Shown here in pieces: positions 1 through 40,000 of a stretch of DNA of 40,000 nt (the stretch's first letter is position 1; each line of letters begins with the position of its first letter). This stretch comes from Alphaproteobacteria bacterium (GTDB lineage: Bacteria; Pseudomonadota; Alphaproteobacteria; Bin65): contig OZ244891.1 in assembly GCA_965221475.1 (NCBI GenBank), forward strand, positions 2,590,191 through 2,630,190, in the 5' to 3' direction. The position numbers and the translations under genes were made by a program. The notes below the pieces were generated by a model that saw only the letters and a list, made by a program, of their open reading frames with translations, did not search any database and had not been told where the DNA came from.

Positions 1-1085
1 ACGGCGTCGCCCATTTCGGCGGTCGAGACCGATGGCGTGCCGGCCGGTGCCAGATCGGCCGTGCGCCCGCCGCCGGCGAGCACGCGCGCGACCGCACCCT
101 CCAGCATGTCGGCTTCGTCGCCCAGATCGAAGGAATAGCGCAGCGCCATGGCGAAGCTGAGAATGCAGGCGAGCGGGTTGGCGAGGCCCTTGCCGGCGAT
201 ATCCGGTGCCGAGCCGTGCACCGGCTCGTAGAGCGCATGGCGCCGGCCGGTCGCCGGGTCGGCCGCGCCCAGCGAGGCCGAGGGCAGCATGCCGAGCGAG
301 CCGGTCAGCATGGCGGCGACGTCCGAGAGCATGTCGCCGAACAGATTGTCGGTCACGATGACGTCGAACTGTTTGGGCGCGCGGACCAGCTGCATGGCGC
401 AATTGTCCGACAGAATGTGTTGCAATTCGACATCGCCATATTCGCGGTCGTGAATCGCCGTGACTTCCTCGCGCCACAGCACGCCGGTATGCATCACGTT
501 CGACTTTTCCGACGAATGGACCAGGTTGCGCCGCTTGCGGGCGAGGTCGAAGGCGACGCGCGCGATGCGGTGGATTTCCGGTGTCGTGTAGAGCTGGGTA
601 TCGACTCCCTTGCGGCTGCCGTCCTCCAGGGTCTCGATGCCCCGCGGTTCGCCGAAATAGACGCCGCCGGTGAGCTCGCGCACGATCATGATGTCGAGGC
701 CGGAGACCAGATCGGCCTTCAGGGACGATGCTTCGGCCAGCGCGTCGAAGCAGATCGCCGGGCGCAGGTTGGCGAACAGGTCGAGCGCCTTGCGCAGGCG
801 CAGCAGGCCCTGTTCCGGCTTCAGGTCGAACGGGTTGCCGTCCCATTGCGGGCCGCCGACCGCGCCGAACATCACGGCGTCGCTGGCCTGCGCTTTCTCA
901 AGGGTCGCCGCCGGCAGCGCCGTGCCCTCCGCCTCCAGGGCGGCGCCGCCGACCAGGCCGTCGTCCAGATCGAAGGTCGCCGCCCGCTCCCGCCCGAACC
1001 ATTCCGCAACGCGGACGACCTGGTCCATCACTTCGGGGCCGATGCCGTCGCCCGGCAGGATGAGAAGGGACCGGTTGCTGCTCAT
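1..1085 (-). CDS. leuB: 3-isopropylmalate dehydrogenase (3' end runs off the left edge)
   Basis: My reverse-strand translation from the ATG (cat at 1083-1085) reads [20 protein letters not shown]...[14 protein letters not shown]...[15 protein letters not shown]...[27 protein letters not shown]...[19 protein letters not shown]. These are isopropylmalate/isocitrate dehydrogenase family signatures. The ORF is missing from the track because it is truncated by the window edge. Confidence 0.93.
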
Positions 1086-1217
1086 GGCTCGCCTTTCGGG
1101 AACTGTCTTGCGGACCGCCGTCATGCGCCGGCGGCCGGCCGGCGATAGCGCCTGCCGGGCACGGCTTCAAGGCGCGAATGGCGCCGGCGCCGGAGAGGGG
1201 AAGGGCAGGGGGAAGTC

Positions 1218-1292
1218 TGGAGCGGGAGACGAGATTTGAACTCGCGACCCTCACGTTGGCAACGTGATGCTCTACCTCTGAGCTACTCCCGC
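1218..1292 (-). tRNA. tRNA-Gly (anticodon GCC), CCA end encoded
   Basis: The reverse complement is GCGGGAG TA GCTC AGAGGTA GAGC A TCACG TTGCCAA CGTGA GGGTC GCGAG TTCAAAT CTCGT CTCCCGC T CCA. It folds as a 75-nt cloverleaf with a 7-bp acceptor stem, a TTCAAAT T-loop and an anticodon loop TT-GCC-AA. Confidence 0.93.
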
Positions 1293-1383
1293 ACAGACCG
1301 GGCGGCGCACGGCCGCCATGGAAGCCGGGACTATACGCCGGCCGGGGCGAATGACAAGGGCCGGCGCCGCCGCTGCGTCAGAG

Positions 1384-2364
1384 TTAACCCGCTGCCGGGG
1401 CCGCCCGCAGCGCCGCCAGCGCCGCCCCGTCATAGCGCCGCACGCGGCTGCAGAACTGGCAGGCGACGCTCACCGTGCCATCCACCTTCATCGCCTCCAG
1501 ATCGTCCGCATCCAGCAGGCGCAGGGCGCTCTCGGCCCGGTCGTCGGAGCAGCGGCAGCGGTCGCGCAGCAATCGGGGTTCGAAGATCCGCACGCCATCC
1601 TGGTGGAACAGGCGGTAGAGCAGCCGGGCCGGATCGGCCTCCGGGGCCAGTGCCTCCGCATTGCGCAGGGTGCCGAGCAGGATGGCGAGGCGGCGCCAGT
1701 CGTCCTCCCGGCGCTCGGCATCCGGGTGGCCGCAGCCGTCGGCTTCCACTTCGCCGTTGCGGCCGCCGGTCGCCGGCAGGCGCTGGATCATCAGCGCGGA
1801 CGCCTGCCAGCTTGTACCGTCCGGCCGGCCGACGCCCAGGCGCAGCAGGGTTTCGATCTGCTCCGACTGGCGGAAATAGTGCTGGGCGCACTCGGTAAGC
1901 GTCGCCCCGGCCAGTTCCACGATGCCCTGATAGCGCGCGCCGTCCGCGCCCCGATCGACGGTAAAGGCCAGATGGCCGGCGCCGAGATGGCGCGGCACCG
2001 GCCCATCCGGCCCGGCCTCGCCCAGTGCGGCATACGCCTCCGCATCGACCGCCGCATAGCCGCGCAGATCGCCGTCCGACGTGACATCGCAGACCAGCAT
2101 GCCGACCGGCCCGTCGCCCCTGGCCTGCAGGCTGAAGACGCCGTCATAGTTCAGCGTGCCGGCCAGCACGGCCGACAGGGCCAGCGCCTCGCCGAGCAGG
2201 CCGGCGACCGGCGGCGGGTAGTCGTGGCGCGACAGGATGGCGTGGATCGAAGGTCCGAGCCGGACCGCGCGGCCGCGCAGATTGGCCCTCTCCAGCCGGA
2301 AGGGAAGCTGCACATCGGTGCCCGGCGCGGGGGCGGCGGGCGTTGCCGGACCGTCGCCGGTCAC
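1384..2364 (-). CDS. hslO: Hsp33 family redox-regulated chaperone
   Basis: 326-aa ORF. The C-terminal zinc/redox switch cysteines are present (DRCRCSDDR ... VACQFCSR, i.e. CxC...CxxC). It lies immediately downstream of argF, a common alphaproteobacterial arrangement. Confidence 0.88.
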   Translation of the reverse strand: MTGDGPATPAAPAPGTDVQLPFRLERANLRGRAVRLGPSIHAILSRHDYPPPVAGLLGEALALSAVLAGTLNYDGVFSLQARGDGPVGMLVCDVTSDGDLRGYAAVDAEAYAALGEAGPDGPVPRHLGAGHLAFTVDRGADGARYQGIVELAGATLTECAQHYFRQSEQIETLLRLGVGRPDGTSWQASALMIQRLPATGGRNGEVEADGCGHPDAERREDDWRRLAILLGTLRNAEALAPEADPARLLYRLFHQDGVRIFEPRLLRDRCRCSDDRAESALRLLDADDLEAMKVDGTVSVACQFCSRVRRYDGAALAALRAAPAAG

Positions 2365-2368
2365 GGGC

Positions 2369-3331
2369 TCAGTCCAGCAGTTCCGGCGCCAGCGCCCAGA
2401 GCAGGATGCCCTTCTGGGCGTGCAGCCGGTTTTCCGCCTCGTCCCACACGACCGATTGCGGCCCGTCGATCACCGCCGCGGTCACTTCCTCGCCGCGATG
2501 CGCCGGCAGGCAGTGCATGAACACGGCATCGTCCGCGGCGTGGCTCAGCAGCGCGCTGTCGACGCGATAGGGCGCCAGCAGATTATGGTGGTCGGCAATG
2601 TCGGAATCGCCCATCGAAACCCAGACATCGGTGACGACGCAGTCCGCGCCCGCCACCGCCTCGACCGGATCGGCGGTGACCTGCACGCGCGCGCCGCGAT
2701 CCCGCGCCCAGTCCACGACATCGGCCGGCGGCGGCAGCCGGTCGGGCACGGCCAGCCGGAGCTCGAAACCGAACTGGACCGCGGCGTGAATCCACGAGGT
2801 CGCCATATTGTTGCCGTCGCCGCTCCAGGTGACGATCCGGCCGGCGATCGGGCCGCGATGCTCTTCGAAGGTCATCACGTCCGCCATCAGCTGGCAGGGA
2901 TGGGTCCGGTCGGTCAGCCCGTTGACGACCGGCACGTCGGCGTGGGCCGCCAGCTCCAGCAGCTTCTCCTCCGTCGTGCAGCGCAGCATGATCGCATCGA
3001 CATAGCGCGACAGCACCCGGGCGGTATCGGCGACCGTCTCGCCCCGGCCGAGCTGGCTGCTCTCCCGCTCCAGCACGATGGCGTCGCCGCCCAGCTGCCC
3101 GACCGCCCGCTCGAACGACACGCGCGTTCGCGTCGAGGGCTTCTCGAAAATCATCGCGAGCGCCCGGCCCTCGAGCGGCCGGACCGGCCAGGCGCCGGCG
3201 CCCTCCGCCTGCCACGCCGCCTTCATGCGCCTGGCGACGTCGAGGATGCGGCGCAGCTCGGCCGGCGGGACCAGATCGAGGTCGAGAAAGTGGCGGACTC
3301 CGGCGGCCGCGATGGCGGTCCGGTCGCGCAC
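2369..3331 (-). CDS. argF: ornithine carbamoyltransferase
   Basis: Motifs [13 protein letters not shown] (STRTR carbamoyl-phosphate site), HPCQ and [10 protein letters not shown]. The track ORF starts at GTG 3403, which adds a Gly-rich 24-aa extension overlapping argD. I prefer GTG 3331 ([20 protein letters not shown]...). The stop is firm and the start is uncertain. Confidence 0.9.
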
Positions 3332-3395
3332 CGGCCCGCCGCTTGCACCGCCTCCCCTGTTGCCGCCGGCACCGCCGCCGGGGGCCGGGCCGGTA

Positions 3396-4592
3396 TCAGG
3401 CACCGGTGCCCCCGTCGCCCTTCAGCTCCTCCGCCGCCGCGCGCAGCAGGGCGATGCCCTCGTCGATCTCGGCGCGGCCGATGATCAGCGGCGGCGCCAT
3501 GCGCACGACATTCTCGCCGGCCGCCACCGTCAGCAGGCCGCGCTCGCGGACGAAATCGACCACCTGGCGGGTCTCCAGCCGGTCCGCCAGCTTCAGGCCG
3601 GCCATCAGGCCGCGGCCGCGCGCCTCCACATAGACATCCGGATAATCGGCGACCAGCGCTTCCAGTTCGGCGTGGAGCGCCGCGCCCTGGGTGTGGACAT
3701 TATCGAGAAATCCGGGCGCGGTGATCTCGTCCCAGACCGCATTGGCGACTGCCATGGCGAGCGGATTGCCGCCATAGGTCGCGCCGTGGGTGCCGGCGGT
3801 CATGCCCTTGGCCGCCTCCGCGGTCGCCAGGCAGGCGCCGACCGGAAAGCCGCCGCCCATGCCCTTGGCGGTCGCCATGATGTCCGGGGTCATGGCCGAC
3901 CATTCGTGGGCGAACAGCCTGCCGGTGCGGCCGTTGCCGCACTGGACCTCGTCCAGCATGACCAGCAGGCCGAACTCGTCGGCGGTCTTGCGCACATCCT
4001 CGAGAAAGCCGGGCGGTGCGGCGCGGTAGCCGCCCTCGCCCTGGATCGGCTCGAACAGGATGCCGCCGACCTCGTCGTCGATGGCGTCGCGCAGCTCGTT
4101 CATGTTGCCGAAGGCGACATGGCGGAAATCCCCGACCGGCGGGCCGAACCCTTCGATATGGCTCTGCTGCCCGCCGGCGAAGACAGCCGCCAGCGTCCGG
4201 CCGTGGAACGCGCCGTGCATGCAGACGATCCCCGTCTTGTGCGGGTTGCCGCTGGCATGATGGTATTTGCGGATGATCTTGATGCCGAGCTCGATCGCTT
4301 CGGAGCCCGAATTGCCGAAGAACACCGTGTCGGCAAACGTATCGCGCACCAGCTTTTCCGCCATCTCCTGCTGGCCGGGAATCGAGAAGATGTTGGAGCA
4401 GTGCCAGAGCTTCTGCGCCTGCTCGGTCAGCGCGCCGACCAGCGCCGGATGGCTGTGGCCCAGGCAGGTCACCGCGATGCCGCTGGCGAAGTCGAGGAAT
4501 CGTCGGCCGTCGGTGCTGTAGAGGTAGGGGCCTTCGCCGCGCTCGAAAGCGATGTCCGTCCGCCGATAGGTCGGCATGAGGGCCGGGATCAC
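3396..4592 (-). CDS. argD: acetylornithine aminotransferase (class III PLP aminotransferase)
   Basis: 398 aa. N-terminus [21 protein letters not shown], plus [18 protein letters not shown] and [11 protein letters not shown] (PLP lysine region). AAGGAG lies 8 nt upstream of GTG 4592. Confidence 0.9.
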
Positions 4593-4751
4593 GATCCTGT
4601 CTCCTTCGGTTGGGCCGGCGGCGGTCTCGTCGGCCGCCGGCGGGCGATGCCTGCCGGATAAAGCAAAGACGACGCCTTTCCCGTCGCGGAAAAGCGCCGT
4701 TCGCGCACCCTGGCAGACCGTTCAACGCTGCCGGATATAAGGCGACATGGC

Positions 4752-4780
4752 GCAAAAGGCGAGTCCGCGCGATGGCGCGG
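4752..4780 (-). terminator. weak candidate intrinsic terminator after the monooxygenase gene
   Basis: Minus-strand hairpin CCGCGC-CATC-GCGCGG (4765-4780) begins 21 nt after the stop. It is followed by ACTCGCCTTTTG, a T-run that is short and displaced by 7 nt. Confidence 0.25.
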
Positions 4781-4800
4781 CGTACCGCAAGGCGCTGCCG

Positions 4801-5997
4801 TCAGCCGTCGCCGGGCGGGGCGTGCAGATCGACGGTCAGCGGGTTGTAGCTGTACAGCCAGTCGGAGCGCTCCCGGTCCAGGTTCCGGCCGGCAAAGGCG
4901 GTGCGCAACGCGGCCTCGTCGGGCAGATGGAACAGGCGGCGATTGTCGTGGGATTCGTCGACGATGCGCCGCGCGCGCGGCTTGCGATGCCGCTCATAGA
5001 GAGCCAGCGCCTCCGGGATCGAGCCGGCCTCGTCCAGCGCCCGGGCGAGGATCGCGCCATCCTCCACGGCGACCGCCGCGCCCTGGGCCATGTAGGGCAG
5101 CATCGGATGGGCGGCATCGCCGATCAGGGTGGCGCGCCCGGTGCTCCAGCGCTCCAGATGCGGATGGACGTTGAGCGGCCAGCGATAGCAGGCATCCCGG
5201 TCGGCGGCATCGACGATGGTCAGGATGTCCGGATGCCAGCCCTCGAAATCGGCGCGCAGCTCGCCCCACGGCCGCTTCTGGGTCCAGGATTCCTCGATCC
5301 GTTCCGCCAGTTCGACCGCGCCGACGAAATTGAGCAGCGTGCCGGCGCGCAGGAAATAGACCACCGCATGCTTGCCGGGCCCGACCCAGATGGACGATCT
5401 GGCGTCGAGAAAATTCGCCGGCAGCCGCCCGGCCGGCACGGTCAGGCGCCACGCCGAATCGCCCGTGTAGCGCGGCCGGTTCTCGCCGGCGATCTGGCGC
5501 CGCACGGCGGATTTGATGCCGTCGGCGCCGATCGCCAGGTCGCCGCCGGCTTCCGACCCGTCGGCCAGCCGGAGCGCGATCCCGTCGCCGCGTTCGCGAA
5601 AGCCGGCGACGGTGGCATTGAGGCGGATGCAGCCCGGCGCCAGCGCCTCGATGCGCCCGGCCAGGATGCGGTGGTAATCGGCCCGGTGAAGCTGGAGATA
5701 GGGGGCGCCGTGGCGCTCTTCGTGTGCGGCGGCGAGCGCCAGCGCCTGCAGGACCTCGCCGCTGTCGAACAGGCGGAATTCGGTGACCGGCGGCAGGAAG
5801 GCTTCTTCGCGCAGCGCCTCCAGAACGCCCAGATGGCGCATCACATGGGTCGCGTTGGCGCTCTGCTGAATGCCGGCGCCGATCTCGCCCAGCGCCGGCG
5901 CCTGCTCGTATATCTCGACCTCGTGCCCGGCGAGGAGCAGGCAGCCGGCCGCCGTCAGCCCGGCGATTCCGGCGCCGGCGATCAGAATCCTGGCCAC
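4801..5997 (-). CDS. FAD-dependent aromatic monooxygenase (salicylate / 3-hydroxybenzoate hydroxylase-like)
   Basis: N-terminal dinucleotide fold ILIAGAGIAGL, with GADGIKSAVR and GDAAHPMLPYMAQGA motifs of group-A flavoprotein monooxygenases. GTG start with GGAGG 9 nt upstream. Confidence 0.8.
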   Translation of the reverse strand: MARILIAGAGIAGLTAAGCLLLAGHEVEIYEQAPALGEIGAGIQQSANATHVMRHLGVLEALREEAFLPPVTEFRLFDSGEVLQALALAAAHEERHGAPYLQLHRADYHRILAGRIEALAPGCIRLNATVAGFRERGDGIALRLADGSEAGGDLAIGADGIKSAVRRQIAGENRPRYTGDSAWRLTVPAGRLPANFLDARSSIWVGPGKHAVVYFLRAGTLLNFVGAVELAERIEESWTQKRPWGELRADFEGWHPDILTIVDAADRDACYRWPLNVHPHLERWSTGRATLIGDAAHPMLPYMAQGAAVAVEDGAILARALDEAGSIPEALALYERHRKPRARRIVDESHDNRRLFHLPDEAALRTAFAGRNLDRERSDWLYSYNPLTVDLHAPPGDG

Positions 5998-6230
5998 GAA
6001 AACGAACCTCCCGCTTGCCGTTGCGATGGCGGCGCTTCAGGCGGGCGCTGCCCGGATGCCGGGCATTTCGGACCGGCGCCGCCGGCCCGGTCCCGTCATC
6101 GGCCGCTGGCCCCGTCACTATTGCGTCTGCACCGGCAGGGCAAGGGATGTCGCTGCGGAGCCTGCTGCGTTGCCGGCACAAGGGCGGACAAATCCTTGTC
6201 CTGCGTCTGTCGGGTACCTATGATCGCGGC

Positions 6231-6755
6231 ATGACCGAAGCCATCGCCTTCGATACCCACCGTTTCGTCAAGCGCCTGACCGAGAGCGGCTTCACCGAGA
6301 GGCAGGCCGAGACCCTGGCCGACGAACAGGTCGCGCTGCTCAACGCCAATCTCGCGACGAAGACCGACATCGAGGTTCTGCGTCAGGAGACGAAGGCCGG
6401 CATCGATGCCCTGCGCCAGGAGACGAAGGCCGGCATCGAGGCTTTGCGTCAGGAGACCAAGGCTGGCATTGAGTCCCTGCGTCAGGAGACGAAGGCCGAG
6501 ATCGCGAGGATCGAAGCGGGAGTGGAGGCCCTGCGCCAGGAGACGAAGGCCGACATTGCGCGGGTCGAAGCGGCGGTAGAGACCCTGCGCCAGGAGACAA
6601 AGGCCGACATTGCGCGGGTCGAAGCGGGGGTGGAGATCCTGCGTCAGGAGACGAAGGCCGCCATCGAGGGGATGAAGGCCGATCTTCTGAAATGGCTGTT
6701 CGGGGCGCTGATCGCCCAGGGCGGCCTGATCGTCGCGCTGGTGAAACTGCTCTAG
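6231..6755 (+). CDS. DUF1640-type coiled-coil protein with C-terminal transmembrane anchor and expanded LRQETKA repeats
   Basis: MTEAIAFDTHRFVKRLTESGFTERQAETLADEQVALL... matches the DUF1640 N-terminal pattern. It contains seven LRQETKA repeats and a hydrophobic tail, LLKWLFGALIAQGGLIVALVKLL. ATG 6231 is in frame within track ORF 6015..6755, whose upstream part is Arg/Pro-rich and looks spurious. Confidence 0.75.
   Translation: MTEAIAFDTHRFVKRLTESGFTERQAETLADEQVALLNANLATKTDIEVLRQETKAGIDALRQETKAGIEALRQETKAGIESLRQETKAEIARIEAGVEALRQETKADIARVEAAVETLRQETKADIARVEAGVEILRQETKAAIEGMKADLLKWLFGALIAQGGLIVALVKLL
6378..6659 (+). repeat. in-frame tandem repeat array inside the DUF1640 gene
   Basis: Three 33-bp units start at 6378, 6411 and 6444. 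Three 54-bp units start at 6477, 6531 and 6585. A seventh partial unit starts at 6639. Every unit opens with CTGCG(T/C)CAGGAGAC(G/A/C)AAGGC. Units 5 and 6 differ at 4 of 54 positions by my count. Confidence 0.9.
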
Positions 6756-6875
6756 CGCCCCGCCTGCCTGCGCACCCGCGGCCGGTTGCGCCGCGCCGGC
6801 GGCGCGCTATCGTCTGCCGGCCGCCGTCCCCGTCTCCCGCGCGCCCCGTCGCGCCGATCCGGAAGCCTCCGCTGC

Positions 6876-7751
6876 ATGATCGCTGCCACCGGCTTTGCGC
6901 CGATCCTGCGGACCGCTCTCTGGATGGCCGGTGCCTTCCTCTCGCTGCTGTCGATTGCGGTGGCGGGGCGGGAGCTGATTGCGGAAATCACCGTTTTCCA
7001 GGTGCTGTTCTGGCGCGGCGCGGTCGGGCTCGGAATCATCCTTGTCGTGCTCCGCTTTGCCGGCTGGCACCATATGCGTACCGCCAGGCTGCCGGTTCAC
7101 GCCGCGCGCAATGTCGTGCATCTGGGTGCGCAATATGCCTGGTTCTACGCCGTCGCCTTCATCCCGATGGCAGAGGTCTTCGCGCTCGAATTCACCACGC
7201 CGATCTGGACCCTGATCCTGGCCGCCCTGATCCTGGGCGAGAAAGTGACGACAGCGCGTGTCGCCGCCGTTCTGCTCGGCTTTGCCGGCGTGCTCATCAT
7301 CCTGCGGCCCGGCTTCTCGCCGGTCGCCATGCCGCAGATCGCGGCGCTCCTGTCGGCGCTGGGCTTCGCCTTCTCGACCTATGTGCTGACGCGCGGGCTG
7401 ATGCGGACCGATTCGCCGCTCACCATGCTGTTCTGGATGGTGGCGATCCAGACGCCGCTCGCCCTGCTGGCCAGCCTCGACGGCTGGGTCTGGCCCTCGG
7501 GCTGGAACTGGGGCTGGATCGCGGCGGTCGGGATATTCAGCCTGACTGCGCATTATTGCATGGCGCGGGCGCTCCGCCTGGCCGACGCCAATGTCGTCGT
7601 CCCGATGGATTTCGCCCGCCTGCCGCTGGCCGCGGTCGTCGGTTGGCTGGCCTATCGCGAGATCGTCGATCTCTGGGTCGTCGTCGGCGCGGCGATCATC
7701 TTTGCCGGCAACTATCTGAATGTCCGGGCCGAGCGCCGGAAAATTCAGTAG
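6876..7751 (+). CDS. DMT superfamily (EamA-type) transporter
   Basis: About 10 hydrophobic segments and a duplicated EamA-like layout (…LGEKVTTARVAAVLLGFAGVLIILRPG… and …YREIVDLWVVVGAAIIFAGNYL…). ATG 6876 (MIAATGFAPILR...) is preferred over track start 6786. The start is uncertain. Confidence 0.8.
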   Translation: MIAATGFAPILRTALWMAGAFLSLLSIAVAGRELIAEITVFQVLFWRGAVGLGIILVVLRFAGWHHMRTARLPVHAARNVVHLGAQYAWFYAVAFIPMAEVFALEFTTPIWTLILAALILGEKVTTARVAAVLLGFAGVLIILRPGFSPVAMPQIAALLSALGFAFSTYVLTRGLMRTDSPLTMLFWMVAIQTPLALLASLDGWVWPSGWNWGWIAAVGIFSLTAHYCMARALRLADANVVVPMDFARLPLAAVVGWLAYREIVDLWVVVGAAIIFAGNYLNVRAERRKIQ

Positions 7752-8926
7752 CTCTTCGGCAGGCCGAGCGCCTTCTCGGCGATATGCGACAGGATCAGCT
7801 CGCGCGATACCGGCGCGATGCGGCAGATCATGACCTCGCGCAGCAGCCGCTCGACATGGAATTCCTTGGCATAGCCCATGCCGCCATGGGCCAGTACGGC
7901 CCGCTCGCACGCCCGGAACCCGGCCTCGGCGGCGAGATATTTGGCGGCGTTGCATTGCGGGCCACAGGGCTTGCCGGCATCGTACAGGCCGGCGGCGTGG
8001 CGCACGGTGAGCCATGCGGCGCCGAGTTCGGCCCAGGATTCGGCGAGCGGATGCTGAACCGCCTGGTTCTGGCCGATCGGCCGCCCGAATACGATCCGCT
8101 CCCTGGCATAGCCGGCGGCCCGGCGCAGCGCCTGCTGGCCGATGCCGACCGCCTCCGCGGCGACCAGGCAGCGTTCGGGATTGAGCCCGTGCAGCAGACA
8201 TTCGAAGCCCTGACCCTCGGCCCCGATCCGGTCTTCGGCCGGGACCTGCAGCCCGTCGATGAACAGCAGGTTCGAATCGACCGCCTTGCGGCCCATCTTG
8301 TCGATCTCCCGCACCTCGATCCGGTCCCGGTCGAGCGCGGTGAAGAACAGAGAGAGGCCGTCGGTCGGCCGCCGGCACTCCTCGCGCGGCGTCGTGCGGG
8401 CGAGCAGCAGGATGCGGTCGGCGACCTGGGCGGTCGAGGTCCAGATTTTCTCGCCGGAGATCGTATAGCCGGCATTGCTGTCCGGTCCGGCGCGCACGGC
8501 CCGGGTCCGGATGTTCGTCGTGTCGAGGCCGGCATTCGGCTCGGTGACGGCGAAACAGGCCCGGATCCGGCCCGCGATCAGATCGGGCAGCCAGCGCTCC
8601 TTCTGCCCGTCCGTGCCGTAAACGACGATGGGATGGGGGCCGAAAATGTTCATGTGAATGGCGGAGCAGGCCGCCATCGCGCCCGGCGACTGTGCGACCC
8701 GGCGCATCATGACGGCGGCTTCGGCGATGCCGAGGCCGGCGCCGCCCTGGGCTTCGGGCATGGCGATGCCGAGCCAGCCGCCTTCCGCCATCGCGGCGTG
8801 GAATTCGAACGGGAAGCCGCCTTCGCGGTCGCGCTCCAGCCAGTAATCGTCGCCAAAACGGTCGCAGATCGCACCGACCGCCGCGTCGATCCGGGTCTGG
8901 TCTTCGGTCAGGTCTGAATCGTCCAT
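7745..8926 (-). CDS. acyl-CoA dehydrogenase family protein
   Basis: MDDSDLTEDQTRIDAAV...YWLERDREGGFPFEFHAAMAEGGWLGIAMPEAQGG...AFAVTEPNAGLD...KIWTS...AHGGMGYAKEF show the ACAD fold pattern. ATG 8926 is preferred over track start 9022. Confidence 0.85.
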   Translation of the reverse strand: MDDSDLTEDQTRIDAAVGAICDRFGDDYWLERDREGGFPFEFHAAMAEGGWLGIAMPEAQGGAGLGIAEAAVMMRRVAQSPGAMAACSAIHMNIFGPHPIVVYGTDGQKERWLPDLIAGRIRACFAVTEPNAGLDTTNIRTRAVRAGPDSNAGYTISGEKIWTSTAQVADRILLLARTTPREECRRPTDGLSLFFTALDRDRIEVREIDKMGRKAVDSNLLFIDGLQVPAEDRIGAEGQGFECLLHGLNPERCLVAAEAVGIGQQALRRAAGYARERIVFGRPIGQNQAVQHPLAESWAELGAAWLTVRHAAGLYDAGKPCGPQCNAAKYLAAEAGFRACERAVLAHGGMGYAKEFHVERLLREVMICRIAPVSRELILSHIAEKALGLPKSY

Positions 8927-9048
8927 CGCGCCCGGATGGTAGGCAAGCCCGCCGGCATTTCCAAGCGGCCGTTCGGGCGATAGGGTCGCGCCGTTTCGGC
9001 CCCGGTCCTGCCGTTCCGCCACCCCTCGTTCCGCTGCCTGCTTCCGCC

Positions 9049-10881
<1,833 letters not shown>

Positions 10882-10909
10882 TCCCTGTGGCGCCGGCGGC
10901 CGGCTGCGC

Positions 10910-11794
10910 TCAGCGGGCGAAGAATTCCAGCAGGCGGGCGTTCAGTTCGTCCGGCGCTTCTTCCGGGATGAAATGGCCGCAATCGGCAACGGTGCCGCCG
11001 GTCACGTCGAGGGCGACCCGGCGCAGCGATTCCTCCGGCTCCGTACCGCGCCCGCGGCCGTGCGGATAGCTCACCGCCCCGCCCAGCGCCAGCACCGGCA
11101 TGGGCAGCTTGAAGCGGGCGACGGTTTCGGCATTGACCGCTTCGTCCTGCGGCAGGGCGCGATAATAGGCAAAGCCGGCGCGCAGGGCGCCGGGCTGGCT
11201 GTAGGTGCGCAGATATTCGGCGGCATCCGCCGGGCCGATGGCGTCGGGCCGGTAGGCGAAGGTGCGATAGAACCAGCCGAGATAGGCGGCCTCCCGCCCG
11301 GTCACCAGCGCTTCCGGCAGGTCCGGCGTCATGTGGAACCGGTGGTGCCAGCGCCGCCCGCCCTGTGAGAAGTCGCCGCCGCAGCCGGGCACGACCACAT
11401 CCAGAACGACCAGCTTGCGCACCGCCTCCGGGTGGGCGGCGGCCAGCGCATAGGCGACCGGCCCGCCCCAGTCGTGGCCGACCAGCAGGAACGTCTCATG
11501 GCCCAGCCGGTCCTGCACCAGGCGCTGGATATCCCCGGCGACGGTCTGCTTGTCGTAGCCGCCGGGCGGGCGCGAACTGTCGCCCAGGCCGCGCATGTCC
11601 GGCGCGATGACGGTGTGGCGCTGCGCCAGCACGGGGATGGTGTGCCGCCACTCCCACCAGGTCTGCGGCCAGCCGTGCAGCAGCACGACCGGCGGCCCGC
11701 TGCCGGCGGTGACGTAATGGAGCACGACCTCGCCGAGGTCGGCATAGCCGTGCCGGAACAGGGGATCGTGCGGCGTTGGCCCGCCGGCGCTCAC
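10910..11794 (-). CDS. alpha/beta hydrolase, epoxide hydrolase / haloacetate dehalogenase type (Asp nucleophile)
   Basis: HGWPQTWWEW oxyanion-hole motif and the GHDWGG nucleophile elbow carrying Asp. 294 aa with a GTG start. Confidence 0.8.
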   Translation of the reverse strand: MSAGGPTPHDPLFRHGYADLGEVVLHYVTAGSGPPVVLLHGWPQTWWEWRHTIPVLAQRHTVIAPDMRGLGDSSRPPGGYDKQTVAGDIQRLVQDRLGHETFLLVGHDWGGPVAYALAAAHPEAVRKLVVLDVVVPGCGGDFSQGGRRWHHRFHMTPDLPEALVTGREAAYLGWFYRTFAYRPDAIGPADAAEYLRTYSQPGALRAGFAYYRALPQDEAVNAETVARFKLPMPVLALGGAVSYPHGRGRGTEPEESLRRVALDVTGGTVADCGHFIPEEAPDELNARLLEFFAR

Positions 11795-11848
11795 GGCTGC
11801 GCTTCCCGAAACGGTGCGGCGGCGGCGCGGCCGCGGGGCTGCCGGCGC

Positions 11849-13051
11849 TCAGCCCTCGTAGCGGCCGACGATGGAGACGCTGGAGACATTCTGGTGCGGG
11901 AAGCCGCCCAGATTGTGGGTGAGGCCGATCTTCGGGTCGGCGAGCTGGCGCGCGCCGGCCCGGCCCTGAAGCTGCAGATACATTTCATAGAGCATGCGCA
12001 GGCCCGAAGCGCCGATCGGGTGGCCGAAACATTTCAGGCCGCCGTCGATCTGGCACGGAATCCGGCCGTCGGCATCGTAGAAGCCGTCCAGAATATCCTT
12101 CCAGGCCGTGCCCTCTTCGGAAAGATACAGGTCTTCCATGGTCACCAGTTCGGTGACCGAGAAGCAGTCATGGACCTCGAACATGCTCACTTCTTCGCGC
12201 GGCCGGTTTATGCCGGCTTCCTTGTAGGCCCGTTCGGCGGCGCGGCGTGTGGTCATGAAATAGCTGCCGTCCCAGGAATTGTGGCTCGCCTCCTGGCCGT
12301 TGGAAACGGCGAGCTGCAGCGCCTTGACGCTGACAAGGTCCCGCTTGCCGAGGCTGCGGGCGATCTCCGGCGTGGCGACGATGGCGGCGGCCGACCCGTC
12401 GGAGACGCCGCAACAGTCGAACAGGCCGAGCGGTTCGGCGACCATCGGCGCGTTCAGCACCGTATCGATGTCGATTTCCCGGCGCAGATGGGCCTTCGGA
12501 TTTTTCGCGCCGTTGGCGTGGCTCTTGACCGAAACCTGGGCCATCGCCTTCTTGAGATCGTCGGCCGCCACGCCGTGCTTGGCCGAATAGGCGGTGGCGA
12601 GCTGGGCGAAGCTGCCGGGCGCCGAGGCATTCGGCCAGTACATGTCGGCCACCGCCCCGCGCATGCGCTGGGGCAGGCCGCCATAGCCGGTGTCCTTCAG
12701 CTTCTCGACGCCGACCGCCAGCGCGATGTCCGCGGCCCCGGATGCCACGGCATAGCAGGCGCCGCGGAAGGATTCGGTGCCCGAGGCGCAATAGTTCTCA
12801 ACCCTCGTCACCGGGATGTAGGGCAGGCGCAGGCTGACCGCGAGCGGCACGCCCGACTTGCCGACATGCTGTTCCTCGATCGCTGTCGAGAACCAGGCGG
12901 CGTCGATCCGGCTGCGCTCGATGCCGGCGTCCTCCAGGCATTCCTCGACCGCCTCGACGATCAGGTCTTCGGCGTTCATGTCCCAGCGCTCGCCGAATTT
13001 CGAGCAGCCCATGCCCAGAATCGCCACCTTGTCCTTGATGCCGCGTGCCAT
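11849..13051 (-). CDS. SCP-x / lipid-transfer-type thiolase
   Basis: MARGIKDKVAILGMGCSKFGERWD, nucleophile Cys in VENYCASGTE, and C-terminal CFGHPIGASG. ATG 13051 is preferred over track start 13096. Confidence 0.85.
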   Translation of the reverse strand: MARGIKDKVAILGMGCSKFGERWDMNAEDLIVEAVEECLEDAGIERSRIDAAWFSTAIEEQHVGKSGVPLAVSLRLPYIPVTRVENYCASGTESFRGACYAVASGAADIALAVGVEKLKDTGYGGLPQRMRGAVADMYWPNASAPGSFAQLATAYSAKHGVAADDLKKAMAQVSVKSHANGAKNPKAHLRREIDIDTVLNAPMVAEPLGLFDCCGVSDGSAAAIVATPEIARSLGKRDLVSVKALQLAVSNGQEASHNSWDGSYFMTTRRAAERAYKEAGINRPREEVSMFEVHDCFSVTELVTMEDLYLSEEGTAWKDILDGFYDADGRIPCQIDGGLKCFGHPIGASGLRMLYEMYLQLQGRAGARQLADPKIGLTHNLGGFPHQNVSSVSIVGRYEG

Positions 13052-13141
13052 GTTCCGTGCTCCCGCTCGCTGTCGTTCTGTCCCTTTATCGCCCACTCTA
13101 CGGCCGGAAAGGCCTCGGGTGAAGCGGCTTTGCGTGCAAAC

Positions 13142-13489
13142 CTACTCCGACCAGACGGCCAGTTCGTTGCCGTTCGGATCGAGGAAATGAAAGCGCCGGC
13201 CGCCGGGAAATTCATAGATCGGCTTCACGATCCGGCCGCCCGCGGCCTCGACCCCGGCGAGGGTCGCCGGCAGATCGCGGGCATAGATCACCGGCAGGAT
13301 GCCGGGCGCCGTCGCCTGCGCGCCGTCCAGGCCGTTGAAGCCGCCATCGATGCCGGCGCCGGCAAAGCTGATATAGTCGGGGCCCCAATCGGTGAACTGC
13401 CAGCCGAAGGCCCGGCCATAGAAGGCTTTGGTTCCCTCATTGTCGGCGAGCGGCAGTTCGATATAGTCGATATGGCAGTCCGTGCTCAT
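13142..13489 (-). CDS. VOC (glyoxalase/bleomycin-resistance fold) family protein
   Basis: 115 aa: MSTDCHIDYIELPLAD...FHFLDPNGNELAVWSE. The ATG at 13489 overlaps the stop of the upstream HAD gene (ATGA). The rest of track ORF 13142..13837 is out-of-context extension. Confidence 0.7.
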   Translation of the reverse strand: MSTDCHIDYIELPLADNEGTKAFYGRAFGWQFTDWGPDYISFAGAGIDGGFNGLDGAQATAPGILPVIYARDLPATLAGVEAAGGRIVKPIYEFPGGRRFHFLDPNGNELAVWSE

Positions 13490-14208
13490 GCCTCGACCCC
13501 CAGGGCACGGGCCAGGTCCGGGAAGCTGTCGACGACGATATCGCAGGCCGGGTTCGCATCCGGGTCGGGCGGGCCTTCCGGGCCCCATTCGTCGGGCCGG
13601 CGCACGAAGGCGGTACGGAAGCCGACCGCCCGGGCCGCGTCCAGATCCCAATTGTGGCAGGCCACCATCAGGCAGGCGCCCGGCTCGACCTGCAGGCGGT
13701 GCGCCACGGTGCGGTAGCTCTCCGGCAGCAGCTTGTATTTGCCGATGCCTTCGCAGCTGAATACGGCATCCCAGGATAGACCGTTCTGTCGAGCTGTATC
13801 GAGAATCAGCCGATAGGACAGGATGGTGAAGGAGCACACCAGATAGCGCTCGCGCAGCCGGGGCAGCATGGCCGGAAAGTCCGGCCAGCAGGAGAAGCGG
13901 TGCGGCGCCTCGCGGGCGATGGCGTGGATGTCTTCCGCCGTGAAGGCGTCCAGCCCGTGCTCCCGCACGACCGCTTCGGTCGCCTCCCGGTGGGCGTCGT
14001 CGAAATTCCGGTCCGGCGGTTCGTGCTCGCCCAGATTGAGCATGGCCTTAAGGCTGCGGCGGCGCAGATCGTTGACGAGCGCCGACCAGTCGCGCTCGAC
14101 GCCGCGGCGGGCGCCGGCGGCGGCGAAGGCGTCGCGGAAACCGCTGTGCCAGTCGAGGATCGTGCCGCCGGTATCGAAGGTGAGGGCCGCGATATCGTCC
14201 GGATTCAT
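13486..14208 (-). CDS. HAD superfamily hydrolase, haloacid dehalogenase type II-like
   Basis: N-terminal nucleophile motif LTFDTGGTILDW. 240 aa. ATGA overlap with the upstream gene. Confidence 0.75.
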   Translation of the reverse strand: MNPDDIAALTFDTGGTILDWHSGFRDAFAAAGARRGVERDWSALVNDLRRRSLKAMLNLGEHEPPDRNFDDAHREATEAVVREHGLDAFTAEDIHAIAREAPHRFSCWPDFPAMLPRLRERYLVCSFTILSYRLILDTARQNGLSWDAVFSCEGIGKYKLLPESYRTVAHRLQVEPGACLMVACHNWDLDAARAVGFRTAFVRRPDEWGPEGPPDPDANPACDIVVDSFPDLARALGVEA

Positions 14209-15692
14209 GCCCCGTCTCCCGCGCCATGGTCCGGCGTCGCTTTCCAGAAATACTTGATGAAGCCGCGCTTCTCATCGACCGCGCGGCGGCGGAACACCAT
14301 GCGCACCGGCATGCCGACCGCGACCTCGCCGGGCGCGACATCGGTCATGTCGGCCATCAGCCGTCCGCCGCCGTCGAACACGACCATGCCGAAATGGGCC
14401 GGCGGGTCGGGCGAATAGGTCAGATTGTCGGCGGTCCAGCTCTGCACCTTCGCCGGCAGCTCGGCGAAGGGGTGCGGGTCCTGGCTGTTGAAGGCGCCGC
14501 AGTTCGGGCCGACGCAGGCCCGCGTCCTCGGATATTGCACCGTGCCGCACACCCGGCATTTGCCGCCGACGAAGCCGAGCACCATGTTGCGATTGCGATA
14601 GAGGGCGCTCAGCGCGGTCGGCGCATCGAGCTCGGCCCGGATGCCGCGATCCTGGTCCACCAGGTCGTTGAAGCTGAGATAGCGGTTGTAGTTGCTCTCG
14701 GCCCGGCGCCGGGCGAGATAGCCCTTCACGCCCTGGCGCGGCGGCAGCGTTTTCAGCGCCGGTGCGGTGCGGAACAGCAGTACATCGCAGCCCTGGCCCC
14801 AGCCGAGCATGAGGATCGTCCGTTCCGGTTCGGCCTCCTGCAGACAATCGGCCAGCATGACCAGCGGATGGGCGGTGCCGGCCTCGCCGAGCTGGGCCTG
14901 CATGGTATCGCGCACCGCGCCGGCGTCGATGCCGCTCAGCGTTGCCACCTTCTGCGGCACGCCGCGGATCAGCGCCGGCATGATGAAATGGTCGATATCG
15001 GCACCGGTCAGACCGGTCTGTTCTAGTGCCGCCTCGATGGCGCGCGGTGCGATCCTGAAATAGCCCTCGTCGCGGATCCAGCGTTCCTCCCAATTATAGT
15101 CGTATCGGGAATCGCCGCCGCGATAGTGATCGACGAAGTCGATGGAAAGCTGGTGCCCGCCCAGATATTCGGCAATCGGTTCGCCGCGGCCGACCGTGAA
15201 TGCCGCCGCCGCATCGCCGAACTGCAGCTCCTGCGGACCGGAGGCGCGGGTCCGGCGCTTGTCCGCCGCGACCACCAGCGTATCGCCGCCATTGGCGTTG
15301 CGCAGGGCGTTCATCAGGCCGGAGGTGCCGGCGCGCTGCGAGCCGGCGAAGTCCATTGTCGCCACGGTCTCGTCGAAATTGAGCGCGGTGGCGAGGATGC
15401 CGGCATTCTGCCGGTCGTCGAACGGCAGGGTGGTCGAGGCGAAGGTCAGTGCCGCAACCGCCGGCTGCGCGCCCTCGTCCAGCCGGGCCGGGGTCAGGCA
15501 GTCGCGCGCCGCCTCGACGGCCATGGTCAGGCTGTCCTCGTCCCAGTTGCAGATCGCGCGCTCGCCGCGGGCGAGGCCCTTGATGGCCGGGTTGAACCAG
15601 GCGTTGGCCTCGGCGATGGCCTTGCGGCTCAGCCGCAGCCGCGGGACATAGGCGCCATAGGCCTTCAGGCCGACTGTATCGGTGCCGGTCAT
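14205..15692 (-). CDS. HMG-CoA synthase-like condensing-enzyme domain fused to a DUF35 zinc-ribbon/OB-fold domain
   Basis: The N-terminal roughly 370 aa resemble HMGCS/KAS-III (AYGAYVPRLRLSRKAI...NWDEDSLTMAVEAA). The C-terminal part has a Zn ribbon (GGKCRVCGTVQYPRTRACVGPNCG) followed by an OB-fold-like tail. ATG 15692 is in frame within track ORF 14205..16097, whose first 135 codons overlap the crotonase gene and are rejected. Confidence 0.75.
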   Translation of the reverse strand: MTGTDTVGLKAYGAYVPRLRLSRKAIAEANAWFNPAIKGLARGERAICNWDEDSLTMAVEAARDCLTPARLDEGAQPAVAALTFASTTLPFDDRQNAGILATALNFDETVATMDFAGSQRAGTSGLMNALRNANGGDTLVVAADKRRTRASGPQELQFGDAAAAFTVGRGEPIAEYLGGHQLSIDFVDHYRGGDSRYDYNWEERWIRDEGYFRIAPRAIEAALEQTGLTGADIDHFIMPALIRGVPQKVATLSGIDAGAVRDTMQAQLGEAGTAHPLVMLADCLQEAEPERTILMLGWGQGCDVLLFRTAPALKTLPPRQGVKGYLARRRAESNYNRYLSFNDLVDQDRGIRAELDAPTALSALYRNRNMVLGFVGGKCRVCGTVQYPRTRACVGPNCGAFNSQDPHPFAELPAKVQSWTADNLTYSPDPPAHFGMVVFDGGGRLMADMTDVAPGEVAVGMPVRMVFRRRAVDEKRGFIKYFWKATPDHGAGDGA

Positions 15693-15787
15693 GCTTCTCT
15701 TGTTTCCCTGGGCTTCGGGGGCATGGTGCCGGCGCATTGTGCCAGAGGCGCGCGCCGGCGTCGCGCCCCTTGTCGCCGCGCCGGCGG

Positions 15788-16582
15788 TCAGGCGCTGCCG
15801 GCCCGGCGGAAATCCGGCCGGCGCTTGTTCAGGAAGGCGTCGAAGCCGATCCGCGTCTCCTCGTCGGCGAAGGCATCGCAGATGAAGCCCGCCTCCATGG
15901 CGAGCTGCTCGCCGAAACTGTTGCCGGGCGCGGCCTCGATCAGCCTCTTGATCCGGCCGATGGCATTCTGCGGCCCGTCGGCGAGGCGGCGGGCCAGTGC
16001 CATCGCCTCGTCCAGGGCGCCGCCGGAATCGGTCAGCCGGTTGACGATGCCGTGCCGGTGCAGGGTCCCGGCATCGACCGGATCGCCGAACAGGCACAGT
16101 TCGCTCACCGTATGCCGGGGCAGCAGGCGCATCAGCGAGGCGGTGGCGCCGCCGTCCGGGCTGAGGCCGATCTTCACATAGGCGACGACATATTTCGCAT
16201 CGCGCGACGACACGAGCAGATCGCAGGCCAGGGCGAGCGAGACGCCGGCGCCGGCCGCGACCCCCTCGACCGCGGCGATGATCGGCCGGGGACAGGCGCG
16301 GATCGCCTCGATCCAGCCATGGAGCAGCCGGACCGAGGCCATGCTGTCCGAGCGCGGCAGCTGCCGCCGCTCGGGGAAATTGCCGACATTGCCGCCGGAA
16401 CAGAAGACGCCGTTCGCCCCGGTCAGCACGACGGCGCGCACCGCCGGATCGCGGCCGGCGTCTATGACCGCCGCTGTCGCCTTCTCATAGATGTCGCGGG
16501 CAATCGCGTTGCGGGTCGCCGGATCGTCCAGGGTGAGGAGCAGGATATCGTCCCGGCGTTCGATATGGATCTGGGCAGGCAT
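15788..16582 (-). CDS. enoyl-CoA hydratase/isomerase (crotonase) family protein
   Basis: VVLTGANGVFCSGGNVG and AAVEGVAAGAGVSLALACDL crotonase motifs. 264 aa. Confidence 0.88.
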   Translation of the reverse strand: MPAQIHIERRDDILLLTLDDPATRNAIARDIYEKATAAVIDAGRDPAVRAVVLTGANGVFCSGGNVGNFPERRQLPRSDSMASVRLLHGWIEAIRACPRPIIAAVEGVAAGAGVSLALACDLLVSSRDAKYVVAYVKIGLSPDGGATASLMRLLPRHTVSELCLFGDPVDAGTLHRHGIVNRLTDSGGALDEAMALARRLADGPQNAIGRIKRLIEAAPGNSFGEQLAMEAGFICDAFADEETRIGFDAFLNKRRPDFRRAGSA

Positions 16583-16785
16583 GGTCTCTGTCGCGTCCGA
16601 TCAGGGGGAGGAGGGGACCGGTATGTCAGCATATGCCGGCAAATGTAAGGGGCGGCATTGCAGCCGGGCCGGCTGCGCTTGCCTTGCCGGCGCGCCCTCG
16701 CCTACGCTGGCGCCAGACCGGCCGCATCCGCAGCCGGCCCCCATGACAGCGCCGGATGGCGGCGCTTCGCAGACCGGAGGACACG

Positions 16786-17064
16786 ATGAGATACGTCATG
16801 CTCGGCAGGCAGAGCCGCGACTGGCTGGGGCGGCACGAGGAGCGCAAGCGGCTGGCGCTCGCCAGGGCCGGCGAGCTCGGCATCGAATTCCACTCGATCC
16901 ACTACACCCAGGGCGCCTTCGACTTCGTCGATATCGCCGATGCGCCGTCGCCCGAGGCGATGCTGAAATTCTCCGTCTGGTACGCACAGCAGGGTTTCGG
17001 CTCGTTTCAGAGCCTGCCCGCCTTCGACGACGAGGCCATGGCGGCAGCAGCGCGGGAGGCATAG
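16786..17064 (+). CDS. GYD domain-like small protein
   Basis: MRYVMLGR...HYTQGAFDFVDIADAPSPEAMLKFSV...FQSLPAF follows the GYD-domain pattern. GGAGG lies 5 nt upstream of ATG 16786, which is in frame within track ORF 16756..17064. Confidence 0.65.
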   Translation: MRYVMLGRQSRDWLGRHEERKRLALARAGELGIEFHSIHYTQGAFDFVDIADAPSPEAMLKFSVWYAQQGFGSFQSLPAFDDEAMAAAAREA

Positions 17065-17086
17065 CCCCGCCCTCTCGCGGCCGGGG

Positions 17087-18235
17087 TCAGAACTTGCCGT
17101 CGGTCGAGGGGTAGGCGTCGATCCCGAGCGTACCGCGAAAATCCGCCGACATCGCGGCCTTCTGGTCTTCCAGCGGGATGCCGGTCGCGTCGGCAATCCG
17201 CACCACGGCGTTGAAGATGGCGAGGACGGCGGCGGCATCGACCGTCGCCGCATCGCCGATTTCGGCCTGCAGCCGGGCGCGCGCCGCGGCGAAGTCGCCG
17301 CCATCGGCAAAGAAGGCGTCGGCATAGCCGGTCAGCGCCGCGGCGCCGGCGACCCCGCGGCCCGGTGCGGCGTCCGGTCCGCCGTCCGCGACGATGGCGG
17401 TCAGATCGTAGTCGTCGCCGCTATGCTCGCCGCTCCCACGGAGCAGCACCGCGTGGCTGGTGGTTCAGTAGACGCACTGGTTGATCGCCGACACCCTGGC
17501 GGCCAGGAACTCGATCTGGGCGTGGGTCAGCGCCCGGTATTCGGTGCCGAAATCCCGCAGCACCGCATCGGGCAGATAGTGGACCGCATCGAGGTCGAAG
17601 AAGCCGGTCGTCTCCGACGGGACGAGGGAGAGGGCGCGGTGGATGTTCACACCGGCCAGGCCGTCATACAGGCCGGCCTCGGCCCCGGTGACATCTTCCG
17701 GCGCCACCGTTGCAACCCAGGCGAGGCCGGGTTTCGCGCCGGCCGGCCGGTGCCGGCGCGGCTCGCCGGCCGCCGGGTCCGGCAGTTCGTGGCGCGGCAG
17801 GCCCATGGCATCGCAGAAACTGTCGATGGCGACGACCGTGGCGACGATGCCGACGGTCTCGACATATTCGCCTTCGCTCAACCCCTGCGCCAGGGCGCGC
17901 TCGCAGAAGCGCCGGGTCAGCCGGCCGGCATCGGTGCGGATGCGGTGGACGACATCGATGAGATTTTCCGGCAGCGCCGTCGCCGCGTCGTGCCTGCCGG
18001 TCACGGCTTCGGGCGAGAGCGCCGCCTTGCGCTGGCGGCAGAGGGCGCAATCCGGCGCGGCGCGGGTTTCGCGGGCGATGGCGATGCGGACCGCGCCGGG
18101 CCACCATTCGCCGGGTGCTGCCAGCCGGGCCCAGGCGCGCCTGTGGGCCGCGACCAGATCGTCGCGCACCGGCAGAGGGCTGTGGCGATAGTCCAGCGTT
18201 GGGACCGGAGCGGCGGGCATCGGTTCGGCGGGCAT
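17087..18235 (-). CDS. AhpD/carboxymuconolactone-decarboxylase (CMD) family peroxidase-related protein with in-frame TGA (17465-17467), a probable selenocysteine in a C-V-Y-U redox motif
   Basis: Track ORFs 17465..18325 and 17087..17449 share a frame, since their offset of 378 nt is 126 codons. They are separated only by the TGA and five sense codons. The joined sequence ...FLAARVSAINQCVY-[TGA]-TTSHAVLLRGSG matches the CMD motif S..N.C.YC...H, with TGA at the second Cys. The N-terminal half carries a second CxxC (DCALC). Start ATG 18235 or 18220 lies just downstream of the trmFO stop. Confidence 0.6.
17428..17448 (-). promoter_or_regulatory. candidate bacterial SECIS hairpin downstream of the in-frame UGA
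   Basis: The mRNA 5'-UGCUGCUCC-GUG-GGAGCGGCG-3' forms a 9-bp stem (two G-U pairs) with a GUG apical loop. The stem starts 17 nt after the UGA and the loop starts 26 nt after it. It was folded by eye only. Confidence 0.4.
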
Positions 18236-18273
18236 GGGAACGGAACCCCTGCAAGGCGCAACAGGGCAGGGAT

Positions 18274-19692
18274 TTAAGGGCCGGCGGCGCGTCTGGGAAG
18301 GCCGGCAACGGCGGCTTCGGCACATGGCCGGGCCAGCCAGCGGTCGAGATCGGCGAGCGCGCGCTGCGCCATCGCCTGCCTGCGCGCCCGCCCCTTTGGC
18401 CGGCGTCCGCCCGGCATCGCATCCTCAGCCGGCGGCGGCATCAGGCCGAAATTGACGTTCATCGGCTGGAAGCTGTCGGCCGCCGCGCCGCCGGTGATGT
18501 GCCCCAGCAGCGCGCCGAGAGCGGTGGTCTCCGGCGGCGGCGCGAAGGGGCTGCCGCGCCGTTCCGCCGCCGCCATGCGGCCGGCCAGCAGCCCGATGGC
18601 CGCGCTTTCGACATAGCCCTCGACGCCGGCGACCTGGCCGGCGAAGCGCAGGCGCGGCGCGGCCTTCAGGCGCAGCTGGCCATCCAGCAGAAGCGGGCTG
18701 TTCAGGAAGGTATTGCGGTGGATGCCGCCGAGCCGGGCGAAGCGCGCCTGCTCCAGCCCCGGAATCGTGCGGAAGATCGCGGTCTGGGCGCCGTGCTTCA
18801 GCCGGGTCTGAAAGCCGACCATGTTGAACAGGGTGCCGAGCGCATTGTCCTGGCGCAGCTGCACCACGGCATGGGCGCGCCGGCCGGTGCGCGGATCGGT
18901 CAGGCCGACCGGCTTCATCGGCCCGTAGCGCAGGGTCTCGCGGCCGCGCTCGGCCATCACCTCGATGGGCAGGCAGCCTTCGAACCAGGGCGTATCCTTC
19001 TCCCAGTCCCGCAACGCCGTCTTTTCGCCGGCGATGAGGGCATCGATGAAGCCGTTGTACTGCGCTTCGTCCAGCGGGCAGTTGATATAGGCCTGCCGGT
19101 CGCCGCCGGGGCCGGCCCGGTCGTAGCGCGACTGGCGCCAGACGATGCTTTCGTCGACCGAATCGACATGGACGATGGGGGCGATGGCGTCGAAGAAGGC
19201 CAGCGACTCCTCGCCGGTCAGGTCGATGATCGCCTGCGCCAGCGAAGGCGAGGTCAGCGGGCCGGTGGCGACGATGGTGCTGCCCCAGTCGGCCGGCGGC
19301 AGGCCGGCGATCTCGCCGCGCCGGATATCGACCAGCGGATGCGCCTCCAGCCGGCCCTGCACCGCGGCGGCGAAACCGTCCCTGTCCACCGCCAGGGCGC
19401 CGCCGGCCGGCACCTTGTTGGCATCCGCCGCCGCGAGGATCAGCGAGCCGCAGCGCCGCATCTCCTCGTGCAGCACGCCGATGGCGCTGGTCTGGGCATC
19501 GTCGGACCGGAAGGAATTGGAGCAGACCAGCTCGGCAAGCCGGTCGGTGCGATGGGCGTCCGTGCCGCGCTGCGGCCGCATTTCGTGCAGGACGGCCGGC
19601 ACACCGGCGCCGGCCGCCTGCCACGCCGCTTCGCATCCGGCTAGGCCGCCGCCGACGATATGGACGGGCGCGAGGGAGGAGGTTCCGGTCAT
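18274..19692 (-). CDS. trmFO: methylenetetrahydrofolate--tRNA-(uracil-5-)-methyltransferase TrmFO
   Basis: [20 protein letters not shown]-binding N-terminus, followed by [14 protein letters not shown] and [20 protein letters not shown]. 472 aa. Confidence 0.92.
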
Positions 19693-19767
19693 GGCCGCGG
19701 ATATGGTCTGCCGGGCGCGCCGGGAAAGGCTGCCGGACGCCGCAATGCGCGCACCGGCGCAAGGGTT

Positions 19768-19802
19768 TTGACGGCCGGGGCGCCGGCGATTAGGTTGCGC
19801 AA
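19768..19802 (+). promoter_or_regulatory. possible sigma-70-type promoter (TTGACG-17 nt-TAGGTT) with the palindrome TTGCGCAA overlapping the -10
   Basis: TTGACG is at 19768-19773, followed by a 17-nt spacer and TAGGTT at 19791-19796. The perfect 8-bp palindrome TTGCGCAA is at 19795-19802. This is about 30-60 bp upstream of the first gene of the 12-gene operon. Pattern match only. Confidence 0.25.
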
Positions 19803-19830
19803 CTCAATCCCTTTCTTCGCCGGAGAGCCC

Positions 19831-20073
19831 ATGACCAGCCCGCGCATGACCCACCCGCTGGCCGGAATCGACTATTCGCACCAGTGCCGCGACTGGGAGG
19901 AGACGCCGTATACCAGGGCGCTGGGCGATGCGCTCGAACGCCTGTTCGACCGCGAGGTCCACGATCTCGACGGCATCGTGACCGGCCTGAACGAGGCCGG
20001 CGTCGCGCCGCCCGACGGCAAGTGCTGGACCGCCGGGAACTTCAGGGCGGAAATGGCGCGCCTGGGCGCCTGA
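19831..20073 (+). CDS. small (80 aa) protein with a recombinase-domain-like helix-turn-helix segment
   Basis: GGAGAG lies 3 nt upstream of ATG 19831, which is in frame within track ORF 19660..20073. The C-terminal DLDGIVTGLNEAGVAPPDGKCWTAGNFRAEMARLG resembles the I-A-x-x-L-N-x-x-G-x-x-x-x-x-G-x-x-W segment of serine-recombinase 'recombinase' domains. No catalytic domain is present. Confidence 0.5.
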   Translation: MTSPRMTHPLAGIDYSHQCRDWEETPYTRALGDALERLFDREVHDLDGIVTGLNEAGVAPPDGKCWTAGNFRAEMARLGA

Positions 20074-20109
20074 AGCGCCCCCGACGCAATTCCGCCGCAC
20101 CGCGCTGCC

Positions 20110-20901
20110 ATGTCGAGGCTCAGTTTCAGGGAGGTGTCGCGCCATTTTCCGCCGGTACGGGGCCGGACGGAGGGCGAGGGCGTGCTGGCGGTCGATGATG
20201 TCAGCATCGATATTGCCGATGGCGAGGTCGTCGCCCTGATCGGCCCCAGCGGCTGCGGCAAGAGCACCCTGCTCAACCTCGCCTCCGGCCTCGACCGGCC
20301 CTCGAAGGGCGCCGTCTTCGTCGATGGCGAGCCGGTGAGCGGCCCGAACGAGCATGTCGCCTTCATGCTGCAGAAGGATCTGCTGCTGCCCTGGCGGACG
20401 ATCCGCCGGAATGTCGAATTCGGCCAGGAAATCCGCCGCATGAGCCCGGCGCAGCGGCAGGAGCGGGCGGGCAGATTCCTCCAGCGCTATCATCTCGACG
20501 GCTTCGCCAACCACTATCCGCACGAGCTTTCCGGCGGCATGCGCCAGCGCGCCGCGCTCGCCCGCACCATGATGATGGACCCGGATGTGCTGCTGCTCGA
20601 CGAGCCCTTCTCCGCCCTCGATGCCCAGACCAAGATGGTGCTGCAGCAGGATCTGGCCCAGACGGTGGCCGAGGAAAACAAGACCGCCTTCCTGATCACC
20701 CACGACCTGGTCGAGGCGCTCGCGCTCAGCGACCGGGTCCTGGTGATGTCGCGCCGGCCCGGCCGCATCGTCGAGGAAATCGCCGTCGATATTCCCGGCC
20801 GCGACGACCCGATGCGGCGGCGCCAGAACGAGCGGATCGGCCCGCTCACCGCCCGGCTGATGTCGCTGCTCGATATCGGCACGCCGGGGCAGACGGTCTG
20901 A
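20110..20901 (+). CDS. ABC transporter ATP-binding protein (NitT/TauT nitrate/sulfonate/taurine family-like)
   Basis: Walker A GPSGCGKST, signature LSGGMRQR and Walker B LLLDEPFSALD. 263 aa. Confidence 0.9.
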   Translation: MSRLSFREVSRHFPPVRGRTEGEGVLAVDDVSIDIADGEVVALIGPSGCGKSTLLNLASGLDRPSKGAVFVDGEPVSGPNEHVAFMLQKDLLLPWRTIRRNVEFGQEIRRMSPAQRQERAGRFLQRYHLDGFANHYPHELSGGMRQRAALARTMMMDPDVLLLDEPFSALDAQTKMVLQQDLAQTVAEENKTAFLITHDLVEALALSDRVLVMSRRPGRIVEEIAVDIPGRDDPMRRRQNERIGPLTARLMSLLDIGTPGQTV

Positions 20902-21686
20902 TGCCGGTTCTGCAGCGCCGGGAAATTTCGCTCAGCGCGCTGGCGCTGCTCGTCTTCCTGGCCGGCTGGGAATGGGGGCCGCCGCTGCTCGGCATCGCGC
21001 CCTACAATATCCCGCGCCTGTCCGCCGTGTTCGACGAGGGCGTGCATCTGTGGATCAATGGCGATCTGCTGCACCACACGCTCATCACCTGCTTCGAAGT
21101 CATTGTCGGTTTCACCCTGGGCTGCCTGATGGGCGCGGTCATGGGCTATGCGCTCGGCATGTCGCGCCTGATGGAGGTGGTGGCCTCGCCCTATATCCTG
21201 GCGCTCCAGATCGCGCCCAAGGTGGCGTTCGCGCCGCTGTTCGTCATGTGGTTCGGCTACAACATCACGCCGCGCATCCTCACCGCTATCCTGATCGTCT
21301 TCTTCCCCGTCCTCATCAACGTGCTGACGGCGGTGCGCAGCGTCGATCCTTCGATGATCGATCTGGCCCGCCTGTTCCGGGCGAGCCGGGCGCAGATTTT
21401 CTGGAAGATCGAATTTCCCTGGTCCCTGCCGGCCCTGTTCAGCGGGCTGCGCATCGGCGCGACCCTCGCGGTGATCGGCGTCACGGTCGCCGAGCTGGTC
21501 GGCGGCAGCGTCGGCCTCGGCGCCGAACTGGCCAAGGCGGAGGGCGCGGCCAACACCGCCGGGGTTTTCGTCACCATCATTCTGCTTACGGTGATCGGCA
21601 TCCTGGCGTATGTTCTGGTGATTCTGGCCGAGCGCGCGGTGCTGCGCTATGCGCCGCAGCGGCCGGACGGCAACATCGCCCAATAG
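20901..21686 (+). CDS. ABC transporter permease (NitT/TauT family-like)
   Basis: Six hydrophobic segments and an EAA-like loop (MIDLARLFRASRAQIFWKIEFPWSLPALFSGLRIG). The start overlaps the ATPase stop (TGATG). Confidence 0.88.
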   Translation: MPVLQRREISLSALALLVFLAGWEWGPPLLGIAPYNIPRLSAVFDEGVHLWINGDLLHHTLITCFEVIVGFTLGCLMGAVMGYALGMSRLMEVVASPYILALQIAPKVAFAPLFVMWFGYNITPRILTAILIVFFPVLINVLTAVRSVDPSMIDLARLFRASRAQIFWKIEFPWSLPALFSGLRIGATLAVIGVTVAELVGGSVGLGAELAKAEGAANTAGVFVTIILLTVIGILAYVLVILAERAVLRYAPQRPDGNIAQ

Positions 21687-21714
21687 CGCGGAAACGCTGC
21701 AGAAGGAGAGGAGC

Positions 21715-22254
21715 ATGCCCCCCGATTCCGGCCCCGCAGGCCCTGTCCCCGCCGCGGCGAAATCCGCCGCCGGGCCGCTCGCTGCGCGCATGCAGGGCCG
21801 CATTGCCCGCTATGCCACCCGGACCTACGACTGGGATGCGCTGAAATTCCAGGCCGATTTCGATCCCCGCTACCGGCGTGCCCAGATGCGCTATGTCGGC
21901 ACCGGCGGCACCGGCGTGGCCGGCGACGCGAACACGGTCCCGTCGGAACATTTCACCTTCTCGACCATGGTGCTGCCGCCGGGCTGCGAAGGCCCGCTGC
22001 ATGTCCATGACGATGTCGAGGAAGTGTTCTTCATGCTGCGCGGCCGGGTGCGCCTGTTCTTCGAGGATGGCGGCGAGCGCTGGGAAACCGAGCTGGGCGA
22101 GCGCGATCTGATCTCCGTACCGCCGGGCGTCTATCGCGGCCTGGTGAATGCGTGGGACGAGGAGGCGCTGATGTGCGTTATGCTGGGTGCCGCAAAGCCG
22201 CAGACGCCGACCTATCCGCCCGATCATCCGCTGGCGTCGGTCCGGCGCGGCTGA
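21715..22254 (+). CDS. cupin domain protein (possible metal-dependent dioxygenase/decarboxylase)
   Basis: Cupin motif 1, GCEGPLHVHDDVEEVFFMLRG (HxHx3E), and motif 2, VPPGVYRGLVN. AAGGAGAGGAG lies just upstream of ATG 21715, which is in frame within track ORF 21649..22254. Confidence 0.75.
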   Translation: MPPDSGPAGPVPAAAKSAAGPLAARMQGRIARYATRTYDWDALKFQADFDPRYRRAQMRYVGTGGTGVAGDANTVPSEHFTFSTMVLPPGCEGPLHVHDDVEEVFFMLRGRVRLFFEDGGERWETELGERDLISVPPGVYRGLVNAWDEEALMCVMLGAAKPQTPTYPPDHPLASVRRG

Positions 22255-22291
22255 CCGCCGGCGGCGCCGTTCGCCAGGGAGAGTGAAGATC

Positions 22292-23305
22292 ATGGCAGGC
22301 AATGCGGAGACCGCCGCTCTTCTCGAAGCCGGGCTGCCCGACCGGTGGTATGCCCTGCTGCCGGCCGCCTGGGTCGGCGACGCGCCGGTCGGCATCGTCC
22401 GGCTGGGCCGCCGGCTTGTCCTGTGGCGCGACGGGGCCGGCGCCGTCCATGTCCAGGCCGACCGCTGCCCGCACCGGGGCGCCCGGCTGAGCCAGGGCCA
22501 TGTCATCGACGGTCTGCTGACCTGCACCTATCACGGCATGCAGTTCGACGGCGAGGGTACGGTCGCCCGCGTCCCGGCCTATCCGGGCTGCAAGCTCGAA
22601 GGCATGCAGGGCGTCCGCAGCTGGCCGGCGGTGGAGAAGGCCGGCTGCATCTTCGCCTGGCTGGGCGAGGGGGCGCCGGCGCCGCTCGCCTTCCCCGAGG
22701 AATTCGACGATCCGGCCTGGTCGCATTTCCTGTGCAGCGCGACCTGGAAGGGCAGCTATCTGCACGCGCTCGACAATCTCGTCGACCCGATGCACGGCTC
22801 CTACCTCCATGCGAACAGCTACACGCTGGCCTACGGCTCGCTCGAGGATGTGATGGAGGTCGTGGGGACGGAGGACGGCTTCACCGTCCGGCGCACGCAG
22901 CAGGTCGGCCGCAATTTCGACTGGACGGAATTTCACGCCACCGGCGCGGACTGGGTGCGGCTCGATCTGCCCTATCCGCCAGGCGCCGGGCCGGGCGGCA
23001 TGTTCCGCATCCTGGGCTATGTCACGCCGGTCGATGCCGGCGCCTGCCAGGTCTTCTTCTGGCGCCTGCGCAAGATCGATGGCTGGCAGCGCGACCTCTG
23101 GCGCTTCATGTACAAGAGCCGGCTGGAGGAGCGGCACTGGCACGTTCTGGAGCAGGACCGGGTGGTGATCGAGGATATGGAACAGCCGGAAGCCGAAATG
23201 CTCTATCAGCACGATATCGGCGTCACCCATCTGCGCCGCCTGCTGCACAGGCGGGCGCGCGACCATCTGAAGAGCCGGGACGCGGCGCAGCTTGCCGCCG
23301 AATAG
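22292..23305 (+). CDS. Rieske [2Fe-2S] non-haem-iron oxygenase, alpha-subunit-only (phthalate/VanA/KshA-like) type
   Basis: Rieske ligands CPHRG...CTYHGMQF and mononuclear iron motif DNLVDPMHGSYLH. ATG 22292 is in frame within track ORF 22187..23305. Confidence 0.85.
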   Translation: MAGNAETAALLEAGLPDRWYALLPAAWVGDAPVGIVRLGRRLVLWRDGAGAVHVQADRCPHRGARLSQGHVIDGLLTCTYHGMQFDGEGTVARVPAYPGCKLEGMQGVRSWPAVEKAGCIFAWLGEGAPAPLAFPEEFDDPAWSHFLCSATWKGSYLHALDNLVDPMHGSYLHANSYTLAYGSLEDVMEVVGTEDGFTVRRTQQVGRNFDWTEFHATGADWVRLDLPYPPGAGPGGMFRILGYVTPVDAGACQVFFWRLRKIDGWQRDLWRFMYKSRLEERHWHVLEQDRVVIEDMEQPEAEMLYQHDIGVTHLRRLLHRRARDHLKSRDAAQLAAE

Positions 23306-23323
23306 CCGCATGCCGGCCGTCTG

Positions 23324-24085
23324 ATGGGTCTGCTCGAAGGCAAGATCGTTCTGGTCACCGGCGCCGGCCGCGGCCTCGGCCGGGCCTTTGCCGAGGCCGC
23401 GGCGGCGGAAGGCGCAGCGACGGTCGCAATCGCCGAACTGGTCGAGGATCTGGGGCGCGAAACCGCGGCGGCGCTCGCGGCGCAGGGCGTCGATGCGCCC
23501 TTCATGCCGGTCGATCTGGGCGATCCGGACAGCGTCGCCGCGCTGGGGCGCACCATGGCCGGCCGCTATGGGCGGCTCGACGGGCTGGTCAACAATGGCG
23601 CGATTGCCACCGGGATCGGCGGCCGGACCTTCGAGGAGATCGATGTCGCGACCTGGGACCGGGTCATGGCGGTCAATGTCCGCGGCACCTGGCTGGCGGT
23701 GAAGGCGCTCGCACCCCTGCTGCGCGCCGCCGCGGGCGGGGCGCGCATCGTCAATATCGCGTCCGACACCGCGCTGTGGGGCGCGCCGCGGCTGCTGCAC
23801 TACGTTTCGGGCAAGGGCGCGGTGATCGCGATGACGCGCTCGCTGGCGCGCGAACTGGGCCCCGACGATATCGCCGTCAACGCGGTCGCGCCCGGCCTCA
23901 CCCTGGTCGAGGCGACCGAATATGTGCCCCAGGCGCGCAAGGACCATTATGTTGCCGGCCGCGCCATGCCGCGGGCGCAGGTTCCGGCCGATGTCGTCGG
24001 CGCGGTGATGTATCTTCTGTCCGAAGGCGCTGCCTTCGTCACCGGGCAGGTGCTGCCCGTCAATGGGGGGTTCGTGTTCAATTGA
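23324..24085 (+). CDS. classical short-chain dehydrogenase/reductase
   Basis: TGAGRGLG cofactor motif, NNGA, and catalytic S...YVSGK (YxxxK). Confidence 0.88.
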   Translation: MGLLEGKIVLVTGAGRGLGRAFAEAAAAEGAATVAIAELVEDLGRETAAALAAQGVDAPFMPVDLGDPDSVAALGRTMAGRYGRLDGLVNNGAIATGIGGRTFEEIDVATWDRVMAVNVRGTWLAVKALAPLLRAAAGGARIVNIASDTALWGAPRLLHYVSGKGAVIAMTRSLARELGPDDIAVNAVAPGLTLVEATEYVPQARKDHYVAGRAMPRAQVPADVVGAVMYLLSEGAAFVTGQVLPVNGGFVFN

Positions 24086-24924
24086 CCGTGCCGGTTCCCG
24101 ATATCGAAATCGTCTCGCCGGTCGGGCCCGACGGCGGCAGCCGGCAGGTCGAAATCCGCCAGGCCGGGGCGGGGCCGGTCCTGTTCCTGCTCCACGGCAT
24201 CGGTTCGGCGTCGCGCGGCTGGGTTCATCAGTTCCCGGCCTTCGCCGATCGCTACCGGACCATCGCCTGGGCCGCGCCCGGCTATGGCCTCTCGACCGAT
24301 CTTGCCGGCGATGCGCCGGTGGCGCGCGATTATGCGCTGGTCCTGCGCGACCTGTTCGATGCGCTCGGCATCGGCCGCGCCCTGCTGTGCGGCAATTCCC
24401 TGGGCGCGCTGTTCGCCGCCGCCTTCGCCAATATCGCGCCGGACCGGGTCGCCGGCCTGTTCCTGTCCGACGCCGCCCAGGGCCATGGCCGCCTGCCCGA
24501 AGCGGAGCGGGAGGCCCGGCTGCAGGCGCGGCTCGAACCGCTGGAGCGGCTGGGCGTCGAGCGGATGGCCCAGGCGCGTGCCGGCAATCTGCTGGCGCCG
24601 GGCGCGCCGGAGGCGCTGCGCCAGGCCGTCGCCGGGATCACGGCGGAAATCCGGCCGGTCGGCTACCGGCGGGCGGCCCATGCCCTGTCGCGCGGCGATC
24701 TGATGGCCGAGATGGCCGGCTATGACGGGCCGGTCGCCGTCGTCTGCGGCACGGAGGACCGGGTGACGCCGCCGGAGAGCAACCGGGAGATCGCCGCCAG
24801 CCGGCCCCAGGCCGGCTTCACGCCGATCCCCGACGCCGGCCATCTGCCCTATATCGAGGCGCCGGAAGCGTTCAACCGCCTGCTTGCCCGCTTCGCCGAT
24901 GCAGTGACGGGAGCGGACCGGTGA
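24082..24924 (+). CDS. alpha/beta hydrolase (Ser nucleophile; meta-cleavage-product hydrolase-like)
   Basis: HGIGSAS oxyanion region, GNSLGA nucleophile elbow, and C-terminal DAGHLPYIEAPE. It corresponds to the last roughly 280 codons of track ORF 22345..24924. The start TTG 24082 (or GTG 24088) overlaps the SDR stop and is uncertain. Confidence 0.75.
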   Translation: MTVPVPDIEIVSPVGPDGGSRQVEIRQAGAGPVLFLLHGIGSASRGWVHQFPAFADRYRTIAWAAPGYGLSTDLAGDAPVARDYALVLRDLFDALGIGRALLCGNSLGALFAAAFANIAPDRVAGLFLSDAAQGHGRLPEAEREARLQARLEPLERLGVERMAQARAGNLLAPGAPEALRQAVAGITAEIRPVGYRRAAHALSRGDLMAEMAGYDGPVAVVCGTEDRVTPPESNREIAASRPQAGFTPIPDAGHLPYIEAPEAFNRLLARFADAVTGADR

Positions 24925-25715
24925 ATCTCGGCCTTGCCGGCCGGCGCGCGCTGGTGACCGGAGGCTCTTCGGGCATCGGGCTGGCCGCCGTGCGCCTGCT
25001 GCTCGAGGACGGGGGGCAGGTCGCCCTGTGCGGCCGCAGCGAAGACCGGCTGGCGCACGCGGCGGCGCCGCTGCAGGAACGGTTCGGCGGCGATGCCGTC
25101 CTGCCGGTGGTCTGCGACGTGCGCGAGGCGGCGGCCGTCGCCGCGATGCAGGACCGGGTGCTCGACCGCTTCGGCGGGCTGGATATTCTGGTCGCCAATG
25201 CCGGGCAGGGCCGGATCGGCACCTTCGCCGATACCGGCGACGAGGCATGGCGCGACGAGTTCGAGCTGAAATTCTTTTCCGTCATCCGGCCGACCCGCGC
25301 CTTCCTGCCGGCGCTGCGCGCCAGTACGGCGGGCAGCATCGTCGTGGTCAATTCCCTGCTCGCGCGTCAGCCGGAGCCGCACATGGTGTGCACCGCCGCC
25401 CTGCGGGCCGGCGTGCAGAATCTGGTCAAGTCCATGAGTATCGAGTTCGCGCCCGACCGTGTGCGCGTCAACGCCATCCTGCTCGGCCTGGTCGATTCCG
25501 GCCAGTGGCAGCGGCGCTACGAGGCGCGGGACGACCGGCAGCAGAGCCGGGAGGACTGGATGGCGGCGCTGGCGGCGGAGAAGAAGATTCCGCTCGGCCG
25601 GCTGGGCGCGCCGGAGGAGGCCGCCTCGGCCGTGGTCTGGCTGGCCTCGCCCTCCGCCTCCTTCGTCACCGGCGCGTCGCTCGAAGTGTCCGGCGGGGTT
25701 TCGCGCTTTGCCTGA
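24921..25715 (+). CDS. SDR-fold oxidoreductase lacking the canonical YxxxK
   Basis: VTGGSSGIGLA cofactor motif and NAG. Thirteen residues after the catalytic-Ser position (VVNS) the sequence reads T-A-A-L-R instead of Y-x-x-x-K. The GTG start overlaps the upstream stop (GTGA). Confidence 0.8.
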   Translation: MNLGLAGRRALVTGGSSGIGLAAVRLLLEDGGQVALCGRSEDRLAHAAAPLQERFGGDAVLPVVCDVREAAAVAAMQDRVLDRFGGLDILVANAGQGRIGTFADTGDEAWRDEFELKFFSVIRPTRAFLPALRASTAGSIVVVNSLLARQPEPHMVCTAALRAGVQNLVKSMSIEFAPDRVRVNAILLGLVDSGQWQRRYEARDDRQQSREDWMAALAAEKKIPLGRLGAPEEAASAVVWLASPSASFVTGASLEVSGGVSRFA

Positions 25716-27375
25716 GGGGCGGGCGACGGTCGGCGATCTGGTCGCCGCCTTTCTCGATGCCTGCGGCGTGTCGACGTCGTTCGGCGTTATCTCGATCCAC
25801 AATATGCCGATCCTCGATGCGTTCGCCCGCGCCGGGCGGATGCGCTTCGTGCCGGCGCGCGGCGAGGCCGGCGCGCTCGCCATGGCAGACGCCTTCGCCC
25901 GGGTGACGGGCGGGCTTGGCGTCGGCGTCACCTCAACCGGGGTCGCGGCCGGCAACGCCGTCGGCAGCCTGGTGGAGGCGCGCACCGCCGGATCGCCGGT
26001 CCTGCATCTCACCGGCCAGATCGAGCGCGCCTGGCTCGACCGGGGCTGGGGCTATATTCACGAAGCGCCCGACCAGCCGACCATGCTGAAGGGCGTCTCG
26101 AAGGCATATTTCCGCATCGGCGCGCCGGAGGAGGCGCTGGCGGTGCTGACCCGGGCCGTCCGGGCGGCGCTGACGCCGCCGGCCGGGCCGGTCAGCGTCG
26201 AGATTCCCATCGACGTTCAGGCGGCGCCGGCCGCCATGCCCGATGCACTCGCCCCGCCCCGCATCCGGCGCATACCGCCGTCGAACGCCGATCTCGATGC
26301 CCTCGCCGATGCGCTGGCGGCCGCCCGCCGGCCGATCCTGTGGCTGGGCGGTGGCGCGCGCGGCGCGGATTCGGCGGCGCTGCGCCTCGCCGATATGGGC
26401 GTCGGCATCGTGACCAGCACGAACGGCCGCGGCGTCGTCCCGGAGAACCACCCGATGACCCTCGGCGCCTTCAATGCCGCGCCGCCGGTCGAGGAATTCT
26501 ACGGAACCTGCGACCTGATGGTCGTGGCCGGCTCGCGCCTGCGCGGCAACGAAACGCTGAAATGGCGCCTCGGCCTGCCGGCACAGCGCCTGCGCATCGA
26601 TTGCGACCCGGCGATGGACGGCCGCGGCTATGACTGCGCCCGCTTCGTCCGGGGCGATGCGGTGGCGGCGCTGGGTGGGCTGGCCGACCGGCTGACCGGC
26701 CGGCTGCGCACCGATCCGGCCTTCGCGGACGACCTCGCCGCCGCGCGCGCCGCCGCAGAGGCCGGCCTGCGCGCCAGCCTCGGCGAACGCTGGACCGAAA
26801 TCATGGAGACGGTGGCGGCGCGCCTGCCGGCCGGGTCGCCCTGGGTCCGCGATATCACCCTGTCGAACAGCATCTGGGGCAACCGGGCGGTGCCGCTGAC
26901 CGGCTCGCGCCAGGGCGTCCATTCCCTCGGCGGCGCCATCGGCCAGGGGCTGCCGATGGGAATCGGCGCCGCGCTGGCCGCGCCCGGCCGCCGCACGGTC
27001 GCGCTCGCCGGCGATGGCGGCTTCGCCCTCAGCCTCGGCGAGCTGGCGACGGCGGCGCAGGAGCGGGCGCCGCTCACCGTGCTGCTCATGAACGACAGGG
27101 GCTATGGCGTCATCCGCAACATTCAGGATGCGCACTATGGCGGCCGGCGGCATTATGCCGATCTGCTGACGCCGGATTTCGCTGCGCTGTGCGCCAGCAT
27201 GAGGGTGTGGCACCGCCAGGTCTGGAACGTTGCAAGTTTCCGCGAGGTGCTGGCGGCGGCGCTCGTCGGCGAGGGCCCGGCCGTGCTGGAGGTCGATATG
27301 AACGCCATCGGCCCGTTTGCCCGCCCCTTCGCCGGCCCGCCGGTGCGCGAGCCGAAGGCCGGCGGGCCGTCATGA
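25708..27375 (+). CDS. thiamine-diphosphate-dependent enzyme (acetolactate synthase / benzoylformate decarboxylase superfamily)
   Basis: N-terminal PYR domain (GEAGALAMADAFARVTGGLGVGVTSTGVAAGNAVGSL) and TPP motif GDGGF...LLMNDRGYG. It is in frame within track ORF 25459..27375. TTG 25708 is the first plausible start, so the start is uncertain. Confidence 0.8.
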   Translation: MPEGRATVGDLVAAFLDACGVSTSFGVISIHNMPILDAFARAGRMRFVPARGEAGALAMADAFARVTGGLGVGVTSTGVAAGNAVGSLVEARTAGSPVLHLTGQIERAWLDRGWGYIHEAPDQPTMLKGVSKAYFRIGAPEEALAVLTRAVRAALTPPAGPVSVEIPIDVQAAPAAMPDALAPPRIRRIPPSNADLDALADALAAARRPILWLGGGARGADSAALRLADMGVGIVTSTNGRGVVPENHPMTLGAFNAAPPVEEFYGTCDLMVVAGSRLRGNETLKWRLGLPAQRLRIDCDPAMDGRGYDCARFVRGDAVAALGGLADRLTGRLRTDPAFADDLAAARAAAEAGLRASLGERWTEIMETVAARLPAGSPWVRDITLSNSIWGNRAVPLTGSRQGVHSLGGAIGQGLPMGIGAALAAPGRRTVALAGDGGFALSLGELATAAQERAPLTVLLMNDRGYGVIRNIQDAHYGGRRHYADLLTPDFAALCASMRVWHRQVWNVASFREVLAAALVGEGPAVLEVDMNAIGPFARPFAGPPVREPKAGGPS

Positions 27376-28196
27376 GCGCCGGCCGGCACGGTTCGGCCGG
27401 CACGACCGTCGCCTTGGTCGGTTATGGGGCGATCGGGCGTTATACGGTCGGGGCGCTGGCCGGGGACGAGCGCTGCCGGATCGGCGCCGTCATCGTCCGG
27501 CCGGGCCGGGTGGCGGCGACGCAGGCGGCGCTCGGCCCGGCGGTCCGGGTCTGCGACAATATCGAATCGCTGCCGGAGCCGCCGGATCTGATCGTCGAGG
27601 CGGCCGGCCACGGCGCGCTGGTCGAGCACGGCATTCCGGCCCTGCGCGCTGGCCATCGCCTGCTCGTCGTCTCGGTTGGCGCGCTGGCCGACCCGGCGCT
27701 GCGCACCGCGCTGGAGGAGGCGGCGCAGACCGGCGGCGGCATCGCCGAAATCGTGCCCGGCGCGGTCGGCGGGATCGATGCGCTGGCGGCGGCCCGGCAG
27801 GGCGGGCTGACCGGCGTCTCCTACACGTCGCGCAAGCCGCCGGCGGCCTGGAAGGGGACGCCGGGCGAGGACCTGTGCGATCTCGACCGGCTCGACACGC
27901 CCTTCACCCTCTATGAAGGCCCGGCCGATCGGGCTGCCCTGGCCTGGCCGAAGAACGCCAATGTGGCGGCGACGGTGGCGCTGGCCGGCGTCGGCTTCGA
28001 CCGGACTTCGGTGCGCATCGTCGCCGACCCGGCCGCACCCGGCAACGTTCACGAAATCGAGGCCGTCGGCGCGTTTGGCCGGATGGCGCTGCGCCTGGAG
28101 GGCCGGCCGCTGCCGGACAATCCCAAAACCTCGAGCCTGACGGCCTTTTCGGTCCTCCGTGCGATCCGCAACCGGGCGGCGGCGATCCGGATATGA
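27372..28196 (+). CDS. aspartate dehydrogenase-fold (NadX/DUF108 family) NAD(P) oxidoreductase
   Basis: Rossmann N-terminus VALVGYGAIGR and the C-terminal domain pattern ...YEGPADRAALAWPKNANVAATVALAG...NVHEIEAVGAFG...DNPKTSSLTA. ATG 27372 overlaps the TPP-enzyme stop (ATGA). Confidence 0.75.
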   Translation: MSAGRHGSAGTTVALVGYGAIGRYTVGALAGDERCRIGAVIVRPGRVAATQAALGPAVRVCDNIESLPEPPDLIVEAAGHGALVEHGIPALRAGHRLLVVSVGALADPALRTALEEAAQTGGGIAEIVPGAVGGIDALAAARQGGLTGVSYTSRKPPAAWKGTPGEDLCDLDRLDTPFTLYEGPADRAALAWPKNANVAATVALAGVGFDRTSVRIVADPAAPGNVHEIEAVGAFGRMALRLEGRPLPDNPKTSSLTAFSVLRAIRNRAAAIRI

Positions 28197-28915
28197 AGGG
28201 CACCGCCGACTTCCCGCTGCTGACCCGCGAGACGATCCGCAGCGGGGCGCTGCAGGCCTATGTCCGGGCGAGCGGCGCCGCGGTGCCGATGCTCTCGGAC
28301 GACGAGCTGAGGGAATCGTGGACGCGCATCCTGGCCGGCCATCCCGATCCCGGCGGCGATGTCTGGATTTTCGGCTACGGTTCGCTGATCTGGAATCCGG
28401 CCTTCCACCATGTCGAGCGGCGCATCGCCCGGCTGCATGGCTATCATCGCCGCTTCTGCCTGTGGAGCCATCTGGGCCGCGGCAGCGCCGAGCGGCCCGG
28501 CCTGATGCTGGGGCTGGAGCGCGGCGGTTCCTGCTTCGGCATGGCCTTCCGCATCGCCGCCGCGGCGGTGGCCGACGAGCTCGAGATCGTCTGGCGGCGC
28601 GAAATGTTCGGCGGCGCCTACCGGCCGCGCTGGGTCCGCCTGCACACCGGCGCCGGGCCGGTCGCTGCCGTGACCTTCCCCATCGAGCCGGAGCACCCGC
28701 GCTATGCCGGCCGGCAGCCGGAAGCCGCGGTGGTCGCGGCGCTCGCCCATGCCGAAGGGCCGCTCGGCACGGCGCGCTCCTATCTCGACAATACGGTCGA
28801 TCATCTCGAAGCCCATGGCATCCGCGACCGGTCGCTCTCCCGTCTGCGCCGGCTGGTGGCCGAGGCGGCAGCGGGCGCGGCGGGTGGACGGCAAAACCCA
28901 GGAGAAGCAGCATGA
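28193..28915 (+). CDS. ChaC-type gamma-glutamylcyclotransferase family protein
   Basis: WIFGYGSLIWNP (YGSL motif) followed by the ChaC-like core LMLGLERGGSCFGMAF...REM. ATGA overlaps at both ends. Confidence 0.8.
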   Translation: MKGTADFPLLTRETIRSGALQAYVRASGAAVPMLSDDELRESWTRILAGHPDPGGDVWIFGYGSLIWNPAFHHVERRIARLHGYHRRFCLWSHLGRGSAERPGLMLGLERGGSCFGMAFRIAAAAVADELEIVWRREMFGGAYRPRWVRLHTGAGPVAAVTFPIEPEHPRYAGRQPEAAVVAALAHAEGPLGTARSYLDNTVDHLEAHGIRDRSLSRLRRLVAEAAAGAAGGRQNPGEAA

Positions 28916-30363
28916 CGGAACTCGCCTTCGCGTCCGCGACGGAACTCGCCGCCGCGGTGCGCCGCCGGGAGATCGGCGCGGAAGAGCTGCTGGACCTCTA
29001 TCTCGCCCGGATCGACGCCCACAATCCGGCGCTCAACGCCGTGATCTGGCAGGACCGCGAGCGGGCGCGCGAGACCGCGCGCGCCGCCGACAGCCGGACC
29101 GTGCAGGGCGGCGACCTGCCGCCGCTCCACGGTGTGCCGATGACGATCAAGGAGAGCTACGACGTCGCCGGCGCGCCGACGACCTGGGGCGATCCGGCGT
29201 TCCGGGACAATATCGCCGCCGCGGACTGCGTTGCGGTCCAGCGGCTGAAAGCGGCCGGCGTCACCCTGTTCGGCAAGACCAACGTGCCGCTGATGCTCGC
29301 CGACTGGCAGAGCTTCAACGACATCTATGGCACCACCTGCAACCCCTGGGACAGCAGCCGCACGCCCGGCGGCTCCTCCGGCGGGTCGGCGGCGGCGCTG
29401 GCCGCCGGGCTCACCGGCCTTGAGGCCGGCAGCGATATCGGCTCCTCGATCCGCAATCCGGCGCATTATTGCGGCCTGTTCGGCCACAAGCCGAGCTATG
29501 GCATCTGCCCGCCGCGCGGCCAGGCCCTGCCCGGCGTCCTGACCAATTCGGACATTTCCGTGGTCGGTCCGCTGGCGCGCTCGGCCAGCGATCTGGAGAT
29601 CGCGCTCGACATCATGGCGGGGCCGGACGAGATGGACGCGGCCGGCTGGCGGCTCGACCTGCCGGCGCCGCGCACCGACGGTTTCGAGGGGCTTCGGGTG
29701 GCGGCGATGCTGGACAGCGCGCCTTCCGAGGTCGATACGGTCTATCGCGATCTGCTGCAGGACCTGGTGGACGGCATCGCCGCGGCCGGCGCGACGGTGA
29801 GCGAGACCGCCCGGCCGGAGATCGACATGAACGCGCTGCACGAGACCTATATCCTGCTGCTGCGCGCGGCCACCAGCGTCAACGTGCCGGAAGCCCGGCT
29901 GGCGGAGTATCGCCGCGTCGTCCAGCAGCTCGACCCGGCGGACGACAGCTATTACGCCCGCATGGTGCGCGGCCACACCATATCCCATCGCGAATGGCTG
30001 GGGCTGCACGAGAAGCGCGAGCATTTCCGCTGGGCCTGGCACCGCTTCTTCCGCGACTGGGACGTTCTGCTCTGCCCGGTCGCCGCCTCGACCGCCTTTC
30101 CGCACGACCCCGGCGGCGAACGGCACGAGCGCACGATTCCGGTCAACGGGCGCCCGGTGCCGACCACCGACCAGCTGTTCTGGGCCGGCCTGAACGGCGT
30201 GGTCTATCTGCCGGGCAGCGTGGCGCCGGCCGGCATCGCCCGCGACGGCCTGCCCGGCGGCATCCAGATCGTCGGCCCCTGGCTCGGCGACCGGACCTGC
30301 ATCCGGGTCGCCCGGCTCATCGAGCGGCGGTTCGGCGGCTTCCAGCCGCCGCCGGGATATTGA
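28912..30363 (+). CDS. amidase signature (AS) family amidase
   Basis: GVPMTIKESYDV (catalytic Lys region) and the GGSSGGSAAALAAG signature. ATG 28912 is in frame within track ORF 28159..30363 and has GGAGAAG upstream. Confidence 0.88.
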   Translation: MTELAFASATELAAAVRRREIGAEELLDLYLARIDAHNPALNAVIWQDRERARETARAADSRTVQGGDLPPLHGVPMTIKESYDVAGAPTTWGDPAFRDNIAAADCVAVQRLKAAGVTLFGKTNVPLMLADWQSFNDIYGTTCNPWDSSRTPGGSSGGSAAALAAGLTGLEAGSDIGSSIRNPAHYCGLFGHKPSYGICPPRGQALPGVLTNSDISVVGPLARSASDLEIALDIMAGPDEMDAAGWRLDLPAPRTDGFEGLRVAAMLDSAPSEVDTVYRDLLQDLVDGIAAAGATVSETARPEIDMNALHETYILLLRAATSVNVPEARLAEYRRVVQQLDPADDSYYARMVRGHTISHREWLGLHEKREHFRWAWHRFFRDWDVLLCPVAASTAFPHDPGGERHERTIPVNGRPVPTTDQLFWAGLNGVVYLPGSVAPAGIARDGLPGGIQIVGPWLGDRTCIRVARLIERRFGGFQPPPGY

Positions 30364-30373
30364 GCGGCGGCCG

Positions 30374-30778
30374 CTACTGGCTCAGGCTCGCCAGATAGTC
30401 GATGACGTCGGTGCGGAATTTCTCTTTCTTGAAGCGGTTGGCCATCTTGTTGCTGACCCGCTTCTTGCCGAGATATTTCTGCAGGAATTTCTTCGGGTGC
30501 TTGAGATAGTCCATCAGGGCTTCCCGGTTCCAGACCAGGCCCTTGGCCGCGGCCTCCTTCAGGCTCCTGGAATATTTGAACTTCGGGACTGCGCCGGCGC
30601 TGCGGCCATAGATTTTGTACAGCGAGGGGCCGAGCCCGTTCTTGTTCTCCACGAGGGAGTGGCAGGCCGCGCAGCGCTTGAAATTCTTTTTCCCCCTGGC
30701 GAGGTCGGCCGCGGCCGGCGCGGAGGCGGCGCCCAGCGCGATCGCCACGGCAAGGGCGAGTTTCCAAACGGTCTTCAT
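30374..30778 (-). CDS. class I c-type cytochrome (c2/c550-like), periplasmic
   Basis: Signal peptide MKTVWKLALAVAIALGAASAPAAA, haem motif CAACH, distal Met region (NKMANRF), and a Lys-rich C-terminal helix DVIDYLASL. ATG 30778 has GGAGAC 8 nt upstream. It lies 42 bp downstream of nosX on the same strand. Confidence 0.88.
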   Translation of the reverse strand: MKTVWKLALAVAIALGAASAPAAADLARGKKNFKRCAACHSLVENKNGLGPSLYKIYGRSAGAVPKFKYSRSLKEAAAKGLVWNREALMDYLKHPKKFLQKYLGKKRVSNKMANRFKKEKFRTDVIDYLASLSQ

Positions 30779-30820
30779 GGCGAACGTCTCCAAAAGAGGC
30801 GGTTTTCCAGGATGGAAATA

Positions 30821-31858
30821 TCAGCTTGCCGCGGTCAGCCGCAACAGGTGTCCGCCGGCATCGATGGCGCAGGCCGAGGTGCCGGGAAAGCGGGCGAGCG
30901 CCTGCCTGATGCCGGCCGGCGGCAGAAGGAACCCGGCCGTGGACAGGCCGTCCGCGACGGCAGCGGACGGCGCGACCACGCTGAGGCTGGCGTATCGCCG
31001 CACCGGCCGGCCGGTGCGCGGATCGAGAATATGGCCGAAGCGGCCGGCACCGTCGAAATGCGTGCCGCCCTCGCCCGAAGTCGCGACGGCGGCGTCGCTG
31101 AGGCTAAGCGTCGTGGCGATTTCGCCCGGCATGCCGGGCCTGGCGATGCCGACCCGCCACGGCCGGCCGGCCGGATGGCCGCCGACGGCGCCGATTTCGC
31201 CGAGATCGACCAGCGCATGGGCCAGCCCGCGCCGGCGCATGAGGCGGGCCACCCGGTCGCCGATATAGCCCTGGGCGATGCCGTTCAGGGTGAGCGCCAT
31301 GCCCGGCCGGCCGAAGGAAATGCGCCCGCCGCTGCGCCGCACATGGCGCCAGCCGACCCGTGCCAGCGCGCGGTCGATGGCCGGTTGCGGCGGCCCGGTA
31401 CGGTCTTCGGGCCGGCGGGCGAAATGGGCGGCGTAGAGCTGCCACAGGGGCTGGACGGTCGGGTCGAAGGCGCCGCCGCCGGCCCGGTGGATGCGCTGCA
31501 CCAGGGCGAGCAGGGCGCGCAATTCCGCCGGCGGCGCGTCCAGCGCGCCGGTCCGGTTGAGGCGCGACAGGGCCGAATCCGGCCGGTAGAGGCTGAAAAT
31601 CCCCTCCAGCCGCGCGATCTCGCGGCGGCATTCGGCGATCAGCCGCCCGGCCGCCGGCGCGGCAAGGCCGGCGATTGCCAGGCTGGCCCGTGCGCCCAGC
31701 ACGATCCCGGACCAGCGGTGCAGCGGCGCGCCGGCCGCCGCGGCCCGGCCGGCCGGCAGCGCGGCAGCAAGCGCCGTGCTGCCGGCGATGGCGATGAAGC
31801 GCCGGCGTCCCGGCCGCCCCGGCCCGGCTGCGCCGCCGCGCGGATCGGCATCGTTCAT
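30821..31858 (-). CDS. nosX: ApbE-family FAD:protein FMN transferase NosX
   Basis: Twin-arginine signal GRRRFIAIAGS and ApbE-like core (LNGIAQGYIGDRVA...). It holds the last position of the nos cluster, and its start overlaps the nosL stop (ATGA). Confidence 0.88.
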   Translation of the reverse strand: MNDADPRGGAAGPGRPGRRRFIAIAGSTALAAALPAGRAAAAGAPLHRWSGIVLGARASLAIAGLAAPAAGRLIAECRREIARLEGIFSLYRPDSALSRLNRTGALDAPPAELRALLALVQRIHRAGGGAFDPTVQPLWQLYAAHFARRPEDRTGPPQPAIDRALARVGWRHVRRSGGRISFGRPGMALTLNGIAQGYIGDRVARLMRRRGLAHALVDLGEIGAVGGHPAGRPWRVGIARPGMPGEIATTLSLSDAAVATSGEGGTHFDGAGRFGHILDPRTGRPVRRYASLSVVAPSAAVADGLSTAGFLLPPAGIRQALARFPGTSACAIDAGGHLLRLTAAS

Positions 31859-32403
31859 CGTTCGCCGTCCTTCCCGCCGCTCTTTTGCCCGCCCGTATCC
31901 GCTTCGGAGCCGCCGAGAATGTAGTCGCGCGGGATGGCGGAGAAGGCCACTGTCCGGCCGCCATGCCGCCGGGCGAAGGCACGGGCTGCACCCTCGCCGG
32001 CGAACGGGACGGCCTCCGGCGCGCCCATGCCGCCGCGCCTCGTGCTGCCGATGACGTAGAAGGCGCTGCGGGCCGGAATCCAGGTGTCCGGCCCCGGCCG
32101 GTCCCAGGGCGTCGCCGTCATGTCGTTGACGAAGATGGCGGCGATCCGCTTCGGCTCCTCCGGCAGCATGGTGAACGCGATGGTATCGCGCACGCTGCTG
32201 AAGAAAACCGGCGGCTGCCCTGCAAGGTGAATCTGGCCCTTGGGGCCGGGGTGATCGAGCACGATCATCCGGCAGTAATGGCCGCGGTGCTCGCGGTTGA
32301 GGGCGACCGGCGCGACGCTCGCGGCCGGCGTGCCGTCGTCGCAGCCGGCCAGGGCGAGCGCCAGCAGCGCCGCGGCCGCGCCGTGCCGGAACCGGCCGCT
32401 CAT
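31855..32403 (-). CDS. nosL: copper chaperone lipoprotein NosL
   Basis: Lipobox LALAGC, followed by HRGHYCRMIVLDHPGPKGQI and VNDM motifs. It corresponds to the last 183 codons of track ORF 31855..33264. ATG 32403 overlaps the nosY stop. Confidence 0.88.
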   Translation of the reverse strand: MSGRFRHGAAAALLALALAGCDDGTPAASVAPVALNREHRGHYCRMIVLDHPGPKGQIHLAGQPPVFFSSVRDTIAFTMLPEEPKRIAAIFVNDMTATPWDRPGPDTWIPARSAFYVIGSTRRGGMGAPEAVPFAGEGAARAFARRHGGRTVAFSAIPRDYILGGSEADTGGQKSGGKDGER

Positions 32404-33227
32404 CGCAGATCGCTCCGCCGGAAGACGAGGGCGGCGAGCGCCAGCGGCACGCCGGTCCACAGGATCAGGACGCCGATGAGCAGCGCCGGGTCCAGGCGGA
32501 CCGCCCCGCCCACGCTCGCCATGCCGGCGAAGGTGCGGACATCGTCCAGCAGGGTCAGATTGAACAGGCGGTAGACATCGGTCGGGTTGAGCATCAGGAC
32601 GAAGGGCAGCGTGCCGGGGCCGAGCGCTCGGGACGTATCGGCCGCCAGTGCGCCGAGCAGCGCCATGTCGAACAGCAGGGCGAACAGAAGCCAGACGGCG
32701 AGTGCGAGGCCGGCCGCCATGGCCCGCTCCTTCGCCACGGCGCTGACGAGAAGGCCGATGGCAGCGAAGGCCGTGCCGAGCAGGACCGTCGATCCGATCA
32801 GGGCGAGGAAGCCGCCGGCGCCGGCGGTGCTGCCCTGCACCGCCGCTACCGCAAGCCCGGCGCTGCCATAGCCGACGATAACGGCAAACGCGACGATGGC
32901 GGCATGGCCGAGGAATTTTCCGGCCACCGCGGCGCCGCGCGAGACCGGGCACGACATCAGCAGGAGCAGCGTGCCCCGTTCGGCTTCGCCGGCGATGCTG
33001 TCGAAGGTGAGCAGCAGCGCGATCAGCGGCACCAGGAAAACCGACAGGCTTGACAGGCTGACGACGGTGACGGCGAGCGCCGATGCCCTGACATTGCCGG
33101 CCGGCGTGCTGCCGAGAAAGGCCAGCGTTACCGCCAGCAGGGTGAGGATCAGCGTCGCGCCGAGGACCCAGCGGTTGCGCATCCCTTCGCGGATTTCCCG
33201 GCCGGCGAGGGCGAATACGGCCGTCAT
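32400..33227 (-). CDS. nosY: ABC-2 type permease NosY
   Basis: 275 aa with six hydrophobic segments, located between nosF and nosL. Confidence 0.88.
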   Translation of the reverse strand: MTAVFALAGREIREGMRNRWVLGATLILTLLAVTLAFLGSTPAGNVRASALAVTVVSLSSLSVFLVPLIALLLTFDSIAGEAERGTLLLLMSCPVSRGAAVAGKFLGHAAIVAFAVIVGYGSAGLAVAAVQGSTAGAGGFLALIGSTVLLGTAFAAIGLLVSAVAKERAMAAGLALAVWLLFALLFDMALLGALAADTSRALGPGTLPFVLMLNPTDVYRLFNLTLLDDVRTFAGMASVGGAVRLDPALLIGVLILWTGVPLALAALVFRRSDLR

Positions 33228-34186
33228 GCCGGTCCCGCTGCCGAACCGGGCGGGGCGGGGGCATCCCCGGCCGCCATGTGCCGGTGGTAGATCTCTTCCA
33301 GGCGCGGCGGGCGGATATCCACCGTACCGCCGAGCTCGACCTCGCCGAGCCGGCGCAGCACTTCGGCCTGCCGGTCGAGGCGGCAGCGCAGCTCGATCCG
33401 CTGGCCGTTGCAGCGCTCGACCGGGGCGATGTCGGCGAGGCGGCGGCTCAGGCCGGCAGCCGCGGCGGGCGGCGCCTGAATGCGGATGCGCACCGGCAGG
33501 CCGCTCTGCGCCTGCAGGGCGGCGACCGTTCCGCAGGCGACCAGCCGGCCGGCGCGCAGCAGGGCGATCCGGTCGGCATGTTCCTCGATCTCCGGCAGGG
33601 TGTGGGAGGACAGGATAATCGTGGCGCCGGCCCGCCGGCGCTCGGCCAGCAGATCGTAGAAGCGGCGGCGCGATTCAGGGTCGAGGCCGGTCGTCGGCTC
33701 GTCCAGGATCAGCAGGTCGGGCGCGCCGAGCAGCATCTGGGCCAGCCCCAGGCGCTGGCGCATGCCGCGGGACCAGGTCTTCACCCGCCGGGCGGCGGCC
33801 GCATCGAGCCCGACTGCCTCCAGCAGACCATCGCACTGCGCCGCCGGCGCGCCCTTGAGCCGGGCGAAGAAGCGCAGCATCTCGCGGCCGGTCAGATTGC
33901 CGGCGAAGCTGACATTTTCCGGCAGGAAGCCGATCCGTCGGCGCAGCCCGGCCGCCGCGCGGCTGCACGGGTCCGCGCCGAACACGCGCACCGCGCCGGC
34001 GCTCGGCGGCAGCAGGCCGAGCATGAGCCGGAACAGGGTGGACTTGCCCGCGCCATTGTGCCCGGCCAGCGCCAGAAACTCGCCCGGCGCGATCTCGAGG
34101 TCGATCCGGTCGAGCGCAGCGACAGTGCCGAAGCGCCGGCTGGCACCGGCGAGCCGCACGACCGGCGGGGCAGGGGGCGCCGCCAT
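33224..34186 (-). CDS. nosF: ABC ATPase NosF
   Basis: Walker A GHNGAGKST, signature WSRGMRQRLG and Walker B LILDEPTTGLD. Confidence 0.9.
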   Translation of the reverse strand: MAAPPAPPVVRLAGASRRFGTVAALDRIDLEIAPGEFLALAGHNGAGKSTLFRLMLGLLPPSAGAVRVFGADPCSRAAAGLRRRIGFLPENVSFAGNLTGREMLRFFARLKGAPAAQCDGLLEAVGLDAAAARRVKTWSRGMRQRLGLAQMLLGAPDLLILDEPTTGLDPESRRRFYDLLAERRRAGATIILSSHTLPEIEEHADRIALLRAGRLVACGTVAALQAQSGLPVRIRIQAPPAAAAGLSRRLADIAPVERCNGQRIELRCRLDRQAEVLRRLGEVELGGTVDIRPPRLEEIYHRHMAAGDAPAPPGSAAGPA

Positions 34187-34190
34187 CGCC

Positions 34191-35480
34191 TCACTCGCGC
34201 CAGAATGTGGGCCGGGCCGGCTGCACCGCCCGCATGAGCGGTGCGCTGTCGACCACGCCGCCGGGGTAGATCGCCGGAAAATGCGATTGCGCCCAGCGCA
34301 GCATCCGGGTTGCCGGGCTGTTCAGCAGGATTTTCGCCGACGGATGGGTCCAGACGATGCGGTCGACGATGCCGTTCGGCCGATAGGGGGCGTCGGCGAT
34401 GCCGTCGCCGTTCAGGTCGAAGGCGGCATGGTCGCTCCAGTAATTGCCCCGGCCGTCGCGCGACCAGTCGAGGGAGCGGGTGCCGACATATTTGACCTGC
34501 CGCCGGTTGCCGAGAAAGGCGTTGCCCGACAGGGCGTTGCGTTCCGACCCGGCGGTGAAATGGATGCCGATCCGGCAGCCGCCGAAGCGGTTGTCGCGAA
34601 AGCGGTTCCGGTTCGCGTTGTAGATGAAGACGCACTTCTTCGGCCCGGCGAGCACGGTGTTGCGCGCAATCGACGACCGGTTGGCGAAATTGAGCAGCAG
34701 GCCGTGTTCGCGGTCGCCGCGCGACAGGTTTCCGGTCACCTCGATGCGCCGCGAATACATGATCGCGAAGCCGATATCGTTGCCGATGGAGATGTTGCGG
34801 CGGACGGCGCTGCGGTTCGTATACATGTAGTGGACGGCAAAGCGCAGGTCGCGCATCCGGTTGCCGATGAAGCGGTTGTGCCGGCTGGTCTCGACGAAAA
34901 TGCCGTCGCGGCCGTAGAGAATATCGTTCTCCACGATGCGCGAACCCGGCGTGTTCCACAGCTGGATGCCGTTGCCGCGCTCGTTCTCGCGCAGGTCGCG
35001 CCGGCCGATGACGACATTGCGCCGGACGCGCGCCTCCTTCGGCCCCAGAAGGTAGATGCCGAACAGGTTGCCGGTGAGCCGGTTGTGCGCGACGACGGCG
35101 CCGCCTGCGCCCTTCTCCAGCTTGATCCCGGCATCCATGGCCTCGAGGCTGGCGCCGGAATTGCGCACGATGAGGCCCTCGATGCGGATGCCGGGGGCGG
35201 TCGCGACGATGACGGAGCCCCGGCCGCCGCCATCGACGATGGCGCCGGCCTCGCCGCGCAGGACCACCGGCCGGCGGAGGTGCACCGGCCCCCGGTGAAC
35301 CCCGGCCCCGAGCACAACGACATCGCCGGCCGCCGCCCGGTCGAGCGTCCGGGCGAGCCGGTCTCCGCCGGGGGCGACCGTGTGGGTCGCCGCCATGGCG
35401 GGCGCGGCCGCGGCAAGGGCGGCGGCGCAGAGCGCGCCGCCCCGCCGCGCACCGTTCGGCCGGGCGATGCCGGAGGGCAC
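34191..35480 (-). CDS. nosD: periplasmic beta-helix protein NosD
   Basis: Signal peptide followed by repeated parallel-beta-helix (carbohydrate-binding/sugar-hydrolysis-like) segments. It holds the position between nosZ and nosF. The GTG start at 35480 is uncertain. Confidence 0.88.
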   Translation of the reverse strand: MPSGIARPNGARRGGALCAAALAAAAPAMAATHTVAPGGDRLARTLDRAAAGDVVVLGAGVHRGPVHLRRPVVLRGEAGAIVDGGGRGSVIVATAPGIRIEGLIVRNSGASLEAMDAGIKLEKGAGGAVVAHNRLTGNLFGIYLLGPKEARVRRNVVIGRRDLRENERGNGIQLWNTPGSRIVENDILYGRDGIFVETSRHNRFIGNRMRDLRFAVHYMYTNRSAVRRNISIGNDIGFAIMYSRRIEVTGNLSRGDREHGLLLNFANRSSIARNTVLAGPKKCVFIYNANRNRFRDNRFGGCRIGIHFTAGSERNALSGNAFLGNRRQVKYVGTRSLDWSRDGRGNYWSDHAAFDLNGDGIADAPYRPNGIVDRIVWTHPSAKILLNSPATRMLRWAQSHFPAIYPGGVVDSAPLMRAVQPARPTFWRE

Positions 35481-35490
35481 GGCGCCGGGC

Positions 35491-37440
35491 CTAGCCCGAC
35501 CGCGGCGCGACCAGCAGCCGGCCGCGCATCTCCATGTGCAGGGCGTGGCAGAACCACTGGCAATAGTACCAGTGGACCCCCGGCCGGTCGGCCGTGAAGG
35601 TGACCGAGGCGGTGGCCTGCGGCCCGACCTCCATGGCGACGCCGTAATTGGCCACCGTGATGCCGTGGGTCAGATCGTCGACATCGTCCAGATTGGTGAC
35701 GATGAGGGTGACCTCGTCGCCCTGTTTCACCTCGATCTGCTCCAGGCCGAACTCCGGCGCCTGGGACGTCATGTAGACACGGACCTTGCCCGGCCCCTTG
35801 CGGATCACCTTGTTGTCGTCCTCCAGGTCGATGCCGTCCTCCTTCGCCCAGGCGCGCGCCTCGGCAAAGATCGGGTCGTCGCGGTCCCAGACCTGTTTCG
35901 GATCGACCTTCGACCGGTGCACGATGATGCAGTCGTGCGGCTCGGCGAAGGTCGGGCCGTCATGGACCAGCTTCATCCGGTCGCCGGAAATGTCGATGAG
36001 CTGCTCGTTCTCCGGCTTGAGCGGGCCGACATTGAGATAGCGGTCCTTGGAGAACTTGTTCAGCGATACCAGCCATTTGCCGTCGGCCTCTTTGGTCTCG
36101 CCCATCGACGAATGGTTGTGGCCGGGCTGGTAGTGCACATCGATCTTTTCGAGCACGGGATCGACCTTCTCGCCCCGGAAGGCGCGGAGCGCCCGGTCGA
36201 GGTTCCATTTGGCGACCTGGCTGTCGAGGAACAGGGTCGTGAAGGCGTTGCCCTTGCCGTCGAAGGCGGTGTGCAGCGGCCCGAGGCCGAGCTTGGGCTC
36301 CGCGACCACGGGGCCGCGCGGCCCGATCCGGTCGTTGAACAGGTCGGGCAGTCTGGTGACGTCGAGCACCGTCACGGTCGGCGAGAGCTTGCCGGCGACG
36401 ACGACATGCCGGCCGTCCGGCGCCGTGTTGATGCCGTGCGGGCTCTTCGAGATCGGGATGTAGCGGGTGTAGGGCGAACCCTTGCGCCCGTCGAGGACCG
36501 GCACGCCGCCCATCGTCCGCGCCCTGCCGGCCTTCACCGCTGCCTCGATCCGCGCGATGTCGAACACGACGACCCAGTCCTGCTCGTTCCGGGTCATATC
36601 CGCCAGGGTGATGCCCTCTTCGGAATTGTAGCAGGTGGAAAAGGCGTATTTGCCCTGATAGTCGGCGTCGACATTGTCGAGATTGCCGCTGACGACAACC
36701 TGCCAGGCCACCGTCATGCTGTCGCCGTCGATGGCCGAGAAGACAGCGCTGTACTTCTCCGGCTCGTCCAGGATCGTGCCGTCGTTGGGCAGCGGAATCC
36801 GGTGCTCGCCATTGGCGAAGACATAGCCGGTGCGCGGATATTTCTGCGGCCGCAGGCCGTGAATGTCGGCGGCGTTCGGAATCTCGACGATTTTATCGAC
36901 CCGCATCACGTCGCAGCGGATGCGGGCGACGCGGGTGTTGGCCTTGTCGTTGATGAAGACATAGCGGCCGTCATAGGTGCCGTCGGTGAACGACATGTGC
37001 GGGTGGTGGGCATCGCCGTTCGGCATGATGCCGCCCTTGTCCTTCAGATATTCCACGGTTTCGGGCAGCATCCCGTCGGTCAGGATTTTGCGCGATTCGT
37101 TGGTCTGGCCCCAGCCGGTGGCGCTGCAGCGGTTGAACACCGGAATGCGCAGCAGTTCGCGCATCGATGGCACGCCGAGGATGCGCACCTCGCCGGTCTG
37201 GCCGCTGCTCCAGAAGCCGTAATATTCGTCGAGCTGTCCCGGCGCGACCGCGCCTTCGGCGGCGCGGGCCGGCCCGGCACCGGTGAGCGTGAGGGCGCCG
37301 GTCGCCAGCGCGCCGGCGCCGGCGGCTGCGGCCAGCGACCCGCCGAGCAGGCCGCGGCGGCTGATGCCGCCGGAGGCCGGGGCGTCCTGCGGCGCCGGCC
37401 GGGCGGTCTTGCGTTCCTGGGATCGATCGGTCATGGCCAT
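35491..37440 (-). CDS. nosZ: nitrous-oxide reductase NosZ (clade I, Tat-exported)
   Basis: Tat signal [18 protein letters not shown], a seven-bladed propeller body, and the C-terminal CuA motif HGITV...[18 protein letters not shown] abuts ATG 37440, so the in-frame ATG 37434 may be the true start. Confidence 0.96.
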
Positions 37441-37476
37441 TCTCCGTTCGCTGGTGGGTCGGGGGATGCGTTGCGG

Positions 37477-39711
37477 TCACCCGGCCGCGCGGCCGGCAGT
37501 GCTGCCGGGCGGCGGTCCGGGGGCGCGGTCGAAGCTTTCGGCAGGCGATGAGAGGGCGGCGCGCCGCTCGCGGCGCCGGCGCTTCTCGATCATCACCGGG
37601 CAGAGATGGTCGTCGTAATAGACTTCCTGGCAATGCAGGCAGTACAGGCACTCGTTGGGGTTGATCTGCCCCGTCGGGTGGATCGCCTGGACCATGCAGC
37701 CCTGGGCGCAGGTCTGGCACGGGCTGCCGCATTCCCGGTAGCGGCGCAGCCATTCGAACATGCGCAGCTTGCCGGGTATCGCCAGCGCCGCGCCGAGCGG
37801 GCACAGATAGCGGCAATAGAAGCGCTCGATAAACAAGCCCGCGAACAGCAGGGCGCCGGCGAACAGCACGAACCACCATTCGCGCGCGAATTTCAGGATG
37901 ATGGCCGTCTTGAACGGCTCGACCTCGGCGAATTGCTCGGCCATCGCCAGGGAGTGGAAGGACAGGCCGAAGATGGCCAGAAACAGGAGATATTTGATCG
38001 GCCACAGGCGCTCGTGCAGCGGCCACGGCACGCGGATCTGCGGCACCCGCACCAGGCGGGCCAGCCGGTTCAGCAGTTCCTGCAGCGCGCCGAACGGGCA
38101 CAGCCAGCCGCAGAACGGGCCGCGCCCCCAGAACAGCAGCGACGCGGCGACCGCGCACCACAGGATGAAGATCAGCGGTTCGGTCAGGAAATATTCCCAG
38201 CGGAAGCCGCTGAGGACCGCATTGGAGAAGGTGATCGTGTTGACGACCGAGAGCTGGGCATTGGCGTGGAAGCCGAGCCAGACCGTCGTAAAGACGAGGA
38301 AGGCGATACGCACCCGGCGCGACCAGACCGGCCGCCGGACGAGCTGGTCCTGGAAGAAGAAGATCGCGGTGAGCACGCCGAGCGCGACGGCGAGGATGGC
38401 GATATCCCACATGCGCTGCTGCCACAGGCGCAGCCAGAGCGGCGCCGCCGGCTCCAGCGCCGGGGCTGCGGCTGCCGGGGCGGCGGGCGGCGGGGCGGGC
38501 GCTGCGACCGGCCTGAAATATTTGTCCGGCGTCCGGTAGCCGAGATCGAAGGTCAGAAACGCCTTCTCGATGGGCCCGACCGGGCGGGAGACCAGCAGCT
38601 GGATGCGCCAGGGCAGGTCGGCGCGGAATTTCGATTTGCGCGGCAGGCGGAACAGGGCGATTTCGTCGAAGCGCGGGGCGTCGCCGGCGAGGCTGCCGAT
38701 GCGCTTGTACTGCCGGTCGCGAAAGCGGATGCCGATATCGCCCTGGATGAGCTGGATCCGGTCGAAAATGCCGCCGCGCACGAAGCCCGAACCGCGGAAG
38801 GAATAGGGCCCGTTGGCGAAGAGCAGGATGGCGTGCCGGCCCCGCCGCAGCCGCCGTTCGAGATTGGCGTATTCGCGCCTGCCCAGCAGGTTGCGGCCGA
38901 TGGCCGGCACCGAGACCAGGGCGGCATACATGTCGATCAGGGCATCTTCCGGCGCCGCTTCCGATGGCCGGATGACGGCTTCGGGGTGGCCGGCCCGGCG
39001 GAACGCCGCGTTGACCTCGCCCACCGTCAGCTTCAGCCGGCGTACCGAGCCGTCGCCGATCAGCGCCAGCCAGTCGGCGGTTTCGCCGGCCGCCGGGTCG
39101 AGCTCGCGCGGCGGTGCGGCGGGGGCTGCGCCGGCCGCGCCGCTGCGCGCGCGATGGACCCGCAGCGCGGAGCGGATGACCGAATCGTCGATCACCATGA
39201 TCGTCACCGTCGCGCCGCTGACGATATCGACCGACCGCACGCCGCGGTTCATCTCTTCGGCAAGCTGCAGAACATTCCGGCCGACATAGCCGTTCAGCAG
39301 CGCGACGACCCGCTCCTCCGGGATACCGACCAGCACGATCGGCTCCGAATGCTCCACCAGCTTCAGGCCGGTAATCGTGCCGTCCAGGGCCAGCCCGACC
39401 GCGATATGGATGGGCTTTCCCGAATAGCCGGTGGCGTCCAGGACATCCGAATTGAGGAAGGCGTGGCCGATGAGCGTATCGCCCCGGTACAGCCCGGCGA
39501 GCGGCGGCGTGCCGGCGGCCCGGCCGATCCGCGTGGCGTCCGCATGCAGGGCGGCGGGGCCGATCTTTGCCAGCACGGCGTCGAGCCGGGCGGCGTCGGC
39601 CCGCGCCGGGCCCGCCGCCAGGGCGGCAGCGCCGAAGGCGGCGACGGCAAGCAGCAAGAGCGGCAGCCCGGGGACCGGGCCGGCATACCGGCCTGCGACC
39701 GAACCTGCCAT
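37477..39711 (-). CDS. nosR: membrane-bound FMN-binding iron-sulfur regulator/electron-transfer protein NosR
   Basis: Periplasmic FMN-binding region, multiple transmembrane helices, CRYLCPLGA, and C-terminal ferredoxin-type clusters CGSPCQTCAQGC...CLYCLHCQEVY. ATG 39711 (MAGSVAGRYAGPVPGLPLLLLAVAAF) is preferred over track start 39822, which would place the FNR-type box inside the gene. Confidence 0.9.
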   Translation of the reverse strand: MAGSVAGRYAGPVPGLPLLLLAVAAFGAAALAAGPARADAARLDAVLAKIGPAALHADATRIGRAAGTPPLAGLYRGDTLIGHAFLNSDVLDATGYSGKPIHIAVGLALDGTITGLKLVEHSEPIVLVGIPEERVVALLNGYVGRNVLQLAEEMNRGVRSVDIVSGATVTIMVIDDSVIRSALRVHRARSGAAGAAPAAPPRELDPAAGETADWLALIGDGSVRRLKLTVGEVNAAFRRAGHPEAVIRPSEAAPEDALIDMYAALVSVPAIGRNLLGRREYANLERRLRRGRHAILLFANGPYSFRGSGFVRGGIFDRIQLIQGDIGIRFRDRQYKRIGSLAGDAPRFDEIALFRLPRKSKFRADLPWRIQLLVSRPVGPIEKAFLTFDLGYRTPDKYFRPVAAPAPPPAAPAAAAPALEPAAPLWLRLWQQRMWDIAILAVALGVLTAIFFFQDQLVRRPVWSRRVRIAFLVFTTVWLGFHANAQLSVVNTITFSNAVLSGFRWEYFLTEPLIFILWCAVAASLLFWGRGPFCGWLCPFGALQELLNRLARLVRVPQIRVPWPLHERLWPIKYLLFLAIFGLSFHSLAMAEQFAEVEPFKTAIILKFAREWWFVLFAGALLFAGLFIERFYCRYLCPLGAALAIPGKLRMFEWLRRYRECGSPCQTCAQGCMVQAIHPTGQINPNECLYCLHCQEVYYDDHLCPVMIEKRRRRERRAALSSPAESFDRAPGPPPGSTAGRAAG

Positions 39712-39815
39712 GCGTCGGACCAAATGCGTGTCCCCCGCCGGGTTTGCGGACGGCCGGCGGCGCCGAAACGCCAACCGGCAACGCCAATCCATAGGCCGCC
39801 CCTGCCGGCAGCGCC

Positions 39816-39829
39816 TTGACATGAATCAA
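39816..39829. promoter_or_regulatory. FNR/Dnr/NnrR-type (CRP-FNR family) binding box upstream of nosR
   Basis: TTGAC-ATGA-ATCAA matches the consensus TTGAT-N4-ATCAA with one mismatch. It is centred about 111 bp upstream of the preferred nosR start codon. Confidence 0.55.
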
Positions 39830-39948
39830 TGGCCGGCACGGCCCTGCCGGCGGTGCGGCCCTGCTGCGCGTTGCCGGGGGCGGCCGGCCTGGCGGATAAT
39901 CGCCGCCGGCGGATACCGCCCCCAACATTCGACAGCGAACGGCGCCCC

Positions 39949-40000
39949 ATGAAATTCACCCTGTCCTGGCTGAAGGAGCATCTGGAGACGGAGGCGCCGC
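39949..40000 (+). CDS. pheT: phenylalanine--tRNA ligase beta subunit, N-terminal 17 codons only
   Basis: ATG at 39949. The translation MKFTLSWLKEHLETEAP matches the highly conserved PheT N-terminus (MKFTLSWLK.HL). The gene runs off the right edge. Confidence 0.7.
   Translation, partial: MKFTLSWLKEHLETEAP

What the first reader, a model, noticed from the sequence alone, without database searches (positions are those of the whole stretch)
17087..18235. In-frame TGA at the second Cys of an AhpD/CMD CxxC motif: probable selenoprotein (C-V-Y-U) split into two ORFs
Seen in sequence:
- ORFs 17465..18325 and 17087..17449 are in the same frame.
- They are separated only by TGA (17465-17467) plus five sense codons.
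- The joined sequence reads ...IEFLAARVSAINQCVY-TGA-TTSHAVLLRGSGEH...
- G/C-rich third codon positions continue without interruption across the TGA.
- The downstream piece has no ATG or Shine-Dalgarno of its own; the track merely starts it at an internal GTG.

Established knowledge: the carboxymuconolactone-decarboxylase/AhpD 'peroxidase-related' fold has the conserved motif S-x2-N-x-C-x-Y-C-x3-H. Its CxxC pair is the redox centre. AhpD-like proteins are a known bacterial selenoprotein family with a CxxU motif.

Inference: here the TGA sits exactly on the second Cys position, so it is probably read as selenocysteine. The product would be one protein of about 382 aa. A standard gene caller would output two fragments or a pseudogene.
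Basis: partly seen in the sequence, partly recalled or inferred. Interest (0 to 1): 0.8.

Follow-up and report, generated by a model that had tools for sequence, protein, structure and literature searches.

The report
Known AhpD-related selenoprotein gene, mis-split

Summary
On the minus strand a single reading frame runs from 18235 to 17087. It is interrupted only by TGA at 17467-17465, inside ...SAINQ-C-V-Y-TGA-T-T-S-H.

With Cys in place of the stop, the 382-aa protein matches NCBIfam NF041238, "alkylhydroperoxidase-related (seleno)protein" (AhpD_rel_CFYUT). The score is 464 bits against a cut-off of 175, over the whole profile.

- All 97 related loci fetched from genomes and metagenomes (46-81% identity) carry TGA at this column, followed by 113-126 open codons where the sequence is complete.
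- Of the 120 best database homologues, 119 are gene calls cut exactly at N-x-C-x-Y. One full-length homologue has Cys there.
- dN/dS after the TGA (0.17-0.29) matches that before it (0.14-0.28).
- The 13 codons after the TGA are almost frozen at synonymous sites. They form a conserved hairpin with a (C)GUG(N) loop, 20 nt from the UGA, as expected of a bacterial SECIS.
- In relatives the gene lies beside selA-selB-selC (3 loci) or selD (2 loci).
- TGA is also this gene's real terminator and the commonest stop in the window, so the code is not reassigned.

Not tested: Sec machinery in the source genome itself. A 2026 review lists NF041238 as "hypothetical protein 1" of the 2005 Sargasso Sea selenoproteome, so the family is already known.

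The parts
17087..18235 (-). Complete coding sequence of the selenoprotein: 382 residues plus the terminator. ATG at 18235-18233. The real stop is TGA at 17089-17087.
   Evidence: Translation. NF041238 match of 463.9 bits covers residues 23-376 and profile positions 1-356 of 357. Public gene calls P0001 (256 aa) and P0242 (120 aa) on one 3,111,988-bp contig are its two halves.
17465..17467 (-). In-frame UGA, predicted selenocysteine codon (residue 257).
   Evidence: TGA at the aligned column in 97 of 97 related loci. Cys in P0105 and in PDB homologues 6k40 and 2oyo.
17453..17476 (-). Redox motif C254-V-Y-U257-T-T-S-H261, with the invariant Glu242 fifteen residues before U257 (codon 17510-17512).
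   Evidence: Glu242 is invariant in alignment A1 and aligns with a Glu in 6k40.
17428..17448 (-). Predicted SECIS hairpin. 5' arm 17440-17447 (GCUGCUCC), loop 17437-17439 (GUG), 3' arm 17429-17436 (GGAGCGGC), plus a possible U-G closing pair at 17448/17428. The stem starts 20 nt after the U of UGA.
   Evidence: -14.4 kcal/mol, z = -2.58 for the 27-nt hairpin. The 6-bp core is paired in 71-72 of 72 distinct sequences, with G-C to A-U by way of G-U, C-G to U-G, and U-G to U-A.
17429..17467 (-). Block of near-invariant nucleotides, TGAACCACCAGYCAYGC..YTGCTCCGTGNGAGCRGC. Synonymous sites are frozen here, showing RNA-level constraint laid over the coding sequence.
   Evidence: Third-position entropy is 0.157 here against 0.86 elsewhere. 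The gene-wide minimum of a 13-codon sliding window sits at the Sec column. At columns with an invariant amino acid it is 0.112 against 0.643, p = 2.9e-4. Alignment.
18038..18049 (-). Second conserved dithiol motif, C63-A-L-C66, in the N-terminal domain.
   Evidence: Both Cys are invariant in alignment A1. hhalign places C63xxC66 on C254xxU257, E = 0.0018. Its role is inferred only.

Best explanation
Window 18235-17087 (minus strand) is one gene. It encodes a 382-residue selenoprotein of the AhpD-related family NF041238, an all-helical protein whose C-terminal half belongs to the carboxymuconolactone-decarboxylase/AhpD (CMD) superfamily.

**Decoding (inferred from conservation, not measured).** The UGA at 17467-17465 is read as selenocysteine. 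The mRNA hairpin 20 nt downstream (17448-17428, loop GUG) is bound by the Sec-specific elongation factor SelB carrying Sec-tRNA(Sec). This delivers Sec to the ribosome in competition with release factor 2. The same gene's terminal UGA at 17089-17087 has no such hairpin and terminates normally.

**Chemistry (inferred from motif and homology).** Sec257 takes the place of the second Cys of C-x-x-C-x-x-x-H, with His261 four residues after it and the invariant Glu242 fifteen residues before it. From my own knowledge of M. tuberculosis AhpD, this spacing matches Glu118/Cys130/Cys133/His137, where the second Cys is the attacking nucleophile. The protein is therefore most likely a selenol/thiol oxidoreductase. 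Sec257 would attack an oxidised substrate (a peroxide, or a sulfenic acid or disulfide on a partner protein). The resulting Se-S bond with Cys254 would then be re-reduced. The natural substrate and reductant are unknown.

The invariant N-terminal C63xxC66 may be a second redox or relay centre; that is speculation.
For: **Family.** NF041238 equivalog match, E = 3.7e-139, 463.9 bits against a cut-off of 175, full profile.

**Homology across the stop.** The Cys-form homologue P0105 (376 aa, 48% identity) covers 94% of the protein and reads CFYC. PDB CMD/AhpD-type proteins align over residues 235-353 with CVYC or CLYC on CVYU (6k40 E = 1.1e-7, 2oyo E = 6.9e-5).

**Conserved TGA.** 17 of 17 genome loci and 80 of 80 metagenome loci (46-81% identity) have TGA at the column. 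In the 15 genome loci and the window where the sequence is complete, 113-126 open codons follow before the next stop. 119 of the 120 best database hits end at N-x-C-x-Y. The downstream halves are deposited as separate 83-133-aa proteins, many on the same contigs as the upstream halves.

**Selection.** The per-position entropy pattern is the same after the TGA (0.37/0.43/0.85) as before it (0.37/0.37/0.86). dN/dS of the window gene against seven relatives is 0.17-0.29 after the TGA and 0.14-0.28 before it.

**SECIS.** Synonymous sites are frozen only in the 13 codons after the TGA. The hairpin is conserved with compatible and compensatory changes and has a G-containing small loop. [quoted passage not shown]

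**Link to Sec machinery in relatives.**
- tRNA-Sec lies next to the gene in L074, L090 and L094.
- selA and selB are Pfam-confirmed in L074 and L094. Only selB fragments are seen in L090, where the locus begins inside selB.
- An Ndh-SelD fusion lies 0.7-1.8 kb downstream in L015 and L016.

**No code reassignment.** TGA ends 21 of 28 window genes, this one included.
Against: - No selA, selB, selC or selD lies in the 40-kb window. I could not search the rest of the source genome. A SelD search did not return a hit on the source contig, but it listed only 120 of 7,999 hits, so this says nothing either way.
- Covariation in the hairpin is thin because the element is so conserved. Only one pair changes on both sides within the 6-bp core RNAalifold predicts (2 sequences); the outermost pair of the 8-bp helix adds one more cell, and that pair is unpaired in 26 of 72 sequences.
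- In its 48-nt context the fold is no more stable than shuffled G+C-rich sequence (z = -0.27; z = 0.09 for 76 nt).
- No Rfam family matches.
- The Pfam CMD and TIGR00778 matches fall just under their cut-offs.
- Structure predictions were poor (mean pLDDT 59).
- No experiment shows selenium in this protein.
Confidence: 0.92

Rival explanations
1. The Sec-decoding trait has been lost in this particular genome, or the UGA is suppressed by a near-cognate tRNA (Cys or Trp). The gene is then a relic or yields a non-selenium protein.
For: Sec machinery in the source genome was not found or tested.
Against: The TGA, the hairpin and 125 downstream codons are all intact. The hairpin (stem and loop) is identical to that of 11 of the 17 genome loci. 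dN/dS for comparisons that include this gene is 0.17-0.29 downstream of the TGA. Bacteria that lose the trait would be expected to convert TGA to Cys codons or lose the gene (my own expectation, not checked here).
Confidence: 0.05
2. It is a pseudogene or a sequencing/assembly error: a Cys codon (TGC/TGT) hit by a nonsense change.
For: TGA differs from TGC or TGT by one base. Public annotation of the contig lists two separate fragments.
Against: The same TGA is present in 97 of 97 independent loci from sponge, marine, freshwater and soil assemblies at 46-81% identity. Purifying selection continues after it. A curated (seleno)protein model exists for the family.
Confidence: 0.02
3. These are two real genes: a 256-aa protein ending at ...NQCVY, and a separately initiated 120-aa protein starting at the GTG at 17449.
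For: Gene callers output exactly this (P0001 and P0242).
Against: The split would cut the C-x-x-C-x-x-x-H active site and the CMD domain in two. The Cys form P0105 is one continuous protein. The five codons between the TGA and the GTG (TTSHA) are among the most conserved in the gene.
Confidence: 0.01

Closest known systems
NCBIfam NF041238, AhpD_rel_CFYUT, 'alkylhydroperoxidase-related (seleno)protein'. [quoted passage not shown]
   Same: Full-length equivalog-level match (463.9 bits). Same length class. Same CxxU motif followed by T. Sec at the same column.
   Different: Only the residue after the first Cys differs: V here, F in the family's name. V, F and L all occur among relatives. Nothing else stands out.
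Classical short 'AhpD-like' selenoproteins (TIGR01926 / COG2128, CxxU). These are abundant in ocean metagenomes: 'AhpD-like 1' has 299 sequences in GOS (PMC2398784).
   Same: CMD-type C-terminal domain, CxxU with His at +4, SECIS immediately after the UGA.
   Different: Those proteins match a model of about 180 residues with one domain. This one scores only 39.6 bits against the TIGR01926 cut-off of 81.8. It also has an extra N-terminal domain of roughly 200 residues with its own invariant CxxC.
Mycobacterium tuberculosis AhpD (TIGR00777) and solved CMD-family 'peroxidase-related' proteins (PDB 6k40, 2oyo, 3c1l).
   Same: Motif E-x14-C-x-x-C-x-x-x-H with identical spacing. Sequence homology over residues 235-353. 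These suggest the working model of a CxxC-type peroxidase/disulfide reductase.
   Different: These proteins use Cys, not Sec. TIGR00777 scores 14.5 bits against a cut-off of 191.95, so this is not an AhpD orthologue. No ahpC or lipoamide-system genes were found among the ORFs annotated near the gene.
E. coli fdhF-type bacterial SECIS / SelB recoding system.
   Same: Hairpin inside the coding region just after the UGA, with a small apical loop carrying G-U. selA-selB-selC or selD lie next to family members.
   Different: The stem starts 17 nt after the UGA. From memory, the minimal fdhF element sits about 11 nt after it. The sequence is family-specific and is almost invariant across 97 loci.

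Membership tests
NF041238 AhpD-related (seleno)protein | Whole-protein HMM score above the curated cut-off, over the full profile | tested here: met
   463.9 bits against 175; profile positions 1-356 of 357; E = 3.7e-139.
NF041238 AhpD-related (seleno)protein | C-x-Y-U-T motif with U (or Cys) at the conserved column | tested here: met
   C-V-Y-TGA-T here. In the relatives the residue after the first Cys is mostly V, F or L (with H, T, Y, E in a few), and the stop codon was confirmed as TGA in all 97 fetched loci. CFYC in P0105.
Bacterial selenoprotein gene | In-frame UGA aligned with Cys in homologues that continue through it | tested here: met
   P0105; 6k40 and 2oyo.
Bacterial selenoprotein gene | Coding sequence under purifying selection downstream of the UGA, in the same frame | tested here: met
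   Entropy pattern. dN/dS 0.17-0.29 downstream against 0.14-0.28 upstream.
Bacterial selenoprotein gene | SECIS stem-loop immediately 3' of the UGA with a small G-containing apical loop | tested here: met
   Hairpin at +20 to +38, loop GUG or CGUGN. Core pairs kept in 71-72 of 72 sequences. Frozen synonymous sites. Covariation is sparse, and thermodynamics alone are not distinctive.
Bacterial selenoprotein gene | selA, selB, selC and selD present in the same genome | not testable with these tools
   None in the 40-kb window. The source genome could not be searched. Relatives have selA-selB-selC (L074, L094), selB-selC (L090) or selD (L015, L016) adjacent to the gene.
Bacterial selenoprotein gene | Selenium actually incorporated at the UGA | not testable with these tools
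   Needs 75Se labelling or mass spectrometry.
CMD/AhpD superfamily (Pfam PF02627, TIGR00778 core domain) | Domain HMM above the gathering score | tested here: inconclusive
   PF02627 22.0 bits against 23; TIGR00778 26.3 against 27.8. Both are just under. Homology to solved CMD proteins is significant (6k40, E = 1.1e-7). The top Foldseek hits of a poor model are the same proteins.
CMD/AhpD superfamily | Catalytic E...C-x-x-C-x-x-x-H arrangement | tested here: met
   E242, C254, U257, H261. Glu, the first Cys and the position of the second all align with 6k40.
TIGR01926 peroxidase-related enzyme (classical 'AhpD-like' selenoprotein) | HMM score above the cut-off | tested here: not met
   39.6 bits against 81.8.
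TIGR00777 AhpD proper | HMM score above the cut-off | tested here: not met
   14.5 bits against 191.95.

The most novel reading that the evidence does not exclude
The protein may be an internally duplicated, two-centre redox enzyme. An N-terminal repeat with the invariant C63xxC66 would relay electrons to the C-terminal C254xxU257. Separately, the gene, with its almost invariant family-specific SECIS, may travel together with the Sec machinery as a small 'Sec trait plus client' module. Support for the second idea: selA-selB-selC or selD lie beside the gene in 5 of 97 loci, one locus has a second selenoprotein gene nearby, one has a tandem duplicate, and near-identical elements occur in MAGs labelled Alpha- and Gammaproteobacteria and Gemmatimonadetes. 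In some lineages this gene could be a main reason the Sec trait is kept. None of this is shown. The duplication rests on one hhalign E-value of 0.0018. The adjacency is a minority pattern. The taxon labels may reflect binning errors.
Probability: 0.15. Interest if true: 0.45.

Novelty: already known. Interest (0 to 1): 0.22.

Why it matters
The practical value is annotation. Public records of this contig and of more than a hundred relatives list the gene as two 'hypothetical' fragments of roughly 250 and 110-120 residues. The true product is one selenoprotein, and it implies that the organism decodes UGA as Sec and needs selenium. The source appears to be an uncultured alphaproteobacterium whose closest relatives are MAGs. 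For such an organism this is a small but real physiological clue: a selenium-dependent thiol/peroxide redox enzyme encoded in the same 40-kb window as a nitrous-oxide reductase cluster. It does not open a new question. The family, its CxxU motif and its SECIS-type recoding are already catalogued. Only its substrate remains unknown.

Tried and rejected
- **Sec machinery in the source genome.**
  - The exact look-up of P0001 found no contig.
  - I took the Ndh-SelD fusion beside the gene in L015 and searched the protein database for a hit on the 3,111,988-bp source contig. None of the 120 listed hits matched. The list was saturated at about 50% identity, with 7,999 hits in all, so the result is uninformative.
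- **Structure.**
  - Two AlphaFold runs on the Cys-form homologue P0105 gave mean pLDDT of only 58.7 and 59.1. Just the N-terminal domain (first run) and the last 90 or so residues (second run) were confident.
  - MAFFT aligned the C-terminal fragments onto the N-terminal domain, which spoiled a combined alignment.
- **Rfam.** No SECIS or other family matched at the site, even at E up to 10.
- **Thermodynamics.** The 76-nt and 48-nt contexts fold no better than shuffles. I therefore do not use stability as evidence.
- **Gene neighbourhood for function.** No flanking gene family is shared by more than 9 of 98 loci, so context says nothing about substrate.
- **Other selenoprotein candidates in the window.** The other same-frame TGA junctions separate differently annotated products and look like abutting genes (annotations). 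This was not checked further.
- **Promoter and terminator scan of 16600-18500.** Nothing found.
- **Global TGA reassignment.** Rejected, because TGA ends 21 of 28 genes here.

Full report
**1. The observation**

The region reads on the minus strand.
- The ORF listing gives ORF 17465..18325 and ORF 17087..17449 in one frame.
- Translating 18235-17087 gives 383 codons with one internal stop...THAQIEFLAARVSAINQCVY*TTSHAVLLRGSGEHSGDDY..., ending ...STDGKF*.
- The internal stop is TGA at 17467-17465. The five codons that follow (T-T-S-H-A) precede the GTG that a gene caller uses to start the second piece.
- Third-position G+C stays at 0.82-0.92 on both sides.

The ATG at 18235 is the likely start. 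It is 38 nt downstream of trmFO (18274-19692), and it is the start of the deposited 256-aa fragment P0001.

**2. What the protein is**

With Cys written at the stop, the 382-aa sequence hits NCBIfam NF041238, [quoted passage not shown]. This is an equivalog model. E = 3.7e-139, 463.9 bits against a curated cut-off of 175, covering profile positions 1-356 of 357.

Broader models are weak:

| Model | Score (bits) | Cut-off (bits) |
|---|---|---|
| Pfam CMD (PF02627) | 22 | 23 |
| TIGR00778 | 26.3 | 27.8 |
| TIGR01926 | 39.6 | 81.8 |
| TIGR00777 (AhpD proper) | 14.5 | 191.95 |

Against solved structures, residues 235-353 align with D. radiodurans AhpD 6k40 (E = 1.1e-7) and with the 'peroxidase-related' protein 2oyo (E = 6.9e-5). 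Their N-R-C-V-Y-C-A-V-S-H lies on N-Q-C-V-Y-U-T-T-S-H, and a conserved Glu lies fifteen residues before the second Cys.

**3. Is the TGA read through?**

*Database homologues.* Of the 120 best homologues, 119 are proteins of 234-269 residues (most of them 253) that cover about 65% of the query and end exactly at N-x-C-x-Y. The exception, P0105 (376 aa, named 'AhpD family alkylhydroperoxidase'), covers 94% and has CFYC.

*Underlying DNA.* I fetched 17 loci from one-genome-per-species assemblies and 80 from metagenomes, at 46-81% identity.
- All 97 carry TGA at the column.
- It is followed by T-T-S-H (A-S-S-H in three loci).
- Among the 17 genome loci and the window, the 16 with complete sequence have 113-126 further open codons.

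*Selection.*
- In a codon alignment of 16 complete genes, entropy at codon positions 1/2/3 is 0.37/0.37/0.86 before the TGA. It is 0.37/0.43/0.85 from 14 codons after it to the end. That is the same coding signature.
- Nei-Gojobori dN/dS between the window gene and seven relatives is 0.14-0.28 upstream and 0.17-0.29 downstream.

*Public annotation.* A search with the downstream 125 residues returns 83-133-aa 'proteins' for nearly all of the 120 best hits. Many sit on the same contigs as the upstream fragments, for example P0242 with P0001 on the 3,111,988-bp contig.

*Genetic code.* TGA is not reassigned here. It terminates 21 of 28 confidently placed genes in the window, including this one at 17089-17087.

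**4. The recoding signal**

*Frozen synonymous sites.* The 13 codons after the TGA are nearly invariant at the nucleotide level, even between proteins only 46% identical.
- Third-position entropy is 0.157 there, against about 0.86 elsewhere.
- The minimum of a 13-codon sliding window over the whole gene falls exactly at the Sec column (0.095, against a median of 0.855).
- Restricted to columns where the amino acid never changes, it is 0.112 against 0.643 (Mann-Whitney p = 2.9e-4).

*The hairpin.* The frozen block contains GCUGCUCC-GUG-GGAGCGGC, at +20 to +38 from the U of UGA (window 17447-17429). On its own it folds at -14.4 kcal/mol, z = -2.58.

Across 72 distinct sequences:
- The six core pairs are kept in 71-72 of 72.
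- Changes are G-C to A-U in two sequences (by way of G-U in three), C-G to U-G in 13, and U-G to U-A in 15.
- 87% of cells are paired, against 32-63% when the 3' partners are slid.
- RNAalifold independently returns the same 6-bp helix.
- The loop is GUG, or CGUGN when the closing pair is absent.

*Limits.*
- Covariation is sparse because the element barely varies.
- In its 48-76-nt context the fold is no more stable than shuffled sequence of this 70% G+C genome.
- Rfam has no matching family.

**5. Sec machinery**

The window holds only tRNA-Gly and no selA, selB or selD. I could not reach the rest of the source genome.

Relatives supply indirect evidence.
- ARAGORN finds tRNA-Sec next to the gene in L074 (about 90 nt upstream), L090 and L094.
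- Pfam confirms selA and selB beside selC in L074 and L094. In L090 only selB fragments are visible, because the locus begins inside selB.
- In L015 and L016, a 755-aa Ndh-SelD fusion lies 0.7-1.8 kb downstream. This type of fusion was reported in the GOS study (PMC2398784).
- L094 also carries a UGSC-family gene with its own in-frame TGA, GVGL-TGA-STC.

**6. How it probably works**

*Shown.* One reading frame; a conserved TGA on a Cys column; a conserved hairpin; selection on the downstream part.

*Inferred.*
- SelB with Sec-tRNA(Sec) binds the hairpin and inserts Sec257.
- Sec257, Cys254, His261 and Glu242 form an AhpD-type redox centre. The spacing E-x11-C-x2-U-x3-H equals, from my own knowledge, Glu118/Cys130/Cys133/His137 of M. 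tuberculosis AhpD, where the second Cys is the nucleophile.
- The protein would therefore cycle between selenol/thiol and selenenylsulfide while reducing a peroxide or an oxidised partner.

*Substrate.* Unknown. Gene neighbourhood is not conserved: no flanking family is shared by more than 9 of 98 loci.

*N-terminal half.* This region of roughly 200 residues has an invariant C63xxC66. It aligns weakly with the C-terminal domain, with CxxC landing on CxxU (hhalign E = 0.0018). This hints at an internal duplication and a possible second redox centre, but it is not established.

**7. Comparison with what is known, and verdict**

- AhpD-like CxxU selenoproteins were described in the Sargasso Sea selenoproteome in 2005 (PMC1088965). 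They are among the most abundant marine selenoprotein families (PMC2398784).
[quoted passage not shown] The last is exactly the model this gene matches.

The finding is an instance of a catalogued selenoprotein that ordinary gene callers split. It is correct and useful for annotation, but not novel.

Noticed in passing
window 30821-39825 (minus strand): A nitrous-oxide reductase cluster. NosR-like FMN-bind/4Fe-4S protein at 37477-39825; NosZ at 35491-37440 (propeller and cupredoxin domains); NosD at about 34191-35669; ABC ATPase (NosF-like) at 33224-34321; NosL at 31855-33264; ApbE at 30821-31858. The organism can probably reduce N2O.
   Followed up: partly
L030 4733 and 5852: Two tandem copies of the same selenoprotein gene in one marine metagenome contig. 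Each has its own TGA and the same downstream block.
   Followed up: partly
L074 1-2986; L094 467-3958; L090 3-1610: selA-selB-tRNA(Sec) lies directly beside the AhpD-related gene in L074 and L094. L090 shows selB fragments and tRNA(Sec). In L090 and L094 the tRNA-Sec gene overlaps the 3' end of the selB ORF by about 45-55 nt. This fits the nested selC reported for Alphaproteobacteria (Mukai 2021, cited in PMC13188914).
   Followed up: partly
L094 6946-8700 (minus strand), TGA at 8287-8289: A UGSC-family gene with an in-frame TGA (…AAILGVGL-TGA-STCCPTVV…). This is a probable second selenoprotein, about 1.8 kb from the AhpD-related gene and near selAB-selC.
   Followed up: partly
L015 4829-7096 (minus strand); L016 5926-7086: A 755-aa NADH-dehydrogenase-like/SelD fusion (PF07992 + AIRS domains, motif CGGCGAK) lies convergent with the selenoprotein gene. 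A beta-carbonic-anhydrase-like ORF sits between them; I judged that by eye and did not test it. More than 100 such fusions exist in the database.
   Followed up: partly
window 18038-18049 (C63xxC66) and residues 14-160 against 195-380: The N-terminal domain has an invariant CxxC and aligns weakly with the C-terminal CMD domain, with CxxC on CxxU (hhalign E = 0.0018). MAFFT also placed isolated C-terminal fragments onto the N-terminal domain. This may be an internal duplication.
   Followed up: partly
L013, L014, L017 against L001-L012: Genes 75-79% identical to the window's, with an identical SECIS block, sit in MAGs labelled Gammaproteobacteria and Gemmatimonadetes. The cause could be horizontal transfer or binning/labelling error. 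Not examined.
   Followed up: no
L002-L008, L010, L012, L020, L021 (upstream of the gene) against window 18274-19692: In 11 relatives a tRNA-Pro(UGG) gene lies 0.1-1.8 kb upstream of the selenoprotein gene. In the window the upstream neighbour is trmFO. Synteny is not conserved even among close relatives.
   Followed up: no
window 11849-16097 (minus strand): A thiolase-like 'acetyl-CoA acetyltransferase' (11849-13141; PRK06157, 703 bits) lies 1-3 kb from an HMG-CoA-synthase-like ORF (within 14205-16097; below cut-off). A glyoxalase-type ORF and a HAD-type hydrolase sit between them. An 'oxepin-CoA hydrolase, alternative type' enoyl-CoA hydratase follows at 15788-16600. This may be an acyl-CoA or aromatic degradation cluster. 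Not pursued.
   Followed up: no

Follow-up and report, generated by a model that had tools for sequence, protein, structure and literature searches.

What does a tightly packed run of twelve genes do when its enzymes match no pathway on record? The question is raised by a 40,000-nt stretch of an alphaproteobacterial genome (contig OZ244891.1, positions 2,590,191 to 2,630,190; hereafter the window), in which twelve plus-strand open reading frames, none of them disrupted, occupy positions 19831-30363. A first-pass annotation described them as a translationally coupled operon with an enzyme mix outside characterised pathways, and both statements are borne out: Pfam and NCBIfam profile searches recover the named domains, and our literature search found no paper giving a substrate or a characterised pathway for this mix. 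Direct reading of the sequence also returns the overlaps and gaps originally described, with junctions TGATG at 20899-20903, TTGA at 24082-24085, GTGA at 24921-24924 and ATGA at 27372, 28193 and 28912, and a TTG start at 25708 that lies 8 nt ahead of the preceding stop; the intergenic distances from gene 1 to gene 12 are 36, -1, 28, 37, 18, -4, -4, -8, -4, -4 and -4 nt. Ribosome-binding sites and N-termini kept in relatives place the start of gene 4 at ATG 21715 rather than at the first ATG (21649), and that of gene 5 at ATG 22292 rather than at GTG 22187. Within the operon no intrinsic terminator is conspicuous (6 terminator-like sites versus 4.1 expected), and upstream of gene 1 lies a promoter-like site (TTGACG-17 nt-TAGGTT, 19768..19796, plus strand), which is not among the matches of a stricter consensus scan and whose TTGAC...TAGGxT pattern is kept in nine same-genus upstream regions. 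All 11 genes that could be compared with same-genus copies are under purifying selection (dN/dS 0.1-0.39). Judged by this layout, 19831-30363 is a single, tightly coupled operon.

The first ten genes encode, in order, an HTH_62 mini-protein, an ABC ATPase, a permease, a cupin, a Rieske oxygenase, a short-chain dehydrogenase (SDR1), a hydrolase, a second, atypical SDR (SDR2), a ThDP-dependent enzyme and an aspartate dehydrogenase (AspDH). All nine complete loci examined from the same genus have this order, and it shows small changes through the family, where three of the four sister-genus loci that span the cluster keep it together with genes for an IclR regulator and an aldehyde dehydrogenase, one of these three also having a binding protein gene; a second family keeps it with IclR, aldehyde dehydrogenase, binding protein and a VOC protein. 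Since the order is kept in relatives and dN/dS is low, the gene arrangement is not a product of chance. Gene-neighbourhood conservation, suggested at the outset as a check, is indeed extensive: a scan anchored on the ThDP enzyme yielded 80 cluster loci in Alpha-, Beta- and Gammaproteobacteria (Rhodospirillales, Burkholderiales, Pseudomonas and others). Among the 58 of these anchored loci with full 10-kb flanks, on which our co-occurrence counts are based, the Rieske protein is present in 53, the hydrolase and the cupin in 52 each, SDR2 and IclR in 51 each, AspDH in 50, SDR1 in 47, the aldehyde dehydrogenase in 45 and VOC in 44. The division of the operon into importer, oxidative module and unusual tail, as first drawn, does not hold up against this pattern, in which the unit conserved across three proteobacterial classes is genes 1-10. 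To judge by its distribution, the conserved pathway is real. The RidA protein of the Pseudomonas jinjuensis cluster matches PDB entry 2IG8 ('PA3499', E 2e-82), which provides a link to strain PAO1, and genes 1-10 almost certainly belong to the same family as the P. aeruginosa PA3498-PA3514-type cluster.

Taken as a whole, the operon is in our assessment best explained, with a fair degree of confidence, as a trimmed cluster for the catabolism of nitrogenous ring acids to which later genes were added. A substrate of the class of nitrogen-containing ring acids is suggested by the enzyme families and by the IclR, extradiol dioxygenase and RidA genes that the canonical form has and this copy lacks, and we consider this class reasonably probable; a heteroaromatic cyclic carboxylic acid containing nitrogen is the most likely candidate. 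Uptake would depend on the NitT/TauT-type ATPase (20110..20901, plus strand; PF00005), whose closest NCBIfam likenesses, the SaoA, taurine and nitrate ATPases, all score below cut-off, and on the permease (20901..21686, plus strand; PF00528, SsuC/TauC-like), served by an orphan NMT1-type binding protein whose gene lies at a distance of 539 kb (G000:C1:2050314-2051204; 54% identical to cluster-encoded ones). The VanA-like Rieske non-haem iron oxygenase alpha subunit (22292..23305, plus strand; 337 aa, PF00355 and PF19112), with invariant C59, H61, C78, H81 and D165/H168/H173 motif, would hydroxylate the ring using electrons from a non-clustered source, and the classical SDR1 (23324..24085, plus strand; adh_short, S147, Y160 and K164 conserved) would dehydrogenate the product. 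Ring opening may fall to the single-domain metal cupin (21715..22254, plus strand; 179 aa, Cupin_2), in which H96, H98, E102 and E103 do not vary among 30 aligned orthologs and keep at least 95% conservation across a set of 87; the residue conservation check finds the second-motif His missing, and the predicted fold has generic cupin matches only, for example oxalate oxidase and Ni-quercetinase. The PcaD-like alpha/beta-fold hydrolase (24082..24924, plus strand; Abhydrolase_1, S106/D226/H254 triad conserved), for which 3-oxoadipate enol-lactonase is the top NCBIfam likeness at a score below cut-off, would then cleave a C-C or C-N bond.

SDR2 (24921..25715, plus strand) and the 2-oxoacid-decarboxylase-like ThDP enzyme (25708..27375, plus strand) would reduce and decarboxylate a 2-oxoacid side chain. 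Both exceed the curated cut-offs of equivalog models, namely NF005468 (PRK07062; 394 bits versus 266) and NF005470 (PRK07064; 795 bits versus 495), respectively. SDR2 is without the YxxxK pair, with Thr158 and a conserved Arg162 in place of the catalytic Tyr and Lys, and with this Tyr missing its role as a reductase is tentative. The second-best family of the ThDP enzyme, PRK08266, has no name, the closest named one is 5-guanidino-2-oxopentanoate decarboxylase, and the top PDB match is BbmA (E 2e-46). Finally, a four-carbon, nitrogen-bearing fragment might be taken by AspDH (27372..28196, plus strand) as iminoaspartate or aspartate and converted to oxaloacetate and ammonia. The earlier label for this protein, 'aspartate-dehydrogenase-fold', is too weak, as it scores about 300 bits with the curated NCBIfam models NF009827 and NF009828, above their cut-offs, with H227 and further family residues conserved. 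Catalytic residues are thus kept in the Rieske protein, cupin, hydrolase, SDR1 and AspDH.

The first gene (19831..20073, plus strand) encodes an 80-aa HTH_62 protein (PF20552, E 7e-23), the sole copy in the genome. We think it probable that this protein is a partner of the oxygenase, and a small subunit of the Rieske enzyme is its most likely role; gene 1 is then probably an oxygenase subunit rather than an odd or missing regulator, and would act as a structural partner in complex with the oxygenase, not by binding DNA. Among about 100 loci there is no case of HTH_62 without a Rieske gene; it lies directly upstream of one in 44 of 83 loci and accompanies all three Rieske clades, the present oxygenase falling in clade I. 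The protein carries a net charge of -5, and its 37 homologs, all acidic, range from -1 to -9. The predicted complex with the Rieske protein scores 0.83, versus 0.01 for the best of three controls; the score expresses the confidence of the model itself and is no measured quantity. Of 80 solved complexes 58 come up to that mark, as do 2 of 110 mismatched pairs, figures that serve as a rough guide only, as our own alignments were used. The runs share at least 92% of contacts, with a partner pLDDT of at least 84, and the predicted interface takes in invariant residues on both sides (Q18, R20, L31, L46 and L78 of HTH_62, and the W265-W283 helix of the Rieske protein). Because structure and literature searches found no solved structure of, or paper on, HTH_62, the high score is not explained by the predictor recognising the sequences of an already known complex.

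That the window encodes no standard regulator, oxygenase reductase or binding protein was stated from the start; this is confirmed, and the search was extended to the whole genome, a single-contig assembly with an estimated completeness of 96.7%. The best genome-wide candidates for the aldehyde dehydrogenase reach 38-41% identity, versus 64-71% for true orthologs, RidA has no match better than E 4e-5, the single VOC homolog (43% identical) lies in another cluster resembling aniline dioxygenase, and the FNR-type reductase domain (PF00175) is absent. Within the family, VOC is absent from the cluster, the one exception being a weak VOC-like stretch of 28% identity from a sister genus. By comparison of loci, the genus has lost the binding protein, IclR regulator and aldehyde dehydrogenase of the cluster. 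With aldehyde dehydrogenase, RidA, VOC and FNR reductase lacking, the pathway may depart from the canonical one or have fewer steps.

One may argue that the operon is the classical 'quinoline' pathway for kynurenic acid, which has had no genes assigned and comprises 7,8-hydroxylation, diol dehydrogenation, extradiol cleavage, reduction, decarboxylation and oxidation of the side chain, and breakdown of dihydroxypicolinate to 2-oxoglutarate and an aspartate-type fragment. On this reading the Rieske protein and reductase would be the hydroxylase, SDR1 the diol dehydrogenase, VOC the 8,8a-dioxygenase and SDR2 the ene-reductase; the ThDP enzyme and aldehyde dehydrogenase would presumably convert oxopropyl to formylethyl to carboxyethyl, with cupin, hydrolase, AspDH and RidA assumed to open the pyridine ring and release its nitrogen. 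On paper, the gene set of the canonical form is a good match for the pathway as given in KEGG and in the papers of Hayaishi and Dagley, although the mapping, which draws on old biochemistry, is tentative. Pseudomonads turn kynurenate into glutamate, alanine and organic acids (2024 review citing Horibata et al. 1961), and the present genome, encoding both tryptophan 2,3-dioxygenase and kynureninase, makes kynurenine. However, the two enzymes that suit this pathway best, the VOC extradiol dioxygenase and the aldehyde dehydrogenase, are missing from the cluster and lack a close ortholog in the rest of the genome, so kynurenate fits worse here. In addition, kynA (tryptophan 2,3-dioxygenase) and kynU (kynureninase) occur within 10 kb of none of 100 loci, nor does any kynurenine-pathway gene neighbour them, and the closest solved relatives of the Rieske protein, DdmC and SxtT/SxtDIOX (E 1e-20 to 1e-21), comprise a demethylase and saxitoxin hydroxylases but no quinoline oxygenase. 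Our literature search found no paper assigning any genes to the kynurenate route. This pathway is thus an unlikely assignment for the operon, and kynurenate itself is equally doubtful as the substrate of this copy.

The last two genes had suggested degradation of an N-acylated or gamma-glutamylated aromatic or heterocycle, in which a ChaC-like gamma-glutamylcyclotransferase (28193..28915, plus strand; PF04752 E 3e-37, YGSLIW motif) and an amidase-signature amidase (28912..30363, plus strand; NF004816, PRK06170, 615 bits versus a cut-off of 503) would remove the conjugate and the oxidative module would attack the ring. Both are joined to the operon by ATGA overlaps, and ChaC retains the YGSL motif, aligns with glutathione-specific cyclotransferases and is under purifying selection (dN/dS 0.34-0.39). 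Nevertheless, ChaC adjoins the cluster in only two of the 58 fully flanked loci, both same-genus MAGs, with some 90 to 1200 nt between the two in same-genus genomes, and the amidase in none; its same-genus homologs (54-56% identical) are located elsewhere, and those of other genomes stand in uninformative contexts. Across three classes the remaining ten genes are kept in the absence of both, and the operon lacks the glutamine-synthetase-like ligase and amidotransferase-like hydrolase of gamma-glutamyl-arylamine routes, a set of this type lying at another site of the genome, near 107 kb. By the distribution of these genes, ChaC joined the cluster in this genus only and the amidase in this genome only. 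The two are recent local additions, and because the conjugate idea leans on them it is now very improbable. On the trimmed-cluster reading, the genus would have gained ChaC besides shedding the three genes named above, and this genome would then have gained the amidase and fused both through 4-nt overlaps; our guess for the role of the two is a late amide or gamma-glutamyl cleavage, or an unrelated passenger function.

There is similarly little probability that AspDH, ThDP enzyme and aldehyde dehydrogenase carry out an Ehrlich-type chain shortening of an aspartate analogue, a sulfonated or other acidic amino acid brought in by sulfonate-type ABC import, with the oxygenase genes as a separate module. 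The three genes adjoin each other in most loci and have been reported together in Acinetobacter baumannii (A1S_0956-0958, about two-fold mucin induction), the closest named family of the ThDP enzyme is a 2-oxoacid decarboxylase, and the transporter resembles taurine and sulfonate importers. However, the required aldehyde dehydrogenase is absent here, and cupin, hydrolase, SDR1 and Rieske genes occur in 47-53 of the 58 loci, versus 50 for AspDH. Moreover, minimal clusters without the transporter (L047, L061 and L075) retain HTH_62, Rieske, cupin, hydrolase, SDR2, ThDP enzyme and AspDH; in L099, also transporter-less, AspDH lies 3.1 kb further on. Lastly, it is improbable that the operon is a decaying remnant, left incomplete by loss of regulator, binding protein, aldehyde dehydrogenase and a second oxygenase module, since, although the genome is reduced (3.1 Mb versus 3.7-5.4 Mb in congeners, about 1 Mb smaller), has no FNR-type reductase and is missing the second module (a small 105-aa protein, HTH_62, Rieske and RidA) found in 9 of 12 same-genus relatives, all twelve frames are intact with catalytic residues kept and the selection noted above, junctions are tighter rather than eroded, and other parts of the genome offer the orphan binding protein as well as a ferredoxin reductase of the glutathione-reductase type.

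In summary, genes 1-10 are, by comparison of their order and content, a lineage-trimmed, re-ordered version of a widespread orphan catabolic cluster. In other lineages the NMT1-type binding protein gene lies between the ATPase and permease genes, and the canonical form carries VOC dioxygenase, RidA and reductase genes, none of which is in the cluster of this genus. The oxygenase differs as well: the Rieske protein here and those of canonical clusters belong to separate clades, with 45-50% identity between them.

The interval 19831-30363 is filled by twelve plus-strand open reading frames, assigned by Pfam and NCBIfam, in a genome (G000) of 3.11 Mb and ~70% G+C that forms one contig (the window lies at G000:C1:2590191-2630190). 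Gene 1 (19831-20073) encodes an 80-aa HTH_62 (PF20552) mini-protein, genes 2 (20110-20901) and 3 (20901-21686) the ATPase and permease of a NitT/TauT-type ABC importer, gene 4 (21715-22254) a single-domain cupin, gene 5 (22292-23305) an oxygenase with Rieske and VanA_C domains, gene 6 (23324-24085) a classical SDR (SDR1), and gene 7 (24082-24924) a PcaD-like alpha/beta hydrolase. They are followed by a second SDR (SDR2; gene 8, 24921-25715), a ThDP enzyme (gene 9, 25708-27375) and an AspDH (gene 10, 27372-28196), which score above the cut-offs of equivalog NF005468, equivalog NF005470, and NF009827 and NF009828, respectively, and then by a ChaC protein (gene 11, 28193-28915) and an amidase above the cut-off of NF004816 (gene 12, 28912-30363). 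The first-pass annotation had described these genes as translationally coupled, and every junction that it listed is found in the sequence, the intergenic gaps being, in gene order, 36, -1, 28, 37, 18, -4, -4, -8, -4, -4 and -4 nt. No terminator stands out inside the operon, and a promoter-like TTGACG-17-TAGGTT at 19768-19796, upstream of gene 1, is kept through the genus. A 137-aa reading frame (19660-20073) was considered as gene 1 and rejected, as its upstream part overlaps a divergent trmFO-like gene; the start is placed at ATG 19831 because the conserved N-terminus begins there. At the other end of the operon, the amidase stop codon lies 10 nt from that of a convergent cytochrome c gene of a nos cluster, where the minus strand (30374-33264) carries the nitrous oxide reductase (nos) accessory genes for cytochrome c, ApbE/NosX and NosL. 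Same-genus relatives keep the upstream synteny with the trmFO-like gene, whereas the downstream nos side is not shared.

Genes 1-10 belong to a widespread cluster family. When an alignment of the ThDP enzyme was scanned against one genome per species, at least 557 stretches with a relative were returned, and the best 80 loci were kept; these best 80 of at least 557 come from Herbaspirillum, Cupriavidus, Ralstonia, Variovorax, Hydrogenophaga, Pigmentiphaga, Pseudomonas, Reyranella, Defluviicoccus, and many MAGs. Extra genes were annotated in one Pseudomonas locus, and all proteins were then mapped back onto the loci. The canonical form consists of two units: the first carries the ATPase, an NMT1 binding protein, the permease, SDR1, cupin, hydrolase, an IclR protein, SDR2, ThDP enzyme, AspDH, an aldehyde dehydrogenase and a VOC dioxygenase, and the second a 105-aa protein, HTH_62, Rieske, RidA and a PDR-type reductase. 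Among the 58 fully flanked loci of the best 80 (of at least 557), Rieske is present in 53, hydrolase and cupin in 52 each, SDR2 and IclR in 51 each, AspDH in 50, SDR1 in 47, aldehyde dehydrogenase in 45, VOC in 44, reductase in 30 and RidA in 24. In the Pseudomonas jinjuensis cluster, RidA has a match to PDB entry 2IG8, "hypothetical protein PA3499" (E 2e-82), and this match links the family to PA3498-PA3514 in P. aeruginosa PAO1; the gene numbers of members other than PA3499 are what we take them to be in PAO1. Our literature searches found no functional assignment for the cluster, its gene numbers or its enzyme sets. They did return a mucin transcriptome that lists A. baumannii A1S_0956-0958 (AspDH, aldehyde dehydrogenase and "acetolactate synthase") together, and a PA3504-PA3505 intergenic mutation whose effect is not established. 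In addition, a set of Comamonadaceae variants including Hydrogenophaga (loci L080, L082, L086, L092, L093, L095 and L101) retain the transporter, SDR1, hydrolase, IclR, ThDP enzyme, AspDH and aldehyde dehydrogenase; the cupin is kept in all except L093. Rieske, SDR2 ortholog and VOC are all absent from the surrounding 10 kb in these loci, and what follows instead is a 105-aa protein, RidA and a distant SDR.

Several lines of evidence place the window's operon in this family. The ThDP enzyme scores 795 bits against NF005470 (cut-off 495), SDR2 394 bits against NF005468 (cut-off 266), and AspDH ~300 bits against AspDH-family models with cut-offs of 177-226 (301 bits for NF009827, cut-off 226), and the three genes are adjacent and overlapping. 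Moreover, the orthologs of SDR1, cupin, alpha/beta hydrolase and the NitT/TauT ABC proteins are 55-93% identical and syntenic across 100 loci, and the HTH_62 and VanA-like Rieske pair is present as in the canonical cluster, with three genes separating the two in the window. None of the genes for IclR, aldehyde dehydrogenase, VOC, RidA, PDR-type reductase and NMT1 binding protein lies inside the window, and since these six accessory genes are missing, we regard the operon as a trimmed variant rather than a full member.

The trimmed form is a stable feature of the genus. A Rieske-anchored search of 41 related genomes found orthologs throughout the family (24 of 24 genomes) and in a single family beyond it, and the twelve proteins were run by tblastn against 20 fetched loci. 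Related records come in part from sponge and other metagenomes. All complete same-genus loci have the order HTH_62, ATPase, permease, cupin, Rieske, SDR1, hydrolase, SDR2, ThDP enzyme, AspDH, and dN/dS is 0.1-0.39 for all 11 genes that could be compared with same-genus copies, as expected under purifying selection. Sister genera of the family have an IclR gene between hydrolase and SDR2 and an aldehyde dehydrogenase after AspDH (64-69% identical to canonical ones), and one of them retains the binding protein gene; thus, the window's genus has lost these genes from the cluster. A second module of the 105-aa protein, HTH_62, Rieske and RidA occurs in most same-genus relatives and is absent from the smaller G000.

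The last two genes have a different history. ChaC is found in 2 of the 58 fully flanked loci among the best 80 of at least 557, both of them same-genus MAGs, and the amidase in none. Within the genus, ChaC follows the conserved order behind a spacer in all complete loci except one (that of genome G001); it is 70-77% identical to same-genus copies, compared with mostly 79-93% for core genes, and it lies ~90-1200 nt from AspDH in congeners as against a 4-nt overlap in the window. By tblastn the amidase is absent from every complete same-genus locus; its homologs in congeners are 54-56% identical and sit at unrelated places, its best relative (63%) belongs to another family and lies next to parAB and gidA, and its neighbourhoods in two other genomes were uninformative. 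The divergence and spacer of ChaC, the unrelated locations of the amidase homologs and the unshared downstream synteny all argue that both genes are late additions. The ChaC protein itself has the family domain (PF04752, E 3e-37) and keeps YGSLIW, and its candidate catalytic E137 falls within one position of the catalytic residue mutated in 6KY1, in a stretch where the alignment register is uncertain. Elsewhere in the genome, at G000:C1:~700200-706100 (locus L121, outside the window), an alpha/beta hydrolase (34% to gene 7) and a ChaC paralog (40% to gene 11) occur with an ABC ATPase, two permeases and a BD-FAE-type esterase. From its gene content, the first-pass annotation had proposed catabolism of an N-acylated or gamma-glutamylated aromatic or heterocyclic compound; while its observation of the operon is confirmed, this interpretation is supported in part only, as ChaC and the amidase cannot define the substrate of the conserved pathway.

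The accessory proteins were also run by tblastn against the whole of G000, and among them a clear ortholog (54%) exists for the binding protein alone, the others being absent or distant. This solitary NMT1 protein (G000:C1:2050314-2051204), 48-54% identical to binding proteins of canonical clusters, is likely the missing receptor of the operon's ABC importer. It corresponds to 6306-7406, minus strand, of locus L119, where an AEC-family transporter gene flanks it and MarR-family and phosphotransferase genes are near. In the same tblastn searches, the aldehyde dehydrogenase has no G000 match closer than 41%, RidA none closer than E 4e-5 and the PDR-type cluster reductases none at all. Furthermore, no PF00175 (FNR-type NAD-binding) domain occurs in G000, a single contig with an estimated completeness of 96.7%, so that a dedicated FNR/ferredoxin-type reductase for the Rieske oxygenase was not found genome-wide; there is one stand-alone glutathione-reductase-type ferredoxin reductase (Pyr_redox_2 and Reductase_C) at C1:1032814-1034121. 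The genome has at least 5 Rieske oxygenase alpha subunits despite having no PF00175. For the VOC dioxygenase, the sole G000 homolog shares 43% identity, and its neighbours are a glutamine-synthetase-like gene and one for a Rieske alpha subunit. That site (G000:C1:~104300-112100, locus L120 3304-11111, outside the window) has a two-domain VOC, a Rieske alpha subunit of Ring_hydroxyl_A type and, nearby, a TENA/PqqC-like protein and a pyridine-nucleotide disulfide oxidoreductase, a layout that recalls gamma-glutamylanilide-type arylamine (aniline) dioxygenase clusters.

Three supported clades emerge from a tree of 79 Rieske sequences: clade I, to which the window's protein belongs, has hardly any members outside the family of the window; clade II, in which a RidA or reductase gene follows, includes Pseudomonas, Herbaspirillum, others and the second copy in congeners; and clade III lies inside the main cluster in Cupriavidus, Ralstonia and various Alphaproteobacteria. 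The Rieske ligands C59, H61, C78 and H81, together with D165, H168 and H173 of the mononuclear iron-site motif, are invariant in 37 aligned sequences; a later Asp presumably serves as the Asp ligand of that iron. HTH_62 is present with all three clades and never without a Rieske gene, and it lies directly upstream of Rieske in 44 of 83 cases, a lower bound since tblastn with an 80-aa query is insensitive. It is a single-copy gene in the genome. The predicted complex of the window's two proteins scores 0.83, whereas the best of its 3 controls gives 0.01. Of 80 solved complexes 58 attain that mark, as do 2 of 110 mismatched pairs, counts that are only rough because custom alignments were used. 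The complex runs agree in at least 92% of contacts, with a partner pLDDT of at least 84, and the predicted interface involves invariant residues of both proteins, on the Rieske side the ligand-adjacent loops 67-70 and 79-80 and the conserved W265-W283 helix. Taken with these models, the pattern of occurrence suggests that gene 1 is probably an oxygenase partner.

One may argue that gene 1 is a transcription regulator, as HTH_62 is currently filed in Pfam as a "recombinase-like HTH". A regulator would be expected to have a basic DNA-binding surface and to occur independently of one enzyme partner; all 37 aligned homologs, however, are net acidic, which on sequence grounds would be odd for a DNA binder, and the gene occurs only together with a Rieske gene. 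With gene 1 read as an oxygenase partner, the operon would be without any regulator in this genus. No solved structure of HTH_62 was found in a PDB search, and no paper on it was found. Fused HTH_62-Rieske proteins were also sought, and the one 228-aa record with both domains among 8 matches was set aside as too thin and maybe a gene-calling artefact; a Rieske pseudogene in locus L021 was rejected too, the apparent stop codon lying upstream of the true start. A 529-aa metagenomic protein (P0061) is a natural Cupin_2-Rieske/VanA_C fusion, 54% identical to the window's Rieske, and its architecture hints that cupin and oxygenase act together. The source-given names of Rieske homologs are generic only.

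Among the other core enzymes, the hydrolase keeps its Ser-Asp-His triad and SDR1 its Ser-Tyr-Lys, while SDR2 has Thr and Arg at the catalytic Tyr and Lys positions, so that the first-pass annotation was right to call it atypical. The presumed catalytic H227 of AspDH is at least 95% conserved in 80 orthologs; PA3505 reportedly has L-aspartate dehydrogenase activity. The cupin keeps H96, H98, E102 and E103, with the His of the second motif missing; its fold model (mean pLDDT 72.6) matches generic cupins only in Foldseek, and the protein atlas places it only in "cupin domain protein" clusters. PDB sequence searches with Rieske, ThDP enzyme, cupin, binding protein, AspDH and HTH_62 returned distant or generic relatives only.

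What, then, is the substrate? The canonical form has IclR control, an extradiol dioxygenase, RidA and AspDH; combined with the Rieske oxygenase, cupin and hydrolase, these suggest a nitrogen-containing ring acid, and we lean towards an N-heterocyclic or N-aromatic acid, with an order of catalytic steps that we infer. On paper, the best fit for the canonical gene set would be the classical kynurenate ("quinoline") pathway of pseudomonads, reportedly worked out by the Hayaishi laboratory in 1961-63, with its enzymes known; we know of no genes for it, and none tied to it was found in the searchable literature. In number and type, its steps correspond on paper to the canonical cluster. Its end products are confirmed by a review, and the nitrogen of kynurenate finishes in amino acids, where AspDH would have a possible role. 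The window itself has candidates, judged by sequence, for the hydroxylase, the dehydrogenase and the decarboxylase, but its cluster has no candidate for the extradiol VOC or the aldehyde dehydrogenase, G000 has no close ortholog of either, and genes for tryptophan 2,3-dioxygenase and kynureninase, sought beside the cluster, are absent from all 100 loci. The fit is therefore weaker for this copy, and kynurenate is unlikely to be its substrate. A more composite proposal, which we consider quite improbable as a whole, is that the family encodes the route by which kynurenic acid, or a quinoline or picolinate closely related to it, is metabolised, that its first enzyme is a two-component Rieske of a previously unrecognised kind with an HTH_62 small subunit, and that G000 has a derived version without VOC, aldehyde dehydrogenase and FNR-type reductase, finishing via the ChaC-like enzyme and the amidase.

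Soil, plant-associated, marine-symbiont and clinical Proteobacteria commonly carry the core gene set, and naming its substrate would give a function to between ten and seventeen genes at once, across hundreds of species. If kynurenate proved to be the substrate, a very old gap in tryptophan metabolism would be closed; the bacterial kynurenic acid pathway is some sixty years old and is not known to have genes assigned. The trimmed variant helps to outline a minimal core of HTH_62, Rieske, cupin, hydrolase, SDR2, ThDP enzyme and AspDH, and shows that the cluster can do without, or replace, VOC dioxygenase, aldehyde dehydrogenase, RidA and reductase; the window also adds two lineage-specific add-ons, the genome-wide absence of an FNR-type reductase, and in-silico support, on this copy, for a putative HTH_62-Rieske partnership. 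If confirmed, the latter would correct the Pfam family description and add a new kind of Rieske small subunit.

Compared with known systems, the window would resemble the kynurenate pathway in working principle. The gamma-glutamylanilide route of aniline, the known gamma-glutamyl-conjugate precedent in aromatic amine catabolism to which the first-pass idea alluded, uses a GS-like ligase, an amidotransferase-like hydrolase and a two-subunit Rieske dioxygenase; the operon lacks every gene that defines this route (a GS-like gene, Rieske alpha and VOC lie elsewhere in G000, at ~107-112 kb), and ChaC is a cyclotransferase, unlike that route's hydrolase. AruI, the 5-guanidino-2-oxopentanoate decarboxylase of the arginine transaminase pathway, is the nearest named NCBIfam family of the ThDP enzyme (275 bits, below the cut-off of 500), and with its aldehyde dehydrogenase it follows a comparable logic of amino/imino acid to 2-oxoacid to aldehyde, whereas the window has another equivalog (NF005470), AspDH in place of a transaminase, and no aldehyde dehydrogenase. 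With the class IA systems VanAB, TsaMB and DdmABC, the window shares an alpha subunit of a Rieske domain and a VanA_C catalytic domain and the lack of a naphthalene-dioxygenase-type beta subunit, its nearest solved structure being DdmC. In contrast, those systems have an FNR/ferredoxin-type reductase and no small partner, whereas the window's genome is without PF00175 and its 80-aa HTH_62 is predicted to bind the alpha subunit beside the loops of the Rieske cluster. The PA3498-PA3514 type, also found in P. jinjuensis, Herbaspirillum, Cupriavidus, Ralstonia, Variovorax, Pigmentiphaga and others, has orthologs for 10 of the 12 window genes (all but ChaC and the amidase). Its seven canonical-only genes, for the NMT1 binding protein, IclR, aldehyde dehydrogenase, two-domain VOC dioxygenase, 105-aa protein, RidA and phthalate-dioxygenase-reductase-type reductase, are all missing from the window, which has instead of two units a single re-ordered one starting with HTH_62, a Rieske from a different clade, and ChaC and amidase added.
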